Assembly (NCBI GenBank): GCA_913051545.1
Contig: CAJXCD010000006.1
Coordinates: 3,680 to 67,679, forward strand
DNA: 64,000 nt
From: an uncultured Chloroflexota bacterium
GTDB lineage: Bacteria; Chloroflexota; Dehalococcoidia; Lucifugimonadales; CAJXCD01
Direction: 5' to 3'
Below the pieces are notes generated by a model. It was given only the letters and a program-made list of their open reading frames with translations. It was not told the DNA's origin and made no database searches. Of the stretch, positions 1 to 64,000 are shown piece after piece; position 1 is the stretch's first letter; each line of letters begins with the position of its first letter. Both the position numbers and the translations under genes were made by a program.

Positions 1-2
1 TT

Positions 3-278
3 AATATACAGGGTTGTGCTGCTCATTTGCCGGGTAAAAATGGTTCTTTTGATGAAGAGATTGTGAAGTTGGCGGGGTTTGATTTTGAGGCTTATGCGGG
101 TCGCTTTGTGAAGGATAGAAAATATATATCTGACAGCGGTTCTAGATGGAGGGAAGGATGCTTGTGTGAGTGGCTAGGTAAGGAGGATCATCTCACGGTA
201 CTTATTCATCCTGTATGGTGGACAGGTTGGCATGAAACTAAGGAGACGGTTGTTTACAGACTTGGTCTGGGAGATTGA
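3..278 (+). CDS. 3' end of a CDS entering from upstream of the window; hypothetical protein
   Basis: The frame is open from nt 3, with no stop before the listed TTG at 27. It ends at TGA 276-278 and is convergent with the minus-strand locus. I recognise no motif. Confidence 0.4.
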   Translation, partial: NIQGCAAHLPGKNGSFDEEIVKLAGFDFEAYAGRFVKDRKYISDSGSRWREGCLCEWLGKEDHLTVLIHPVWWTGWHETKETVVYRLGLGD

Positions 279-284
279 TATTAT

Positions 285-360
285 TTAAAACTGTATTCAA
301 TATATGAGAATGTTTATTCTGCATATGCTGATTATTTGTTGTATATCTATACAGTTTTAA
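285..360. repeat. 12-nt perfect inverted repeat (TTAAAACTGTAT ... ATACAGTTTTAA) spanning the gap between convergent gene ends; possible bidirectional terminator structure
   Basis: Arms at 285-296 and 349-360 are exact reverse complements, separated by 52 nt. The right arm overlaps the TAG stop of the PHP gene. There is no clear U-tract. Confidence 0.3.
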
Positions 361-1033
361 ATAAATTATTTGCCTGAATAGTTTTGATGTGAGCATTAAG
401 CTCTTCGATTGAATGAGCGTTAGTGCCAAATACTAAATTAGCATCAGGTATCCAGTTTGGCAGGATACTGGATTCGTGGTCACGTGAGATATTCCATTCT
501 ACGAAGATACCATTTGATACGGCTACTTCAATTAAGTTTCTAACTTTTCGTGGTCCTTCCAGTTCATCGAAATGTTTTAATACTGAACTAGGGTGTAGCC
601 AAACACACAAAGAGTGGTTTTTTGAATACCTATTAAAAGTATTGACCATTGATTTGTATAGATCTTCAGGATTACCTGGGAAACCATGGCACGCTATGCC
701 TAGTATTTCAGTCTTTTCCAGAAGCTTTGAATCTATGTCTAAATTCCCATTTGGCATAACTTTTGTTTCTACACCTAATGAAACCTTGAGCTCTGGGTTT
801 TTTATGCGTGCATCCAATACCTCATTGTTAAGATCTTCGAAACTATAGCCAAGTTTTTCCCTTACATGTTCAATAATAAATAGGGAATCAAATCCTTTCT
901 GAGAACAAAGGGAACAATATTCATCAACTTTGCTTACGCCGTCAGTATAGTTCGTGTGTACATGGAACAGATATTTCCCATGTTGAAGTATGTCTTCAAA
1001 TTCTGAGCGATGTAGTAGTTTTTGAATTGGCAA
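347..1033 (-). CDS. PHP-domain metal-dependent phosphatase (histidinol-phosphatase / CpsB-like superfamily)
   Basis: 228 aa. N-terminal 'HVHTNYTDG' plus later His segments ('IIEHV', 'ACHGF', 'WLHPS', 'NAHS') fit the PHP metal-ligand pattern. It is the last gene of the array and overlaps the upstream CDS by 38 nt. Confidence 0.75.
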   Translation of the reverse strand: MPIQKLLHRSEFEDILQHGKYLFHVHTNYTDGVSKVDEYCSLCSQKGFDSLFIIEHVREKLGYSFEDLNNEVLDARIKNPELKVSLGVETKVMPNGNLDIDSKLLEKTEILGIACHGFPGNPEDLYKSMVNTFNRYSKNHSLCVWLHPSSVLKHFDELEGPRKVRNLIEVAVSNGIFVEWNISRDHESSILPNWIPDANLVFGTNAHSIEELNAHIKTIQANNLFKTV

Positions 1034-2075
1034 CTAGTCCTCCCCAGTACCTAATCATTCGTATATCATCTATTGGTTTAATCTCATCGTCGCTAACGGG
1101 TATACCCATACTTTCACGGCATCCATAGTAGATGAAATTAAAGCCGGCAAATACTCCTGCAATCATTGTCCCTTGTACTCTTGGGTTGCACTCTAATAGG
1201 CAAGGAGTTCCTTGAGAATCCAGTTTAAATTGAAAACCCAATCCATATTTGAGTCGGAGTTTGTCGGTAAGTTGTAGTGACCATTCAATCAAATCTTTTC
1301 TCATATCAATTTCGGTTAGAAAACTTACACCACTCCTAATTTGAGTACGTATTCTAGGCACAGCCAATTTAACGTTTTCTCCGGCAAATACATCTACTGT
1401 GTATTCAATCCCGGGTAGATAATCAGATACGATTAAATCTGGGTAAGTGTTCGATGAAAGAATTACTAATAGATCATCTAAGGAAATTTCTGTGCCGGAT
1501 GGTTTTTCGGTTAGGAATCTATTTGTATCCCATCGGTTTTCAGTTACTATCCTGAATCCTCTTTGGCCATTCGAGTTTCGTGGCTTCACAACAAATCTGT
1601 TTTTTGGGTATCCAAAATCATTTGCGGCATCTCTCAAGTCTTTCTCACTGCTTACTAGTCTGTAGTTAGGACAGGGAATATTCATCTCACTGGCTAGGTT
1701 TAAAAGCATGAATTTGTCATTGGCTAAATGGATTGTGTCAGAGGGAGAAATTACTGAAAAAATCCCTTCATCTCTTAACATATTGGAAGCATTCGAGATT
1801 TTATCCAGCTCTGAGGTTACCTGTGGGAGAATTACGTCGATACGATTTTCCTTAGCTATTTCAACTAGTTTATTAATATATTCATCATTATCTGATACTG
1901 GGATAGTAGAAAAGGCGTCAGTCATATATCTTCCTACTGCATCATCGCGTGAATCAACGCCCATTACCCAGACATTTCTGTTGTCAGGGTTGGTTTTCAG
2001 CGCATAGATAGTTCCAGCTATTCCTGGTGCTCCGGCTCCAGTTACAATTACTCTGATATCTTTACTATTTGACAT
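996..2075 (-). CDS. ATP-grasp family ligase (carbamoyl-phosphate-synthase-like ATP-binding domain)
   Basis: 359 aa. Contains 'VIVTGAGAPGIAG', 'VVKPRNSNGQRGF', 'DYLPGIEYTVDVF' and 'LLECNPRVQG', which are typical ATP-grasp segments. Confidence 0.75.
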   Translation of the reverse strand: MSNSKDIRVIVTGAGAPGIAGTIYALKTNPDNRNVWVMGVDSRDDAVGRYMTDAFSTIPVSDNDEYINKLVEIAKENRIDVILPQVTSELDKISNASNMLRDEGIFSVISPSDTIHLANDKFMLLNLASEMNIPCPNYRLVSSEKDLRDAANDFGYPKNRFVVKPRNSNGQRGFRIVTENRWDTNRFLTEKPSGTEISLDDLLVILSSNTYPDLIVSDYLPGIEYTVDVFAGENVKLAVPRIRTQIRSGVSFLTEIDMRKDLIEWSLQLTDKLRLKYGLGFQFKLDSQGTPCLLECNPRVQGTMIAGVFAGFNFIYYGCRESMGIPVSDDEIKPIDDIRMIRYWGGLVANSKTTTSLRI

Positions 2076-2102
2076 GTGAAGGTTCCTTAAACAGTTGTAA
2101 CT

Positions 2103-2969
2103 TTATTGAATTGACCCATGTGATATTCGAACTATTCCGAGACCTCCTCCGGGATAAAAGTGATCTTTTGGTATTTCGAGCCAGGAGTAATAATCTTCGT
2201 CCAGTTCTTGAGCAAAATTCATTAGGGCCTCACTGTGGTGGGTAGTCGTAGATATGATAATACTTCCCTTGCGAAGTTTGTTGGAAATTATTTCGTATTC
2301 CTGTTGTTCGTGCACACTGTTTCTCACACTATCGTATATAAACAAATCTATCGATTTATCTATGCTAGACAAAGCTGATATAGAGTCATCGTTCAGAAAT
2401 TCTACGTGTTTGTCATACGGTGTTTCAATGAGCCAACCGGCTTCAGGGTTTATATCCACCGCTAAGATTTTTCCTTGTTCTCCTTCCTTTGCGGCATTAC
2501 TCATTAATGCCGCGGCTAAAGTGCATGTACCTAGTCCTTTATCTAGGCCAGTTTCTACGATGAGCTTTGGCTTACATATTCTTGTCACAGCGTACCACGC
2601 CACTCGCTGACCATATCTGACTTCTTTATCGGATACTGATTTATATTGGCTAGAGTTGGTTACTTCAGATATATGATTTCGCAGATTGATATCAGATTCA
2701 ATTTCGTCAAAATATTGCTCAACTGTAGTTCGGTCAACTTGTAGTGCGTGTGAAATTACGTACGCTAATTCCTTAATGTTGTGCCGTGGTAGATAGTAAG
2801 TGTGGTTAGTAATTTCCCGTGAATTTATTAGCCAGATCAGTATCTTCTTAGCTTGTGAATTTAGGTATCTTAAAGATAAGTAAAAACGGTAAATCGGGGC
2901 AATAATTCCAAGTAGAATCGCGTTATGTTTCACAAGTGATTTTAGGTTCATTTTATAGGGTTGATCCAC
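2103..2969 (-). CDS. class I SAM-dependent methyltransferase-like protein
   Basis: 288 aa. 'IVETGLDKGLGT' is a motif-I-like Gly-rich loop, with acidic 'ILAVDIN' and 'DLFIYDS'. The start is either GTG 2969 or ATG 2951. Confidence 0.6.
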   Translation of the reverse strand: MDQPYKMNLKSLVKHNAILLGIIAPIYRFYLSLRYLNSQAKKILIWLINSREITNHTYYLPRHNIKELAYVISHALQVDRTTVEQYFDEIESDINLRNHISEVTNSSQYKSVSDKEVRYGQRVAWYAVTRICKPKLIVETGLDKGLGTCTLAAALMSNAAKEGEQGKILAVDINPEAGWLIETPYDKHVEFLNDDSISALSSIDKSIDLFIYDSVRNSVHEQQEYEIISNKLRKGSIIISTTTHHSEALMNFAQELDEDYYSWLEIPKDHFYPGGGLGIVRISHGSIQ

Positions 2970-3062
2970 AGTATTTGCTATGGATACAGGTGATCCGCAA
3001 ACTGAAAAATTGTGTACTGTAAAGAGGAATACATTCTATATAACTATTCACTTAGTTGTCGA

Positions 3063-3854
3063 TCAATTTGGAATTGCTAGTTCATTTACACTGATTACAT
3101 TCTGCTGTGAGAGCCATTCACATAGGGATGAAAGTTTTGATCTGCAAGATAGAATCTCGTCCCACTCCCAAGTCCAATGCAGTGCTATCTGAGTAAGGTT
3201 ATTTGGTATTTCTATATCAGTATGGGCTTGATTAAGTATATTCCATGTTGCTATGCCGGCAGTGTAGTAGAGTCGGCGTAAGGTTTGATGCAGGCTATAC
3301 TCATTTTGACTGTTAGTGAGATGTGAAATTACATCTCTCGATAGTCCATATAAAGGTGGGGAAGCGTGAAGAAGTACAATTGGTGATCTGTAATGCCAAA
3401 CTTTGGGGAATGTACCGAAACATAGTTTAAAATTATCGATTGCAAGGGCTTTAAGTAAATTCAGGTCATATGAATTGCCCGGAGGTATAAAACATACAGT
3501 ATCATGTTCTCCTAGTAGATCCCTGCCAAGTTTTAGCAGTTCAAGGTTGTATTCAACTGTGTTACCAGTAAGCTCGTTAACAATTTTCCGAAAGCCTACT
3601 TTGCTTTGGTCGTGGTTTATTCCATGCATTCCAACTGTCATGTTGTGCCGGTTTCGCAAAAAAATATGATCTTCTGGTTCTAAAAGAGCAGGTACTATTG
3701 CTAGCATATATGGAATATTGTACCTTTCAAATTCATTAAGTATTTGATCTGCAAATTTGCGGTAATTATAGATTTTGTCTCTAACACCTGTGGGATAGTC
3801 GTCTATTCGTATTATGAATTTATGTTCTTTTGAATCTACCATGTTTATATCCAA
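3063..3854 (-). CDS. polysaccharide-deacetylase-superfamily protein (DUF2334-like)
   Basis: 263 aa. The pattern 'IIRIDDYP ... LAIVPALL ... GMHGINHDQ' resembles DUF2334/NodB-like predicted deacetylases. Confidence 0.55.
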   Translation of the reverse strand: MDINMVDSKEHKFIIRIDDYPTGVRDKIYNYRKFADQILNEFERYNIPYMLAIVPALLEPEDHIFLRNRHNMTVGMHGINHDQSKVGFRKIVNELTGNTVEYNLELLKLGRDLLGEHDTVCFIPPGNSYDLNLLKALAIDNFKLCFGTFPKVWHYRSPIVLLHASPPLYGLSRDVISHLTNSQNEYSLHQTLRRLYYTAGIATWNILNQAHTDIEIPNNLTQIALHWTWEWDEILSCRSKLSSLCEWLSQQNVISVNELAIPN

Positions 3855-3881
3855 ATATGGAGTGAGTATTTAGCTGTGCTT

Positions 3882-5063
3882 TTACTTGAAGGTCTCAATA
3901 TTATTTGAGTGGCTAATCGCTAATTTGTAAGCATTATAGTGAGTCTCAGCACATTGTTTGGCGGTACCTTTCTCCAGAATAAATTCGCGCCCATTCTGTC
4001 CCAATAAAGCTCTCCGTTCTTTACTGTTTATCAGCTCAATTATTTGATTAGCCATTTGTGTTGGATTATCTGGATCTACCAATATTCCATTGAAGTTGTC
4101 CTCGACAACTTCTGTAGTGGAACCCACTCGAGTTGCTATTACAGGCTTTCCCATAGACATTGCTTCTAGTAGAGCAGTAGATATCCCTTCAGCTACAGAA
4201 GTCTGAACGTATATGTCTATAGAATTTAGCATTTGGACTGGGTTGGAACATTCTTGAATAAAAAAAACGTGGTTATCTAATGAGAGCCCTAGACCTGTCA
4301 TTATAAGTTTCAGTTTTGTGAATAGTTTTAATTGAGAATGAGTCACCTCACCAGTAATAATAAATTTGGCATTTGGATGTTTCCTAAGTACAAGGTGTGC
4401 TGCTCTTAGGAGGGTATCATATCCCTTTGCCGGATTTATGTTACCTAGAGTGCCTATCACAGGTGATGATTTTTCTATCCCTAAGTCGTGTTTAAGGGTA
4501 CTTATGTTTATAGCTTCGGGGTCGAATTCGTCGACATCTACAGGAGGTATGAATGGAACCAATCTGGCTCCCATCTTACTGATTCCTGGAAAATACTTAC
4601 TTAATCCTAACCCGGGTATCATGGCGACATTTGTGAATTGTTTAGTCCAAAAGCCCACTGCTAACCTTAGTGGCATAGGCATCCCAGGTCCTAGAATTTG
4701 TCCAACCACAGCGACGTTTTCTTGGAGACCGGCAATAGCACCATGAGGGTTTTCCATTCCATTTACCTGAACGACATCTGGGTGGAAATCTCGTATTACA
4801 GACCTGATGTTTCGAATGTCATATGCTAACGAGGCGAAGAATTTCCCTTGGGTCACTAGGTTACGTGTTGAACGGATCCTTTGTAGTGATATTGAATGAG
4901 TTGCAACGCCGTGTTCCCTAAGACGTGAATTGATATTCCCAGGTTCCTTAGGTGTTATAACTAAGAGTTCAACTCCCATGTTTGAAAGGTACCTGCTTGT
5001 TCGGGCAATCCCGTTAGCAGGACCACCGAATATGGGGTGGTGGAGGATGTTTAGTATACGCAC
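3882..5063 (-). CDS. glycosyltransferase, GT4 (group 1) family
   Basis: 393 aa. The C-terminal 'EGISTALLEAMSMGKPVIATRVGSTTEVVEDNFNGILVDP' is the GT-B E-x7-E region. Confidence 0.9.
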   Translation of the reverse strand: MRILNILHHPIFGGPANGIARTSRYLSNMGVELLVITPKEPGNINSRLREHGVATHSISLQRIRSTRNLVTQGKFFASLAYDIRNIRSVIRDFHPDVVQVNGMENPHGAIAGLQENVAVVGQILGPGMPMPLRLAVGFWTKQFTNVAMIPGLGLSKYFPGISKMGARLVPFIPPVDVDEFDPEAINISTLKHDLGIEKSSPVIGTLGNINPAKGYDTLLRAAHLVLRKHPNAKFIITGEVTHSQLKLFTKLKLIMTGLGLSLDNHVFFIQECSNPVQMLNSIDIYVQTSVAEGISTALLEAMSMGKPVIATRVGSTTEVVEDNFNGILVDPDNPTQMANQIIELINSKERRALLGQNGREFILEKGTAKQCAETHYNAYKLAISHSNNIETFK

Positions 5064-5264
5064 TGGTTACTCAAAAACAGGATACTGACATTGTCTATAA
5101 TCTCTCTATAAGTCATCCGTCGCACACTTTCCGGCTATGATGAATATAATTGGCACTATTTTCTTTTTCAATTAAATATGGGGAGGGTTATTTACTGTGT
5201 TCTTTTAAATAAGATGTATCGGTTACAGATGGCTTAGTGATTCGTGGTTCGTACCTTATATTAT

Positions 5265-6365
5265 CTAAAGAATTAATGCTTGATGTAGCACATTTGAAAC
5301 AATAGTCACTTGCGATTCTGTCATTTCGGGATAAATTGGAAGAGACATGACTTCTTTTGCGGCTAACTCTGCATGGGGCAGATCACCTACTTGGTAACCA
5401 AGATACGATAGGGCTGGTTGTAAATGAAGGGGTATAGGGTAATGAATTCCGGATCCTATACGTTGTTCAGTTAGAATATCTATGACGTTGTCTCTTTTAG
5501 GGACTCTTACGACATATTGGTGGTATACGTGTTTCGAGTAGGTATTTTCTGAAGGTGTTTTTACTGCTGTATCATCAAGAAGTTGATTGTACAGTTTGGC
5601 TATTGACCTCCGTTTTTCTGTCCATTTATTCAAGTGCCGAAGTTTTACTCTTAAGATGGCTGCCTGAATTGTGTCTAGTCGTTCGCCGAATCCTATTTGA
5701 AGATGTGTGTATTTGTCACTTCTGCCATGATCTCTAAGTAGGCGTACTTTCTTGTTTGTTTCGTAGTCACTAGTGATAACCATGCCTCCATCACCGTAGG
5801 CTCCTAGGTTTTTTGCTGGGTAAAAGCTAAAGCACCCCGCTATTCCCATAGAACCAGTTTTCATTCCTTCGTACTCAGCTCCGTGAGATTGTGCTGCATC
5901 CTCAATTATATTTAAACCATGTCTCTGTGACATTTCAATTAAAGGCTTCATGTCAGCAGGTTGCCCATATAGATGTACCGGTATTATTGCTTTAGTTCGG
6001 TCAGAAATAGCTGAACTAACTTGGTTAGGATCGATATTGAAGTTTGAAGGATCTATGTCTACCAAGATTGGTTTTGCACCTAAAATAGCTATCGCTTCTA
6101 CAGTAGCTATGAATGTAAAGGGCGTGGTAATAACCTCATCACCAGGACCTATGTCACAGGCTCGTAATATCAGGTGCAAAGCAGCTGTTCCAGAGGCGAC
6201 ACCAATTCCATATTTTGCTGCAGAGTACTGCGCAAATTCGATTTCAAATTCCGTCACACTTTTCCCAGCTACAAATTGAGCGTCTGACAGGGTTTCTGAT
6301 ATTGCACTGTCAATTTCATCTTTGATAGAGTGATATTGTGCTTTTAAATCTACGAGAGGTATCAT
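5265..6365 (-). CDS. DegT/DnrJ/EryC1-family PLP sugar aminotransferase, WbpE-like
   Basis: 366 aa. N-terminus reads 'IPLVDLKAQYHSIKDEID ... FVAGKSVTEFEIEFAQY ... GIGVASGTAALHLIL ... DEVITTPFTFIAT'. It is adjacent to WbpD-like and WbpB-like genes. An AGGAAAG SD lies upstream. Confidence 0.9.
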   Translation of the reverse strand: MIPLVDLKAQYHSIKDEIDSAISETLSDAQFVAGKSVTEFEIEFAQYSAAKYGIGVASGTAALHLILRACDIGPGDEVITTPFTFIATVEAIAILGAKPILVDIDPSNFNIDPNQVSSAISDRTKAIIPVHLYGQPADMKPLIEMSQRHGLNIIEDAAQSHGAEYEGMKTGSMGIAGCFSFYPAKNLGAYGDGGMVITSDYETNKKVRLLRDHGRSDKYTHLQIGFGERLDTIQAAILRVKLRHLNKWTEKRRSIAKLYNQLLDDTAVKTPSENTYSKHVYHQYVVRVPKRDNVIDILTEQRIGSGIHYPIPLHLQPALSYLGYQVGDLPHAELAAKEVMSLPIYPEMTESQVTIVSNVLHQALIL

Positions 6366-6385
6366 ATTCTTTCCTGATCTTAGAG

Positions 6386-6961
6386 TTATTTGCTTGGTGA
6401 CAGTTTACTTCCAGTTAATATGTAGTCTTCTCTACACTCTATGCATGTGAAAGTATCGTTTTTCTGTTGGATCCTAACTCCGCAAGTGCATACCCAACCT
6501 ATGTGATGAGCAGGTGTACCTGCAACTAAGGCATAATCAGGCACGTCCTTGGTTACTACTGCCCCAGCGCCTACGAAAGCAAATTTCCCTATAGTAACTC
6601 CGCAGACGATGGTACTGTTGGCTCCTAAAGTGGCACCAGTTCTAATTAATGTTTTTTGGTATTTATCTTGTCTGGATATTCTGCTACGCGGGGTTTTTAC
6701 GTTAGTGAATACTACTGATGGACCACAGAAAACATCATCTTCTAGTGATACACCTTCATAAATTGATACATTATTCTGTATTTTTACTCGGTGACCTAAA
6801 ACGACGTTATTGGCAATAAAAACATTTTGCCCTAGTGTACAGAATTCGCCGAGACTGGCATTACTCATAATATGACAATAATGCCATACCTTCGTTCCAT
6901 TCCCTATGAAGGCACAGTCATCTACGTAGCTAGAAGGGTGAATAAATATGTTTTGGTCCAT
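6386..6961 (-). CDS. left-handed beta-helix N-acetyltransferase, WbpD/WlbB-like
   Basis: 191 aa. Hexapeptide-repeat protein with '[25 protein letters not shown] ... [28 protein letters not shown] ... [12 protein letters not shown]', closely matching my memory of WlbB/WbpD-type enzymes. Confidence 0.85.
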
Positions 6962-6997
6962 AATATTGTCCGAAATCCTTGATATTCTGAAATTCGA

Positions 6998-7987
6998 CTA
7001 CAAATTTGTGGGATACCCTCCTTTAATGAGGGATTCTTGACAAGCCTTTAATACTGTTAATACTTTGAGTCCTTCCTCTCCGTTGGTTATCGGATTTTCT
7101 CTTGTTCTTATGCAGTTTAAGAAATGAAGATTCTCGGTGACTAGTGGTTCATTCTTAGCGAGAGATACGCTATATCGCTGGGGCTTGTTAGTAACAAAAT
7201 TACCATCAATAAAATTTATTTCACGGTCAAATAACCCCAATTTGTCGACTGGTTGAGAGTCATCGAAAACAGCCATTTTATGCTCTCCAACTACTACAAG
7301 TTTTTGTTCCTTATATGGGTGGAGCCAACTGACGAATATATGTGAACGTGTTCCATCATCGAATTCCATACTGGATAGACTTACATCTGCTATAGATGGC
7401 TGGAGATATGCTCCTCCTGTGGCGGATACACGTTTCGGTAGCTTACCTTTCAGATGCAGGGTAATAGATATGTCATGTGGGGCAAAGCTCCATAAGGCAT
7501 TTTCTTCTCTACGAACTTTCCCCATGTTGAGTCGAGTTGAATACATATACTGGAGCTTGCCGAGTTCTCCGTTATCTACTAGTTCTTTCAACTTTATTAT
7601 CGCTGGATGGAATCTCATTAAATGCCCTACCATAAGAGTTGTATTTTGTCGTTGTGATAGATTAATTAATTCAGTCGCTTGTATAGGTTCGAGTGCCATA
7701 GGTTTTTCTACCAAAACATGTTTTCCGGATATAAGTGCTTTTTTGGCGAGATCATAGTGTGTTTCGGCTGGAGTAGATATGACTACTGCATCGATCGTAT
7801 CGTTTGATAGTATATCTGAGTAAGATGTTGTGGTTTTTACATCTGGAAATTTTTCTTGAAGCGAACCTATCCTAGAAGTATCAGTGTCACATAGTGTAAT
7901 TGCACAACCCAATTCGTGCATTACTCTCACGTGGTTTGATCCCCAGTATCCACATCCTGCAATAGCTACAGAAATAGGTGTTTTCAT
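6998..7987 (-). CDS. Gfo/Idh/MocA-family NAD-dependent oxidoreductase, WbpB-like
   Basis: 'MKTPISVAIAGCGYWGSNH' is a Rossmann N-terminus, followed by 'GKHVLVEKPMA'. I chose ATG 7987 rather than the listed 8080 start, because the longer form overlaps the upstream GT and adds a non-Rossmann leader. Confidence 0.85.
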   Translation of the reverse strand: MKTPISVAIAGCGYWGSNHVRVMHELGCAITLCDTDTSRIGSLQEKFPDVKTTTSYSDILSNDTIDAVVISTPAETHYDLAKKALISGKHVLVEKPMALEPIQATELINLSQRQNTTLMVGHLMRFHPAIIKLKELVDNGELGKLQYMYSTRLNMGKVRREENALWSFAPHDISITLHLKGKLPKRVSATGGAYLQPSIADVSLSSMEFDDGTRSHIFVSWLHPYKEQKLVVVGEHKMAVFDDSQPVDKLGLFDREINFIDGNFVTNKPQRYSVSLAKNEPLVTENLHFLNCIRTRENPITNGEEGLKVLTVLKACQESLIKGGYPTNL

Positions 7988-8057
7988 ATGAATATCCAGC
8001 TGTTTATTAGTCGCATATTTAGTGTTGGGTATTCTGGAAATTTTTTGATTGGTATTT

Positions 8058-9242
8058 TCATGAATGGTTGCTAGGTTCATATAGCTCTAGAAATCTTTTT
8101 GCTATTGAGGACCAGTGAAATTCGGCAACTGCTAAATCTCTTGAGGATTTACCCATGGCATTACGAAGTTGAGTGTTGTTTGCAATTTCCAAGATAGCAG
8201 TTTTCAATGAATTTACATCGCCAACTGTGACTCTATACCCATTTTTATTGGACGTAAGAAATCCAGTATATATATCATTGGATTTTACGATTAGTGGAAG
8301 ACCGGAAGCTATTGCCTCTATTGTAGATATAGTTATTGCTGCTGGCCAAACACCGATATCTGACGCTGCATAGTGCTGCAACAGTTCTTTTTTTGATATG
8401 TATTCCCCGTTTATTCTAGTTATGTCTTGTATATTTAGTTCACGTGCTAAATCGATCAAGGATTTTATGTAGGATTGATCACCGCCGCCTGTTATTAGAA
8501 TTTGAAGATTGTCATTTTCATGACGTGCCATCTCTACCGCTCTAAGGAGATCTTGAAGCCTTTTTTCAGGAATAATACCGCCTACATGTAGAATAATTAT
8601 ATGATCTGAATTGTTATATCCTAGGGATTTGCGAGCATTTGTACGGTGTTTATGATTGAGTTCGAAATATTTAGCAGATGCTCCTAATCTAACTATCCTA
8701 ACGTTGTTTCCATTAACACTCAAATTTTCTTCTAGCATCGTCGCTTCGTTTTCTCCCACAGCAACTAGGTGGTCACTCTGAGAGACTATTATCTTTCCAC
8801 AAGTACGATTAAAAACCGAGTATATCAATCTTCTCCAAAATGATCCCCTAGTGTCAGTATTTAAATACGAAGTGTGGGAGCAATAAATTAACCTGTATTT
8901 GAGGAATGGTTTCATTAGTGCAATGAGCACTGCTGTTAAATCGAACACGACATGACAATGGACCACTCTTGGACGGAATCGAAATAGTATTCGTACAATC
9001 CCTGGCATGAGAATTATTCGGGATCCAAATACCAATGTCCATAGTGACACGTTATCTACTTGGCAGGGGTATTCAGATGACTGCTCGTTCCGGCTTTTTC
9101 TCAAATCAGGGATTCTATTTGATGCGGCAAATAGGGTTTCATGTCCCAAATCATTTTGTGCTTGCGCTAAACCAACATCGTATCCCAGCCATGGTAGATA
9201 GTAATAAGCTACATGTAGTATTCGAAGTGTTCTGTCAGTCAT
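8058..9242 (-). CDS. glycosyltransferase, GT4 family
   Basis: 394 aa. GT-B C-terminal region reads 'ISTIEAIASGLPLIVKSNDIYTGFLTSNKNGYRV'. Confidence 0.85.
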   Translation of the reverse strand: MTDRTLRILHVAYYYLPWLGYDVGLAQAQNDLGHETLFAASNRIPDLRKSRNEQSSEYPCQVDNVSLWTLVFGSRIILMPGIVRILFRFRPRVVHCHVVFDLTAVLIALMKPFLKYRLIYCSHTSYLNTDTRGSFWRRLIYSVFNRTCGKIIVSQSDHLVAVGENEATMLEENLSVNGNNVRIVRLGASAKYFELNHKHRTNARKSLGYNNSDHIIILHVGGIIPEKRLQDLLRAVEMARHENDNLQILITGGGDQSYIKSLIDLARELNIQDITRINGEYISKKELLQHYAASDIGVWPAAITISTIEAIASGLPLIVKSNDIYTGFLTSNKNGYRVTVGDVNSLKTAILEIANNTQLRNAMGKSSRDLAVAEFHWSSIAKRFLELYEPSNHS

Positions 9243-9278
9243 TTTGTGTTGTCAAAATTGTTGAAGCCTAGTGTTTAT

Positions 9279-10460
9279 CTAGTGAATTAAATTATCGTAA
9301 AGTGAGAGTAATTTTTTTTCTTCGACTTCCCATTTACAGACATTTTTAGCCAAGAGTTCGGCGTTTCCTTGATATTTCTTATATTCACTTTTATCTGCTA
9401 AGATCCCACTTATCGTCGTTCCAATCTCTTTCTCGTCTCTTGGATTTATAAGTTTCCCTACCGGTCCGATATCATTTCCCATCACAACTCTTCGAATCTC
9501 AGGAAAATTGCTTGATACTTGTGGTATTCCTGCCATGATTGCCTCAAACATTTTCGTAGGGGCAGAATAATAATAGCTTGATCCTGCATTCTCTATAGGG
9601 ATGATCGCAATATCAGCTGACGATAACCAATTAGCCACATCATCTGCGGGCACTGGACCATATGAATGGATTCGTTTTTCTAGTGACAATATTCCCGCCT
9701 CGTAGAGTATAGGTTCGAGGTATATAAAATCTTGTTGCCCTACCATTACAAAGTGTGTGTTTTCTGGCCAATAAGTCATACTGGGAACGACTTTGTCTAT
9801 CCCGCTAAATTCACCGACATGGCCGGTGAAACATATTATTGGGCTACTTTTGTCAATGCTCAGCGGTTTCCTTAGGTCTTTATTTCTTTTCGTGGTATCA
9901 ACGTATACTGGACAGTTGTATATGTAATCTATAGGTCCATTGAAACTATGTGTTTGTCTAAATATTTTAGCCCTGGATTCCCCATCTGACATAATTACTC
10001 TATCAACTATCTTCAAGAGCATTCCTTCGTAAAACTTTATGATCATGTTTTTATACTGCGAATTACCTGGCAGTGCAGTAGCCAGTTCGTGAGAGTCGTA
10101 TATAAGTTTAGCCCCTAGTAATTTAGCTGCGATAGCTGCTGGCAATAGTGTTACAGGGTGGTGTGCATGAAAAATGCTGGCTTTGCTGCGGATAGCATAG
10201 ATAAGAAGCTTCAAAATAAATTCCGCAACTTTTATTCCGAGAAGCCATCTTGTTCTAATTCGTCTTGACAACACATTTATTCTTCGAACTTGAAATCCGA
10301 ATGGTTTTTCTTCTCTTTCTGTTATATGGGGTTCGTATAAGGCTAACAGTAGTAATTCAAAACCATTTTTCGAGAGAGATCTCGCTTCTCTCAAAATTCG
10401 TGAATCATATTGGAAGCTATTTTCTACAAGCATACAGATGTCGTAATGGGGATCACCCAT
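9279..10460 (-). CDS. glycosyltransferase, GT4 family
   Basis: 393 aa. Contains 'PTKMFEAIMAGIPQVSSNFPEIRRVV', and the N-terminal half is GT4-like. Confidence 0.8.
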   Translation of the reverse strand: MGDPHYDICMLVENSFQYDSRILREARSLSKNGFELLLLALYEPHITEREEKPFGFQVRRINVLSRRIRTRWLLGIKVAEFILKLLIYAIRSKASIFHAHHPVTLLPAAIAAKLLGAKLIYDSHELATALPGNSQYKNMIIKFYEGMLLKIVDRVIMSDGESRAKIFRQTHSFNGPIDYIYNCPVYVDTTKRNKDLRKPLSIDKSSPIICFTGHVGEFSGIDKVVPSMTYWPENTHFVMVGQQDFIYLEPILYEAGILSLEKRIHSYGPVPADDVANWLSSADIAIIPIENAGSSYYYSAPTKMFEAIMAGIPQVSSNFPEIRRVVMGNDIGPVGKLINPRDEKEIGTTISGILADKSEYKKYQGNAELLAKNVCKWEVEEKKLLSLYDNLIH

Positions 10461-10461
10461 T

Positions 10462-12042
10462 TCAAAAGTTTCCTAACGAACGGGATTTTTGTTGATTTAA
10501 TTTGGAATATCTTGCAGCCGCTGCACATAGTCCAAGTAGCAAACAAGTAATTGTCATTCTACGCATGTCAAATAATGATATGGCTGTTATTGACCCAGCC
10601 AAGTTAATTATTAACACGCCCAGAGTTGAATGCCCAAAAATCGAAATCTCTAGAATAGGAGAGCGTATTGTATAAGTCGCTAGTCTAAATGCAGTAACCC
10701 AAAAAGCTATGTAAAGACCAATTCCAAGTAATCCGTTCCTTAATAGGATTAAGATCCATTCACTGTCTGCTACTCTTTCACCTAGTACTCTAATGTGTTC
10801 AGCTGATGTACCTTCTGAAGGTCCATCACCGAGAATTGGAGACCGTTTCAGTTGGATGGGTATAAGACTGATATTATCTAGTCTTGTCTGAACAGAAGAA
10901 TCGATTTGCCAGTCTATAGCCGCATTCAATCTCGAGACACGTTTCTCAATTATAGGACCGACTAGAGGTAATGATGATCCTGATAAAAAAATCAATGATA
11001 GCGACGATATTATAACCAATGAAATTATAATGCCTCGTTTTATCAAATCACCTCGGACTTTTTTTGGAATTAGCCCCCACCTTGGTATCAACAAAATAGT
11101 TACATAGTATATAGCTAGTGCAATAGTTCCTAACATAGCTGTACGAGAACCAGTAGATACAATTCCCAATAGTAGTAGCAAAATTAATCCTGGTTGAACT
11201 ATTAGTTGAATACCTCTGATTTTCCTTCTTGCTGCTAGTCCTAGAGCAACTGATAATCCGGTAGCAAGTAGAAGGCCATATTCGTTCGGATTAAGTACAG
11301 TACTGGCTGCTCTTGTTTGCAGTATAGAAAAGTGTTTTTCCATTGCTGCGCCAGTAGCAATACGAGGAGCTGCGTAATAGGAGCTACCAAACAGTTGAAA
11401 ATCCCAGAGGTTTAGGGACTGTGCGAAGCCAAACAATGCTGAAATTGCAATTGTTGCAACAAATATCTTGGATATAAAATGCAAACCATTTTTTTTGATA
11501 ATGGCTTGTGATCCAAGATAAAAGGCACATATGTAAAGGCCAAATTTGACCATTTCGAACCAGTCTCCTTTTGACAACGGTATTTGCAAAACAATGCTTC
11601 CGTATGCCATAGAAAGGAGAGTTAGTGGGATCAAAGCAATAAGTACAAAATAGAATTTCCTTCCCGGGATTATCAGCCGTTTCCCATGCCCTAAGATAGC
11701 ACGTAATATAAACATTCCGCCTATAATTAGAATCAAGATATCGTACAGGGTTGTCACAGGAAGTCTGATAGGAAAGGAATCAGACAACTGGATAGCAGGA
11801 GCAAGAATAAGTAGCGGTATCGCTATTATAATTGTACGTATAGAATTTAGACCTGATAAAGTTATCCACAAGGTAGTAGCTGTAATGATTGATACAAGTA
11901 GAACCACGAACTGCACGTCATTCGCTAGATTAGCTCCTACCCAATATATAAATACAGTGAGAAGTCCACCTACTAGTATTGTAGACAGTGTTTTGATTCC
12001 AGCTGATGAAGTTTTATCTATTGGATGAGAGTACATTTTCAT
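10462..12042 (-). CDS. O-antigen polymerase/ligase-like integral membrane protein (Wzy_C-type)
   Basis: 526 aa with at least 10 hydrophobic helices. The 'GIVSTGSRTAMLGTIALAIYY' segment resembles the Wzy_C/O-antigen-ligase signature. Confidence 0.75.
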   Translation of the reverse strand: MKMYSHPIDKTSSAGIKTLSTILVGGLLTVFIYWVGANLANDVQFVVLLVSIITATTLWITLSGLNSIRTIIIAIPLLILAPAIQLSDSFPIRLPVTTLYDILILIIGGMFILRAILGHGKRLIIPGRKFYFVLIALIPLTLLSMAYGSIVLQIPLSKGDWFEMVKFGLYICAFYLGSQAIIKKNGLHFISKIFVATIAISALFGFAQSLNLWDFQLFGSSYYAAPRIATGAAMEKHFSILQTRAASTVLNPNEYGLLLATGLSVALGLAARRKIRGIQLIVQPGLILLLLLGIVSTGSRTAMLGTIALAIYYVTILLIPRWGLIPKKVRGDLIKRGIIISLVIISSLSLIFLSGSSLPLVGPIIEKRVSRLNAAIDWQIDSSVQTRLDNISLIPIQLKRSPILGDGPSEGTSAEHIRVLGERVADSEWILILLRNGLLGIGLYIAFWVTAFRLATYTIRSPILEISIFGHSTLGVLIINLAGSITAISLFDMRRMTITCLLLGLCAAAARYSKLNQQKSRSLGNF

Positions 12043-13267
12043 ACACCTTAATGGTTTGGGTAGCTACATTGTTCCAAGCATACATGGCTGTAACATCCAT
12101 CTTGCCACGGTTCCCCAGTCTGGTAGAGAACTTGGTGTCATTTAGTAATCTTATTATAGCTTCGGCAAGTTGGTTAATTTCATCGATATCTACTAGAATA
12201 CCATTGTCACTGTCCCTGATCACATTTGTTATACCACCTGCTCGGGATCCAATAACGGGTTTCCCGCATGCCATGGCTTCAAGTAGAACCATCCCCATAC
12301 CCTCTGCTCTTGATGGCAAAACGAGTACATCGGAAACGTTGTACCAAAGGTTAAGTGTTGGATCATGACGCGAATTCATCTCGCCCAGAAATTTGACCCT
12401 TCCGTTTGGTAGTAGTCTGTTGGCCATATCTAAAATGTCCTTGTACCATCTAATATCCGTATCTGAGACCTTCCCTCCAACTATATACAATGTTGCTTGA
12501 GGAATGGCTTCACATACTTTTGAGAAGGATTTAATGAGCCAATCTATCCCCTTACGTCTGATTAGGTTTCCTACAAAAAGTACGTTTAGTTGTTCGGGTG
12601 GCACTTTTAAAGATATACGTGCATAATTTTTGTCTTCAGGTTTAAAATAGTCAGTATCTACCCCATTTGGTATAACTAGTATTTTGTCTTTTTGAACGCC
12701 ATAAGTAATGGCTTCATTTTCTAGATAATTTGAAACACATATAATTCCTTCAGGGTATATTAAGCTTGGGATCACTTGTTCTGTAAAAAGTTTGTCTGGC
12801 ATGTGTCCTCTTAAGCTATGTAAAGTTGCAATTAGAGGAACTCCAAGTGCCTTGGAGGCCATGTGTGATGCTAATAACCCTAGTCCACCGCCATGAACGT
12901 GAACTATATCTGGTTGGACTTTGTCGAGGAATATTAGGTATCTTGATGCGAGAGAGATTAATGCAATTCTTTCGCGTATAGACATAGAGTTGAAATTTGT
13001 TGGAAATGTATTTCTAAAGCGGGACAAGTTTCCCATGATATATTTGGCACACGCTATGCTTCTATTTGGAACGGATGAGTAGATATTGTAATTGTCAACT
13101 TCTCTATGAAATGTCATTTTCGCAGTAGTGATATTTTGTGCTAGTACTGACACTTTTATTCCAATGTCGGCTAGATTTTTTGATAGTTGGGCAGTGTGGA
13201 TTGAAATTCCCCCCGTTTCAGACCCACCAAGATGTTTAGGTAAGCTACCTATCATTGCAATATTCAT
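12014..13267 (-). CDS. glycosyltransferase, GT4 family
   Basis: 417 aa. Contains 'PSRAEGMGMVLLEAMACGKPVIGSRAGGITNVIRDSDNGILVD' (E-x7-E). Confidence 0.9.
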   Translation of the reverse strand: MNIAMIGSLPKHLGGSETGGISIHTAQLSKNLADIGIKVSVLAQNITTAKMTFHREVDNYNIYSSVPNRSIACAKYIMGNLSRFRNTFPTNFNSMSIRERIALISLASRYLIFLDKVQPDIVHVHGGGLGLLASHMASKALGVPLIATLHSLRGHMPDKLFTEQVIPSLIYPEGIICVSNYLENEAITYGVQKDKILVIPNGVDTDYFKPEDKNYARISLKVPPEQLNVLFVGNLIRRKGIDWLIKSFSKVCEAIPQATLYIVGGKVSDTDIRWYKDILDMANRLLPNGRVKFLGEMNSRHDPTLNLWYNVSDVLVLPSRAEGMGMVLLEAMACGKPVIGSRAGGITNVIRDSDNGILVDIDEINQLAEAIIRLLNDTKFSTRLGNRGKMDVTAMYAWNNVATQTIKVYENVLSSNR

Positions 13268-13313
13268 GGACGTTCCTTATGCAATATTCGATTAGTTAAA
13301 AGGTCGTTAATAA

Positions 13314-15320
13314 CTAATCTATAAACTTTCTTAACCAAAGTTCTAAGTCCATCCAGCGCCATATTGCAAAGGAATGGTCTTGTTTGCCAGTCATATGTTC
13401 ATTTAAATATTCTTTAACCATGTCATGGTTAAAGAAATGCCTAGACGAGAAGCTTTCTGAAATTACTAGATTTTCTACTAATCCTTTTAATTTGCCACGA
13501 AACCAAGTGTCTTCTGGTGTATTGAATCCAATCTTATCCTGTCGATGATTGACAATGTTTGGCAGTAGGTCTTTCATTGAGTCTCTTAAAATCACCTTAG
13601 TGGTTCCATGAGATATCTTGGTGTCACTAGGTGTTGAGAACAGCCACTCTACCAATCTGTGGTCGAGGAAGGGCAACCTAGATTCAATTGAATGAGCCAT
13701 GGAATTGTGATCTTCGAATCTGAGTAAAGGAGGCAGTCCTGTGAAGAAACTTCTGTATAGACTTTGATGGAAAGGATCTGTTCTTACTACGGTGGAGTCA
13801 TATCGGTCAAGATTTCTATATGTTTTTGAGAAATCCTGTGATATCCAAGGAGATTGCTTTTGTCGGACTGCCATTTTTATGTGTTTTTGGAGTGATGATG
13901 GCAGTAGGGATAAGCTGGTTCCAGAAACTATTTCTATCCAAGGATTTCCGTGAATTGTGTGAAGGTTAACGGATTCTCTGACAAAACGTTTGACCATCAT
14001 TTTTCTTGCAAGAGACGCTAGGTGATTATGATGGAATCCCTGGTATCCTCCTAGGGATTCATCTCCTCCCTGGCCGTCAAGCATGACCGTTACTCCCTCT
14101 TCCCGAGCCTTTCTAAATACTTCCCACTGGGCAAACACACTGCTTGACCCAAACGGTTGTCCTTGATGCGAGACGATTTCTCCTAGCGAATCTACAAGGG
14201 ATTGATCTGTAGGTTGAACCGAGTAGGCATTCACTCCTGTATGTGACACCACTGCATCTATATAGGTGCTTTCATCGTATTTAGTTTCGGCAAAATCTTT
14301 GAATCGTGCTGAAAAGACTTTTTGAAGCGTTGCAGTACCTTTTTTGCCGTGTTTTATTAGGTGGTTCACCATACAAACTATTGATGATGAATCTAGTCCT
14401 CCGCTTAGGCAAGCACCAACAGGGACGTCACTGATTAGCCTCAGGCGTACCGAATCTTCGAATATATCAAAAAACTGAGATGTATATTCACTCGGGGTTA
14501 GATCTAAATCGGTAGTTCCTAGTGGGATATCGTAATAACGGTATTGAGATATAGTTTCAGATTCTAGATCCAGTTCTATTGCACAGCCTCCAGGCAACTG
14601 GTTTATTCCATCAAAAAAAGTTCCTTCACTATGATCTATCCTGGAATAGACTAGATAGTCATGTATGATAGATTCATTAGGAGTGGCTGTTACGTATCCT
14701 GAAGCTAGTATAGCGTTTATTTCAGATCCAAAAACAAAGGTGTTACCATTCCAAAAATAGAATAGTGGTTTTATGCCGAATCGGTCTCTGCTACAAAAAA
14801 CTCGTTTTGTGGTAGTGTCCCATATTACAAATGCCCACATTCCGATAAATTTCTGTATGCACTTGGATCCCCATTCCTGGTAGGCGTGGAGAATGACTTC
14901 AGTATCAGTGTCAGAGTAAAAAATATGTCCAAGTTGTTGTAGTTCAGATCGGATTTCCAAGAAATTGTACACTTCTCCGTTGTGTACTATCCAAATAGTT
15001 TTTTCTGGATTACACATAGGTTGATGGCCTGCTTCTGTCAAATCAATTATCGCAAGTCGACGATGGGCCAGAGCTATGTTGTAATAGTCAGATGATGGGT
15101 GTTCTATATCCCCTGTTGGAGAGTATGGTAGCTGACTATGTATTACTTTGTTGGATGTGTTTGGCCCTCTTACAGATTTGAAGAAACCGTTCTCGGAGTT
15201 ACCTAAGAGGTATCCTTCATCATCAGGTCCTCTGTGCTCGATTACATTGGCCATTCGAAGGACCATAGCTGAATCCAGTTTTTTTCCGGAAAACGATACG
15301 ATACCGGCTATGCCACACAT
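13314..15320 (-). CDS. asnB: asparagine synthase (glutamine-hydrolysing) family amidotransferase, WbpS-like
   Basis: 668 aa. 'MCGIAG' provides the N-terminal nucleophile Cys, and 'LSGGLDSS' is the PP-loop. Confidence 0.92.
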   Translation of the reverse strand: MCGIAGIVSFSGKKLDSAMVLRMANVIEHRGPDDEGYLLGNSENGFFKSVRGPNTSNKVIHSQLPYSPTGDIEHPSSDYYNIALAHRRLAIIDLTEAGHQPMCNPEKTIWIVHNGEVYNFLEIRSELQQLGHIFYSDTDTEVILHAYQEWGSKCIQKFIGMWAFVIWDTTTKRVFCSRDRFGIKPLFYFWNGNTFVFGSEINAILASGYVTATPNESIIHDYLVYSRIDHSEGTFFDGINQLPGGCAIELDLESETISQYRYYDIPLGTTDLDLTPSEYTSQFFDIFEDSVRLRLISDVPVGACLSGGLDSSSIVCMVNHLIKHGKKGTATLQKVFSARFKDFAETKYDESTYIDAVVSHTGVNAYSVQPTDQSLVDSLGEIVSHQGQPFGSSSVFAQWEVFRKAREEGVTVMLDGQGGDESLGGYQGFHHNHLASLARKMMVKRFVRESVNLHTIHGNPWIEIVSGTSLSLLPSSLQKHIKMAVRQKQSPWISQDFSKTYRNLDRYDSTVVRTDPFHQSLYRSFFTGLPPLLRFEDHNSMAHSIESRLPFLDHRLVEWLFSTPSDTKISHGTTKVILRDSMKDLLPNIVNHRQDKIGFNTPEDTWFRGKLKGLVENLVISESFSSRHFFNHDMVKEYLNEHMTGKQDHSFAIWRWMDLELWLRKFID

Positions 15321-15452
15321 AGGTTTATCTTTCAGGGATTAATTTACAAGCGGCTATTAATATACATACCGTGGTATACATTGGCTATGAACACAAAGAT
15401 ATACAGTGATTCCCATAGTTTATAAATAATAATAAGTTATTTGCTACAGTAA

Positions 15453-16706
15453 TTATTGAGCCATCTGCAGAATTAAATTAGCAATCCGTTGTTTAGAATT
15501 ACCATCAGAAGGGTTAATCCATTTCTCAACCAGTATTTCCCTTTGGTCTGTGAAAAGAGTCGGATCATTTAAGTAGAGACATATTTGTGAAATCAATTCT
15601 TTCCTATTATGTGTGACTGGTATCAATTGCTGCTCTAAAATAGGTTTAAAGTGTTTTATGAATGTTGAATCATGAAGTATGTCATCTGTGATTTCTGGTA
15701 ACACTTCGTTAAATCCAACGATAAGTGTCGGTGTGTCAAAAATAGCTGCTTCTATACCCATCGTTGATGCAGGTGTTACAACTACGTCAGCATGATATAG
15801 AAGATTTGCAACTCCATTCACGTCCTCTCTAGTCATACTCCATCCCAGACTCCCTAGCCATCGTCGTGGCATATCCATATATAAACCATTTCTATCCGTA
15901 TATTTTGGATCTAGAAACGGGCCTAAAGAATCTCCAGGATGATTACGGCAACATATTTGTGTGTCAACAGGGAAATCGCCGTTTTCTTGAGCATGGAGCA
16001 ATATATCTAACCAATTTGTCTGGACATTTTGTAGCTTTGCACCTGCAGTTGCCAGGAGGATTAACTTTTTTGATGGATCTAATCCTAACCCAGTGAGATA
16101 TTCATCTCGATCTAATATGACTGATGGATCAAAATAGGGGTCGAATTGTGGTGTGCCTACTACTTCTATCTGGGAGTCTCGATAAAGTTCTAAATCTATT
16201 GCTTCAAGTTTATTTATTTCATTTGGTACAGCAAGTGCATCGACTCTGCAGTACAGTCTTTTGAGAATGTTATCCCAACTACGTATCAACCCTAATGTTT
16301 TAATGCCATTTTTCTTCGAATTTAGATATATCGGTATTTCTCTTTCCTTGTTAGTATCCGAAAGAACGATTAAATTTGGAGGTAATTCTTTAAACAGGTT
16401 ATCGTAAATAGAATTAGGCATAAAGAATCGCTCGAGGATTGTCCATAGTTTGACCATCCACTCATATTTTAGAGCCCACCTCGTAGTTATGATTGCCTTC
16501 TGCAGTCTGGTGAGCACAAATTCTTCTGAATGCCGAATAACAACTCTGTCCCTTGAAAATTCTTTTAGGAAAGCTTGATCCTTACTAGCGGGAGTGAGTA
16601 ACACTATCTTAATGTCTGGGTCTTCCAATAGATGCTCAAGTACACCTAGCCTTAGTAGGTCGCGGACTCTCGAGTCCATAGTAATTGTCATGTATATATT
16701 TTTCAT
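15453..16706 (-). CDS. uncharacterised GT-B-like protein (paralogue A); candidate CMP-ulosonic-acid transferase
   Basis: 417 aa. It shares 'GLDPSKKLI', 'ADVVVTPASTMGIEAAIFDTPTLIVG' and a C-terminal 'DGNS..RI' with the CDS at 32002-33519. The ST.G.EA motif resembles KpsC/KpsS-type Capsule_synth proteins. Confidence 0.45.
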   Translation of the reverse strand: MKNIYMTITMDSRVRDLLRLGVLEHLLEDPDIKIVLLTPASKDQAFLKEFSRDRVVIRHSEEFVLTRLQKAIITTRWALKYEWMVKLWTILERFFMPNSIYDNLFKELPPNLIVLSDTNKEREIPIYLNSKKNGIKTLGLIRSWDNILKRLYCRVDALAVPNEINKLEAIDLELYRDSQIEVVGTPQFDPYFDPSVILDRDEYLTGLGLDPSKKLILLATAGAKLQNVQTNWLDILLHAQENGDFPVDTQICCRNHPGDSLGPFLDPKYTDRNGLYMDMPRRWLGSLGWSMTREDVNGVANLLYHADVVVTPASTMGIEAAIFDTPTLIVGFNEVLPEITDDILHDSTFIKHFKPILEQQLIPVTHNRKELISQICLYLNDPTLFTDQREILVEKWINPSDGNSKQRIANLILQMAQ

Positions 16707-16776
16707 CTAATTAAATAAGTGATGTTAGTATTTATACGACACTAACACACAAATAATTCACTGTTTCTCAAGTCGA

Positions 16777-18552
16777 TCACCAAAAATTTAAGTACTGTGC
16801 GAATCCGTTGACACTATGTTTTCTTCTGTACTTTTGTATTTCGGATTCAAGGTCAATGGCTTTAGTTTTTTGAATAATAGATTCGAAGTATTTCGAATCT
16901 CTTCTGGCAAAAATATAAAATTGTTTATCGGATTCGGGATTATTTATATCTCTCACCAAATGATATTCCTCAAATCTTTTATCTAGCATTAGCAAGTATG
17001 ATGTGAGGCCAGTGCCTATTTCATAGGGAGGTATGGAATTCAAGTGCATATACGGCGCCACATATTCCTGAATTTCTCCTTGGTCAGGAATGTATTTGCC
17101 GTCAATTGCTGAGAACTTTATAGAGTGTGTGATTATGATATCAGGATTGGCTTCATATATGACGTTGGAGTTCCATCCACTGTAGGCTATTTTTTCAGAT
17201 GCAAGTCCATAGAAATCTATGTGACGATATCCCGTTATGTAGGGTAGTGCACCTGCTTCCCCAGTGGCTAAAACTACGTTCTGAGGATTATCATCTAAAT
17301 TGTTTATGGAATTTGCTATAGCTGGGTTTATGACACGATTAGAGAAGTAATTCTCCAAGCCAACAATTTGCTCATATCTATGGCCCGTATCTACAGACCA
17401 TATCAATACTAATATAAGAATGCTCACGTGTACCCATTTCCCTATAGTAGTTTTGTAGTTACTAAAATTAGATACATATTGAGGTTGTCGATTAATTATT
17501 AGACGTATGTATTCACATACCACAAGTAAAAATGCAGGAAGAAATGGTAAAAGGAACCGATCTGCGATGCCGACAGTTGGTCGTACGGTGGTAAAATAAA
17601 TCAACTGAATCAGTACTGCAATTAGTACAGCGAGATAGATGGGTCTAATTTTAATTTTTAAGGCCCACATCGTTACTATCAGTGCAATCCCTCCCATGAT
17701 TGATCTTGATACGAATTGCAACACGTACGAGAGTCCATTAGAGGTCCACCAAGTTGTAAGGTCAGTCCCCTGTTTAAACATAAAAGGTGTTGGTACTATG
17801 TGACCGAAATACAGAGATTTTGCCGTCCAATAGGTTACTGATGGGATTACTGTCGCAATAAGAGCGTGTAAACAAATATTCATCCATCGGTCTCTGTTTA
17901 CCACAAGATATCCCATAAACAACGCTCCGGAGAATACCAACGATTCCGGCCTAACCATAAATGTCACAGTTATAGAGCCTAAATACAAATATTCTAGCTT
18001 GTAGTTTCTATTCGCTATAATACTCAGCGTGGCCTGAGTTGTTACAAAGAGCATGTAGAAAGACGTCTCCATGCCCGCTATAGCGTGCACAAATATGTAG
18101 GGATGTGTCGATATCGCGATAATGGCAAAAAATGATACCAAGGGACTATCTTTTGGATTCCCTTGCCAGAAGAGTATGCCCATAGTGAATAAGCTTGAGA
18201 ATATTCCAAGACACTTCGCTGCATCTAATGTTTCAAGACCAAGGAAATTTAATAGAGCAAGTGATATAACCCAAAGGAAGGAAGTAAAACCTTCAAGGGG
18301 GCTTTCGTCAGTGGAATTCCATCTTATTCCGTTTCCATCAGAAAGATTGTCTGCGAACCGAAAGCTGATATATGAATCATCTAGTGTCCAGTCCCAGTGA
18401 AATAAGGACAAGGTTAAGAAATTTGTAACGACTAAAATTACTCCAAATATCTGCCAGACCATACTTTTTTTGGTAGTCCGAGAAATAATGGACAAGGTAT
18501 TTTGTATTAAAGGGTTGTTCATAGGTATTTGGTTAGAAATTTTGAATGTCAT
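16777..18552 (-). CDS. GT-C-fold-like polytopic membrane glycosyltransferase (ArnT/PMT-like)
   Basis: 591 aa. About 11-13 hydrophobic helices occupy the first ~390 aa. 'DDSYISFRFADNL' follows TM1 (acidic first-loop motif). The C-terminal ~200 aa are soluble. Confidence 0.55.
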   Translation of the reverse strand: MTFKISNQIPMNNPLIQNTLSIISRTTKKSMVWQIFGVILVVTNFLTLSLFHWDWTLDDSYISFRFADNLSDGNGIRWNSTDESPLEGFTSFLWVISLALLNFLGLETLDAAKCLGIFSSLFTMGILFWQGNPKDSPLVSFFAIIAISTHPYIFVHAIAGMETSFYMLFVTTQATLSIIANRNYKLEYLYLGSITVTFMVRPESLVFSGALFMGYLVVNRDRWMNICLHALIATVIPSVTYWTAKSLYFGHIVPTPFMFKQGTDLTTWWTSNGLSYVLQFVSRSIMGGIALIVTMWALKIKIRPIYLAVLIAVLIQLIYFTTVRPTVGIADRFLLPFLPAFLLVVCEYIRLIINRQPQYVSNFSNYKTTIGKWVHVSILILVLIWSVDTGHRYEQIVGLENYFSNRVINPAIANSINNLDDNPQNVVLATGEAGALPYITGYRHIDFYGLASEKIAYSGWNSNVIYEANPDIIITHSIKFSAIDGKYIPDQGEIQEYVAPYMHLNSIPPYEIGTGLTSYLLMLDKRFEEYHLVRDINNPESDKQFYIFARRDSKYFESIIQKTKAIDLESEIQKYRRKHSVNGFAQYLNFW

Positions 18553-19459
18553 TAGTATCTACCCTATTCAGCATAAACGGATTTGATTTAGGCGAATTCC
18601 ATCCGGGGATTGTAGTGACTGCTGTGCTGAATCCAGCCTCCTGAACGTATTTAGGGGTAGAATTACTAAGAGAAGGAGCTTTCCCATAAGGATAGCAGAA
18701 GGGAAGTGGGTCTGATTTAGATAAATTAGTACGTAAGGATTCGTAACATGTTGACAGATCGAGACGTTGTTCTGTTGGTTCAAGATCGGAAAATGCTATA
18801 TGTTTGTGAGAGTGTCCGCCGACTGACATACCGTGATTAGTTAGTTCTTTTAGTTTATCCCAACCCATGTAAAGATTGTCAGAAAATGACTCTTCACGAC
18901 CAAACACCTCGTTAAAGAGTATGCCTAGTATTTGTTCCCTTACATCAATTGGAAGGCCATAGTTCATGTGATATTTATACATTCCTATTTCAGGTTCATC
19001 CCACTTATACACTTGTTTAACTATGTCCATGTCAGGTTGCAATTCTAGATTAGGGGCAACTTCCTTTAATACTTGTGAGAAACGGGTATATAGATCATTA
19101 AATTTTAGTTCGGCCATTAGGAAATGGTTCTTGTGCACGGAGGCTACCAAACGAGAGTTTATACAAGATGTGATCGTGTAGAAGGCAGCAGATATTTTTT
19201 TCTCCATTAGAATCGGTAGCACATTTTCATAATGATCGATTAAACCATCGTCGAATGTTAGATAACACAGATTTTTTTCCGGAAAATACTTGCCTGATAA
19301 GAATGAAATGATACTGTCGTGCGATGCCATCTCAAACTTAGATTGTAGTAGCTCGACTTGCTTATTGAAATTATCTGTGAGAATACCTTTGATACGTGGG
19401 AAGTCTGTTTGTGGGAAATCTCTCACATAATGGTAAGTAACAAGTATGAGTTGGTTCAT
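18533..19459 (-). CDS. polysaccharide deacetylase (NodB homology / CE4)
   Basis: 308 aa. Contains 'LTFDDGLIDHYENVLPIL', 'SAAFY' and 'GGHSHKH'. Confidence 0.85.
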   Translation of the reverse strand: MNQLILVTYHYVRDFPQTDFPRIKGILTDNFNKQVELLQSKFEMASHDSIISFLSGKYFPEKNLCYLTFDDGLIDHYENVLPILMEKKISAAFYTITSCINSRLVASVHKNHFLMAELKFNDLYTRFSQVLKEVAPNLELQPDMDIVKQVYKWDEPEIGMYKYHMNYGLPIDVREQILGILFNEVFGREESFSDNLYMGWDKLKELTNHGMSVGGHSHKHIAFSDLEPTEQRLDLSTCYESLRTNLSKSDPLPFCYPYGKAPSLSNSTPKYVQEAGFSTAVTTIPGWNSPKSNPFMLNRVDTNDIQNF

Positions 19460-19474
19460 AAATCTATTGCCTAT

Positions 19475-20626
19475 TTAATTAGGACGGTCCTGATCACTGT
19501 CGGATTTAGTGATATAAAAGTTGTCTCTATGATTTAATTTCCCAGTGTGTTCCCGCAAGTCGGTCGATATCCAAAAAGCGCCTAATAGTTTGGATGTGTC
19601 ACTGTCTAGAGGTTGGAATTTTATTGGGAATGGTGGATCGTTATGGGCAGAGCTATTGATTTTAAACCCAATTCGGGTTAGTGGCTTGGCAAATCTTTTA
19701 GAAGTACAAAAATAATCTGCAAATGCTATTCCATTATCCAGCCCATATCTCGTTATGTTTTCGGTCAGGATTTCTTCAGACTCTGGAGAACTCATAAATT
19801 CCAATACGCGAAGTATTTTCTCCTCACGATTCATAACCTGTTCGATTCTGTATACGGCTAGACCGAGCACATTATTAGAAGATTTTTCTCGTGCCACTGC
19901 AAATTCATATTTAAAGGATGGATGTTCAGCGTATCGCCAATTTAAATAACTAGAATCTCTAGCTGGTCCGATAGTTATAGGAGCAATTTTATTGAACCAG
20001 AATTCATCCCAATCTGAGCTGAAACGGTTACTCTCTAATGATAACTTGATATTTGTGTGTTTCGTATAACTTGATTCCTTAGCTAACGAATCGAGTCTGG
20101 GAATCTGAGCAGACATCGTTTCATGAGTAGAATCGGTTATCAAATTTCGAGTATCTTTATAATTTAGTACTTGCACCCACCTTGGGACTTCAGGTAACAT
20201 TTCAAATCCGAACGCATGGTATATATTTTGTGCTGTTTGGTTTAGACCGATGGCGAAAATCGCCTCAAATCCCATATTTCTGGTAGCCCACAATAGTCGC
20301 ATTCCTGCACCAGTATTTCGTGCTTCAGGGGTCACGAACCATTGAGATAGCCAACAACCAGGAAATATTTCTCCTGACACATTTAGATTGAATGGGATTA
20401 GGCCGAGCATTCCAACAATATTTCTATTTACTGATGCTAATAAGATTGTTGGCCCATTGGAATTCCATTGGGGTAACCTGTGTGTATCGTACTGCCACAG
20501 TAGCAGATTCCCATCTCTTGACAGTATGTGGCGGGTGTTCCAATAATCATCAATGAATTTTTGGAGGTGTGGAATGTCAGCACGGGTACATTGGTCGATG
20601 GAAATTTGTGTATTCAATGTTGACAT
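19475..20626 (-). CDS. GNAT-family acyltransferase with C-terminal extension
   Basis: 383 aa. 'VTPEARNTGAGMRLLWATRNMGFEAIFAIGLNQTAQNIYHAFGFE' is a GNAT motif A region. The extra ~200 aa C-terminal domain is unassigned. Confidence 0.7.
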   Translation of the reverse strand: MSTLNTQISIDQCTRADIPHLQKFIDDYWNTRHILSRDGNLLLWQYDTHRLPQWNSNGPTILLASVNRNIVGMLGLIPFNLNVSGEIFPGCWLSQWFVTPEARNTGAGMRLLWATRNMGFEAIFAIGLNQTAQNIYHAFGFEMLPEVPRWVQVLNYKDTRNLITDSTHETMSAQIPRLDSLAKESSYTKHTNIKLSLESNRFSSDWDEFWFNKIAPITIGPARDSSYLNWRYAEHPSFKYEFAVAREKSSNNVLGLAVYRIEQVMNREEKILRVLEFMSSPESEEILTENITRYGLDNGIAFADYFCTSKRFAKPLTRIGFKINSSAHNDPPFPIKFQPLDSDTSKLLGAFWISTDLREHTGKLNHRDNFYITKSDSDQDRPN

Positions 20627-20654
20627 GTATGTTTTAGAATTAGCGATTAACTAG

Positions 20655-22001
20655 TCAGTTGATGATTTTTCGCAGTTTCTTAAAACGGTTTCCGTGTTGA
20701 ATATCTTTAGACAAAGAAACCTTCACAGGTATTTTGTACCGTGGAAGTCGGGCAGTGCAGTAGGACTTTAACCGTTTACTGAACCCAGGCAAATCTTCAG
20801 GTGATACGAGCCTAACTGTAGCACAAACTATATTACCCATTATCGCGTTTTGTTCACCATATACTGTTACTTCTGCTATGTTGTCTAGTTCTTGGATAAT
20901 GTTTTCTACCTCCGCAGGAAATACTTTCTCTCCACCAACATTTATAATGTCCGATTTCCTACCGAGGAATTTCATGTATTCACCATCTACCTCCACGATA
21001 TCTCCAGTATCAAGCCATCCATCTTTGGTGAATGGGTTGGGAGAATTCAAATACCCCAACATGGCTGATTCTGCTTTAACTTGCAAGATGCCATCAATAA
21101 CACGAGTTTTAAATCCTTCGCCTCCAATCTTTACCCATAGTGAATTGGAGCTTTTTGATTTTGATCTTAAAACTCCTAATTCAGTCATACCGTAAGTTTG
21201 TAGCAGCCGTATTTTCGGGAACAGTTCATGAAGTTTGGTAAGGGTGCTTTGAGGCATAGGTTCTGTTCCATAGGTGATAGTCTTCAGGGATGAAATGTTG
21301 TATCGATTATAAGCTTCACTTAAAAGCATTAAGTTTATGAACGTGGGAGTTGTTGGTAGCAAATCTACGTTGTGTTTTTCTATTGCATTCAGAACAACAT
21401 CAGGGGTGCGATCAATAGGTGTAACTATACATCCGCAATTTGAGAGTTGATATAGCATTGTATTAATTCCACCCAAGTGATCGTATAGCAAGAAAGTTAT
21501 CGCACGCTGTCTTTGACGTCTAATTTGGAATTTCTTTAGTAAACTGTACAAATCTTGAACAATAGCTTTACTTTCTCCGGTAGAACCCGAGGAAAAAACT
21601 ACTACTCCGGGGTGATTTAGTTTCCGCAATTTCTGATAAATATTGTGGTTGACTGACCGACATAATTTCTCCAATGTCACATTGTCTGAGTCATCTATTT
21701 TAAAGATTATTTCCACCTGAGATGTATTAATAAACTCAGTCTTTTTAGGCCCTGTGGAGGGTGTCAGAGGTACTAGGATACAGCGAGATTGTGTAAGAGC
21801 TAGGAAAAGAGCTATAGAATTTGGGGAAAAGTCCGCTTCTAGCGCGACTATTGTACCCTTGGGAATTTTTTGAACCTCAATCACTGACTGCCAGTGATTG
21901 AGGCGATCAATTAGCCAGCCGTATGTATATGATTGGTCGTTCCATATTACGGCTTCTGTGTCGCAGTTTTCTTCAAATCGTTTCAGCAAGAAATCAATCA
22001 T
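20655..22001 (-). CDS. AMP-dependent synthetase/ligase (adenylate-forming acyl-ACP/CoA ligase)
   Basis: 448 aa. Contains 'VVFSSGSTGESKAIV', 'YGMTELG' and 'GWLDTGDIVEVDGEYMKFLGRKSDIINVGGEKVFPAEVE'. Confidence 0.9.
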   Translation of the reverse strand: MIDFLLKRFEENCDTEAVIWNDQSYTYGWLIDRLNHWQSVIEVQKIPKGTIVALEADFSPNSIALFLALTQSRCILVPLTPSTGPKKTEFINTSQVEIIFKIDDSDNVTLEKLCRSVNHNIYQKLRKLNHPGVVVFSSGSTGESKAIVQDLYSLLKKFQIRRQRQRAITFLLYDHLGGINTMLYQLSNCGCIVTPIDRTPDVVLNAIEKHNVDLLPTTPTFINLMLLSEAYNRYNISSLKTITYGTEPMPQSTLTKLHELFPKIRLLQTYGMTELGVLRSKSKSSNSLWVKIGGEGFKTRVIDGILQVKAESAMLGYLNSPNPFTKDGWLDTGDIVEVDGEYMKFLGRKSDIINVGGEKVFPAEVENIIQELDNIAEVTVYGEQNAIMGNIVCATVRLVSPEDLPGFSKRLKSYCTARLPRYKIPVKVSLSKDIQHGNRFKKLRKIIN

Positions 22002-22720
22002 TATCCAAAAACGCCCCCGAGGTATACGACCTGTCCTGTTACCATCTCGCTTTCTGGTTTAATAAAAAAATTAATTAAGTTGGTTACATCAGAGAAATCA
22101 CCGTATCGTTTTATAGCATGACGTTTTAGGAAGTCGTCCAATTTTTGTTTAGGGACAGATCGTATTAAATCGGTTTTAATTGCAGGTGGCCCTACTGCAT
22201 TTACAGTAATTTTGAATTCAGCTAATTCCTTGGAAAGTATTTGAGTGAGTTGCACAATTGCCGCTTTTGACGAGGCATATGCTGCCTCTCCTTCAAGTTT
22301 TAGAGGAACTGCTCCGGTCGCAAAATTTATGATCCGTCCATAGTTTACGTAACGCATTAATTTTGCAGATTCTCTACTTACTAGAAAAGTTCCAACAACG
22401 TTGGTTTCGAAGATATTGCGTACGGTATCAATAGGTGTGAGAATACTGTGGTTCATTGAAGCTACTCCGGCATTGTTAATTGTTATGTCTAACTTCCCAT
22501 AATCTCTACGAATTTCTGTAAACATTGCGCGGACAGCTTTTTCATCAAATACATCTAGAATAAAATGACGGTAGTTTGCAGAATAGAAGTCAGTTTTACT
22601 CCGGCTACATCCTATTACATGTAGTCCTTGATCAACATAGTATTCAGCGAGGTGTCTACCGATACCTTTGCTGGTGCCGGTTATTATCATTACTTTGGTG
22701 TCAGTCTTTTTCATTTTCAA
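22001..22720 (-). CDS. short-chain dehydrogenase/reductase (FabG-like)
   Basis: 239 aa. Contains 'ITGTSKGIGR', 'NNAG' and 'YASSKAA'. There is a TAATG overlap with the ligase gene. Confidence 0.9.
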   Translation of the reverse strand: MKMKKTDTKVMIITGTSKGIGRHLAEYYVDQGLHVIGCSRSKTDFYSANYRHFILDVFDEKAVRAMFTEIRRDYGKLDITINNAGVASMNHSILTPIDTVRNIFETNVVGTFLVSRESAKLMRYVNYGRIINFATGAVPLKLEGEAAYASSKAAIVQLTQILSKELAEFKITVNAVGPPAIKTDLIRSVPKQKLDDFLKRHAIKRYGDFSDVTNLINFFIKPESEMVTGQVVYLGGVFG

Positions 22721-23009
22721 TCACAAGAACCGATATATATTCACTTAGGTTGCGTATAGTTGTGAATGGGCTTTTAGTCTGGGACATTGCTCTCTCATCT
22801 GCAATTGTTATGGATATTCCCAATTGATCCTGTATTTTTTCTTCTGCCCTAACGATTAAACTGACTAGACCTAGTGAGTCCAATTTGCCAGATTGTCCAA
22901 ATAGTGGTGATTCTAACTGGACGTCTATGTGTTGGTCGAAGGGGAGTTCCTCATTTAGTTCTTTTATGACCTCAAATAGTATCTGTTCTATTTGATCTTT
23001 GTTAGGCAT
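22701..23009 (-). CDS. acyl carrier protein
   Basis: 102 aa, acidic, with the 'GKLDSLGLVSLIV' phosphopantetheine-attachment (DSL) motif. Confidence 0.85.
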   Translation of the reverse strand: MPNKDQIEQILFEVIKELNEELPFDQHIDVQLESPLFGQSGKLDSLGLVSLIVRAEEKIQDQLGISITIADERAMSQTKSPFTTIRNLSEYISVLVIENEKD

Positions 23010-23048
23010 GATTACTGCTCCTAGCTTATAGTATATTAATTATGGGAG

Positions 23049-23774
23049 TTAAGTTTGGCTAGTTTGATATAGAAGCATTTCTACAAGGCTAATATCGTTT
23101 TCGTTATCGATGTTCACAGATCTAGTACTTGGCATGATATATGGTCTTATGAAATCTCCGAACAGGCTGTCATTATTCATTATGACGTTCCGTTTAGTGA
23201 TATAAATCGCTCCGTTTCGTAAGTATGCTTTTGGCCTGAGGTCCTGTCGTCGACCTTCCCATTTTTGTGTCGGCTCACCAAGGTATGGTAAAAGTCTGCC
23301 TTTAGCTATTCGCTTTACAAGTCTTGGATGATGAGATGGTATTTCTTCAACACTTATGATTGAGTCACAATTAATATCACTTGTTAGTTTCAGTGCCTGT
23401 ATTATGTCCTCTTTGTTACGTAGAGGTGTAGTCGGTTGAAGCAATAGTACCCAGTCTATTTGAGTTCCGTCCTGATTTTCCACGAAAGAAACAGCATGCT
23501 GTACTAGCGGTAGGGTAGGGGCTTCGTCAGAGGCTAAGCTTATTGGCCTTCGGAAAGGAACTTCAGCACCTAATTTAACCGATACATCTGCAATTTCTTC
23601 GTCATCTGTACTTACTATTATTCGGTAGATATAATCTGAAAGTTCTAGTGCAGGTTCAATAGTATATGCAATTAGAGGCTTACCACAAACATTACGCAGA
23701 TTTTTTCTAGGAACACCTTTTGATCCTCCACGCGCAGGAATAATTGCTAATACTTTCTGATTATTTTTTCCCAT
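23049..23774 (-). CDS. acylneuraminate (CMP-nonulosonate) cytidylyltransferase, NeuA family
   Basis: 241 aa. Contains 'LAIIPARGGSKGVPRKNLRNVCGKPLIAYTI'. Confidence 0.9.
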   Translation of the reverse strand: MGKNNQKVLAIIPARGGSKGVPRKNLRNVCGKPLIAYTIEPALELSDYIYRIIVSTDDEEIADVSVKLGAEVPFRRPISLASDEAPTLPLVQHAVSFVENQDGTQIDWVLLLQPTTPLRNKEDIIQALKLTSDINCDSIISVEEIPSHHPRLVKRIAKGRLLPYLGEPTQKWEGRRQDLRPKAYLRNGAIYITKRNVIMNNDSLFGDFIRPYIMPSTRSVNIDNENDISLVEMLLYQTSQT

Positions 23775-24926
23775 TCAGTATGTTATACGTTTTTCTATGG
23801 TTAAAGGGATAGTTGCCAACAAGTCAGCGATGTGCTGTCCGGCATTCCCTTCGCCGTATAGGTTGCTCGACGGTAAACTGTTTTTGTTTATTTGATTTCG
23901 TGTCGCGGATACTATTGACTTTTTGTTATACGTAGCATCTGTCAAATTTGGACCTCTGTCTCTGCCAGTTTGCCGACTTCCTATATTTACCACAGGTAAG
24001 CCTAGGAAGGAACACTCTCTCACTCCCGCACTGGAGTTTCCGATAAGACACATGGAATTGACTAAAGTTCGGAGAAAATCTTCAGGGGTCATATTTTTGA
24101 AAAAATATACAAAAGGGATTTCATTAGTTTCCCTAAACTGCCGAATCCCTTTAGAAATTAAATCTGACCCTGCATCGACATTTGGCCAGAACCAGAGAGT
24201 AGGTAATGCCAATTCTTTGACAGCATTTAATGTGGCTCTGATCTGTGTTAGCGAGTCCTCGTATTCAGTGGTTACAGGATGTTGTAAGACTATGATGTAC
24301 CCTGAGGCGAGATCAACTATATTACCGACGCCGCCATACCTGGAAAATATATCGAATTGGGGTTTAGATTCGATACTTATTCGTTTGGCGAGGTCTATTG
24401 AAGGACACCCTGTGACAAAAATTCTGTCAGGGATTTCACCCATTTGTTTGACTCTTTGCGCGGCAATGTCGTTTGCCACAAAATGAACATCAGAGAGCTT
24501 TGTTACTGCGTGTCTAACTTTTTCATCAATTGACCCGCTAACTTCACCACCTTGTATGTGTGCGACTGGTATATTCATGTATGAAGCTGCTATAGCAGTG
24601 GCTATCGTTTCATATCTGTCTGCTACACTTACTACTACATCAGGCTTCAATTTATCGAATGTGGTGGCGAGCTCTGTAACAGCTATTCCGGTTGACTTGG
24701 CCGCTGCTACAGGATTTTCTCCTTCGAGCACGACGTATACCTCAGCATCGGGATCAAATCCGTCAGATTTAATCACGTCTATTACAGGTCCGTAACGTTC
24801 TAGTAGGGCTGATGCTCCAACCACAAATTGCAGAATTAACTCGTCGTGGTCTCGCACCGCTTCCAGTAGGGTTTTAATCCTAGCATAGCTAGGGCGTGCA
24901 GTTACGACGACACATACTTTACGCAT
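23775..24926 (-). CDS. neuC: UDP-N-acetylglucosamine 2-epimerase, hydrolysing (NeuC/LegG type)
   Basis: 383 aa. 'IPVAHIQGGEVSGSIDEKVRHAVTKLSDVHFV' matches the hydrolysing subclass rather than the WecB type. It directly abuts the NeuA gene. Confidence 0.85.
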   Translation of the reverse strand: MRKVCVVVTARPSYARIKTLLEAVRDHDELILQFVVGASALLERYGPVIDVIKSDGFDPDAEVYVVLEGENPVAAAKSTGIAVTELATTFDKLKPDVVVSVADRYETIATAIAASYMNIPVAHIQGGEVSGSIDEKVRHAVTKLSDVHFVANDIAAQRVKQMGEIPDRIFVTGCPSIDLAKRISIESKPQFDIFSRYGGVGNIVDLASGYIIVLQHPVTTEYEDSLTQIRATLNAVKELALPTLWFWPNVDAGSDLISKGIRQFRETNEIPFVYFFKNMTPEDFLRTLVNSMCLIGNSSAGVRECSFLGLPVVNIGSRQTGRDRGPNLTDATYNKKSIVSATRNQINKNSLPSSNLYGEGNAGQHIADLLATIPLTIEKRITY

Positions 24927-24943
24927 TGTTCAGTATCGATCCC

Positions 24944-25912
24944 TTAATTATTTTTTATCTCCGACAGATATTTACCTAATTTTTTGGCCATGAATAATTC
25001 TGTCTTAGCCATAGACTCATGCGTCGCCCCTGCTATGTGCGGTGTGATTATCAGGTTTTCATACTTTCTTGCATACTCCAATAAAGGATTTATATTTAAT
25101 TTAGTAATTAAGCGTTCATCGGATAATACATCTAAAGCTGCACCAGACAATTTGCCAGATTCTAAAGCAGAAAGCAGGGCTTGTTCGTCAATTAGTTGAC
25201 CACGGGAAGTATTGATTAGCACTGATCCGTCTCTCATTTGCCCTATTTGCTTTGCCCGTATCATATTTTTGGTATCGTTATTTAGGGGTACGTGTAGGGT
25301 AACTACGTCACCATATTGTAATAGATCATCTAAACACTCAGCTCTATCTACCGAGCTGTGCCAATGAGAGTTATGAGAATCAAATGCCATCACATCCATA
25401 TTAAAAGCTAGGCCGTAATTAGCTATCTTTCTTCCAACTCTCCCTAGTCCTACTATACCTAATTTAGCACCGTCCAAATCATGGCCTTTATAATCATCTC
25501 TGTTCCACTGACCATCTTGGACTGATGTGAACGCCGACGGTATTTTGCGTTGTAGAGCAAGTATGAGAGCCCATGTATGTTCCGCTGATGCGCTGACGGT
25601 GTCCATGAACTTGGCCTCTCCCTGGAGGCTTAGTATTTGGATACCTTTACTATCAGCGTATTCCTTATCTATATGATCTAAGCCTGTAGTGGCTGAGACT
25701 ATAGCTACGAGGTTAGTAGCGGCATCGATAACATTCTTGTCAATTTCATACGACAGCCTAACAATTAATACATGGTATTTGCCAATTTGTTTCAAGAGCT
25801 GCGCACGGGTTAGTTCAAGTTCATCTACATGCCCGAATTTTTTTAACTCATCCAGAGCATTTTTTGAATAACCAATAGGTTCAATGTTAATAATGTTAAA
25901 GTTTGAATCCAT
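24944..25912 (-). CDS. D-isomer-specific 2-hydroxyacid dehydrogenase family protein
   Basis: 322 aa. Contains 'GIVGLGRVGRKIA', 'NTSRGQLIDE' and 'TPHIAG'. Confidence 0.85.
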   Translation of the reverse strand: MDSNFNIINIEPIGYSKNALDELKKFGHVDELELTRAQLLKQIGKYHVLIVRLSYEIDKNVIDAATNLVAIVSATTGLDHIDKEYADSKGIQILSLQGEAKFMDTVSASAEHTWALILALQRKIPSAFTSVQDGQWNRDDYKGHDLDGAKLGIVGLGRVGRKIANYGLAFNMDVMAFDSHNSHWHSSVDRAECLDDLLQYGDVVTLHVPLNNDTKNMIRAKQIGQMRDGSVLINTSRGQLIDEQALLSALESGKLSGAALDVLSDERLITKLNINPLLEYARKYENLIITPHIAGATHESMAKTELFMAKKLGKYLSEIKNN

Positions 25913-25939
25913 AGAATTCTCGAATACAAAAAATTAGAG

Positions 25940-26923
25940 TTAGATGCTCGGCGACGGTGGTTTGGCTAGGCTTTTTTCATTAAGTTTATGCCAAATCCAA
26001 GGATAAGTTTTTAATATGCCATCTTTAAGGGAAATTGATGGCTCCCACCCTAGCACATTACGTAATAGTGAGTTGTCGCTGTTACGCCCTCTGACTCCCT
26101 GAGGTTTCGTAGTATCATGATTCTTGGTTAGATTTTTGCCGGAGATTTGCAAAGTGTAATCAACTAATTCGTTTACAGTGACTATTTCTTCAGTACCCAG
26201 ATTAATTGGTTCTGTGTAGTCACTGCGCATTATTCTTAGCAATCCTTCAACGCAATCGTCTATGTGGCAAAAACTACGCGTCTGCTCTCCATCACCCCAC
26301 ACTTCAATTGACGAACCGTCCGTTGCTTCAGCCACCTTTCTCATTATCGCTGCAGGTGCCTTTTCTCTGCCGCCTTCGTATGTGCCTAGTGGTCCATATA
26401 TGTTGTGAAACCTAACAATACGTACATCTATCCCATGATCTTCAGAATAGTAGGATGTGAGCTGTTCTGAAAATAGTTTTTCCCATCCATATCCTTTTTC
26501 TGGATCTGCCGGGATTGCTTCGGTTTCGGTAAGTGGAGTCACATCTTCTTTCTCTTGTAAAAAAGCGGGATATACGCAAGCTGAGCTGGTGTATAAATAT
26601 TTTTTCACTCCAGATATCCGAGTGGCTTCAAGCATGTGACTATTAATTAGTACGTTATTTCGTGTGAGGATTCCATGGTTACTGGAGATATATCCTATGC
26701 CACCCATATCAGCAGCTAAATTGTAAACGTGATCTATTTCGTGGGTTACAGAACAGCATTCCGTATAATTTCGAAGGTCTGCAACTACAAATTCATCAGC
26801 ATGACTACTCTCAAACTCTGGTGCTTTTATGTCAGCTCCCCTTACCCAGTGTCCTTCAGATTTTAATCTGGACACAAGGTGGTGTCCTATGAACCCCCCT
26901 GCTCCTGTGACGAGTATTTTCAT
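25940..26923 (-). CDS. extended SDR, GDP-mannose 3,5-epimerase (GME)-like
   Basis: 327 aa. 'GAGGFIG', 'ADMGGIGYISSNH', 'YGWEK', 'RFHNIYGPLGTYEGGREKAPAA' and 'GVRGRNSDN' match long conserved stretches of GME as I recall them. Confidence 0.75.
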   Translation of the reverse strand: MKILVTGAGGFIGHHLVSRLKSEGHWVRGADIKAPEFESSHADEFVVADLRNYTECCSVTHEIDHVYNLAADMGGIGYISSNHGILTRNNVLINSHMLEATRISGVKKYLYTSSACVYPAFLQEKEDVTPLTETEAIPADPEKGYGWEKLFSEQLTSYYSEDHGIDVRIVRFHNIYGPLGTYEGGREKAPAAIMRKVAEATDGSSIEVWGDGEQTRSFCHIDDCVEGLLRIMRSDYTEPINLGTEEIVTVNELVDYTLQISGKNLTKNHDTTKPQGVRGRNSDNSLLRNVLGWEPSISLKDGILKTYPWIWHKLNEKSLAKPPSPSI

Positions 26924-26975
26924 GGCAGCCCTCTACATATGTATGTTTGTGTGAGAAGTATATTAATTTATTTTT

Positions 26976-28031
26976 CTAGTCCATTGGTGCTAAATCGGTT
27001 TCAGACAGGAACGAATCTATCGATATGTCTCGAACTAGTGTACGTCCGATAATCTTGTGTAAATTTGAAGCTGGAATACCAATTCCCGGTTTTTTAAGAG
27101 ATAAATGTTTTTCTTCTAGTAAAGTTCCAGACTTAAGGTCATTCCGCGCGACAATACTCTTTGTAAAAGTTCTACGCAATTCACTAAGTTCATTAGCTTT
27201 CAAATCTTTGTTTACTGGATGTTCTGTCACAGTTTCTATGTACCTGACTCCATCTACAAGTTGTCGGAGTTCCTGGGTTGTTATTGATGACGGTATGTCA
27301 GGACCAAAAAGATGTCTACTCAAAGTGACATGTACCTCAAGCACGTCAATTCCAATAGTAGCTGCACTTAGTCCGGCATACACTTTCCCTGAATGATCGG
27401 ATAGCCCCACGGCACAATTATACCTACTGCGGTATTCAGATATCACGTTCAACCCAATTTCTTCTGGCACACTTGGGTATGCAGAGGTGCATTGTAGAAT
27501 TGCTAAACCAACGCCACTTGCTTTTATGAGATTAACAGAAGCATCTATCTCTTCAAAAGTACTCATTCCAGTTGAAAGGATAATCGGTATCCCCGTTTCT
27601 GACATAATTTTTAGCATAGGAAGGTTGTTTGTTTCTCCAGAACCAACTTTCCATGCAGCAACTCCAACTTTTGTTAATAAGTCAACTGCTTCGATTGAAA
27701 ATGGGGTACTCATAAAGGCGATGTCACGATCCTCAGCATGGCTTTTCAGTCCGTGCCATTGATCCAGTGTAAATTCCATCCGTTTCCAATACTCATATCT
27801 AGTGTCGTCCTGTTTACTGAATTTAACGCGCCAAGGTTCTGAGGGCGTACTTTCAGCGCTTGCTATATGGGTTTGGAATTTCACAGCATCAGCACCTGCG
27901 TCAGCTATTGCGTCGATAAAAGCATGAGCTAGTCCCAGGCTACCATCATGATTTTGTCCGACTTCTCCTATAATGAAGCATGGGTTACCAATTTTGAACG
28001 GGATATTTACTGTTTGATCTTGAGTGGACAT
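26976..28031 (-). CDS. NeuB-family nonulosonic acid synthase (module 1), with C-terminal SAF-like extension
   Basis: 'PCFIIGEVGQNHDGSLGLAHAFIDAIADAGADAVKFQTH'. I prefer ATG 28031, which has GGTGA 5 nt upstream, over the listed 28055. Confidence 0.9.
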   Translation of the reverse strand: MSTQDQTVNIPFKIGNPCFIIGEVGQNHDGSLGLAHAFIDAIADAGADAVKFQTHIASAESTPSEPWRVKFSKQDDTRYEYWKRMEFTLDQWHGLKSHAEDRDIAFMSTPFSIEAVDLLTKVGVAAWKVGSGETNNLPMLKIMSETGIPIILSTGMSTFEEIDASVNLIKASGVGLAILQCTSAYPSVPEEIGLNVISEYRSRYNCAVGLSDHSGKVYAGLSAATIGIDVLEVHVTLSRHLFGPDIPSSITTQELRQLVDGVRYIETVTEHPVNKDLKANELSELRRTFTKSIVARNDLKSGTLLEEKHLSLKKPGIGIPASNLHKIIGRTLVRDISIDSFLSETDLAPMD

Positions 28032-28041
28032 ATAATCACCA

Positions 28042-28917
28042 TCAAATTTTACCAATATATTTTCTAGGGTGCATTACAGTAGCAATCGAACTGGTTATTG
28101 GTCGTAGCTTTGGTTTACGATAGCCTAGTCTCATAAGCCCCTTGCTAAGTATACGTCTGTTCAAACGTCTGTTGAGACCATTAGTAGATAATTTCCAAGT
28201 CGAATCATATATAGAGTATCCAGATGCTATTTTGCCAGAAAGTTCACGATTCCTTTTAATTTCAGGTCCATTCCATATCCAATCAGTGCCCCCTGGAACT
28301 GATTCCCACCCGTGGTTCTGGTGAAACACTTTTGATACTTCAGTGGCGTCTATAGTTGGTACTCCCTTCGACAGAGCACCGTATATTAGCCACTCATCCC
28401 AGCAACCTCTACCGATTGCGAATGGTGGTATAGATGGCCATGTACCTTTAGTGAAAGCAAAGTAATCCATACCTTGGCGCAAATCACTTTCTAAGGATTG
28501 TATTTTGTATATTTCTTTCCAGGTGGTCTGGTTACTGAAATCAAATTCAGTATCTATATTAATACCCCATGATAGGCCTACCATAAGGAAAGGTTGTTTT
28601 TTAATTGATTTCAAGGCAAGTATGAAATCTTTAGTGAGTATTATATCTGCGTTTACGTAAACAATAATGTTATTAGATGCTGAGATCTCAGCAGATTCAA
28701 ATAAAGAATTTACCAAAGGGGTTCCATGCTCATTACATAGTACGTCAGGAACATGCTTGACCCCAAAGTCTGCGGCACATTGAGATGTACCCTTATCATC
28801 ACCGATTAATATCACCTCTACATCTGGATCTAGATTTACCCAACTTGATATTGCATTTCGTTGGATAACTTCGAATTTGTTTACGAAAGGCCTAGGAGTA
28901 GTAAATATAGTGATCAT
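28042..28917 (-). CDS. putative GT-A-like glycosyltransferase of an uncharacterised family
   Basis: 'MITIFTTPRPF..IQRNAISSW ... VILIGDDKG ... YVNADIILTKDF'. I chose ATG 28917, which sits 1 nt after the upstream TGA, instead of the overlapping 29019 start. Confidence 0.45.
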   Translation of the reverse strand: MITIFTTPRPFVNKFEVIQRNAISSWVNLDPDVEVILIGDDKGTSQCAADFGVKHVPDVLCNEHGTPLVNSLFESAEISASNNIIVYVNADIILTKDFILALKSIKKQPFLMVGLSWGINIDTEFDFSNQTTWKEIYKIQSLESDLRQGMDYFAFTKGTWPSIPPFAIGRGCWDEWLIYGALSKGVPTIDATEVSKVFHQNHGWESVPGGTDWIWNGPEIKRNRELSGKIASGYSIYDSTWKLSTNGLNRRLNRRILSKGLMRLGYRKPKLRPITSSIATVMHPRKYIGKI

Positions 28918-28918
28918 C

Positions 28919-29629
28919 TCATAATTCTTGAGAAGGGTTTTGTGACGTTTGTAGTACGAAGCAACCAATACCATATAGGTCTCTAACGGGCTTACGAGAT
29001 AGAGCTGTTTCTTTATCAACCTTACCCCAAAGGTTGTGGTCGTCTTTGTTCCAATATTCTTCTTTCAATGTTTCCCACCCGGATAGTAATAATGGTAGTC
29101 TGTCTCGTCCGTAGACTCTATGTAGAGGTGGGAACACTGAATCTTGACCAATTGGGATGGTAAGAATCATTTTGCCAGTTGGTTTGATAAGTTTTAGCAG
29201 TAGTTTCATTACCTGGAAGTCACCTTCTTCATTTGAAGTATTAACACCGTAACGCCCTACTAAACCAACATGTTCAATCGAAGAACAGTTTATGATTAGG
29301 TCAAAGTTGTCCGGTGGTATGTTGTGGTCGAGGATGTCACCCTGTACAAATTCTATGTTGGAGTGTTTATAAAACCATTTTGGGGTTCTAAGATCGATGC
29401 CTGATATTTCATATCCACTCATGGCAGCGGATAGCCATAGATGACTATTCCCTGTTCCAAAATCTAGAGCTTTACCAGGGCCTGGTGGCATGTGCGCTGC
29501 GACCCAGGAATTTTCTATAGCTCTATCCCCAGCTAGAGTGACAGTAGGTACAGGTAATTTCCGTTCAATGTGCATTGCTAGGCCTGAAACCTTGAACAGA
29601 AATAGTCTGAAAAGTTTAACGATGAACAT
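28919..29629 (-). CDS. class I SAM-dependent methyltransferase
   Basis: 236 aa. Contains 'ALDFGTGNSHLWLSAAMSGYEISGIDL' and 'DLIINCSSIEHV'. Confidence 0.7.
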   Translation of the reverse strand: MFIVKLFRLFLFKVSGLAMHIERKLPVPTVTLAGDRAIENSWVAAHMPPGPGKALDFGTGNSHLWLSAAMSGYEISGIDLRTPKWFYKHSNIEFVQGDILDHNIPPDNFDLIINCSSIEHVGLVGRYGVNTSNEEGDFQVMKLLLKLIKPTGKMILTIPIGQDSVFPPLHRVYGRDRLPLLLSGWETLKEEYWNKDDHNLWGKVDKETALSRKPVRDLYGIGCFVLQTSQNPSQEL

Positions 29630-29699
29630 GGTTTACACTCAGTTTCTCTATTGAATTCCAGGGTCTAATTATTACACCATTTTACAATTGGATATGTAA

Positions 29700-31070
29700 T
29701 TAGGCGTTCCAAATTTTTGCTAGGTGCGATTTATGTTGTGTGGATTGTTTACCTATTCCTAATCCCACGTAAACAATCCGATCTTTATTCTCCAACTCAT
29801 TTCTAAGCATTCTCCAACAGTCAATTACGGCTACAGTTCTTTGGTTTTGATGTATGTCAACGGCTGATATAGAGCTAAACTTTGCGTCAGGATTGGCTAT
29901 AACAACGGTTTCTACCCCTGATAAACACTCATGAATAGATTCAGCACAATATATAGGATCCTTGAGAATCTCACGTACATTTTCCATGGACACAGGATCG
30001 AAAGCTTTTACTTTATATCCGATAGCAGAGAGCTTTTCGGCAAGGTACAGGCCAGGAGATTCATCTAGGACATTTGAATTTGGTTTATAAGATAGTCCCA
30101 GTACAGCTATAGATCCACGCACTTTTGTATGATCCTGTATAATTCCCAAAGTATTTTCCAGATGGTACTGATTGAATTGGTCCGTACTTTCAGATATCAA
30201 TGAGTTGCAATTGAACTTGTCTGCTATGTACCCTAGTGCGCGGTTGTCTCGTGGGAAGCATGGCCCTCCGTAACTAAGTCCGCCTTTCAGATAACGTCGT
30301 CCAATTCGGGAGTCTAGGCCTATAGCATCTGTGATAGTGTCAACATCGGTCCCAGGTAATTTCCCCGACATTTCTGCGAGCATATTTGCGAAAGTGATTT
30401 TGGTAGTGACGAAGCTGTTCAGTGCAATTTTTGCCATCTCAGCATTAATATAGTTCATCCTTTGGGTGGGTGGATCATTTTGTGCTACTGATTTAAGTAT
30501 GTCTTCAAGTAAGTTTCCTGCACGTTTATCAGACTCCCCGATCAGTAAGAAATCTGGATTCAGAAAATCTTGTATTACGGAGCCAAGAGCTATGAATTCT
30601 GGGTTGTAACAAATACCAAAATCTTTCCCGCATCTTTTCCCGGATTCTCGCTCCAAAATGGGCTGAACACCATATTGAGTGGATCCAGGTAGCACGGTAC
30701 TCGTGAGTACGATGAGATGGTACCGAGATTTTTTGGCTAGCGCCCTTCCTATGGTGTTTGATACATCAGAAACATATTTCAATGAGAAGCTTCCATCATC
30801 TTTAGATGGAGTGGGAACTACTATGAAGCTGATATCGGTTTCAGATATTGCTTTTTGGACGTCAGTTGTCGCCGAAAGTCTTTGTGAATTCGAAGATATC
30901 AGATCCGAAAGCCCTGGTTCTGAAACAGGGGCTGTACCGGAGTTGATAGACTCAACGGTTTTGTCAGAAATATCGACTCCGACAACATGCATATCTCTGC
31001 TGGCGAAGCAGGCTGCCATGGTGGCTCCTAACTTACCAAGACCAAAAACTGATATTTTTCTACTATGCAA
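29700..31070 (-). CDS. UDP-glucose/GDP-mannose dehydrogenase-family nucleotide-sugar dehydrogenase
   Basis: 456 aa. Contains 'ISVFGLGKLGATMA', 'YNPEFIALG' and 'GGPCFPRD'. Confidence 0.9.
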   Translation of the reverse strand: MHSRKISVFGLGKLGATMAACFASRDMHVVGVDISDKTVESINSGTAPVSEPGLSDLISSNSQRLSATTDVQKAISETDISFIVVPTPSKDDGSFSLKYVSDVSNTIGRALAKKSRYHLIVLTSTVLPGSTQYGVQPILERESGKRCGKDFGICYNPEFIALGSVIQDFLNPDFLLIGESDKRAGNLLEDILKSVAQNDPPTQRMNYINAEMAKIALNSFVTTKITFANMLAEMSGKLPGTDVDTITDAIGLDSRIGRRYLKGGLSYGGPCFPRDNRALGYIADKFNCNSLISESTDQFNQYHLENTLGIIQDHTKVRGSIAVLGLSYKPNSNVLDESPGLYLAEKLSAIGYKVKAFDPVSMENVREILKDPIYCAESIHECLSGVETVVIANPDAKFSSISAVDIHQNQRTVAVIDCWRMLRNELENKDRIVYVGLGIGKQSTQHKSHLAKIWNA

Positions 31071-31103
31071 AGAGGCTCCTTAATTTTGTGAAAGAAATAT
31101 GAA

Positions 31104-31937
31104 TTATCTTGATTGAGAAGTGATACACAGATGCCACCCCAATTTACGTTCTAGTAGTCTGAACAACACTGATGGTAATAGTTGGAAATACCACATTTTA
31201 TTATATCTATATTGTACATATTCACTGATACGGTATGGAAATATATGATTCACAAATATATTTTTTGTCTCGAATGTGTTTCCTAGTAGTTTCCGGAGAC
31301 TTTTTGGAGTATAAGTGTATGTTACCGGACATCCTGTTTGTGCCTCTGAATTCTTCGCGATTAGTTCAGTAATTTTCCAAAATCTACCTTTACTTTCAGT
31401 AAGTAGTATCCATATAACTTTCCACGAATAGCGGTTGTACATCATTAATTTGACAGTTGATCCGGATGTAACAAAATTCTCTTTGATTTCCCTGATAGCA
31501 TTTTCGGGATTAGGTGTATGATGCAATACACCGAAAGAATAGACTAGGTCGTATGGTTCCGGTTCAACATATTTTGAAAGGGATTCGACATCGGCTTTTA
31601 TAAATGTAATTTGATCAAATAAATTATATATCTTAGACCTTTCCGTAGCCAGCGCAAGAGATTTTGATGATAAATCAACTGCTGTTACTGTGGCACCCGC
31701 ACGTGCAAAATTAATAGTGTCTGTGCCTATACCACAACCTATTTCCAGTACTTTTTTCCCTTTCCACCGATTAAATTCGGCAAAGTCCGGTATGTGAGGT
31801 TCAACGAAATATTTTCTCTCCTCTACTTCGTCGAAATATTTCTTAGTACCAATAGCAGCTGTTGAATGACGAATGTTACAAGGTCTATCATCCCAGTATT
31901 TTTCCACCAACTCTATGGGTGTATTATTAAATGACAT
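31104..31937 (-). CDS. class I SAM-dependent methyltransferase
   Basis: 277 aa. Contains 'VLEIGCGIGTDTINFARAGATVTAVDLS' and 'YDLVYSFGVLHH'. Confidence 0.85.
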   Translation of the reverse strand: MSFNNTPIELVEKYWDDRPCNIRHSTAAIGTKKYFDEVEERKYFVEPHIPDFAEFNRWKGKKVLEIGCGIGTDTINFARAGATVTAVDLSSKSLALATERSKIYNLFDQITFIKADVESLSKYVEPEPYDLVYSFGVLHHTPNPENAIREIKENFVTSGSTVKLMMYNRYSWKVIWILLTESKGRFWKITELIAKNSEAQTGCPVTYTYTPKSLRKLLGNTFETKNIFVNHIFPYRISEYVQYRYNKMWYFQLLPSVLFRLLERKLGWHLCITSQSR

Positions 31938-32001
31938 CCAATCTCCCTGTTATTTCAGATAAGCGAGCTATTTAACACGCTATATATAATACAAATATAG
32001 C

Positions 32002-33519
32002 CTAGGTCAGTGAATTGGAAGTAGCCAAATCACTTATGTATTGAGCGATCCTGTCAGCACTATTACCATCAATATATGTACACTCTTGGATGGCAAAATC
32101 ACGACGTTGCTTGGAGTGTAGTTTAGGATTATCAACGTAAGTATTGATTCCTTTTATCATTTCATCATAGTTCATAGCCACAATACTGGTATTTGAATCG
32201 ACTATTCTTTCATGCGTTGGCCAGTCTAATGCGTCCATGATAGACATTAACCGACCTTCTTTCCACTCGCTAGGCGGATCAATCGCTACACTCACTATTG
32301 GTGTATCATTTAAGGCTGCTTCTAGTACCATAGTTGAAAACAGTGTTACAAAAACGTCACTATATTTAAGTAGGGACGATACGTTAATCATATCATTCTT
32401 CGTGGTTGCATTTGCTACAGCATCAGTACTGAAATCAGGAGTATTGATATGGACATCAGGTATTGATCGGGCAATATCCTTATATATTTCAACCTCTTTG
32501 AGAGTTTGCAAATCTGATTCAATGGAATCGTTCCGTGGCTTCTTGAAGTGCGAGGGATGGAGACGAATTAATAGCTGACTAGGGTGATTGAATTTATCTT
32601 GTGCAATTGCTTGGGCTAAAGCTTGTACTATTCCAACGTTTGAAGATATCCCTACAAATGTGCAACCGAAAGAAATTAGTTTTTTGGATGGATCAAGTCC
32701 ATTCTGGACTAGATATTCTTTGCAACTCATTGGTGGTTCGCTTTTTTTGTAGTGATCAAAATATGCTACGCCTCCAACATCGATAGATTTGGCAGATACG
32801 TCGCATCCGTCGACAAGTTCATTTTTCTGAATCTCAGACCAAGTTCTTATTCGGTCTGGCATTGCAAGTGGTAATCCCTGACTCGCGGTATGATCCCATC
32901 CAACAAGAATGGCAGTGGATGGCACTCCTCGTTTGCTGGCTTCTCTTATGATTACCTCCTCTCCAGGCCACCATCCAGGACTATTTGTAACTACTAAAGA
33001 AGGCCGATATTGAGTAAATGGATCGTATCCGAGCGATTTAATTGGTCTGGCAGAAGCAAATTTACGAAATATTTGACGTGATATTTGCGAACGTTGAAGG
33101 ATACTAGCTAATAGGTTCCAGATAGGTAAGAGAAATCTAAATTTCGTATGGTTCCATTGCCTATTTTGGTGAGTCTGTACATCACGAAACACCGATCGAT
33201 TCATTTTGTTACTTACGCCAGCCATGCGTAGGTACTGTACAGTTGATTCCATTATCGTTACTAAAGTTGAATATAGCCATCCCGATTTACTTGTATGTTG
33301 ACACATACTGAGATCACTCAACTGTACAGATGGCAAAGAAAGCTTCAGATCATTTTCAACTTTGTTACTGTTAGGGACCAATGCAACTACTTTGATTCCA
33401 GATTTTATGAGATTGGCAATTATTCCAGTATGAAAAAAATAGCGTAATCCCGTGCCAACAGATGTGACAATCAAAACAGTAATCGAATCTTCTTTGTTAT
33501 TCTTGTTTATGCTATTCAT
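32002..33519 (-). CDS. uncharacterised GT-B-like protein (paralogue B); candidate CMP-ulosonic-acid transferase
   Basis: 505 aa. 'GLDPSKKLI', 'SDVFVTLFSTMVLEAALNDTPIVSV' and 'IDGNSADRIAQYI' parallel the CDS at 15453-16706. Confidence 0.45.
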   Translation of the reverse strand: MNSINKNNKEDSITVLIVTSVGTGLRYFFHTGIIANLIKSGIKVVALVPNSNKVENDLKLSLPSVQLSDLSMCQHTSKSGWLYSTLVTIMESTVQYLRMAGVSNKMNRSVFRDVQTHQNRQWNHTKFRFLLPIWNLLASILQRSQISRQIFRKFASARPIKSLGYDPFTQYRPSLVVTNSPGWWPGEEVIIREASKRGVPSTAILVGWDHTASQGLPLAMPDRIRTWSEIQKNELVDGCDVSAKSIDVGGVAYFDHYKKSEPPMSCKEYLVQNGLDPSKKLISFGCTFVGISSNVGIVQALAQAIAQDKFNHPSQLLIRLHPSHFKKPRNDSIESDLQTLKEVEIYKDIARSIPDVHINTPDFSTDAVANATTKNDMINVSSLLKYSDVFVTLFSTMVLEAALNDTPIVSVAIDPPSEWKEGRLMSIMDALDWPTHERIVDSNTSIVAMNYDEMIKGINTYVDNPKLHSKQRRDFAIQECTYIDGNSADRIAQYISDLATSNSLT

Positions 33520-33531
33520 TACTTTAGAGAT

Positions 33532-34401
33532 TTAAGTTCGGCGTAGCTTTTTCATGACAGATCTTTCACTATCATATACCCGTTTTACCCCGTCACCCAT
33601 AGCGGATTCTATGACACGGATATCTCGTACGAGTCGGTGTAGTCCCTGAGGTTCTATCGATGCTGACTGGTCAGAACCCCACATCGCCCTATCCAGAGTA
33701 ATGTGACGTTCTACGAAGCACGCCCCTAGTACAACGGCTGCAATAGTAGTTTGTAGCCCCGTCTCGTGTCCTGAATATCCAATAGGGCAGTCAAATTTGT
33801 TTTGGAGAGACTTAATGGTATTAAGGTTGAGTTCTTCTGCCGGACACGGATAGGTGCTTGTACAGTGACATATGACCAAATTATCTTTGTCTAGTAGTGA
33901 TACAGCATGATCTATTTGGTCCATAGTTGACATACCTGTGGAAATTATAATTGTCCTTTTCGTTGAATGTAATTTTGTTAAGAGGCTGTCATCAGTTAAG
34001 CATGCTGATGCTATTTTGTACCCAATTGGTTCAAATTGCTCCATGAAGTCTACGGATTCTTCATCCCAACAAGAACTGAACCAAGAGATATTATTTTCCT
34101 TACAATATTTGTCTATTTCATGGTACTCTTGTTTTCCGAATTCCACCTTGTGCCTGTAGTCAATGTAGGACATGATTCCCCAAGGTGTTTCACGTGGAAT
34201 GTCGCGTTGTTCGGGGGGGACACAAAGTTCAGGGGTCCTTTTTTGAAATTTTACAGCATCACAATTAGCTGAAACGGCAATGTCAATCAATTGCTTCGCT
34301 ACGTTGATATCGCCATTGTGGTTTATGCCTATTTCAGCAACTATATAGGTAGGAATACCTTCCCCTATAATTTCTTTCCCCCAATTGACTTTGTTGCTCA
34401 C
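33532..34401 (-). CDS. NeuB-family synthase (module 2), short form without SAF-like C-terminus
   Basis: 289 aa. Contains 'PTYIVAEIGINHNGDINVAKQLIDIAVSANCDAVKFQKR'. It ends about 60 aa earlier than the other two NeuB homologues. Confidence 0.85.
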   Translation of the reverse strand: MSNKVNWGKEIIGEGIPTYIVAEIGINHNGDINVAKQLIDIAVSANCDAVKFQKRTPELCVPPEQRDIPRETPWGIMSYIDYRHKVEFGKQEYHEIDKYCKENNISWFSSCWDEESVDFMEQFEPIGYKIASACLTDDSLLTKLHSTKRTIIISTGMSTMDQIDHAVSLLDKDNLVICHCTSTYPCPAEELNLNTIKSLQNKFDCPIGYSGHETGLQTTIAAVVLGACFVERHITLDRAMWGSDQSASIEPQGLHRLVRDIRVIESAMGDGVKRVYDSERSVMKKLRRT

Positions 34402-35594
34402 TATGATTGGACCTCCAGTTTCCGAATCACTAATTCAGAAATTTCTCGCACAGCACCACGTCCGCCATCTTTTGATAGCACAATATTCGCTTGAGATATT
34501 ACATCGGGATGTGCGTCATTGACTGCGACGCCACATCCCACTTCACGCATACATTCCAGATCGTTAATGTCATTCCCTACGTATACTAAATCTTTTAGAC
34601 ATAGTTCGTTTTCATTTGCCCATATTTTTAGTGCATCCAGTTTGTTATCAACTCCAGTAAAGCAAGGGATACCAAGTTTTTCACACCTAGTTTTTACGAC
34701 ACTATTAACTTCTGACGATATCACTATGATTGGGAGTCCCGTGGATCTCAATTTTGATATACCCATACCATCGCTTCGATCACAAATGACAGATTCACAA
34801 CCATTTTCTGATACCAGAACTAGGTTGTTTGTCAAAACACCATCGAAGTCAAAGACTAGTCCAGATACATGGTTTGGGAGCACTTGTGTACTTATTCGCA
34901 CTTTTTGTTCAACTATACGTGTCTCAGCAAGAATAATGTCACTAGGTTCATCTATTTCAAGACAACGTTCAGTAGGCATGACGTACATGGCAGTTGTTCC
35001 TACGAATCGATTTTTGGACTTCTGGAATTCATGTACTTTCATTACATACACAGCACCTGTTTCAAGGAATTGAGGGCTTAGATCTTGTCGAAGCAGTCGT
35101 TTATCTTTAGAGTGATTAATCCCGACGGAATTTCCACTTCGATTTTTACTCCACAAGAAATAGTGGAATGGTGTTACGGATAATGCCGAATCAGCATTAT
35201 CGTTGATAAGAGCGTCTACAGTCCCATCGATGTCTTCTGCTAAGGTGAGGGGTGACGTGCACTGAAGGAAAATCAATATTTCCGGGACGTATCCTTCTGT
35301 TTTTTTCAAGTGATCTAGAGTATGCAAGAGAGCCGATTCTGAAGAATCTTTATCGCCACTGATCTCTGAGGGGCGTTTAACTATATCGGCGCCATATAGA
35401 TTTGCCACTTCTGCGATTGTGTCGTCGTCGGTGGAGACAACAATTCGAGGTGCACATTTCGCTTTTTTAGCAGCCTGGATACTGTAAGCAAGAATAGGTT
35501 TCCCATCTAACGGTACAATATTCTTGCCTGGTATACTTTTTGATCCTCCCCTCGCCGGGATTACACAAAGTATTTCCATTAGATTCGTGTCCAT
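34401..35594 (-). CDS. bifunctional NeuA-type cytidylyltransferase / KdsC-type HAD phosphatase
   Basis: 397 aa. The N-terminus has 'VIPARGGSKSIPGKNIVPLDGKPILAYSI'. The C-terminus has 'LVFDFDGVLTNN ... VYVGNDINDLECM ... GVAVNDAHP' (HAD motifs I and IV, KdsC-like). Confidence 0.85.
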   Translation of the reverse strand: MDTNLMEILCVIPARGGSKSIPGKNIVPLDGKPILAYSIQAAKKAKCAPRIVVSTDDDTIAEVANLYGADIVKRPSEISGDKDSSESALLHTLDHLKKTEGYVPEILIFLQCTSPLTLAEDIDGTVDALINDNADSALSVTPFHYFLWSKNRSGNSVGINHSKDKRLLRQDLSPQFLETGAVYVMKVHEFQKSKNRFVGTTAMYVMPTERCLEIDEPSDIILAETRIVEQKVRISTQVLPNHVSGLVFDFDGVLTNNLVLVSENGCESVICDRSDGMGISKLRSTGLPIIVISSEVNSVVKTRCEKLGIPCFTGVDNKLDALKIWANENELCLKDLVYVGNDINDLECMREVGCGVAVNDAHPDVISQANIVLSKDGGRGAVREISELVIRKLEVQS

Positions 35595-35707
35595 ATCCTC
35601 ATGCTAATTCTCCTCTACTACGCTTACTTATTATCCAACGCGTAGATAAATAATGAATTTTTCCCGACTTAGGTAACTCATCATACTTTCGCTGTCTTTT
35701 CGTTTCT

Positions 35708-37162
35708 TTATGTAACATTTGAAGGCGCTATAACGATTGACTCTGATTGGTATGGTGCTATAAGGTCCTTTTCCTTCACGGTTGACACTTCCACAGGATC
35801 CAACGCAGATGTTTCGTTTATTAGACTGGAAGAAATCAGTGGTTCAACTAGGTTTTCAACGTCCGATAAACTAAACTTCTTTTCTGTATATCGATCTGTA
35901 AATCCTATTGGCTTTACAGTTTTAAATTTTGAAAATGACAGTTGTGTAGGGAGATTCAAGCTTAACCGAAGATGTCTTGCAACTTTCGCGACATTTCTGC
36001 GAGTACCAATAAAATTTTCGTGTAGGCCATAAGCATGTTCTTTGCATAAAGACCTTTTAGGGGAAGTCTGGCTTTTACTTAACATCTCAATAATTTTATC
36101 TGAAACTCTTCGATGAGAATTCCCGTCAACTTTGTGGAACCACTTATCTATGACCGTTTTCTGTTTGTTTTTTACTTCTTGGGGGACATCGAACTCCCCA
36201 TTTATTATTGAGCGTAGAGTTTTCACTAAAATGTTCTCCGAATCACAAGGTACGCTCATAGCTTCAGCCGACTCTAATAATGGCCATGATTCAATCCACC
36301 TCGGGGACAGCGCAGGTACCCCACCTAGTGTTGCATCGATTGCGGTAGAGCAATTCCTTTGAATAACGGCTGAAGCGCGTAATATCCAGCCCGATATATC
36401 TCCATATTTTATTACGTGAAGATTGTCGTTTTGTATCATCCCGTCATATCCACGTATGTTTTCGAAGGGATGAGGGCGGTATACGAATGTGACTTCAGGA
36501 AAAGATGAGGCTAATGAGTTAGCAAGTTGAATTAGCTGTGACATTGTTGCCTTTTGGATGTTTTGACGCTCAATGTATTCATCCCGTTTAAATCCATAAG
36601 TTCTATCTGCTGCATTGATTATAGATTCCGGGGTCGAAAATTGCGGATTTGCTAGTCCAGCTTTACTGCTGATTAGAACCATCGGTTTTGGGTATTCGTT
36701 AGCGTAAAGTGAAAACTGTTTAGAAGCTCTATTCCAAGGATTTTTGTAAAGATCGAATCTTGGAGATCCTGTGACTGTTATTTGTTTCTTGCTATACCAG
36801 CATCGTTGCTCGGCGATTTCGGCTAGTTGGGGTCCCCAGGTAAAAAAACCTTTGACCTTATTACGAAGGTCTGTATCTTCAGGTAGTGTTAGTTCGTAGT
36901 GATCCCAGTTTGCCCAGATGCCTTCTGTGTCCATCACACCGATTTGTATGTTAGCCTCTACGAGTTGCTTAGCGAATTCTTGGATATTTTTACGCAGGTA
37001 GTTAAGTAATACGAAGTCTGGGGCGAGGTGCCAGACCTCACGCTCGCGCTTATTAAATGGGACTAGATAACAAGTGACTCCACTTTTGCAGAGTCTTAGG
37101 GCAAGTAGGACTGCACCAGGGAGATCTCTATATGGGTGATCTACTATTAGTGATACTCGCAT
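35708..37162 (-). CDS. uncharacterised GT-B-like 'surface carbohydrate biosynthesis' protein (paralogue C, more divergent)
   Basis: 484 aa. 'ASAVIQRNCSTAIDATLGGVPALSP' and 'VDGNSHRRVSDKI' echo paralogues A and B. There is a TAATG overlap with the LmbE-like gene. Confidence 0.4.
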   Translation of the reverse strand: MRVSLIVDHPYRDLPGAVLLALRLCKSGVTCYLVPFNKREREVWHLAPDFVLLNYLRKNIQEFAKQLVEANIQIGVMDTEGIWANWDHYELTLPEDTDLRNKVKGFFTWGPQLAEIAEQRCWYSKKQITVTGSPRFDLYKNPWNRASKQFSLYANEYPKPMVLISSKAGLANPQFSTPESIINAADRTYGFKRDEYIERQNIQKATMSQLIQLANSLASSFPEVTFVYRPHPFENIRGYDGMIQNDNLHVIKYGDISGWILRASAVIQRNCSTAIDATLGGVPALSPRWIESWPLLESAEAMSVPCDSENILVKTLRSIINGEFDVPQEVKNKQKTVIDKWFHKVDGNSHRRVSDKIIEMLSKSQTSPKRSLCKEHAYGLHENFIGTRRNVAKVARHLRLSLNLPTQLSFSKFKTVKPIGFTDRYTEKKFSLSDVENLVEPLISSSLINETSALDPVEVSTVKEKDLIAPYQSESIVIAPSNVT

Positions 37163-37878
37163 TAGATAATCTTGCCGCCACTGTTTTTCGATTCACCTGA
37201 CCCTTTGAGAATTCTGACCAATTCGAATACTTCAGCTGATCTGACACCACTCATTCCTCCCCAGTATTTACAAGATGAAAGTATCATCTCAATTGACCTA
37301 GGGTGAGGAAATTCACGGACTTCACTTGAATATTTTTTCATAGCGTTAATTTTCAAATCAAGTGTGGTTTCAATATCTACAAAAACGTTAGGATGGAATC
37401 CACTGTTGATTTGGCTAAACCCCCATTCAGATGAAGGGATTTGGAATGTATATAACTCTTTCACGGTTGCTTCCGGTACTGGTCTTGATAATACAAGAGT
37501 GACTTCACCAGTAATCCTATGGTCGAGATTCAGGTCAGTTTGGGAATGGGTGTATATGACAGAAGGTTGTACTTCATCAAATACAGGCTGCAGGGCCCGT
37601 ATGATGTCCAGTCTTGGAATTTTATCAAGCTGTTGATCTGGTAAACCCAAGAACATAGTATCTTGAATGTTCAGTAGAGAAGCGGCTTCCTGAGCCATAC
37701 GTCGTCGTTCTTTTGAAATCGTGAGTGAGGTCCCGCTTAAGTCAGCATTATTGGACGTCTCACCATCCGACAGAAATATTACCGTGACTTGATCTTGATC
37801 GTGTAAAAGCGCAAGAGTTCCTCCGCATCCTAGGACCTCATCATCTGGATGAGCTGCTATTACCAATATGTTTTTCAT
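37162..37878 (-). CDS. LmbE/PIG-L family N-deacetylase
   Basis: 238 aa. Contains 'VIAAHPDDEVLGCGGT'. Confidence 0.85.
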   Translation of the reverse strand: MKNILVIAAHPDDEVLGCGGTLALLHDQDQVTVIFLSDGETSNNADLSGTSLTISKERRRMAQEAASLLNIQDTMFLGLPDQQLDKIPRLDIIRALQPVFDEVQPSVIYTHSQTDLNLDHRITGEVTLVLSRPVPEATVKELYTFQIPSSEWGFSQINSGFHPNVFVDIETTLDLKINAMKKYSSEVREFPHPRSIEMILSSCKYWGGMSGVRSAEVFELVRILKGSGESKNSGGKII

Positions 37879-37920
37879 CTATGACCTCGTGGCGCTAACT
37901 AAATTAAAGTTATCAATTAT

Positions 37921-38955
37921 TCATAATGAGCTGAAGAGTGTATCTGCTATGCGATATATTCCTTTACCATCTACTAGCCTTATGCCTGCACGTGACATGG
38001 AACTTCTGGCCTCGTAATTGTCTGATAGGGACAGGATTGTCTGAATTATGCTAGTGGACGTCACTTCATTTATTGGTCCAAGATATCTAGCAGCTTCAGT
38101 TTGATCTGCAAATTGTTTAGCTAAAGAATCTTGGTGATCTACAATGCTGACTAGTAATGCAGGCGTTCCTGAGGCTGCCAGTTCCAATTTTACATACCCT
38201 CCTGCACCGACTGCCAAATCGGCAGATTTCATGAGTTGCCCGAGTTTATTAGTACCTTCTATGAAAGTTATTTGACTGTAGTTTTGGTATCTGGTGGTAT
38301 CAATTAACCCTGCTCTATCAAATCCCATTATAAAATTCGTTTTGAAATTCTGGTTTCCCAATCCGTCAATAAGATTATTTATCCACATTTCTGATTTGGT
38401 AGACAATGACCCGCCCATCACAACTAGAAGGTTATTAATTTTCGGTGCGATTTCACGTGGAATATCTAGATTTTTGAAAGAATCGTCTAATATGAAATAA
38501 TCTGGGCCAGTTAAGAATACTTGTCCGGGTTCTGGGTCGGGATATTTCGATAACACTTGAGGGCATATGACAATATCTGCTTCCGGGTATGAATACCCTA
38601 AATCAGAGAAGCATATCAGTTTTTTGCAAATTTGTTTGTACAGCTTCAGACAATTTGGTTCGATATTTAATAGGTCAACTATAATTATGTCTGGAGCTAT
38701 TTGATCCATCCATTTGATTTCATCTTCCAAGCTTGGGTTACTCGGTACTTTAGTATATTTCTGTCCCCATTGGATTAAGGTGTCCTCTACCTTACTATCT
38801 CCCTCTGCGACCACTGTCACAGATATTTCAGGAGAGGTTCGTTCAAGGTATGAAGTTAAACGCAAAGTTCGTATCAGATGACCCCATCCGTACTTTATGC
38901 TCGCCTTGGTGCGAACTGCGAATGATGGATTTGTCAGGTTCACGACCCCAGCCAA
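37921..38955 (-). CDS. PseG-like UDP-sugar hydrolase (GT28-C-like fold)
   Basis: 344 aa. The N-terminal 'FAVRTKASIKYGWGHLIRTLRLTSYL' resembles the PseG 'R.D.s..iG.GH..R' opening. The start is uncertain (TTG 38955 or GTG 38943). Confidence 0.55.
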   Translation of the reverse strand: MAGVVNLTNPSFAVRTKASIKYGWGHLIRTLRLTSYLERTSPEISVTVVAEGDSKVEDTLIQWGQKYTKVPSNPSLEDEIKWMDQIAPDIIIVDLLNIEPNCLKLYKQICKKLICFSDLGYSYPEADIVICPQVLSKYPDPEPGQVFLTGPDYFILDDSFKNLDIPREIAPKINNLLVVMGGSLSTKSEMWINNLIDGLGNQNFKTNFIMGFDRAGLIDTTRYQNYSQITFIEGTNKLGQLMKSADLAVGAGGYVKLELAASGTPALLVSIVDHQDSLAKQFADQTEAARYLGPINEVTSTSIIQTILSLSDNYEARSSMSRAGIRLVDGKGIYRIADTLFSSL

Positions 38956-39058
38956 CTCGAATCAATATTTTTCTTGAACCCCAAAAAAATCATTTAAATT
39001 CGTGGTGCAAAATAGTTATTTTTGGCATAATAAGAGCTATAGGCAACTTCAGGATAAG

Positions 39059-40018
39059 TTAGTTGGAGGAATCAAAGCTTTTACCGTTCCATCTTATTGC
39101 CAGATCGTATAATTCGATATTCTTGATCGGTTTCCCATCTCCAATTTGAATAGAATTACATATCAGAATTCCACCCTCAGCTGCAATTGCTAGTCCCGTT
39201 GTAGGATTGGATCCATGGGTCCGATAGGGTCCTATTATTGCGCCGGGTTTATGGCGTGTATCCTTTCCTGTTTCAAGGATGCCAACATTCCACAGAAAAA
39301 TTTTTTCACCTTCCATCTTTGTGAATGCTCCAGGGAAAGGTGAAGTGACACCTCTTACCAAATTATAGATATCTTGGATAGGAGTAGACCAGTTTATAAA
39401 TCCATCTTCCGGCTTACGTGTTGGCCAGTAGCTTGATGATGAGTGATCTTGCGGTAATTTAGGTAAAGTCCCTTTTTTTAGTTTGGGTAGCATTTCTTTT
39501 ACGAGGTCGCAAGATATTTCCCCGACTCTATCTACTAAGGTTTGGGCATCGTCAAATTTAGATACAGGGAACGTTCTTTGAGATACGATGTCACCTTCGT
39601 CGGCTCCTGAAGTCAGCCAAAAGAGAGTGACTGCCCCCTCCGTTTTCCCTTTGATTAATGTCCATGGTATGGGAGCTCTCCCACGTCCTTCAGGCAGTTT
39701 GGTCATATGCAGACCTAAGGTTCCATATCTGGGCAACGAATATATGGATTTGTTTACTAATTGGCTCCATCCGAACACCATCATCCAATCAGGATCCGCA
39801 TTTTTTACAATTCTTTCCACTTTTGGACTATTAATGTCTGTAGTTTCTGTAAGAGGGAAATGGTATTCATTGGCAAGATGATCGAAAGAACAGTAGTTAC
39901 TGCGATAATGTTGAGAAGGTGGGTATCCGAAGACATGACAAGGTATTTCATTGGAGTCGCAGAGTGTTTCTAATATTTTTGCACTGATTGTCATACCGCC
40001 TACATATACTATTTTCAT
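39059..40018 (-). CDS. formyltransferase (Fmt/ArnA-N-like), probable sugar N-formyltransferase
   Basis: 319 aa. 'LGLHMTKLPEGRGRAPIPW' is a variant of H-x-S-L-LP-x-x-RG. The N- and C-terminal formyltransferase domain layout is present. There is an ATGA overlap with the sulfotransferase gene. Confidence 0.8.
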   Translation of the reverse strand: MKIVYVGGMTISAKILETLCDSNEIPCHVFGYPPSQHYRSNYCSFDHLANEYHFPLTETTDINSPKVERIVKNADPDWMMVFGWSQLVNKSIYSLPRYGTLGLHMTKLPEGRGRAPIPWTLIKGKTEGAVTLFWLTSGADEGDIVSQRTFPVSKFDDAQTLVDRVGEISCDLVKEMLPKLKKGTLPKLPQDHSSSSYWPTRKPEDGFINWSTPIQDIYNLVRGVTSPFPGAFTKMEGEKIFLWNVGILETGKDTRHKPGAIIGPYRTHGSNPTTGLAIAAEGGILICNSIQIGDGKPIKNIELYDLAIRWNGKSFDSSN

Positions 40019-41244
40019 TTGGAAGCTAGCTCTCTATTAGAGATAGATACGGATTGTCTTATTACTTCGAAAAAGTCAGTGTCCAGAAAAAATGCTTTCT
40101 GAATCGAATCGGGTACTGGTTGAGATGAGTGAAGAATGGAAGAGCGCAACAATTCCAAAGAGATGTCGCTGACTTTTGACTCGCCATTAACTTGTGAATA
40201 CGGTCTTATCCAGGTAGCAAGGTCTTTTACATCCACTTCTGGTGAGTCAAACATTAGGCTTAGGGGTACTCTAGAAGTGGATGCTATGTCTGGTTGATAG
40301 CCAAATATTTCCATTTCGGGATAGCATAAATGTTCGATGAACTGTATTTCAGGACTCGTCAGCGCATTTTTCCACCTATCGATCGAATCTAGGTTGAAAG
40401 AGCGTGTAGCTTGAAAATTTTGGTAAGATGAATTCTGACTCCATTTACTTCCGGTCCCATCTACAAAAGTATTTGGATCTATCATTGATGGATCGAAGTT
40501 CATATTCAAGAAATCACAAACCTTTTTTGCTTCCATTTCCGGGTCTGAAACTAATTGCTCATATTTAAGTAATAGAACTCTGTCAGATGTGTTTGGGGAT
40601 TTATACACGCTTTGCCACGCTAGTGTGGCTAATTTTCTCCATTGCCGAATTAGAAATAACCATGGATATTTTTCTTGTACACTTTGTTGACTGTTCTTTG
40701 AAGCGCAGATTGCTCGTGGGTCTCTCATTACGTGGATAACCTTTGCTTCCGGGAAACTTTCAAGAATGTGATTGGCGAATTCTCCAGCCCATGTAACTTT
40801 GAAGCCAACAGTGTGTGAGGTGGTCTGTCCATAGGCTTTTTGAACAATATCGAATCCGGAATCTATCAATTCCACGTAGTTGCAGCCATTTAGCTGGTCC
40901 AAAAACGGTTCTATTTTGGGTGATATGGGACGTAAGAAATGAGCGATTCGTTTTCTGAGGTTAGGCATTTCCGACTGGTCTTTAGTTAAATCAAACGATG
41001 TTTGCTGAATGGCCTTTAGAACAGATTGTTTTTCAGGGTAGTAGTAGTAATCGTCTAAAGGGGCTTCAGGGTCGACGGTATAGCCTGGTACGAGATTAGA
41101 AGCTACGTCATTACGAAACTCTTTAAACAAGGGTATGTATGGATCCACTGCACAGCACGCTTTAGAGTGGGCCTGAAGCATTCTGGCCAAGAGGGTAGTA
41201 CCAGAACGGAACATACCAGTTATGAAGACGGGTTGATAAGTCAT
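40015..41244 (-). CDS. PAPS-dependent sulfotransferase family protein
   Basis: 409 aa. 'FITGMFRSGTTLLARML' is the 5'-PSB loop and 'VIHVMRDPRAICASK' is a 3'-PB-like motif. Confidence 0.8.
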   Translation of the reverse strand: MTYQPVFITGMFRSGTTLLARMLQAHSKACCAVDPYIPLFKEFRNDVASNLVPGYTVDPEAPLDDYYYYPEKQSVLKAIQQTSFDLTKDQSEMPNLRKRIAHFLRPISPKIEPFLDQLNGCNYVELIDSGFDIVQKAYGQTTSHTVGFKVTWAGEFANHILESFPEAKVIHVMRDPRAICASKNSQQSVQEKYPWLFLIRQWRKLATLAWQSVYKSPNTSDRVLLLKYEQLVSDPEMEAKKVCDFLNMNFDPSMIDPNTFVDGTGSKWSQNSSYQNFQATRSFNLDSIDRWKNALTSPEIQFIEHLCYPEMEIFGYQPDIASTSRVPLSLMFDSPEVDVKDLATWIRPYSQVNGESKVSDISLELLRSSILHSSQPVPDSIQKAFFLDTDFFEVIRQSVSISNRELASK

Positions 41245-41349
41245 AGTCTAGGGATCTATTCCTCACATAGGTATATATGTTCTATCCAGCAGTTCAGTAC
41301 TTATATGGATAGTGAACAGAATTCATATATACTTAGAATTCGGGATTTT

Positions 41350-42417
41350 CTACTCGTTGTATCGCAGAAACATATCCCAAGATAAAGGTTCGTCATCTTC
41401 TATATCACGTATAGCAGTAGCACCTATTACTACATCCATTAGTTCTGTAGGTATTCCTGTGCCAGGTCTTTTCACTGCGATCTTTTCCTCGGTAACCAAC
41501 TCACCAGCATTTATTGGCGTAGCGGCGCATAGACTGCGTCTTCCAACGTCTTTCATTGCCTGCTCAGCAGGTGTACTAATTTTTCTTGGACTACCTAGTA
41601 CCATTTCTATGAAATCTCTTGCTTGTACGAGTGAATCGAGCTGGTCTGGAGTAAGCGAGAAGTGATGGTCAGGCCCTGGTAGGCTCTGGTCGACAGTGAT
41701 GTGTTTTTCTATCATGTTTGCCCCGATAGAAATAGCAACTTTGGACACGTCAATGCCAGGGGTGTGATCTGAGAACCCCACTGGACGTCCAAAAGCCGCC
41801 TTCATTGTCGGTATAGCTTTCAAGTTTACATCTTTAGGGTCAGTAGGGTAATTTGAGACACAATGGAGAAGAATGATTTGGTCGTTTCCTGTTTCCGTTA
41901 TTGTATTTATTGCTTTCTCAATATCACCCAGAGTCGACATTCCAGTGGACAGCACAATAGGCTTGCCTGTCTCACCCACACGCCTTATTAGTGGGAAATG
42001 GGTCATTTCGAACGATGCTATCTTGAAAACAGGAACATCAAATTCTTCCAGTATTCCTACATCTTCTATTCCAAATGGAGTCGACATAAAAGGGATCCCG
42101 ACTTCATGACAATATTCAACTACGGCTGGTTGAATTTCATACGGGAATTCTGTGGCTTGTATAAGGTCGAACATTGTTGCATCGTCGCCCACTTCCATAC
42201 GAGAACGGAAATGTTCCATCATAGGAGTTTTTTTTGAGTACATCTGCTCTGCTTCGTAGGATTGGAATTTCACAGAGTCTGCATTTGCATGAACTGCCAT
42301 GTCCACAAGTTGCTTCGCAAGATCCAATTGTTGGTTGTGATTACATCCCGCTTCAGCAATTATAAAACTAGGATTGCCGTCACCCACTACTCGCTGGCCT
42401 ATGCTAACGGTTTTCAT
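41350..42417 (-). CDS. NeuB-family synthase (module 3; PseI-like by context), with SAF-like C-terminus
   Basis: 355 aa. Contains 'PSFIIAEAGCNHNQQLDLAKQLVDMAVHANADSVKFQSY'. Confidence 0.9.
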   Translation of the reverse strand: MKTVSIGQRVVGDGNPSFIIAEAGCNHNQQLDLAKQLVDMAVHANADSVKFQSYEAEQMYSKKTPMMEHFRSRMEVGDDATMFDLIQATEFPYEIQPAVVEYCHEVGIPFMSTPFGIEDVGILEEFDVPVFKIASFEMTHFPLIRRVGETGKPIVLSTGMSTLGDIEKAINTITETGNDQIILLHCVSNYPTDPKDVNLKAIPTMKAAFGRPVGFSDHTPGIDVSKVAISIGANMIEKHITVDQSLPGPDHHFSLTPDQLDSLVQARDFIEMVLGSPRKISTPAEQAMKDVGRRSLCAATPINAGELVTEEKIAVKRPGTGIPTELMDVVIGATAIRDIEDDEPLSWDMFLRYNE

Positions 42418-42437
42418 TATATCCTCCTTGAAATTTG

Positions 42438-43175
42438 TTAGGATTGTAAATCATCCCAAGCCTGAATTAGTTCTCCCAGAGAGAACATGTCATCGTTAGT
42501 AGACAATTTTCCATACAACTTTTCCATCGTATGGAAGGACTCAGGAGTGTCTACAGAGATGTTGATATCCGGTCTATCTAATCCACTTGGTGCTTTGATA
42601 GTGCCTACTCTATATTTATCCCTATTATCATAAGCATAAAAATATATGTGCTCACGATACTTGTGGCGTGAGTCTGCACCAAGGGTGTCAGAATCAAGTC
42701 GAAGTAGACATTCTCCTGTAGAAACCTCAGCACCAGCCCCAAAAGGGTATGAGTTGTTTAGAAATGGAGAGCAGACGTCTAGCCTATCACTCTCGAGTTT
42801 TTTGATCGTGTGGCGGATAACTTCAGGGTCTATTGCCATGTTGTCAGCATTCACTCTGACTACGATGTCAGCCGAGTCATACTGCAACACTTCTATAAAA
42901 CGAGAAAGCACATCATCTTCACTGCCACGGTGAAATGCCCACGAATACTTTTCTGATAGGTCAGATAGCACGTCATTCTCCGTGTTCACAGATGTAGCGA
43001 GGTAAACTTCGTCTAATGTGTTGCATGCCTGTATTCTTCTCATAACCTGTACTATTGAAGGATATCCGTTTAATGGCAACAGGACTTTCCCTGGGAGTCT
43101 TGTAGAACCCATCCTAGCTTGCACTATTGCAATTACTCTAGCCAAAAACCTTTTTCCCAGTTCGTTGAAATTCAC
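42438..43175 (-). CDS. SpsF/PseF-type cytidylyltransferase (CTP_transf_3-like)
   Basis: 245 aa. Contains 'VIAIVQARMGSTRLPGKVLLPL'. The listed start is GTG; a downstream TTG is also possible. Confidence 0.8.
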   Translation of the reverse strand: MNFNELGKRFLARVIAIVQARMGSTRLPGKVLLPLNGYPSIVQVMRRIQACNTLDEVYLATSVNTENDVLSDLSEKYSWAFHRGSEDDVLSRFIEVLQYDSADIVVRVNADNMAIDPEVIRHTIKKLESDRLDVCSPFLNNSYPFGAGAEVSTGECLLRLDSDTLGADSRHKYREHIYFYAYDNRDKYRVGTIKAPSGLDRPDINISVDTPESFHTMEKLYGKLSTNDDMFSLGELIQAWDDLQS

Positions 43176-43177
43176 AG

Positions 43178-43918
43178 TTAGGTTCCATAGTTTACATGAC
43201 TTTCCCAGTCAGGGTTTCTTCCTTTGAGGACTGTATTCAAGGTATTTGGTCCTTCATGGAATATCAGATCTATTATAGATAGGTAAGGAGTGAATTCACG
43301 GTTTGCCACGTCATATGTGGGGTGGGTATAGTTTTGGAATACAAATGAAACATTTCGACTATGGAATTTCGACGGATCAATATATCCCTTCGATCCATTG
43401 TTAGCTAGGTAAGTTGTGGCGTCCAACCTGGCACAAATTTCAGCCAGCTTATCATCTCGTTCAAATCCAACATTCAAATCCGAGCTTAATATAAGATTGT
43501 CTGACATTCCAAGTTTTTTATATATCCATTTTATAAGAGTAAGATTTAATTCCACTAGGTAGGTCCAATGGCTTTCTAGAATTTCGGTCAATTCGTCACG
43601 GTAATGCTGAAACCAAGGTGACTGACGGTAAACGTGGTCAATAGATTTAATAATGCGTGATTGCCATGGTGTGTCGTAACTGATTTCGACTTGATTGATC
43701 TTCACTTGCTGGGACGATTTTTTGGTAGGTATACTAAGCCACATCCACCCTCGGTCTGAAGAATCTGGTATTCGATTTCTGTTGACCCATTCCCGTCGAG
43801 GAAATTGGACGTCGTCAAGCATTACATACACATCGGATCTGTGTCCCATCTCTAAGTATCCGAGCCAGGGCAGAAAATTCGGTTGGCAAATTGCAACAAT
43901 TTTCTGGGATGTTTTCAA
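43178..43918 (-). CDS. WbqC-like family protein (function unknown)
   Basis: 'IVAICQPNFLPWLGYLEM' is the typical WbqC opening. I prefer TTG 43918, which forms a TTGA overlap with the radical-SAM stop, over the listed 43984 and over ATG 43960. Confidence 0.65.
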   Translation of the reverse strand: MKTSQKIVAICQPNFLPWLGYLEMGHRSDVYVMLDDVQFPRREWVNRNRIPDSSDRGWMWLSIPTKKSSQQVKINQVEISYDTPWQSRIIKSIDHVYRQSPWFQHYRDELTEILESHWTYLVELNLTLIKWIYKKLGMSDNLILSSDLNVGFERDDKLAEICARLDATTYLANNGSKGYIDPSKFHSRNVSFVFQNYTHPTYDVANREFTPYLSIIDLIFHEGPNTLNTVLKGRNPDWESHVNYGT

Positions 43919-45516
43919 TCTCCCATACTGGCAACAACTTTTTCGTAGCCCATCTTCCATGGAGTTCCTGCCCAGTCTTTGCAACTTTTACACACTCTTT
44001 CATCCGGAATTTCGTCGTTTAGGTGTTCCATCCTGTTCATCCAGTAGTGGTGGCTGTGCCATGCATTGTGCACAGAAGTTTGATCCATAGATCTGTAAGC
44101 GGTTTTCTGCTGCCAGTCGATTGGACATGCTTTTAGAACGCCTTGATGGTTTATAACGACCCGTCGGAAGAAATGTACGCAGGGCCACCTGTGATCCCAG
44201 CCTGCAAATTCACTTTCCGAAGTTGCCACAAGTCCTACGTTCGAAATCATTTCTCGGATTAACACTTCATCTACAATGGGTGTCCAATAATTTACAAAAT
44301 CATCCAGTTCATGAATATTGGCACCTTGTTTTACGAAGCTGACCATAATTTTTGTTGATGCACCCAGTTCATCACGAATTTTTATGAATTCGTGAACACT
44401 TCCAACCACCTTGTCCCACTTTAGCCCTGTTCTAACAACCTCGAATGTTTCTGGAGTAGATGCATCAAGGGAGAAGTCTACCATGAATAACCCGGCCTCT
44501 ATGAGCTTGCGTATCCTGTCTGGTTTAAGTAGTGAGCCATTCGTTGTAAGCCCAACCGGTCCTACACCTTTTTCTTTCGCATACTTAACCATATCTACGA
44601 GCTGCTTATGTACTAGAGGTTCTCCGTCTGCAGTAATACGGACAAATTGTATTTTGTGTTCTGAGCACTCATCTATGACTTGTTTATATGTCTCCATGCT
44701 AAGGTGCCCTCGTTCTGATAGGAAATCTGGCTTTCCTCCGTTAAGGTTTGTTAGAGATTGAGGGCAATGGATACACTTGGCATTACATATATTGATGATA
44801 TCGAACATTATGTAGGTTGGGAACTCTGCACACTCTGGAGATTCAAACCCGTACGCTGCAGGCATTTTCCTTTCATCGACTCGTAGAGCTGTAACATCAG
44901 GTTGGTAAAGGGGAGCATCTTCTCCTGCTTTTTTAGCAATGGACAAGAATCCACCCAAACCCCATTTGGTCTTACCATTGCTGTTTTCAACCAGTAGACG
45001 AAGTGAAGGTGAATCCCTGCTGTCCAGAAGAGTGTCCTCATAAGGCGTTTGATGAACCATGTCGTAATGAAACTTGAATTCTGAGGGATTGGATTGGATA
45101 TGATTTATACAATCCTTCGGTGAGTTAAACACTTCCTGTTCTAATACCCTTGTGGAAATTGCTCTCACTCCAATTCCAACTGGTAGCCGGCAGTGTTCCC
45201 ATTGGGTAAAGTAGTCTATTTTTTGTGGACGGAAAGATTTCAGACCTTCGGATACGATTTGTTGGTCTAAAAAGATCTGGTTACTATCCACCAATACCAG
45301 AGAGTCTGCTTCCACTGATTCTGCAAATTGAACTAGTGCGTTGAAGTCATCAAATCGTTTTGTTTCAGCATGTGTGTGGATACTATTTGGATCCCACACC
45401 ACCGATTCAAAACATATCTCACTTAGTTTTTCCAGAAAGCGACTTTTCTCCCACAGGTGCGTAACGCTAATATCGGAGCCACTCATGTCTAGAACTAGAA
45501 GGTTTTTGTCTGTCAC
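43915..45516 (-). CDS. radical SAM protein with ~230-aa N-terminal extra domain and Cys-rich (SPASM/twitch-like) C-terminus
   Basis: 533 aa. CX3CX2C 'CNAKCIHC' lies at aa 244-251. The C-terminus reads 'CVHFF...CPIDW...CKSCKDW'. The GTG start is preceded by AGAGGTGA. Confidence 0.8.
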   Translation of the reverse strand: MTDKNLLVLDMSGSDISVTHLWEKSRFLEKLSEICFESVVWDPNSIHTHAETKRFDDFNALVQFAESVEADSLVLVDSNQIFLDQQIVSEGLKSFRPQKIDYFTQWEHCRLPVGIGVRAISTRVLEQEVFNSPKDCINHIQSNPSEFKFHYDMVHQTPYEDTLLDSRDSPSLRLLVENSNGKTKWGLGGFLSIAKKAGEDAPLYQPDVTALRVDERKMPAAYGFESPECAEFPTYIMFDIINICNAKCIHCPQSLTNLNGGKPDFLSERGHLSMETYKQVIDECSEHKIQFVRITADGEPLVHKQLVDMVKYAKEKGVGPVGLTTNGSLLKPDRIRKLIEAGLFMVDFSLDASTPETFEVVRTGLKWDKVVGSVHEFIKIRDELGASTKIMVSFVKQGANIHELDDFVNYWTPIVDEVLIREMISNVGLVATSESEFAGWDHRWPCVHFFRRVVINHQGVLKACPIDWQQKTAYRSMDQTSVHNAWHSHHYWMNRMEHLNDEIPDERVCKSCKDWAGTPWKMGYEKVVASMGD

Positions 45517-45555
45517 AAGTCACCTCTCATAATTTCCTCGTTATATTAGTGTATT

Positions 45556-46494
45556 TTACAAAGGGTCAAAATGACTGTCAGGGATTTCGCCTGATTTTGC
45601 CACTAGCATCAATCCCTCTTCTAGATTGATTTTTGGAGTATATCCTAGAGTTTCATTTGCTTTGGAAATATCTGGAATCCTCGTCCATATTTCCCTTCCT
45701 GACTTCCGAGTAGAAGCAGATAAGGGTACGAATTCAGGTTGGATACCATTTCCTAACAGCGATGTTACTTTATTCGCAAGGTCAGACATGGATATTTTAG
45801 ACTCTGGGTTCCCTATGTTGAATGTATGGTTTGAGATGTCATCGTCAAGAAGAGAAGCTATTGCTGAAACTCCATCAGCTACATAACAAAATGCCCTAAT
45901 CTGACTACCATCTCCGTACACGACGGGTGATTGTCCTCTTTGTACAGAAGCAATAAATCGTGGGATTACAAATTCAGATGTTTGACCCGGACCATACATA
46001 TTGAACAGACGAACTATATTCCAGTCAATATTGTATCTTTGGGCGTAAGCTTTGAGATATTCCTCTGCAGTGATTTTTGAAATACCATATACGGACCGAG
46101 GGTTCAGTGGAGAGTCTTCTCTTATAGGTACCATTACAGGTTCTCCGTATACCTCTGAAGATGACGCTAGAACCACTTTTTTAACCTGCTCTCTGACACA
46201 TGCCTCCAGCAAATTTATAGTTCCTTGAACATTTACATTGAGGCACTGGAGAGGTGATGATTCAGTACGTTTTACACCTAACATGGCAGCTAGATGAATT
46301 ACATAATCGCAGTCTTGGACAGAATTCATCAGGTCATTAGTGTCCAGAATACTGCCAGATATGCACTCTATGTTATTGGCATCAGCCATGTTGAGGTCTA
46401 ACGCCCGAACTTGTAAGTCAGGTCGGACTTCAGTTATATGACGAACCATGGATCTTCCGACAAATCCTGCTGCGCCTGTTATTAATACTCGCAT
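45556..46494 (-). CDS. NAD-dependent epimerase/dehydratase (extended SDR)
   Basis: 312 aa. Contains 'VLITGAAGFVG', 'ASSSEVYG' and 'YGISK'. Confidence 0.85.
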   Translation of the reverse strand: MRVLITGAAGFVGRSMVRHITEVRPDLQVRALDLNMADANNIECISGSILDTNDLMNSVQDCDYVIHLAAMLGVKRTESSPLQCLNVNVQGTINLLEACVREQVKKVVLASSSEVYGEPVMVPIREDSPLNPRSVYGISKITAEEYLKAYAQRYNIDWNIVRLFNMYGPGQTSEFVIPRFIASVQRGQSPVVYGDGSQIRAFCYVADGVSAIASLLDDDISNHTFNIGNPESKISMSDLANKVTSLLGNGIQPEFVPLSASTRKSGREIWTRIPDISKANETLGYTPKINLEEGLMLVAKSGEIPDSHFDPL

Positions 46495-46498
46495 GGGT

Positions 46499-47698
46499 TT
46501 ATATGTCCCTGTATTTATGAATATAGTGTGAAGATACTTTCTCTATGGCTTTAATGACATCTTGCACGTCTTGATCTGTCATTTGCGGGAAAATTGGAAG
46601 AGTTAACAACCTGTCATATGCGTTTTCTGCATTTGGGAAATCCCCGGGTAGGTAGCCGAAACGATGCTTGTAGTAAGAATGCATGTGGACAGGTCGGTAG
46701 TGGACATTTACACCAATATTTTCCGCCCTCATATCCTTGTATATTTCCTTGCGACCAACACTCAATGTATTCAGATTCAATAGGATTGGATAGATATGCC
46801 AGCTTGGGTTATTCTCAGGCATGACTGTTATAGGTTCAAGGATATTTGATTTTTTGAATGACTTGTCATAAGACTGAGCAATTTCGCGCCTGCGTTTGAT
46901 GGAGTCATTCACCTTTGATAGCTGACGAAATCCCAATGCAGATTGAAAGTCGGAGAGTCGGTAGTTATATCCTAAATCAGACATGTCTGAAACCCACTCG
47001 CCAGCTTTATTACGTTGTCGGCTATTTGTGGACATCCCATGGTTTCGAAATCCACGTATACGTTTTGCCCATTCGTCATTGGAAGTTACTACCATCCCGC
47101 CTTCTCCCGTAGTTATATGTTTTACGGGGTGGAAGCTGTAACAGGCCAGATGACCTATGGTACCTGCCTGTTTTCCTTTGTAGGTAGAGCCCATCGCGTG
47201 ACAAGCGTCCTCTATCACGACGAGTTTATATTCTTCAGCAAGGCTCATAACTTGATCCATTTCGCAAGGTTGCCCAGCGTAGTGCATAACTATTATCCCT
47301 TTGGTTTTCGATGTAATTTTCTTTTCTATTTCCTTGGGAGAAATACACAGTGTGTTTGGATCAACATCAGCGAATACTGGAGATGCGCCTTGATAGAGTA
47401 TGCAATTTGCTGTTGCAGCGAAAGTGAGAGGGGAAGTGATTACCTCATCTCCTGATGTAAAGCCTGCAGCAAACGAAGCTGCATGCAGAGCAGCAGTTCC
47501 GGAGCTAACTGCTATGGCATATTCTACGTTGTTCCAGGCAGCAAAACTGGACTCAAATTTTTCAACTGTTGGGCCTGTTGTTAACCAATCGCCCCTGAGG
47601 ATATTACTAACTGTTTCAATATCTGTATCGTCCAAATGTTGTCTGCCATAGGGTAGAAATTTCTTTCTGACAGGTGTCCCGCCAAGTGAGGCTAACAA
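46499..47698 (-). CDS. pseC: DegT-family aminotransferase, PseC-like
   Basis: 399 aa. Contains 'FLPYGRQHLDDTDIETVSNILRGDWLTTGPTVEKFE ... AIAVSSGTAALH'. The TTG start has GGTGA upstream. Confidence 0.8.
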   Translation of the reverse strand: MLASLGGTPVRKKFLPYGRQHLDDTDIETVSNILRGDWLTTGPTVEKFESSFAAWNNVEYAIAVSSGTAALHAASFAAGFTSGDEVITSPLTFAATANCILYQGASPVFADVDPNTLCISPKEIEKKITSKTKGIIVMHYAGQPCEMDQVMSLAEEYKLVVIEDACHAMGSTYKGKQAGTIGHLACYSFHPVKHITTGEGGMVVTSNDEWAKRIRGFRNHGMSTNSRQRNKAGEWVSDMSDLGYNYRLSDFQSALGFRQLSKVNDSIKRRREIAQSYDKSFKKSNILEPITVMPENNPSWHIYPILLNLNTLSVGRKEIYKDMRAENIGVNVHYRPVHMHSYYKHRFGYLPGDFPNAENAYDRLLTLPIFPQMTDQDVQDVIKAIEKVSSHYIHKYRDI

Positions 47699-47768
47699 AT
47701 CGTCACCACTATAGGTAAATTTGATATTTTGTGTGCGTTATGGATATCTGCCAAGGGCTGCAACATTA

Positions 47769-48545
47769 TCACTTACTCACACTAAATATTGACGTGCAAA
47801 CCATTTGACCGCTTTCGGTAAGTAGTTCTTCTTGCCAGAAAATATGTCCGACATTATCTCCAAAATAATGAAACATTTCCTTCAGTCCACCACTCAATTG
47901 GGTGCCGACCTGAGGTTTTGTGGTAGGGGAATGAACGAACGCTACAGCAATAAGACCATTAGGTTTTGTAACTCTAACCGATTCAGAACATGCAAGCCTG
48001 ATATCGTTACTGTACCTAAGCACGTAGGAACTATACAGTACATCGAACTGATTGTCTTGGAAGTTCATCTCGTGCATATCCATTATGTCTATAAGCGGAC
48101 TGTAGCTGAATAGGTCTATAGCACTGATCTTACGGAGGTCGAATCCGTAAAGACTCATCAATAAAACTTCGGCCTCATTTCTCGGACCTATACAGAGAAC
48201 CTTGCTATTATTCTTGTCTATACCTCCGATGGTCCCCAGAACACTCAATAATCTTTCAGTTCGGTTACGGCTAATTTTCCATACCAAACTTTCGTTGTAA
48301 GGAAGGACATTTTCAGTGACGTGGTCATCTCCTACTAGAGGCACCGTATCGAGGTACCTACGAGGAATTCTTAGTATTTTGTGTTTAAATCTCCTAAGGT
48401 TAAACCATATTCCAAATGTTAAGGGACGTCTCATGAAATAATTCATATAGGATGGTGTGATCGGCGAGGGTGGCGCAATATAACGGCGGATAATATTTCT
48501 TAACCGGAAACGTGTACCGGCTATTTTTCTGAGGTAGTTAGTCAT
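47769..48545 (-). CDS. class I SAM-dependent methyltransferase-like protein
   Basis: 258 aa. Contains 'VLCIGPRNEAEVLLM', 'FDVLYSSYVLRY' and 'VTKPNGLIAV'. Confidence 0.6.
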   Translation of the reverse strand: MTNYLRKIAGTRFRLRNIIRRYIAPPSPITPSYMNYFMRRPLTFGIWFNLRRFKHKILRIPRRYLDTVPLVGDDHVTENVLPYNESLVWKISRNRTERLLSVLGTIGGIDKNNSKVLCIGPRNEAEVLLMSLYGFDLRKISAIDLFSYSPLIDIMDMHEMNFQDNQFDVLYSSYVLRYSNDIRLACSESVRVTKPNGLIAVAFVHSPTTKPQVGTQLSGGLKEMFHYFGDNVGHIFWQEELLTESGQMVCTSIFSVSK

Positions 48546-48660
48546 ATATGTTTCTAACTTTATTCATCCTGAATTTCTCTTTTGAGAGATAAATCATTGG
48601 TTCATTGTGTTCAATTTTTCAGTGATCAAGAATTGCAATTATGCAATGGTTGCAGTTGTT

Positions 48661-49590
48661 TTAGGTGCGACGCCCAATTTTCTGCAAGGCTAGGAATTTA
48701 GCATGACGTAAGAAATCTTTAGGCGTTTGTTCGCCAATTGTAAATGGACGGAATCCGTATCCAGCGGAAACATATGGGAAGACCGGTCTGGTATGATCCC
48801 CACATATTTTGTGCAGCAACGGGTTATAGAAAAAATGGTATCCTATGCAACCGGTATCATCAGACTCTACTATATATGATCCTCTGCCACCATAATTTTC
48901 TAATAATTGTAGTAATTCTTGCCCAAAAACGTCATGTAGGTTTACCCATGTGCTCCCGAAAGGCGGAATGGTGGGTCCTGTAGATTCAAGTTTGTCTCCA
49001 ATGGTGTTAAATACTGATATTCGCAGATTCGCAGATACATCATATGCGGGATCAGCACTTCCGTTGATGAAGTAAGCTACAGATTGCCAGTATTTATCCA
49101 TTAGTAGCGCAGGAGAAAACTGCCTGAATTTAGATTTTCTGCCCTTCCGCTCCGCAAAATTCCAGTCTTTTACAGCTCCAGTTGCAACTATCTCTTGCAG
49201 GGAACCTGAAGAATCCAAGATTCTTACACACCACTCTTGGTGTATATTGGGGATTTTAACTCCTTGGTCTGTAGGTTTCATATGTACAGCAACGGTTCCT
49301 CGCATAGGCGGAACGTCTTTGAATTTCTCACCTAGATTTATTGTTACCGGACGATCACCGTGTGCCTTTTCAGATAGAATTATTTCTCTGACTGTTTTGC
49401 CTTTCTGGTCAAATATCCAGCACGTCAGATCGTAATCTACCCAATCGGGCCAGTCTTTTATAGATGAAGATATTATTGTTTGAAATTCTTGATCAGCCAG
49501 ATAAGGTCCGTACCAAACGGTTTGGTTAGAAAGATAATCCAGGGAGTATAAACTTCCAGTATTAGTATTTTTTGGATCCATATTTTGCAT
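48661..49590 (-). CDS. hypothetical protein (P1), internally duplicated beta-rich module
   Basis: 309 aa with clean coding character and no motif I recognise. It resembles the adjacent CDS at 49605-50393. Confidence 0.65.
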   Translation of the reverse strand: MQNMDPKNTNTGSLYSLDYLSNQTVWYGPYLADQEFQTIISSSIKDWPDWVDYDLTCWIFDQKGKTVREIILSEKAHGDRPVTINLGEKFKDVPPMRGTVAVHMKPTDQGVKIPNIHQEWCVRILDSSGSLQEIVATGAVKDWNFAERKGRKSKFRQFSPALLMDKYWQSVAYFINGSADPAYDVSANLRISVFNTIGDKLESTGPTIPPFGSTWVNLHDVFGQELLQLLENYGGRGSYIVESDDTGCIGYHFFYNPLLHKICGDHTRPVFPYVSAGYGFRPFTIGEQTPKDFLRHAKFLALQKIGRRT

Positions 49591-49604
49591 TATCGGTTTA
49601 ATAT

Positions 49605-50393
49605 TCAGAAATGGTTGACTGATAGTTCGTCTTTGTTGTTTGGTGACACTACTAAAGTTATAGGTTTACGTACTATGTTGTATCCATCGAGTATTATTTC
49701 ACCTGATTTTCCGTCCATAAACTCTTCTAATTGCGGAAAATGTTCTTCAAAAGAAAACAAATACACACCTCTAGCTTTTACATTGCCAGACCATTTAGAT
49801 ATCGTTTCCCCAGCATGGTTTCTTATGCTTACCTTGGTTCGTCCGTGAGATAGAAATGGTATCTTAGGACCGTAATAGTTGTTAAGCAGAATTAGGTATT
49901 TGGATTTGGAGTGGTTATCCGAAAACACTTGCTCAGATCGAATACTTTCTCTCTTAGGAGCATATACAGGACTCCAGGAATTGTGTACGAACGACCTAGC
50001 GTTTGAACCTGAAATTATTTCCATGACGAATTCAGTTGAAACGAACATATTGATGAGAGTCTTGGGTAATACTTCTGGTATTAGCCTACACAAAACAGTG
50101 CCGTATGTATCTGGCTGATTATTATTCTCGATCAACTTCGTTTTGATGTCCAAATGCAGGGAACCGTAGGGTTTCAGCAATTCTCGGTGTGTAAACAGCT
50201 TCTGACCATTGAAATCGTAGAAAGTGATTTCTGCAATCGATTCAGAGTTTTGCGTGTCAGTTCCAAAAAAAGAAGTATTGTAGTAATTAAATATGTTTAT
50301 TGAGGTATTCATACCCTCAGAGGTGATACCAAAACCCATGTTTGGCTTGAAATATTGCGCATGTAATGGCATTTGGTGGGTATTTTTATTCAT
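49605..50393 (-). CDS. hypothetical protein (P2), paralogue-like neighbour of P1
   Basis: I chose ATG 50393 rather than the listed 50477, which overlaps the upstream gene. The same two-module pattern as P1 is present. Confidence 0.6.
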   Translation of the reverse strand: MNKNTHQMPLHAQYFKPNMGFGITSEGMNTSINIFNYYNTSFFGTDTQNSESIAEITFYDFNGQKLFTHRELLKPYGSLHLDIKTKLIENNNQPDTYGTVLCRLIPEVLPKTLINMFVSTEFVMEIISGSNARSFVHNSWSPVYAPKRESIRSEQVFSDNHSKSKYLILLNNYYGPKIPFLSHGRTKVSIRNHAGETISKWSGNVKARGVYLFSFEEHFPQLEEFMDGKSGEIILDGYNIVRKPITLVVSPNNKDELSVNHF

Positions 50394-50436
50394 TGTTTCA
50401 CGATGGACGTATATTACTGGCGATCTCTGAAGAAAT

Positions 50437-51396
50437 TTAATCAGGTATCGTAGCCCACACACCGAATCTTTTAGCAAACAAGAAAGGATGTTTACGAGTC
50501 AATTTTTCTAAAAGATTTCCTGTCCAATTTAGTTTGCTTCCATAAACTATAATGTGTTGATCTTTTCGAGTTAACGGTAGATATTCGGAGATGCCCTGCC
50601 TGATATCCAATGCAAACTCACTCCTCACTTCGAGATCGCTTTCAGATAGCATGGTCTTAATGTCAATCGGGCGATAGAACCAATGCCGGAATTGGTAAGA
50701 CAGTGACTTACGTCCAAGACACCGACGGATCAAGTTACTGTTTGGAGCATAAGTAATTGGCTGTTTAATAAAGGTGAAAAATCCTGTTACAGTCATGATT
50801 ATTCTGTTAAGTCGTAGTTTTAGATAAGAATTCTCGAAAGAATTCAAGGCATGAATAAGCATAGACCCGGGGCCCTTAAGGCTTTTATATACGGCTTTGT
50901 ATGCTTTCCTTGGAGTGTTGTAATCTTCATGTTCGTAAACTACACCTATTAGTATACAGATATCATAACGTTGGTGTCGGTCATTTGGTATGTCAAGAAG
51001 ATCAGCTGTAAATGCACGGCTGGGATCCATCCCCATATTTCGTAGTTTTGGTTTCAGTATTTCGTTAACACAAATTTCGCTTTGGTCTGACATTTCCACA
51101 TCGTACCCTTGTTCGAGCAATTGGAAGCTATATGCACCTACCCCACAACCATATTCGACTATTTTTATTTCTTCAGCTTTTTTCCCAGTAGTTTTAAGAT
51201 AATTAGTAATACCGTCTGAAATAAATTTCGGAATTTCAGACCCTAATTCTACCTCTACTGCAGCCTTGTTACGTTCTTCCGTGCGATTAACATATATAGA
51301 ATCGTACTTTTCTAAATTGCTTTTAGTGTGACCAATAGTACTGTGAGAGATGTACTTACGACCTCGTTTTTTCCCAATGTAGGTTCCTATCTTCAT
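50437..51396 (-). CDS. class I SAM-dependent methyltransferase with C-terminal extension
   Basis: Contains 'IVEYGCGVGAYSFQLLEQGYDVEMSD' and 'YDICILIGVVYEH'. ATG 51396 forms an ATGA overlap with the wzt stop, so the listed 51468 start was rejected. Confidence 0.8.
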   Translation of the reverse strand: MKIGTYIGKKRGRKYISHSTIGHTKSNLEKYDSIYVNRTEERNKAAVEVELGSEIPKFISDGITNYLKTTGKKAEEIKIVEYGCGVGAYSFQLLEQGYDVEMSDQSEICVNEILKPKLRNMGMDPSRAFTADLLDIPNDRHQRYDICILIGVVYEHEDYNTPRKAYKAVYKSLKGPGSMLIHALNSFENSYLKLRLNRIIMTVTGFFTFIKQPITYAPNSNLIRRCLGRKSLSYQFRHWFYRPIDIKTMLSESDLEVRSEFALDIRQGISEYLPLTRKDQHIIVYGSKLNWTGNLLEKLTRKHPFLFAKRFGVWATIPD

Positions 51397-52751
51397 GACA
51401 ATGACCCTTTCGTAGGTATGGTAGGTGTTATATTTACAGCTACTTTCTTGCCATCTGGCGTATCCCATGTATATGGGGACATAACTGTATTTGTTATGCC
51501 AATGAACCTATCGGCTGCTTCGCCTTTCAGTCCCGCACTTTTAGCAGAGCCTCGTATCGAAAAATTTGCTACATCAATCCAGCGTACCAGTTGGTTCATA
51601 GGGTTGCTGGCCCGGGCGCCTATACGTACTACGTACTGTTGCTGAGGAAGCAGGGGAACGCGCTCAAAGGTACATCGAATCTTGCCTTTGCCATCTAGTT
51701 TTTCAATGGTAGTACCGTCCAGTAACATATTCGCATTTAGTAGACCTCCACCTCTTCCAAGTATAGCAACCCAAAAATATGGACGATTGATTGGAGTAGA
51801 AGCATTGTAATGGATCTCAATAGCTATAGAATCCCACGTTTTAAACTCACTTTTTTCATTTCCTTTGTAGTCTGTGACTACCACTTTCTCTATGATGAGT
51901 TCTCCATCTACACTTTTTGCAACTGGATACTTGGTTTTTTGTATTGAAGAGCTAGAGAGATATTTATCAATTACTTCATCAGGTTCCCCGTCGAGAATTA
52001 TTTTACCTTCATTAATCCACATTGCTCTCGAACAAAGGGATGATATTGCAGACATATTATGGCTAACAAAAATAATTGTTCTACCCATATTCCCAACTTC
52101 CTGCATTTTCCCAATACATTTCTGCTGGAAAGAAGCATCACCAACGGCTAAGACCTCGTCTACAAGGAGTATCTCGGGTTCGAGGTGTGCAGCTACCGAG
52201 AAAGCCAATCTAACTGCCATACCACTCGAATAGCGTTTCACAGGGGTGTCAATAAATTTATTCACTTCAGCAAAGTCCACGATCTCATCGAATTTGTTGT
52301 CGAGATCCGATTTCTTCATGCCGAGTAAAGTGCCATTTAAGTAAACGTTGTCTCTCCCGCTTAATTCTGGATGGAACCCAGTCCCAACTTCGAGCAGGCT
52401 GCTAACACGTCCGGTTAAATAAGCTTTTCCGCCAGTTGGTTCTGTTATCTGGGTTAGTATTTTCAAGAGTGTTGTTTTACCAGCCCCATTGGGTCCTACC
52501 AAACCCAGTATTTCACCTTGTCTAAGATCGAACGAGACCTCATCTAGTGCCCATAAGATGTCATCAGTACGGCCGCCTTGGTTTCCAAACTTGGCAAGAC
52601 TCCTTAATCGACGGAAATTCTTGATCGGCCTTGTTACTAAACTAGCTGCGGCGCCTACTAACGTATCAGGAGACTCCTCTTTGATACCAATCCTGTAACG
52701 TTTCGACAGATTTTCCACACTGATAGCTATATTATTCGTAGGCTTAGTCAT
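51393..52751 (-). CDS. wzt: ABC transporter ATP-binding protein, Wzt/TagH type, with C-terminal ~200-aa beta-rich extension (Wzt_C-like)
   Basis: 452 aa. 'GLVGPNGAGKTTLL' is Walker A, 'YSSGMAVRLAF' the signature and 'ILLVDEVLAVGD' Walker B. The extra C-terminal domain begins after about aa 250. Confidence 0.9.
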   Translation of the reverse strand: MTKPTNNIAISVENLSKRYRIGIKEESPDTLVGAAASLVTRPIKNFRRLRSLAKFGNQGGRTDDILWALDEVSFDLRQGEILGLVGPNGAGKTTLLKILTQITEPTGGKAYLTGRVSSLLEVGTGFHPELSGRDNVYLNGTLLGMKKSDLDNKFDEIVDFAEVNKFIDTPVKRYSSGMAVRLAFSVAAHLEPEILLVDEVLAVGDASFQQKCIGKMQEVGNMGRTIIFVSHNMSAISSLCSRAMWINEGKIILDGEPDEVIDKYLSSSSIQKTKYPVAKSVDGELIIEKVVVTDYKGNEKSEFKTWDSIAIEIHYNASTPINRPYFWVAILGRGGGLLNANMLLDGTTIEKLDGKGKIRCTFERVPLLPQQQYVVRIGARASNPMNQLVRWIDVANFSIRGSAKSAGLKGEAADRFIGITNTVMSPYTWDTPDGKKVAVNITPTIPTKGSLS

Positions 52752-52754
52752 TAT

Positions 52755-53615
52755 TTAGGCTACGTCTGCAAATATACGTTCTGTCCGGCGAAAGTATACT
52801 AGCCCACTAATAAACAGTATTGTTGCTACCAAGATCGACATGCCAAGGAGGTCCCACGGCATAGGGTTAGTAGTTAGCAGTGCCGACCGGAAGGACTCTA
52901 TTACTCCAACCATAGGGTTTATTGCGTATACTAATCTGTATTCATCAGGAACAAGGCTAGCCGGGTATACCACAGGAGACGTGAACATAAGTAGTTGTAC
53001 AGCAAAGGATATCCCGTACTTAATGTCACGGTACTGTATGGCTAGGGCAGTAAGCCACATCCCTGCACCTGTAGCACTTAATATCATTATGATGGTAACT
53101 ACCGGCAAAATTAACGCCCAAATTGACGGTATGGTTTTGAACCAAACCATTAATGCCAGCAGTAGTAATAATGCGATCGCAAAATCTATTAGCCTTGCAA
53201 GAACCGCGGAAAAAGGCATCATAAGTCTTGGGAAATACACTTTGCTTAACATACGGGCATTGGATATAAGACTTTCCGTGGCTCCAGTCATAGATGTGGC
53301 AAAATATGTCCAAGGCACTAGTGCTGCAAAGCTAAATATGGGGTAGGGAACTCCATCAGAATCTATTTTGGCCAGCTCTCCAAATACGAACGTGAATACT
53401 ATCATGAAAAACACTGGCTGGATCACGGCCCACCCTATACCTAGTGCTGATTGAGCATACCGGACTTTTATATCTCTCCACACAAGGAAATAGAGAAGGT
53501 CTCGGTAATCCCATAATTCCATCCAGTCAATTGACAACCAGCTTGATGCTGGTTCAATTACCCTGACTTTTTTCGGGGACGCTCTAAGTTTTGCGTGACT
53601 ATTCATGGTGGGCAT
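52755..53615 (-). CDS. wzm: ABC-2 type polysaccharide export permease
   Basis: 286 aa with about 6 TM helices. It lies immediately upstream of wzt (3-nt gap). Confidence 0.88.
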   Translation of the reverse strand: MPTMNSHAKLRASPKKVRVIEPASSWLSIDWMELWDYRDLLYFLVWRDIKVRYAQSALGIGWAVIQPVFFMIVFTFVFGELAKIDSDGVPYPIFSFAALVPWTYFATSMTGATESLISNARMLSKVYFPRLMMPFSAVLARLIDFAIALLLLLALMVWFKTIPSIWALILPVVTIIMILSATGAGMWLTALAIQYRDIKYGISFAVQLLMFTSPVVYPASLVPDEYRLVYAINPMVGVIESFRSALLTTNPMPWDLLGMSILVATILFISGLVYFRRTERIFADVA

Positions 53616-53673
53616 TTTGGTCAGATGACTAGGTGAAGTGGTAATGAGTACGTAACTGGCTATAAAATATTGA

Positions 53674-55050
53674 TTACAATTTGACTACTTGAGACGAAGG
53701 GTTTCTGATTCCATTGGTGGCGTTTCGCGTGTCAAAGACCAGTTTACTGTTGTCTACTATCCACTCCCAATCGTAGGTGGAATGGGCAGTTGTAATCACG
53801 ATGCAGTCCGATTGTTGAAGTGTTAGGGTGTTTAGCTCCGCTCGGTAAAGGGATAGGCCTTCAATGTCTATTTCTGTCACAAAAGGATCATGATAAGAAA
53901 CATGAGATCCTCGATCTTTAAGTAGAGATATCAGGTCAATTGCGGGTGATTCTCTTAGGTCGTCTAGGTCTGCCTTGTATGTTACGCCTATAACCATGAC
54001 TTTTGCGTCAAGCAGGGTCTTGCCTGATTCGTTCAAAATCTTTGATATCCTCTCCATAACATAATCTGGCATACCATGGTTTACTTCATCTGCCAATTGG
54101 ATGAAACGAGCATTGTAACTTAACGTTCTAAGTTTCCAGGCGAGGTACTGAGGGTCAACTGGTATACAGTGACCTCCCAAACCTGGCCCAGGATAGAATG
54201 CCATAAATCCGAATGGTTTGGTCTCGGCTGCAGAAATTACTTCCCAGACATCTACTTCTAGTTTTTCACACATGATAGCGAATTCATTAATAAGTCCGAT
54301 ATTAGCAGCCCTGAAGGTATTCTCAAGTAATTTCACCATCTCTGCGACAGTAGGGGAGGACACAGGAACGATTTCATTAATAACTGATTGGTATAGTATA
54401 TTGGCGACACTCGTACACTCTGGTGTTATACCACCTATGACTTTAGGTATGTCGGATATTGTTCTATAACTATTTCCTGGATCGATTCTCTCGGGAGAAA
54501 AAGCCAAGAAAAAATCTTTTCCAACTTTAAATGGACCATGATTGGCTGATTGAATGGTTGGAAGGATAACGTCTTTTGTAGTACCAGGATAAGTGGTGCT
54601 TTCAACAATTATTAGCATATCGGGATGGATATACAGTGCCATTTCCTGAGATGCTGAAACTATACGTGATATGTCTGGTTCCCTAGTTTTACTCAATGGA
54701 GTAGGTACGCACACCACAATCACGTCTGCTTTTGTTATTATGCTGTAATCAGTTGAGGCGTAAATCTTACCTGGTTTAGTGCTATGTATCTGTGTAGACA
54801 TGCTGGCCGAATCAGATTTATCAGATGTTACAAGGTTCGCTAGATGATCAGATTTCACATCTTGAACATATGATTTTCCGTTTCTGATCGAATCTATTTT
54901 CGATTGATCTACATCTATGCCTACAACTGGGAACCCAGCATCTGCAAAAAGCACAGCTTGAGGAAGGCCGACGTAACCTAATCCTAGTATAGCAATGACG
55001 GATTCTCTGGAGCGTATTTTACTAATAATTGATGACTGAATTTTGTTCAA
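53674..55050 (-). CDS. nucleotide-sugar dehydrogenase, UDP-N-acetyl-hexosamine 6-dehydrogenase (WbpA/WecC-like)
   Basis: 458 aa. Contains 'IAILGLGYVGLPQAVLFADAGFPVVGIDVD' and 'GGHCIPVDP'. The TTG start has AAGGAA upstream. It is the first gene after the 560-nt gap. Confidence 0.88.
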   Translation of the reverse strand: MNKIQSSIISKIRSRESVIAILGLGYVGLPQAVLFADAGFPVVGIDVDQSKIDSIRNGKSYVQDVKSDHLANLVTSDKSDSASMSTQIHSTKPGKIYASTDYSIITKADVIVVCVPTPLSKTREPDISRIVSASQEMALYIHPDMLIIVESTTYPGTTKDVILPTIQSANHGPFKVGKDFFLAFSPERIDPGNSYRTISDIPKVIGGITPECTSVANILYQSVINEIVPVSSPTVAEMVKLLENTFRAANIGLINEFAIMCEKLEVDVWEVISAAETKPFGFMAFYPGPGLGGHCIPVDPQYLAWKLRTLSYNARFIQLADEVNHGMPDYVMERISKILNESGKTLLDAKVMVIGVTYKADLDDLRESPAIDLISLLKDRGSHVSYHDPFVTEIDIEGLSLYRAELNTLTLQQSDCIVITTAHSTYDWEWIVDNSKLVFDTRNATNGIRNPSSQVVKL

Positions 55051-55370
55051 ATCAAAATTCCTTTTGTGTCTGCTTTTATATTCATATAAAGGTACCCTTT
55101 GGATAGGACGAGAAGATCGAATTCAGACGGAATAATAAGATTCACAAATATAGTTGATCGAAAGTGGACACTAAACTTTGGTAAAGCTACGCTAACTCAA
55201 GCCGAAATGTTGAGTTAGAAACAACAACTATATTAAGTAAGTTTATCTTCGGAGCTGTGGCTTCAACGAAGATTAATTCTCACGAATGTAATCCAAAACA
55301 AGTTCGTTATCTTCGGTATTATAGGTCACATGCTGTCATCGCACTCGTTCTGTTAATGAACGCTTCATAT

Positions 55371-55399
55371 AATGTAAAATTCATTAACTTGAAAGTCAA
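55371..55399 (-). promoter_or_regulatory. candidate sigma70-like promoter for the large operon (TTGACT-17-TACATT on the minus strand)
   Basis: The reverse complement of 55371-55399 reads TTGACT, 17 nt, TACATT. This could be a chance match in AT-rich DNA, and it would imply a ~320-nt leader. Confidence 0.2.
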
Positions 55400-55610
55400 G
55401 ATTTATTAAAGACATGTTGTGACAAAATTAGATCCCAATATATTGGGTGATTTGGACCGATGTATTTAGAATAGTTAAGGGTTCTAAGTAGAAGATCAGG
55501 GATTTATGTTAGTACCTTAATATCGTCTCTTAAAATGATTTGTTACACGACGATACTCAAGTTAGCAAGATTTGCGATGAGTTATATGGGATAGGTAGTG
55601 TTGGTATCCA

Positions 55611-57149
55611 TCACCTGCGGAATACTTTTGAGAATACTCGTTTAACTAGGGACTTATTGTTTTTAAGGTCATCATCACTACCGTGAGATCTATACTCGTA
55701 ATACTTGTAGTATGGGTAACCATATCCATAACCGTATCCGTAGCTAAACCGTCGCCTCTTAAGTTTGTTGATTACTATTCCTAAGATAGGCGATTTTGAA
55801 TTTCTTATCATCCCCAACGCTGCTTTTAATGCAGCTGATTTTGTGCGTTGACCGTCTACTACTAGCATAACTCCAGTTACTTGTGCAGCCATGACAGCTG
55901 CATCCGCGACAGGGAGAAGGGGAGGGCTGTCAAATAAAATAAAATCGTATAGGCCAGTGACTTTTTCAATCAACTGATAGAATCTCTTTGAGGCTAATAA
56001 TTCACCTGGGTTTGGAGGAATCGGCCCGCTTGGGATTATGTCCACTCCATCCGATTCTTTCGCGGTTCGTATCACTTCGGAGGTGTCAATATTACGGTCT
56101 GCTAAATAGTTGCTGAGACCAGTCGTTTTTGTCATGCCCTCGAAGACACGGCTTAACGAAGGACGTCGTAGATCTCCATCTATAACTAGTACTTTTTTGC
56201 CCGTCTGAGCTATCGCTATCGCAAGATTCGATACCACGGTAGTTTTACCTTCGGATGGTCCAGGTGAGCTGACAACGTATACATGTTTGTCATATGATGC
56301 TGTGGAGAATTCAAAATTTGCACGGAATTGTCTGAAGGCTTCTGCATATGTTGAAGAGGGGGCAGATTGTATAATAGGACCCTCAGATGATTCACCTTCT
56401 TCATCTGTCCAGTTGAATACTGAACCTAATCCAGCGACTCCAAACTGTTCCTGCAATTTGTCGGGAGATCTTACGGTGTCTTCGAGTCCGCTTATTAAGA
56501 AGATGGCCGCGATTGCAATCATTAAACCAATAATTCCACCGAGTACAGTATTTTGTGTAGTTTTAGGTACAACGGGGGTACTAGGTACAGATACTGGTTC
56601 CAATATGGACAAACTATCAACAGCACTTAGTTGTGCCGCAGCGACATCGCCAGCAGTTATCCCGTATACTGCCGCGGCTGATTGGATTCTGGCTATCTCG
56701 GATAACCGTTTTTCCATTGCGTATGTTATGAATTCTTCTGCAATATTTTGGGCGGTAGATGCTGCTACAACTGGGTTGCCATGACGAACTCTGACAATTA
56801 TTACCGGTGGCTGTGTATCAATGATTGCTGTAACTGACGCACCAGATAACTCTATGCCGGACAAAAATGGCTCAGCCATAAGAAGTCTACTGTAAGTAGA
56901 AGCAAGTTCTTCGCTTTGCTGAAAATTACTTGCCCCAAGTCCAAATCCGCTACTTCGGTATTGTACAAGTATAGTGGTAGAGGCTTGATAGCTCGGCGTA
57001 ACGTTTTGGCTTAGAAAGTATGCGCCTAGCCCACCTACCAATGGTAGCGATATGATTATCCACCAATACGTTAGAAACAGACCAACATATCGCCTGATAT
57101 CTAGGGGTTCTTCTTCTACTATTCCATTTTCTAATGTGTTTTCTTGCAT
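55611..57149 (-). CDS. Wzc-like polysaccharide co-polymerase / BY-type tyrosine autokinase fusion
   Basis: 512 aa with two TM segments flanking a Wzz-like domain. 'SSPGPSEGKTTVV' is Walker A, 'VLVIDGDLRRPS' Walker A' and 'FILFDSPPLL' Walker B. The Tyr cluster 'YGYGYGYGYPYYKYYEY' lies at 55692-55742. Confidence 0.88.
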   Translation of the reverse strand: MQENTLENGIVEEEPLDIRRYVGLFLTYWWIIISLPLVGGLGAYFLSQNVTPSYQASTTILVQYRSSGFGLGASNFQQSEELASTYSRLLMAEPFLSGIELSGASVTAIIDTQPPVIIVRVRHGNPVVAASTAQNIAEEFITYAMEKRLSEIARIQSAAAVYGITAGDVAAAQLSAVDSLSILEPVSVPSTPVVPKTTQNTVLGGIIGLMIAIAAIFLISGLEDTVRSPDKLQEQFGVAGLGSVFNWTDEEGESSEGPIIQSAPSSTYAEAFRQFRANFEFSTASYDKHVYVVSSPGPSEGKTTVVSNLAIAIAQTGKKVLVIDGDLRRPSLSRVFEGMTKTTGLSNYLADRNIDTSEVIRTAKESDGVDIIPSGPIPPNPGELLASKRFYQLIEKVTGLYDFILFDSPPLLPVADAAVMAAQVTGVMLVVDGQRTKSAALKAALGMIRNSKSPILGIVINKLKRRRFSYGYGYGYGYPYYKYYEYRSHGSDDDLKNNKSLVKRVFSKVFRR

Positions 57150-57356
57150 TGTTACTTACACAGACATTATACAAAAAATAAATTTGGTTGGCATAACCTC
57201 GCAATCTTATTCCAAATTGGAGATCAGGTGCAATGATATGTTTGGCGTGTTTCGTAGCAATCTGACATTTTTTGAGTTTCAAAGTTGGCAAATATAGAAT
57301 GGCATCCAAATACGCTTAAAAATAAGTGTGTGCAATATTTGGAATGAGGTCTACTT

Positions 57357-58130
57357 ATGTTAACTCCTGAACAGATATCTTATTTTGAAACGTTTGGTTT
57401 CCTGGTGCTTAGAGATGCTTTTTCACCTGAAGAGATGAGTTTAATTACCAAAGAAGCGGATTATGTCTGGAAAAATACACAGGGTATAGATACCGATAGT
57501 GCTCATACAGGAGTAGGTAAGCAGATATCTGGTTTTATTGAAATGAATATTGTGCTTACGAATTTAATAGCGGACGACCGGGTATACATTGCCGTAGAGC
57601 AGTTGCTCGGTCCTGGTTTTACGTACGTCGCTTCTGACGGTAATATGTGGGCAGGAGATACTATTTGGCATTCTGACGATAACATAAGATCTGGTTATAA
57701 GAGGGTCAAAGTATCTCTATATCTGGATACTTTGACCAAGGAAAATGGATGTCTTCGTGTTATCCCGGGTTCACATCATCAGCCATTCCACAACGATTTG
57801 AATCGGGCTATACAGGTGGGCCAAAGTGACCTTTTGGGTTTAGAGGCTGAAGCCTTGCCGTCTTTCCCAATCGAAACTAGTCCTGGTGATATATTGATGT
57901 TCTGCCATGACATTATGCATGCTTCTTTTGGTTCATCTCAGCTACGTCGTCAAATTGCATTAAGCTTTTTTGCTAAACCAGAGGTTGATGAGCATAAGAA
58001 ATGGGTTGTAGGTCTTTATTCTGAGATTCGTAAAAAATCTGATGAACTAACCGCGAAATCTTTCTTGAATAATCCCAACCCAAGAATACAGAATGTTGTT
58101 GCTCCATTGAAGAGTCTAGGTGTTGAGTAG
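57357..58130 (+). CDS. phytanoyl-CoA dioxygenase (PhyH) family Fe(II)/2-oxoglutarate oxygenase
   Basis: 257 aa. Contains 'LTPEQISYFETFGFLVLRDAF', 'WHSD' (HxD), 'RVKVSLYLD' and 'LRVIPGSH'. A GAGG SD lies 7 nt upstream. Confidence 0.8.
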   Translation: MLTPEQISYFETFGFLVLRDAFSPEEMSLITKEADYVWKNTQGIDTDSAHTGVGKQISGFIEMNIVLTNLIADDRVYIAVEQLLGPGFTYVASDGNMWAGDTIWHSDDNIRSGYKRVKVSLYLDTLTKENGCLRVIPGSHHQPFHNDLNRAIQVGQSDLLGLEAEALPSFPIETSPGDILMFCHDIMHASFGSSQLRRQIALSFFAKPEVDEHKKWVVGLYSEIRKKSDELTAKSFLNNPNPRIQNVVAPLKSLGVE

Positions 58131-58148
58131 AGTCGATGAGTATTATGT

Positions 58149-60194
58149 TTAAGTCGATAGCTGACTTGCCAGCTGTTCTGGTTTAGATACAGGCATTTCG
58201 CAAGCGTAGTTTTTACAGACGTAGGCAGTGGCATTTTCGTCTAACATTCGCTTGTCTCGTACTAATGGGATATCTGATATTGTATTTTCTCTGGGGTCAC
58301 TACCTATAAAAATCCTGTTGGGTAGGTAGTGGCTAAAAATCTCTTTTAATAAGGCGTTAGTATCTTCAGATTTATAATGTCCAATAATAGCTATCTCTTT
58401 GGGAGTAGAGAGATAATAATCAAGGGTGCATAACCAGTGTCCCGCTCCTGATGGAATGCGCTCCATCAGTTCCCGGGCTCCTTTTAGTGCCTTTTCTGCA
58501 TGCTTCCCAAATTCTTTATTCCCCGTAATTAACGAGAGTTTTAGCAGCACATCTGTAGCCATAGAGCTACCTGAAGGGATGGCATTATCAGTAATGTCTC
58601 TGGGTCTTACAAGCATCTCTTCATGATCATGACCCGTGTCGTAGAATTGACCGTCAACTTCAGACCAGAAAAGGTTTAACATGCCTTCTGCAAGGGTTAC
58701 GGCCTCTTTAAGTAAACTGCCATTGAAAGTAGCTTCATGTGCTGATATTAGGCCCTGTATTAGAAATGCATAGTCTTCTAGGTAACCGTTAAGCTTGGAT
58801 TCCCGGTTTTTGTATGTGCGAAGTACTCGTCCGTCCCTTACAAGGTTTTGCAATACAAATTCTGCGCTTTGATTGGCCGCATCTACGTAACTTTCATTGT
58901 TCAATATTGCACCGGCCTCTGCAAAAGCACTAAGCATAAGTCCGTTCCAGGCAGTGAGAGTTTTGTCATCCAGTCCAGGGATAGTACGCTTTCTTCTTGC
59001 TCCCAAAAGTTCATCTTTAGCACGGTCAAGTAACTTAATTAGATCTTTAGGATCGATGCCGGCTTTTCGAGCAAATTCTGAAACTTCGGTATTAACATAT
59101 AGTATGGAGTGTCCCTCAAAGTTACCTCTTTTTGTAATACCAAAGTAACGGTTCACCAATTCGCCCTTTTCTTTACCTAGAATCTCGATTATTTCTTCAG
59201 GACGCCAAACAAAATATTTTCCTTCTACTCCTTCAGTATCAGCATCCTGAGCGGAGTAAAATTCGCCATTAGGTCCTGTCATCTCCCGGGTGACATAATC
59301 TAGGGTTTCTTCAACTACCTTTTTGTAAAGGGGTTTACGCGTAGTTTGGTACGCGTGCAGGTATAGACTTACGAGTAGTGCATTGTCGTAGAGCATTTTC
59401 TCAAAATGTGGTACTAGCCAGATATTGTCGGTAGAATACCTGTGGAATCCTCCTCCGATCTGGTCATATATACCTCCGAGAGCCATTTTGTCCAATGTAA
59501 GCTCTACCATTTCCAGTGCTTTCTTGTCTCCTTTAGTAAGGTGGTAACGTAGCAGGAATTCATATGTCATTGGTTGTGGAAATTTTGGCTGTAGACCGGT
59601 TCCACCGTGTTTGTCATCGAACTGACTTTTAAGGCCTTTGAAAGCTGTTTCCATCGTGGTTATGTCAAGAGGTTCAGATCCGGTTGAAGTAATGGACATT
59701 TTACCCATTTGACCAAGTAACCTATCTGTATTTGCCAGGACTTCGTCACGGTCATCTTTGTATGCAGATGCTAAGGCAGTAAGAACCCTTGGAAAAGCGG
59801 GCAACCCTCCACGATCTTCAGGAGGGAAATAAGTCCCACCGTAGAATGGTTTACTGTCGGGGGTTAAAAAGACCGTCATTGGCCAGCCGCCTGAACCTGT
59901 CATTGCCTGTACCGCAGACATGTATATGGAATCTACATCAGGTCGTTCTTCCCGGTCTACCTTGATACATATGAAATTTTGGTTCATCAGGTTAGCTATA
60001 TCATTATTTTCGAAGCACTCTCGCTCCATCACGTGGCACCAGTGGCATGCTGAGTAACCAACACTTAAAAGTATCGGCTTATCCTGTGTGCGAGCGGCAT
60101 CAAGGGCTTCTTGGCCCCAAGGATACCAGTCGACGGGGTTGTAGGCATGTTGTAGAAGGTATGGGCTTGTCTCTTTTATCAACCTGTTTGCCAT
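58149..60194 (-). CDS. thioredoxin-domain (DUF255) protein, YyaL-like, with (alpha/alpha)6 epimerase-like C-terminal region
   Basis: Contains 'NRLIKETSPYLLQHAYNPVDWYPWGQEAL ... GYSACHWCHVME'. I prefer ATG 60194 over the listed TTG 60224. Confidence 0.88.
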   Translation of the reverse strand: MANRLIKETSPYLLQHAYNPVDWYPWGQEALDAARTQDKPILLSVGYSACHWCHVMERECFENNDIANLMNQNFICIKVDREERPDVDSIYMSAVQAMTGSGGWPMTVFLTPDSKPFYGGTYFPPEDRGGLPAFPRVLTALASAYKDDRDEVLANTDRLLGQMGKMSITSTGSEPLDITTMETAFKGLKSQFDDKHGGTGLQPKFPQPMTYEFLLRYHLTKGDKKALEMVELTLDKMALGGIYDQIGGGFHRYSTDNIWLVPHFEKMLYDNALLVSLYLHAYQTTRKPLYKKVVEETLDYVTREMTGPNGEFYSAQDADTEGVEGKYFVWRPEEIIEILGKEKGELVNRYFGITKRGNFEGHSILYVNTEVSEFARKAGIDPKDLIKLLDRAKDELLGARRKRTIPGLDDKTLTAWNGLMLSAFAEAGAILNNESYVDAANQSAEFVLQNLVRDGRVLRTYKNRESKLNGYLEDYAFLIQGLISAHEATFNGSLLKEAVTLAEGMLNLFWSEVDGQFYDTGHDHEEMLVRPRDITDNAIPSGSSMATDVLLKLSLITGNKEFGKHAEKALKGARELMERIPSGAGHWLCTLDYYLSTPKEIAIIGHYKSEDTNALLKEIFSHYLPNRIFIGSDPRENTISDIPLVRDKRMLDENATAYVCKNYACEMPVSKPEQLASQLST

Positions 60195-60347
60195 GTTTTT
60201 GCCTTGATAACCTTTATTGCTCAACCTGGTGGCGAGCGTGAAAGTTAGCTATAGTTTTACGTTTTGGTTAGGTGATTTTCCTTATGGGAATACTCTAAAT
60301 AATATATTTTACTGCCATGAGAGTTTGCACGATACTGACACTCAAAA

Positions 60348-62117
60348 TCATTTCTCTGAAACCATACTATATATTTTATACTTGACGTGAAGTTCAAGTT
60401 TTTCTATTACCATTTTCGATGTGTATGCATCTAGGTTGTTGTGAGAAATACCTACCAGGTTTTCACCGGTTGCGAGGGTAGGGGGGGCTATTTTGCACAC
60501 GAGCCACCCGGACTCAATACAAGGCGTATCTACTGGGATATTGTTTATATGTACCTTTATTCCTTCTTCAATGCCCTGTTGAGGAGGGTTATTGTGTAAT
60601 TGAACAGGGTTATCTTTTCCCTCTCTTTCCGGTATTCCCCAGTCACGTATAATTACCCTGTCAATCGTATTATTGCCAGCTACAGGAGGTGTGTCATATC
60701 TGGGAATGTGAATGTAGTCGCCGTTTCCTGCATCATGGAGCAATATTTTGAGCTCTATAGACTGAATTTGGTTAGATTGTGCATTTACGTCGTCCCCTAC
60801 GTATAACTTGATGAGACCATCTACATCGGGGTTGTCTGGTATCTCTAAGGGTAGCTGTGAAAACATGTTGGAATTGTGGTAGTTACGTCTTGGTGTATAC
60901 CAGGTTTCAGGGTCTGGTACCCATTCATTTCCATGACCACCACCGCGCCTCTGGACTACAAAAGTCTTGTCCAGTAGTTTCGTAGAGTCAGTGTTACTGA
61001 GCTCACTGTATGCTTGCCCATGCATTTTTGCCCAGGCGGTACCTATGGTAAGATCCCAGTTCTGACCTGGATCTGCCAGGTGATTGTAGGGTCCGTGGGC
61101 CCAGTTAAATGTCTGGACGCCGTCAGCACCTTGCCTGTACCAGTTAGAGAATACGCCCCTGAATACCTCTATGGGTGGAGTGCAGTACGAATCTGTGGAA
61201 TGGTGATCGTCCAAGGCTGCATATAACTTTATATGAGTATCGTCTGTAAAATTTTTAAAGGATAGCAGGTCTACTTCAAAAGATCTGCATCCCAGTACAA
61301 AGATGTCTACAAGGTTTTCTTCAGCCCATCTCTCAACATCAATTCCATCGAAATGGCAGCCTACAATGTCATGGGGGACACGTGCTGACAGTAGAAAGGG
61401 TTGTCCTCTACTTTTTTCTATATCAAGCAGTATCTTTCTGAGGTCTCTCATGAAGGTTGTCATAGAGTCTCGGTTGATCCATCCCTCTCCTTGCGGGAAT
61501 ATAGCACCCCTGGCAAAGTCCAGATCTATACCATCGAAATCGTACCTCTCGGCGATCTCCTGCAGGTTTCCCAGGATGAATTCCCGAACTTCCTCGATGG
61601 CGAAGTTCCAGTATCCAATCTGGCTCTGTGACAAATAGAACAGCCACTCCGGGTGTTTTTCTTTCATTGGAATTGTGTAGGTGCCCCAGGGTCCTGGGGG
61701 TTTTTTCCCTGCCTTGACGACTCCGTCATGAATTAACCCAACCTCAGGTAAGAACATGGGGTCGCCGTCACCACCGTTCATACGATGGGCATAGAATGAC
61801 TCGATACCTCTTTCATGGGTTTCATCCAGGAATACCTTTACTATGTCTATACCGTCGTTCACCCATCTCTCGTATCCGGGATGGATAAAAGAGGGTATGC
61901 GTTTTGAAGGGTAGGTAACTATATTGCCTTCACTCCAGTTCCACCAGATACTATCAATGGTTATGTCAGGGTAATCAGCGTAAGTAAGTCTTTCGCAAGC
62001 TAATGCATTGGGGTCCTCATCTATAGCCGGGTCAACTACCAGTACGTCAAAGTTAACTACTACTTTTCTCTTTCTTGCCACAGCTTCCAGATGTTCTTTA
62101 GATAGAGTGAAGGGCAT
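60348..62117 (-). CDS. hypothetical protein, TIM-barrel glycoside-hydrolase-like N-terminal region plus beta-rich C-terminus
   Basis: 589 aa. 'YDFDGIDLDFARG' and the surrounding pattern resemble GH-like (GHL) TIM-barrel families. No precise family could be assigned by eye. Confidence 0.4.
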   Translation of the reverse strand: MPFTLSKEHLEAVARKRKVVVNFDVLVVDPAIDEDPNALACERLTYADYPDITIDSIWWNWSEGNIVTYPSKRIPSFIHPGYERWVNDGIDIVKVFLDETHERGIESFYAHRMNGGDGDPMFLPEVGLIHDGVVKAGKKPPGPWGTYTIPMKEKHPEWLFYLSQSQIGYWNFAIEEVREFILGNLQEIAERYDFDGIDLDFARGAIFPQGEGWINRDSMTTFMRDLRKILLDIEKSRGQPFLLSARVPHDIVGCHFDGIDVERWAEENLVDIFVLGCRSFEVDLLSFKNFTDDTHIKLYAALDDHHSTDSYCTPPIEVFRGVFSNWYRQGADGVQTFNWAHGPYNHLADPGQNWDLTIGTAWAKMHGQAYSELSNTDSTKLLDKTFVVQRRGGGHGNEWVPDPETWYTPRRNYHNSNMFSQLPLEIPDNPDVDGLIKLYVGDDVNAQSNQIQSIELKILLHDAGNGDYIHIPRYDTPPVAGNNTIDRVIIRDWGIPEREGKDNPVQLHNNPPQQGIEEGIKVHINNIPVDTPCIESGWLVCKIAPPTLATGENLVGISHNNLDAYTSKMVIEKLELHVKYKIYSMVSEK

Positions 62118-62438
62118 TATCAGACTCCCAGTATATTTTATATCTCAATTTAGGTGTCGCAAGTCTATGTGGAGGAAAGGAAAGTGTCAAATGCTGTAGA
62201 TAAAAACTAACTATATAACACATATGTAGTCAAATAATAACTATATAAAATATGATGTGTAGTACCATTGAATGATGTCTATATCGACATTTAGGTATTG
62301 GAATTCTATGCATAAGAAAGGAAAATATCAAATTATGTAGATATTTTTTAACATTAAAAAATGCATTAGACAGTTCTTGAAAAATGATGTATAGTTGATA
62401 CTCAAATAAATAATATATAGAAGAAAAGGGCATTAAAA

Positions 62439-62705
62439 ATGACAGTACATTCAACTAGCCAAGATGATAAAATATCTTCGGCAAAGCGAAATAGTTTCGT
62501 TAATCTAGCCGAAAAAAGAACCAGGAAAGTGCTTGATAGCATCGACTCTTTGAGTAACTTATCGAACAGTTCGAATTACGAGTATACGGAGTCAGATTAC
62601 AGGCAAATCATTTCTGCTATTAGAAGTTCAGTAAATAAAATGCAGGAAAAATTCGAGCGCAATGGGAAAAGTAAGACTAGTACATTCACCTTGAAAAACA
62701 AGTGA
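62439..62705 (+). CDS. small hypothetical protein (88 aa)
   Basis: The ATG is preceded by AAAAGGG at -15 to -9. The composition is polar and helical-looking. It is the first plus-strand gene after a very AT-rich divergent intergenic region. Confidence 0.5.
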   Translation: MTVHSTSQDDKISSAKRNSFVNLAEKRTRKVLDSIDSLSNLSNSSNYEYTESDYRQIISAIRSSVNKMQEKFERNGKSKTSTFTLKNK

Positions 62706-62770
62706 AATCTTGTAATAACCAAATGCTTTAAAGGGATCGTTTTTACATACAAGTTTTCGAGGATATCGTT

Positions 62771-63217
62771 ATGAATGATAAGTATGGTTGGCATTTTAGG
62801 AAAAAGCATCCTGCTGACACGGAGAATGAAAGGGATGATAATCTTACTTTCGCCGAATCCCCAGGTGCTGAATCTTTATTAAATGAGTTCGGGCAAAATT
62901 TGCATGATGAACCATATTTAAATTCTGGTGCAGATTCTTTATGAATGGTTATTACAATTGGAACAGTTGCTGATTTGCACAAGCCATTTGTTAAGTCATT
63001 ATTTGCAGGATTCAAAAAGCATCTAGAAGGTGCGGGATCTAGATATTACGGTATGTTGGACTGCGACAACGAAATACCGTTTATGGCTTTAGAAGATTTT
63101 GGTACAAGGGGTCTTGTAGGTGATATAAATCAGATACAGGCAGACCCACCCGGGATTTCGAGATATAGCTTCACGACTCAACTAAGATATTTGTTAAAAA
63201 TCTGCCCTCTGGCTTAG
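62771..63217 (+). pseudogene. two same-frame small ORFs (57 aa + 90 aa) separated only by TGA 62942-62944; either a disrupted gene remnant or a coupled small-gene pair
   Basis: A GAGGA SD lies 7 nt before ATG 62771. The reading frame continues directly as TGA-ATG at 62942-62947 and ends at TAG 63215-63217. Confidence 0.35.
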
Positions 63218-63257
63218 AAAAATTGGCCAAAAATCAGGCATTGCAGAACATGTGTTC

Positions 63258-63286
63258 TTGACAAATGGCTGATCATGGGCTATATT
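63258..63286 (+). promoter_or_regulatory. near-consensus sigma70-type promoter TTGACA-17 nt-TATATT
   Basis: TTGACA is at 63258-63263, the spacer is exactly 17 nt and TATATT is at 63281-63286. It sits ~40 nt upstream of an SD (GGTGGAGGGG) and ATG 63325. Confidence 0.6.
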
Positions 63287-63324
63287 AGATGTACTCAGTA
63301 AAATCTCTTAGGTGGAGGGGAACC

Positions 63325-63684
63325 ATGAGTGATAGAAAAATGGAAGGCGACGGTTTCGAAGAGATCATAGACTCAATTGCGAACGATGTTGCCCGCCTCG
63401 GTTCAAAATCTTCTATAGCAGACTTGCTAATGTCGTTGGATAAATGGACTATCTCCCACAACTTAAAACTAGATTTTTCTGATGAAAGAGATCTAGAACA
63501 ACTGAAGAAGGAATTCCAGGACCCTGAAGTGTTCTCAGCATTTGTAAAGGCGTTTAATAAGCATTTACAGGTTAAGATAGGCACTATTGAAATAGATAGC
63601 GTGCCTACACCTCTTTCTGACAACGTAGTAGCAGAGATCGAGGAATGTGTCATCCATGCTGAGAATAATTTAAACAGCCGCTGA
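63325..63684 (+). CDS. small acidic hypothetical protein (119 aa)
   Basis: ATG 63325 is preceded by GGTGGAGGGG 4 nt upstream. I prefer it to the listed 63289 start and to the antisense ORF at 63285-63653. Confidence 0.6.
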   Translation: MSDRKMEGDGFEEIIDSIANDVARLGSKSSIADLLMSLDKWTISHNLKLDFSDERDLEQLKKEFQDPEVFSAFVKAFNKHLQVKIGTIEIDSVPTPLSDNVVAEIEECVIHAENNLNSR

Positions 63685-63701
63685 TTTCACAAATTTCGAT
63701 A

Positions 63702-63723
63702 CACTACCAAGTGATTGGTAGTG
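63702..63723 (+). terminator. 9-bp perfect hairpin (CACTACCAA-GTGA-TTGGTAGTG) 18 nt after the stop of the small acidic protein gene
   Basis: Stem and loop were read directly from the sequence. No U-tract follows, so intrinsic-terminator function is uncertain. Confidence 0.3.
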
Positions 63724-64000
63724 CGCTCGAACCAGTTCACGTGGTAGTCTGAATTGAATAATCCCCTAGTATATCCAATTGCTGAACAAAATTATAACTC
63801 ACACATTACCTCTGGAAAATATTCAAAAAGCTTTTGAAATGCCATGAGCGTACAATGACTGCGTTGAGATATTGATTAAACCAGAAAGTAACCCTATACC
63901 TATAAAACGCATAGGATTTCTAGGTTTAAGTGAATATGGTAGATATGGTAATTGTAGATGGACCCGGTGAATGGATAGGATATGATGGGAATATCATACA

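What the first reader, a model, noticed from the sequence alone, without database searches (positions are those of the whole stretch)
48661..50393. Tandem pair of unknown, internally duplicated proteins between methyltransferases, next to wzt
P1 (48661-49590) and P2 (49605-50393) match nothing I recognise, but they resemble each other. Each seems to contain two copies of a beta-rich module. Examples are 'CWIFDQKGKTVREIILSEKAHGDRPVTINLGEKF' and 'ISVFNTIGDKLESTGPTIPPFGSTWVNLHDVF' in P1, versus 'ITFYDFNGQKLFTHRELLKPYGSLHLDIKTKL' and 'VSIRNHAGETISKWSGNVKARGVYLFSFEEHF' in P2.

They sit between two methyltransferases, directly downstream of the wzm-wzt-MTase block. They could be carbohydrate-binding or chain-length/termination factors, or a new enzyme family.
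Basis: partly seen in the sequence, partly recalled or inferred. Interest (0 to 1): 0.65.

Follow-up and report, generated by a model that had tools for sequence, protein, structure and literature searches.

The report
Paired sugar-binding-like partners of a methyltransferase
Two adjacent unannotated genes in a marine bacterium's cell-surface sugar locus encode distantly related proteins, each built from two copies of a beta-sandwich fold predicted to bind sugars. They always occur together with, or fused to, one particular clade of methyltransferase in gene clusters for sialic-acid-like sugars, so they are most likely its substrate-binding partners.

Summary
P1 (48661-49590, minus strand, 309 aa) and P2 (49605-50372/50393, minus strand, 255-262 aa) match no Pfam, NCBIfam or PDB sequence.

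- **P1/P2 similarity.** Pairwise similarity is not significant. Family profiles show homology: whole proteins E 5.6e-7, C-terminal domains E 4.3e-15, reversed controls all E >= 0.13.
- **Internal duplication.** The two halves of each protein also match each other (E 5e-5 to 5.5e-9).
- **Structure.** AlphaFold2 models are confident (pLDDT 88-89). Each protein is two eight-stranded beta-sandwiches with the same strand order. The best single-domain matches are ASRT (2II8) and TM1070 (1NC7), a superfamily predicted to bind sugars. There is no global structural match.

The conserved unit is not "pair next to wzt" but P2-P1-Methyltransf_11. It recurs in at least 12 lineages, nearly always in nonulosonic-acid clusters. 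It also occurs as P1::methyltransferase and P2::P1 fusions. All P1-linked methyltransferases fall in one clade (support 100/99).

Best reading (about 0.45): P2 and P1 form a four-domain sugar-binding partner of the methyltransferase. Here that enzyme may make the chain-end cap read by Wzt.

A catalytic role is not excluded. Supporting it are an invariant histidine at the end of strand 8 in three of the four domains, and a flavin reductase neighbour in three loci.

This is a new family of moderate interest.

The parts
48661..49590 (-). P1, 309 aa. A tandem of two ASRT-like beta-sandwich domains plus a basic C-terminal helix.
   Evidence: ORF. AlphaFold2 pLDDT 88.4, pTM 0.82. Foldseek match to 2II8 (ASRT), probability 1.0, target TM-score 0.67. 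58 relatives among 1.84 billion representatives.
49156..49533 (-). P1 domain 1 (residues 20-145). Eight strands. W26 lies at the start of strand 1. N144 in the following linker is nearly invariant.
48781..49143 (-). P1 domain 2 (residues 150-270). Eight strands. N176 at the end of strand 2 (codon 49063-49065) is invariant in the core family (A4) and nearly invariant across the 45-member set (A3). H266 at the end of strand 8, in the DHTRP motif, is invariant (codon 48793-48795).
48676..48723 (-). P1 C-terminal amphipathic, basic helix (residues 290-305). In the P1::methyltransferase fusions this region runs on into the linker.
   Evidence: inference for the docking or linker role
49605..50393 (-). 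P2, 255 aa from the ATG at 50372 (262 aa from 50393). A tandem of two ASRT-like beta-sandwich domains. The invariant His is the penultimate residue.
   Evidence: AlphaFold2 pLDDT 89.0, pTM 0.88. Foldseek match to 1NC7 (TM1070), probability 1.0, target TM-score 0.56.
49971..50351 (-). P2 domain 1 (residues 8-134 of the 255-aa form). N29 lies at the end of strand 2 (codon 50286-50288). Invariant H130 lies at the end of strand 8 (codon 49983-49985).
49608..49964 (-). P2 domain 2 (residues 137-255). Invariant N164 (codon 49881-49883) and invariant H254 (codon 49611-49613).
47769..48545 (-). Methyltransf_11-type SAM methyltransferase (258 aa). It is the constant partner of P2-P1 and is 30-33% identical to the C-terminal part of the natural P1::methyltransferase fusion proteins.
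50437..51396 (-). Second class-I methyltransferase (Methyltransf_23/25, 319 aa), overlapping the wzt stop codon. It is specific to this locus and is not part of the conserved triad.
51393..52751 (-). wzt: an ABC ATPase with a C-terminal Wzt_C carbohydrate-binding domain (residues 282-403).
52755..53615 (-). wzm: the ABC-2 permease.
41350..43175 (-). NeuB-family nonulosonic-acid synthase and CMP-sugar cytidylyltransferase of the adjacent pathway module. They are the likely source of the sugar acted on.
35708..37162 (-). TIGR04396 / BFO_1060-like predicted nonulosonic-acid glycosyltransferase (484 aa). Homologues lie near P2-P1 in two other loci.

Best explanation
P2 and P1 are cytoplasmic paralogues. 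Each is a dyad of ASRT-like eight-stranded beta-sandwich domains.

Proposed mechanism:
1. They are made from coupled genes and assemble 1:1 into a four-domain body. This would be a hetero-'tetrad', like the tetramer of solo ASRT domains.
2. That body binds the nonulosonic-acid substrate. The substrate could be the CMP-activated sugar or the sugar at the non-reducing end of the lipid-linked chain.
3. Binding would use pockets built around the conserved Asn (end of strand 2) and His (end of strand 8).
4. Through P1's C-terminal helix the body is tethered to the downstream Methyltransf_11 enzyme, which transfers a methyl group from SAM.
5. In this window the triad sits directly behind wzm-wzt, and Wzt carries a cap-reading C-terminal domain. 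The methylated residue is therefore plausibly the chain-end mark that licenses export.

**Shown here:** homology of P1 and P2, the internal duplication, the fold, the conserved gene triad, the natural fusions, and restriction to one methyltransferase clade.

**Inferred:** heteromer formation, sugar binding, identity of the substrate, and the cap role.
For: - **Fold.** Both AlphaFold2 models are confident. The best single-domain matches are ASRT and TM1070, each with probability 1.0.
- **ASRAH hallmarks** (PMC2739507). Each domain has eight strands. An Asn at the end of strand 2 is present in three of the window's four domains: N176, N164 and N29. The domains occur as dyads, and as tetrads in the P2::P1 fusions. 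That paper argues for sugar binding in this superfamily and reports one family fused to a glycosyltransferase.
- **Gene order.** P2-P1-methyltransferase order is conserved. Junctions are short or overlapping in several loci.
- **Fusions.** P1::methyltransferase fusions: P0034, P0052, P0061, P0069, L034, L037. P2::P1 fusions: P0047 and others, L027.
- **Methyltransferase tree.** All 11 P1-linked methyltransferases fall in one clade with support 100/99. None of the 35 scorable rows in the sister clade is P1-linked. 0 of 500 label shuffles are as clustered.
- **Context.** Nonulosonic-acid genes occur in nearly every locus. NeuB lies immediately upstream of P2 in L009, L013 and L030.
- **Location.** Neither protein has an N-terminal signal peptide (sequence).
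- **Wzt.** It carries a Wzt_C domain.
Against: - No sequence-level link to ASRT exists: no PF07100 hit and no PDB sequence hit. The superfamily assignment rests on predicted structure only.
- No model of the complex could be run, so the heteromer and the pockets are inferred.
- An absolutely invariant His is more typical of catalysis or metal binding than of a lectin-like site.
- Six methyltransferases of the same clade have no P1 or P2 within their fetched locus (up to 8 kb on each side; for L025 about 2 kb upstream), so the enzyme can apparently work without them.
- wzm-wzt is adjacent in only two lineages, so the cap role cannot be general.
- An FNR-type flavoprotein is tightly linked in three loci, which a pure binding role does not explain.
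Confidence: 0.45

Rival explanations
1. P2-P1 is itself a new beta-sandwich enzyme. The invariant histidines (P2 H130 and H254, P1 H266) would form a catalytic or metal site at the domain or subunit interface. It would modify the nonulosonic acid, for example by hydroxylation, epimerisation or hydrolysis, in a step coupled to methylation by the partner enzyme. One possibility is hydroxylation followed by O-methylation.
For: - An invariant His lies at the end of strand 8 in three of the four domains, across sequences only 15-20% identical.
- Further conserved polar residues in P1: D265, R268, Y251, H252, S178, Y183.
- An FNR-type flavin reductase gene lies directly upstream of P2 in L034 and L037 and beside the methyltransferase in L030.
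- A PhyH-like dioxygenase follows the triad in L001.
- Enzyme-enzyme fusions (P1::methyltransferase) are common in pathways.
Against: - The reductase is confined to three related loci out of about 12 lineages.
- No known cofactor or metal motif is present, and no structural match to a beta-sandwich enzyme active site was found.
- Three of the four universally invariant positions (N, G, G) are structural in this fold.
- The ASRT superfamily has no known enzymes.
Confidence: 0.25
2. The triad is specifically a chain-terminating, export-licensing machine of the ABC-transporter pathway. P2-P1 would bind the growing glycan and position the methyltransferase to cap the non-reducing end. The cap would then be recognised by the Wzt C-terminal domain. 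This is functionally like WbdD with Wzt in E. coli O8/O9a, with P2-P1 possibly also setting chain length.
For: - The triad lies immediately downstream of wzm-wzt in the window and in L001.
- Wzt has a Wzt_C domain.
- Methyl caps are the known signal in O8-type systems (established knowledge).
- The basic, amphipathic segments at the P1 C-terminus and the methyltransferase N-terminus could give membrane association (sequence).
Against: - In most lineages with the triad, no wzm-wzt lies within the fetched flanks. The triad there abuts NeuB or CMP-transferase genes, or sits in loci with a MurJ-type flippase or a Wzy_C-domain gene.
- In the window a different methyltransferase is the one translationally coupled to wzt.
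- No coiled-coil ruler or similar feature is present.
- P1/P2 are not homologous to Wzt_C.
Confidence: 0.15
3. P2-P1 is an intracellular sugar sensor or regulator, as proposed for solo ASRT proteins. It would modulate the methyltransferase, or the pathway, according to metabolite level rather than presenting substrate.
For: The regulatory-sensor proposal for intracellular ASRAH domains (PMC2739507). Some methyltransferases of the clade lack P1/P2, which fits a dispensable modulator.
Against: Covalent fusion to the enzyme and strict 1:1 gene pairing look more like subunits than regulators. No DNA-binding or signalling domain is attached.
Confidence: 0.1

Closest known systems
ASRT / ASRAH beta-sandwich superfamily (Anabaena sensory rhodopsin transducer, PDB 2II8; Thermotoga TM1070, PDB 1NC7; Pfam PF07100; De Souza, Iyer & Aravind 2009, PMC2739507)
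   Same: - Eight-stranded beta-sandwich; the best single-domain structural match for both proteins.
- A conserved Asn at the end of strand 2.
- Occurrence as dyads and tetrads.
- Carbohydrate-metabolism context.
- A precedent for fusion to a glycan-building enzyme.
- Cytoplasmic versions exist.
   Different: - No detectable sequence similarity.
- The strand-2 ligand signature (SHEshChhN) is absent.
- A family-specific invariant His at the end of strand 8.
- An obligatory heterologous pair, P2 plus P1.
- A fixed methyltransferase partner in nonulosonic-acid clusters.
- An inserted short helix between strands 5 and 6.
WbdD chain terminator with the Wzt C-terminal carbohydrate-binding module (E. 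coli O8/O9a ABC-transporter O-antigen pathway)
   Same: A SAM methyltransferase encoded next to wzm-wzt, with a Wzt that carries a cap-binding C-terminal domain. The action is cytoplasmic and probably membrane-proximal.
   Different: - WbdD uses a coiled-coil and has no beta-sandwich partners.
- The triad here is mostly found without wzt.
- P1/P2 are unrelated to Wzt_C.
- The capping function is untested.
Legionella pneumophila serogroup 1 ORF 8 and Campylobacter jejuni PtmH (Cj1325): methyltransferases that N-methylate the 5-acetimidoyl group of legionaminic acid (as summarised in PMC3766260)
   Same: A methyltransferase gene beside a NeuB-family gene. In Legionella it lies in a wzm-wzt locus for a nonulosonic-acid polymer, and it acts on a nonulosonic acid.
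   Different: The paragraphs of PMC3766260 read here, which describe ORF 8 as a putative methyltransferase next to a NeuB-family ORF 9, mention no accessory beta-sandwich proteins.
Generic tandem Ig-like or beta-barrel pairs (transglutaminase C-terminal barrels, GH2 Ig-like domains, arrestins, pilins)
   Same: Two consecutive beta-sandwich domains. These are the top whole-chain Foldseek hits by E-value.
   Different: TM-scores are only 0.11-0.23 with rmsd above 12 Å. The resemblance is generic, not a specific relationship.

Membership tests
ASRT/ASRAH superfamily | Eight-stranded beta-sandwix of two four-strand repeats, with structural similarity to TM1070 or ASRT | tested here: met
   DSSP on confident models shows eight strands per domain. 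Foldseek: 2II8 probability 1.0, target TM-score 0.67, 109 columns; 1NC7 probability 1.0, target TM-score 0.56, 137 columns. This rests on predicted, not solved, structures. Which of the two domains matched is not reported by the tool.
ASRT/ASRAH superfamily | Nearly invariant Asn at the end of strand 2 | tested here: met
   P1-D2 N176 follows strand 169-175. P2-D2 N164 ends strand 156-164. P2-D1 N29 follows strand 22-28. The window's P1-D1 has Ser there, but distant P1-like members have 'YQN'.
ASRT/ASRAH superfamily | Conserved Trp at the start of strand 1 | tested here: inconclusive
   P1-D1 has W26 in the conserved PWFGP at the start of strand 26-32. The N-terminal halves of the P2::P1 fusion proteins have 'CW'. 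The other domains lack a conserved Trp.
ASRT/ASRAH superfamily | Sequence-profile match to the family (Pfam PF07100 or PDB members) | tested here: not met
   No ASRT hit at E <= 10 for P1 or P2 or at E <= 1 for 45 members. The domain profile A8 does not find 1NC7 or 2II8.
ASRT/ASRAH superfamily | Occurs solo as a tetramer, or as dyads or tetrads in one chain | tested here: met
   P1 and P2 are dyads. The P2::P1 fusions of about 540-556 aa are tetrads.
ASRT/ASRAH superfamily | Binds a sugar or small molecule in a cleft lined by strand 2 | not testable with these tools
No ligand docking or multimer prediction was possible.
WbdD-type chain terminator system | The methyltransferase or kinase modifies the non-reducing terminus and the Wzt C-terminal domain binds that cap | not testable with these tools
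   Only context is available: Wzt_C is present and methyltransferases are adjacent.
WbdD-type chain terminator system | Constant genomic linkage to wzm-wzt | tested here: not met
   wzm-wzt is adjacent only in the window and L001, out of about 12 lineages with the triad.
Wzt_C carbohydrate-binding module (PF14524) | Sequence or profile similarity to Wzt_C | tested here: not met
   No Pfam hit. hhalign of the domain profile against the window's own Wzt C-terminus gives probability 0.3%.
FlgD Ig-like domain (PF13860) | Pfam match above the gathering score | tested here: not met
   12.9 bits against a cut-off of 27, E 0.11, covering a 29-residue hairpin only.

The most novel reading that the evidence does not exclude
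P2 and P1 assemble into a pseudo-tetramer in which the three invariant strand-8 histidines (P2 H130, P2 H254, P1 H266) converge to form a metal or catalytic centre. This would make them a previously unrecognised beta-sandwich enzyme class. In some lineages it would be fed by an FNR-type reductase. It would tailor nonulosonic acids, for example by hydroxylation, and hand the product to its tethered methyltransferase.
Probability: 0.15. Interest if true: 0.75.

Novelty: new variant of a known kind. Interest (0 to 1): 0.5.

Why it matters
Nonulosonic acids (sialic, legionaminic and pseudaminic acids) decorate bacterial surfaces, and how they are modified shapes recognition by phages, predators and immune systems. 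The enzymes that tailor them are poorly known.

This work defines an undescribed protein family with no Pfam model. It has 58 representatives at E <= 0.001 among 1.84 billion cluster representatives. It is tied by gene order, gene fusion and co-phylogeny to one clade of methyltransferases in such clusters.

If P2-P1 are substrate-presenting subunits, they would give the first functional partner and ligand class for an ASRT-like domain outside the rhodopsin story, and would show how a generic methyltransferase acquires sugar specificity. If they are catalytic, they would be a new enzyme fold for sugar tailoring.

Either way the triad is a compact, expressible system of three small soluble proteins that can be tested directly.

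Tried and rejected
- **Pairwise and shallow comparisons.** Pairwise BLASTP and two-sequence profile comparison of P1 with P2 were not significant. Deeper families were needed.
- **Family libraries.** Pfam and NCBIfam on P1/P2 and on 45 relatives gave nothing consistent.
- **PDB by sequence.** Whole-protein and single-domain profiles gave only noise, for example OspA hairpins at E about 0.2.
- **Whole-chain Foldseek.** Only generic tandem Ig-like hits with TM-scores <= 0.23. Arrestin, transglutaminase and GH2 relationships were rejected.
- **Homology to the Wzt C-terminal domain.** Rejected.
- **Genome-collection scan.** The narrower one found only two short contigs of one Acidimicrobiaceae MAG, so little taxonomy was gained.
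- **Transcription.** The run search (kind 'any') returned only runs typed, by the tool's guess, as DNA metagenomes, so nothing can be said about transcription.
- **Tools unavailable.** Model coordinates are not exposed, so clustering of the conserved residues could not be measured.
- **Flavin reductase as a general partner.** Rejected as general: it occurs in only three loci.
Full report
**What is there**

The finding lies on the minus strand of a gene array of about 57 kb that is almost entirely glycan biosynthesis.
- P1 is 48661-49590 (309 aa).
Public gene calls use either that ATG or the one at 50372 (255 aa), and the closest homologue starts at the latter.

The local gene order, read along the minus strand, is:
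- wzm (52755-53615)
- wzt with a Wzt_C domain (51393-52751)
- a Methyltransf_23/25 enzyme overlapping the wzt stop (50437-51396)
- P2, then P1
- a Methyltransf_11 enzyme (47769-48545)
- a DegT aminotransferase, an SDR, a radical-SAM enzyme, WbqC, a CMP-sugar cytidylyltransferase, NeuB, a sulfotransferase and a formyltransferase

The same contig occurs in several seawater metagenomes.

**Checking the observation**

Neither protein hits Pfam, NCBIfam or any PDB sequence above noise.

P1 against P2 by BLASTP is not significant (E 0.72). Nor is a comparison of two-sequence profiles (probability 0.5%).

Relatives are rare:
- The word-indexed search of 5.8 billion clusters gave one relative each.
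- A profile search gave five more for P2.
- The exhaustive HMMER search of 1.84 billion representatives gave 58 for P1.

With these families the relationship becomes clear:

| Comparison | Probability | E-value | Columns |
|---|---|---|---|
| P1 family vs P2 family | 92% | 5.6e-7 | 168 |
| C-terminal domains (P1-D2 vs P2-D2) | 98.4% | 4.3e-15 | 112 |
| N-terminal domains (P1-D1 vs P2-D1) | 93.7% | 1.8e-7 | 78 |
| P1-D2 vs P2-D1 | 95.9% | 5.5e-9 | 67 |
| P2-D1 vs P2-D2 | 89.7% | 1.9e-6 | 66 |
| P1-D1 vs P1-D2 | 67.4% | 5e-5 | 41 |

All twelve reversed-template controls have E >= 0.13. A joint alignment of the C-terminal domains of P1-type, P2-type and fused proteins is collinear with four invariant positions: N, G, G, H.

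**Structure**

AlphaFold2 with these alignments gives confident models: P1 has pLDDT 88.4 and pTM 0.82; P2 has pLDDT 89.0 and pTM 0.88.

Each protein is two eight-stranded beta-sandwiches with the same order of elements: five strands, a short helix, then three strands. P1 has an extra basic C-terminal helix.

The internal duplication is therefore real at both the sequence-profile and fold level.

Foldseek against the PDB finds no whole-chain relative. TM-scores are <= 0.23, and the list is generic tandem Ig-like pairs: transglutaminase barrels, GH2 domains, arrestins and pilins.

The best single-domain matches, both with probability 1.0, are:
- the Anabaena sensory rhodopsin transducer for P1 (2II8, target TM-score 0.67)
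- its Thermotoga homologue TM1070 for P2 (1NC7, target TM-score 0.56, 17% identity)

**Comparison with the ASRT superfamily**

De Souza, Iyer and Aravind (PMC2739507) defined the ASRAH superfamily by these features:
- an eight-stranded sandwich of two four-strand repeats
- a Trp at the start of strand 1
- a nearly invariant Asn at the end of strand 2
- a ligand cleft lined by strand 2
- occurrence as solo tetramers, dyads or tetrads
- contexts and fusions, including one to a glycosyltransferase, that argue for sugar binding

How the proteins here compare:
- The Asn is present at the end of strand 2 in three of the four domains: P1 N176, P2 N164, P2 N29.
- P1 has the Trp (W26).
- The proteins are dyads, and their fusions are tetrads.
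- No sequence profile links them to PF07100, and the strand-2 ligand signature is absent.

They also carry their own mark: a His at the end of strand 8 in three of the four domains (P2 H130, P2 H254, P1 H266). Each is invariant in every aligned sequence of its family.

I therefore treat them as a new, structure-level branch of that superfamily, not as members of the Pfam family.

**Surroundings and relatives**

The pair is conserved, but its constant companion is the downstream Methyltransf_11 gene rather than wzt.
- A second marine lineage has wzm-wzt-P2-P1-methyltransferase without the intervening second methyltransferase.
- Another has NeuB-P2-P1-methyltransferase.
- An Acidimicrobiaceae-type lineage has P2-P1 beside a TIGR04396 glycosyltransferase and a divergent methyltransferase.

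The exhaustive search also recovered two kinds of fusion protein:
- P1-like domain + linker + methyltransferase, about 550 aa. The window's methyltransferase is 30-33% identical to that C-terminal part, including the region N-terminal to the catalytic core.
- P2-like + P1-like double proteins, about 540-556 aa. The P2 profile matches the N-terminal half with probability 95% and the P1 profile matches the C-terminal half.

I anchored a metagenome scan on the methyltransferase (80 loci) and scanned all loci with P1 and P2 profiles. This gave:
- the triad as three genes: L029, L030, L032/33
- P2 plus a P1::methyltransferase fusion: L034, L037
- a P2::P1 fusion with the methyltransferase two genes downstream: L027

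Every P1 with enough upstream sequence has P2 directly upstream. Several junctions overlap.

A maximum-likelihood tree of 76 methyltransferases puts all 11 P1-linked ones in one clade (support 100/99). That clade holds 23 rows: 11 with P1, 6 without and 6 unscorable. The sister clade of 53 rows has none. 0 of 500 label shuffles are as clustered.

Nonulosonic-acid genes (NeuB, CMP-transferase, PseC- or PseB-like enzymes, TIGR04396/BFO_1060-type transferases) are present in nearly all loci with the triad. wzm-wzt is present in only two lineages.

**How it most likely works**

P2 and P1 lack signal peptides, are encoded by coupled genes and exist as a natural fusion. P1 and the methyltransferase also exist as a natural fusion.

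The simplest reading is a three-part cytoplasmic complex. Four ASRT-like sandwiches (P2+P1) would bind the nonulosonic-acid substrate and present it to the SAM methyltransferase.

I cannot tell whether the substrate is the CMP-sugar or the chain terminus. Methylation of the CMP-sugar has a precedent: a methyltransferase next to NeuB N-methylates legionaminic acid in Legionella serogroup 1 and Campylobacter (PMC3766260).

In this window the triad sits immediately behind a Wzt with a cap-reading domain, which makes a terminal methyl cap plausible. However, the methyltransferase that overlaps wzt is a different one. The general distribution also argues that capping is at most a local use.

I put about 0.45 on the binding-partner model, with 0.15 more on the specific cap or terminator version.

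**The main rival**

An invariant His repeated at the same structural position in three of four domains, plus D265, R268, Y251 and H252 in P1, looks more like a catalytic or metal site than a lectin site.

In three related loci an FNR-type flavoprotein gene sits directly against the unit. In L001 a PhyH-like dioxygenase follows it.

A new beta-sandwich enzyme, for instance one that creates the group to be methylated, is therefore not excluded (about 0.25).

Against it:
- the reductase is confined to one sub-lineage
- three of the four universal invariants are structural for this fold
- no beta-sandwich enzyme appeared among the structural matches

**Novelty and verdict**

The family has no Pfam model, and neither the family libraries nor the few papers I read describe it. 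I did not search the literature for the family itself.

Its fold ties it to a known, little-studied superfamily predicted to bind sugars. Its obligatory pairing and its gene-fusion and co-phylogeny link to one methyltransferase clade in nonulosonic-acid clusters are new.

I rate it a new variant of a known kind, of moderate interest (0.5). It is a clean, testable three-protein system, but its function is inferred.

If so, the exported polymer is not an O-antigen but a wall or S-layer glycan. I did not test this.

Noticed in passing
L034:5567-6271, L037:5462-6148, L030:8527-9210 (minus strand): An FNR-type flavoprotein of about 230 aa (FAD_binding_6 + NAD_binding_1). It lies directly upstream of the P2-like gene in two loci and convergent with the methyltransferase in a third. 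It is absent from all other loci scanned.
   Followed up: partly
window 35708-37162 (minus strand); L001:5428-6876; L012:764-2209: A 484-aa protein without a Pfam domain is TIGR04396 'surface carbohydrate biosynthesis protein' / BFO_1060-like, a predicted nonulosonic-acid transferase. It co-occurs with P2-P1 in three lineages at 36-37% identity.
   Followed up: partly
window 26976-28055, 33532-34401, 41350-42417 (all minus strand): Three NeuB-family synthase genes and three CMP-type cytidylyltransferase genes (23049-23774, 34401-35594, 42438-43175) lie in one locus. This implies up to three different nonulosonic or ulosonic acids.
   Followed up: no
window 47769-48545 (minus strand) and relatives: The partner methyltransferase clade has an unusual motif I ('CIGPRNE[AG]E' in place of the usual GxGxG). 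It also has a conserved basic, hydrophobic N-terminal region ('QSRF..I.F..R') that forms the linker in the P1::methyltransferase fusions. Pfam models match only its C-terminal half.
   Followed up: partly
window 15453-16706 and 16777-18552 (minus strand); 28042-29019 (minus strand): Three further ORFs in the locus (417, 591 and 325 aa) have no Pfam match at the thresholds used (E <= 1e-5 for the first two, E <= 1e-3 for the third).
   Followed up: no
window 10462-12042 (minus strand) together with 52755-53615 and 51393-52751: The same locus carries both a Wzy_C-type (O-antigen ligase or polymerase-like) membrane protein and a Wzm/Wzt ABC exporter, plus a Wzc-like kinase at 55611-57149. These are parts of normally alternative export routes.
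   Followed up: no
L027:2457-4109, 4153-5298, 5234-5989: In the locus with the P2::P1 fusion, a 381-aa hexapeptide-repeat acyltransferase is inserted between the fusion gene and the methyltransferase.
   Followed up: no
L001:16008-20921: The second marine locus ends in a cluster of transposase fragments and a group II intron reverse transcriptase (RVT_N, RVT_1, GIIM, HNH) just downstream of the glycan genes.
   Followed up: no
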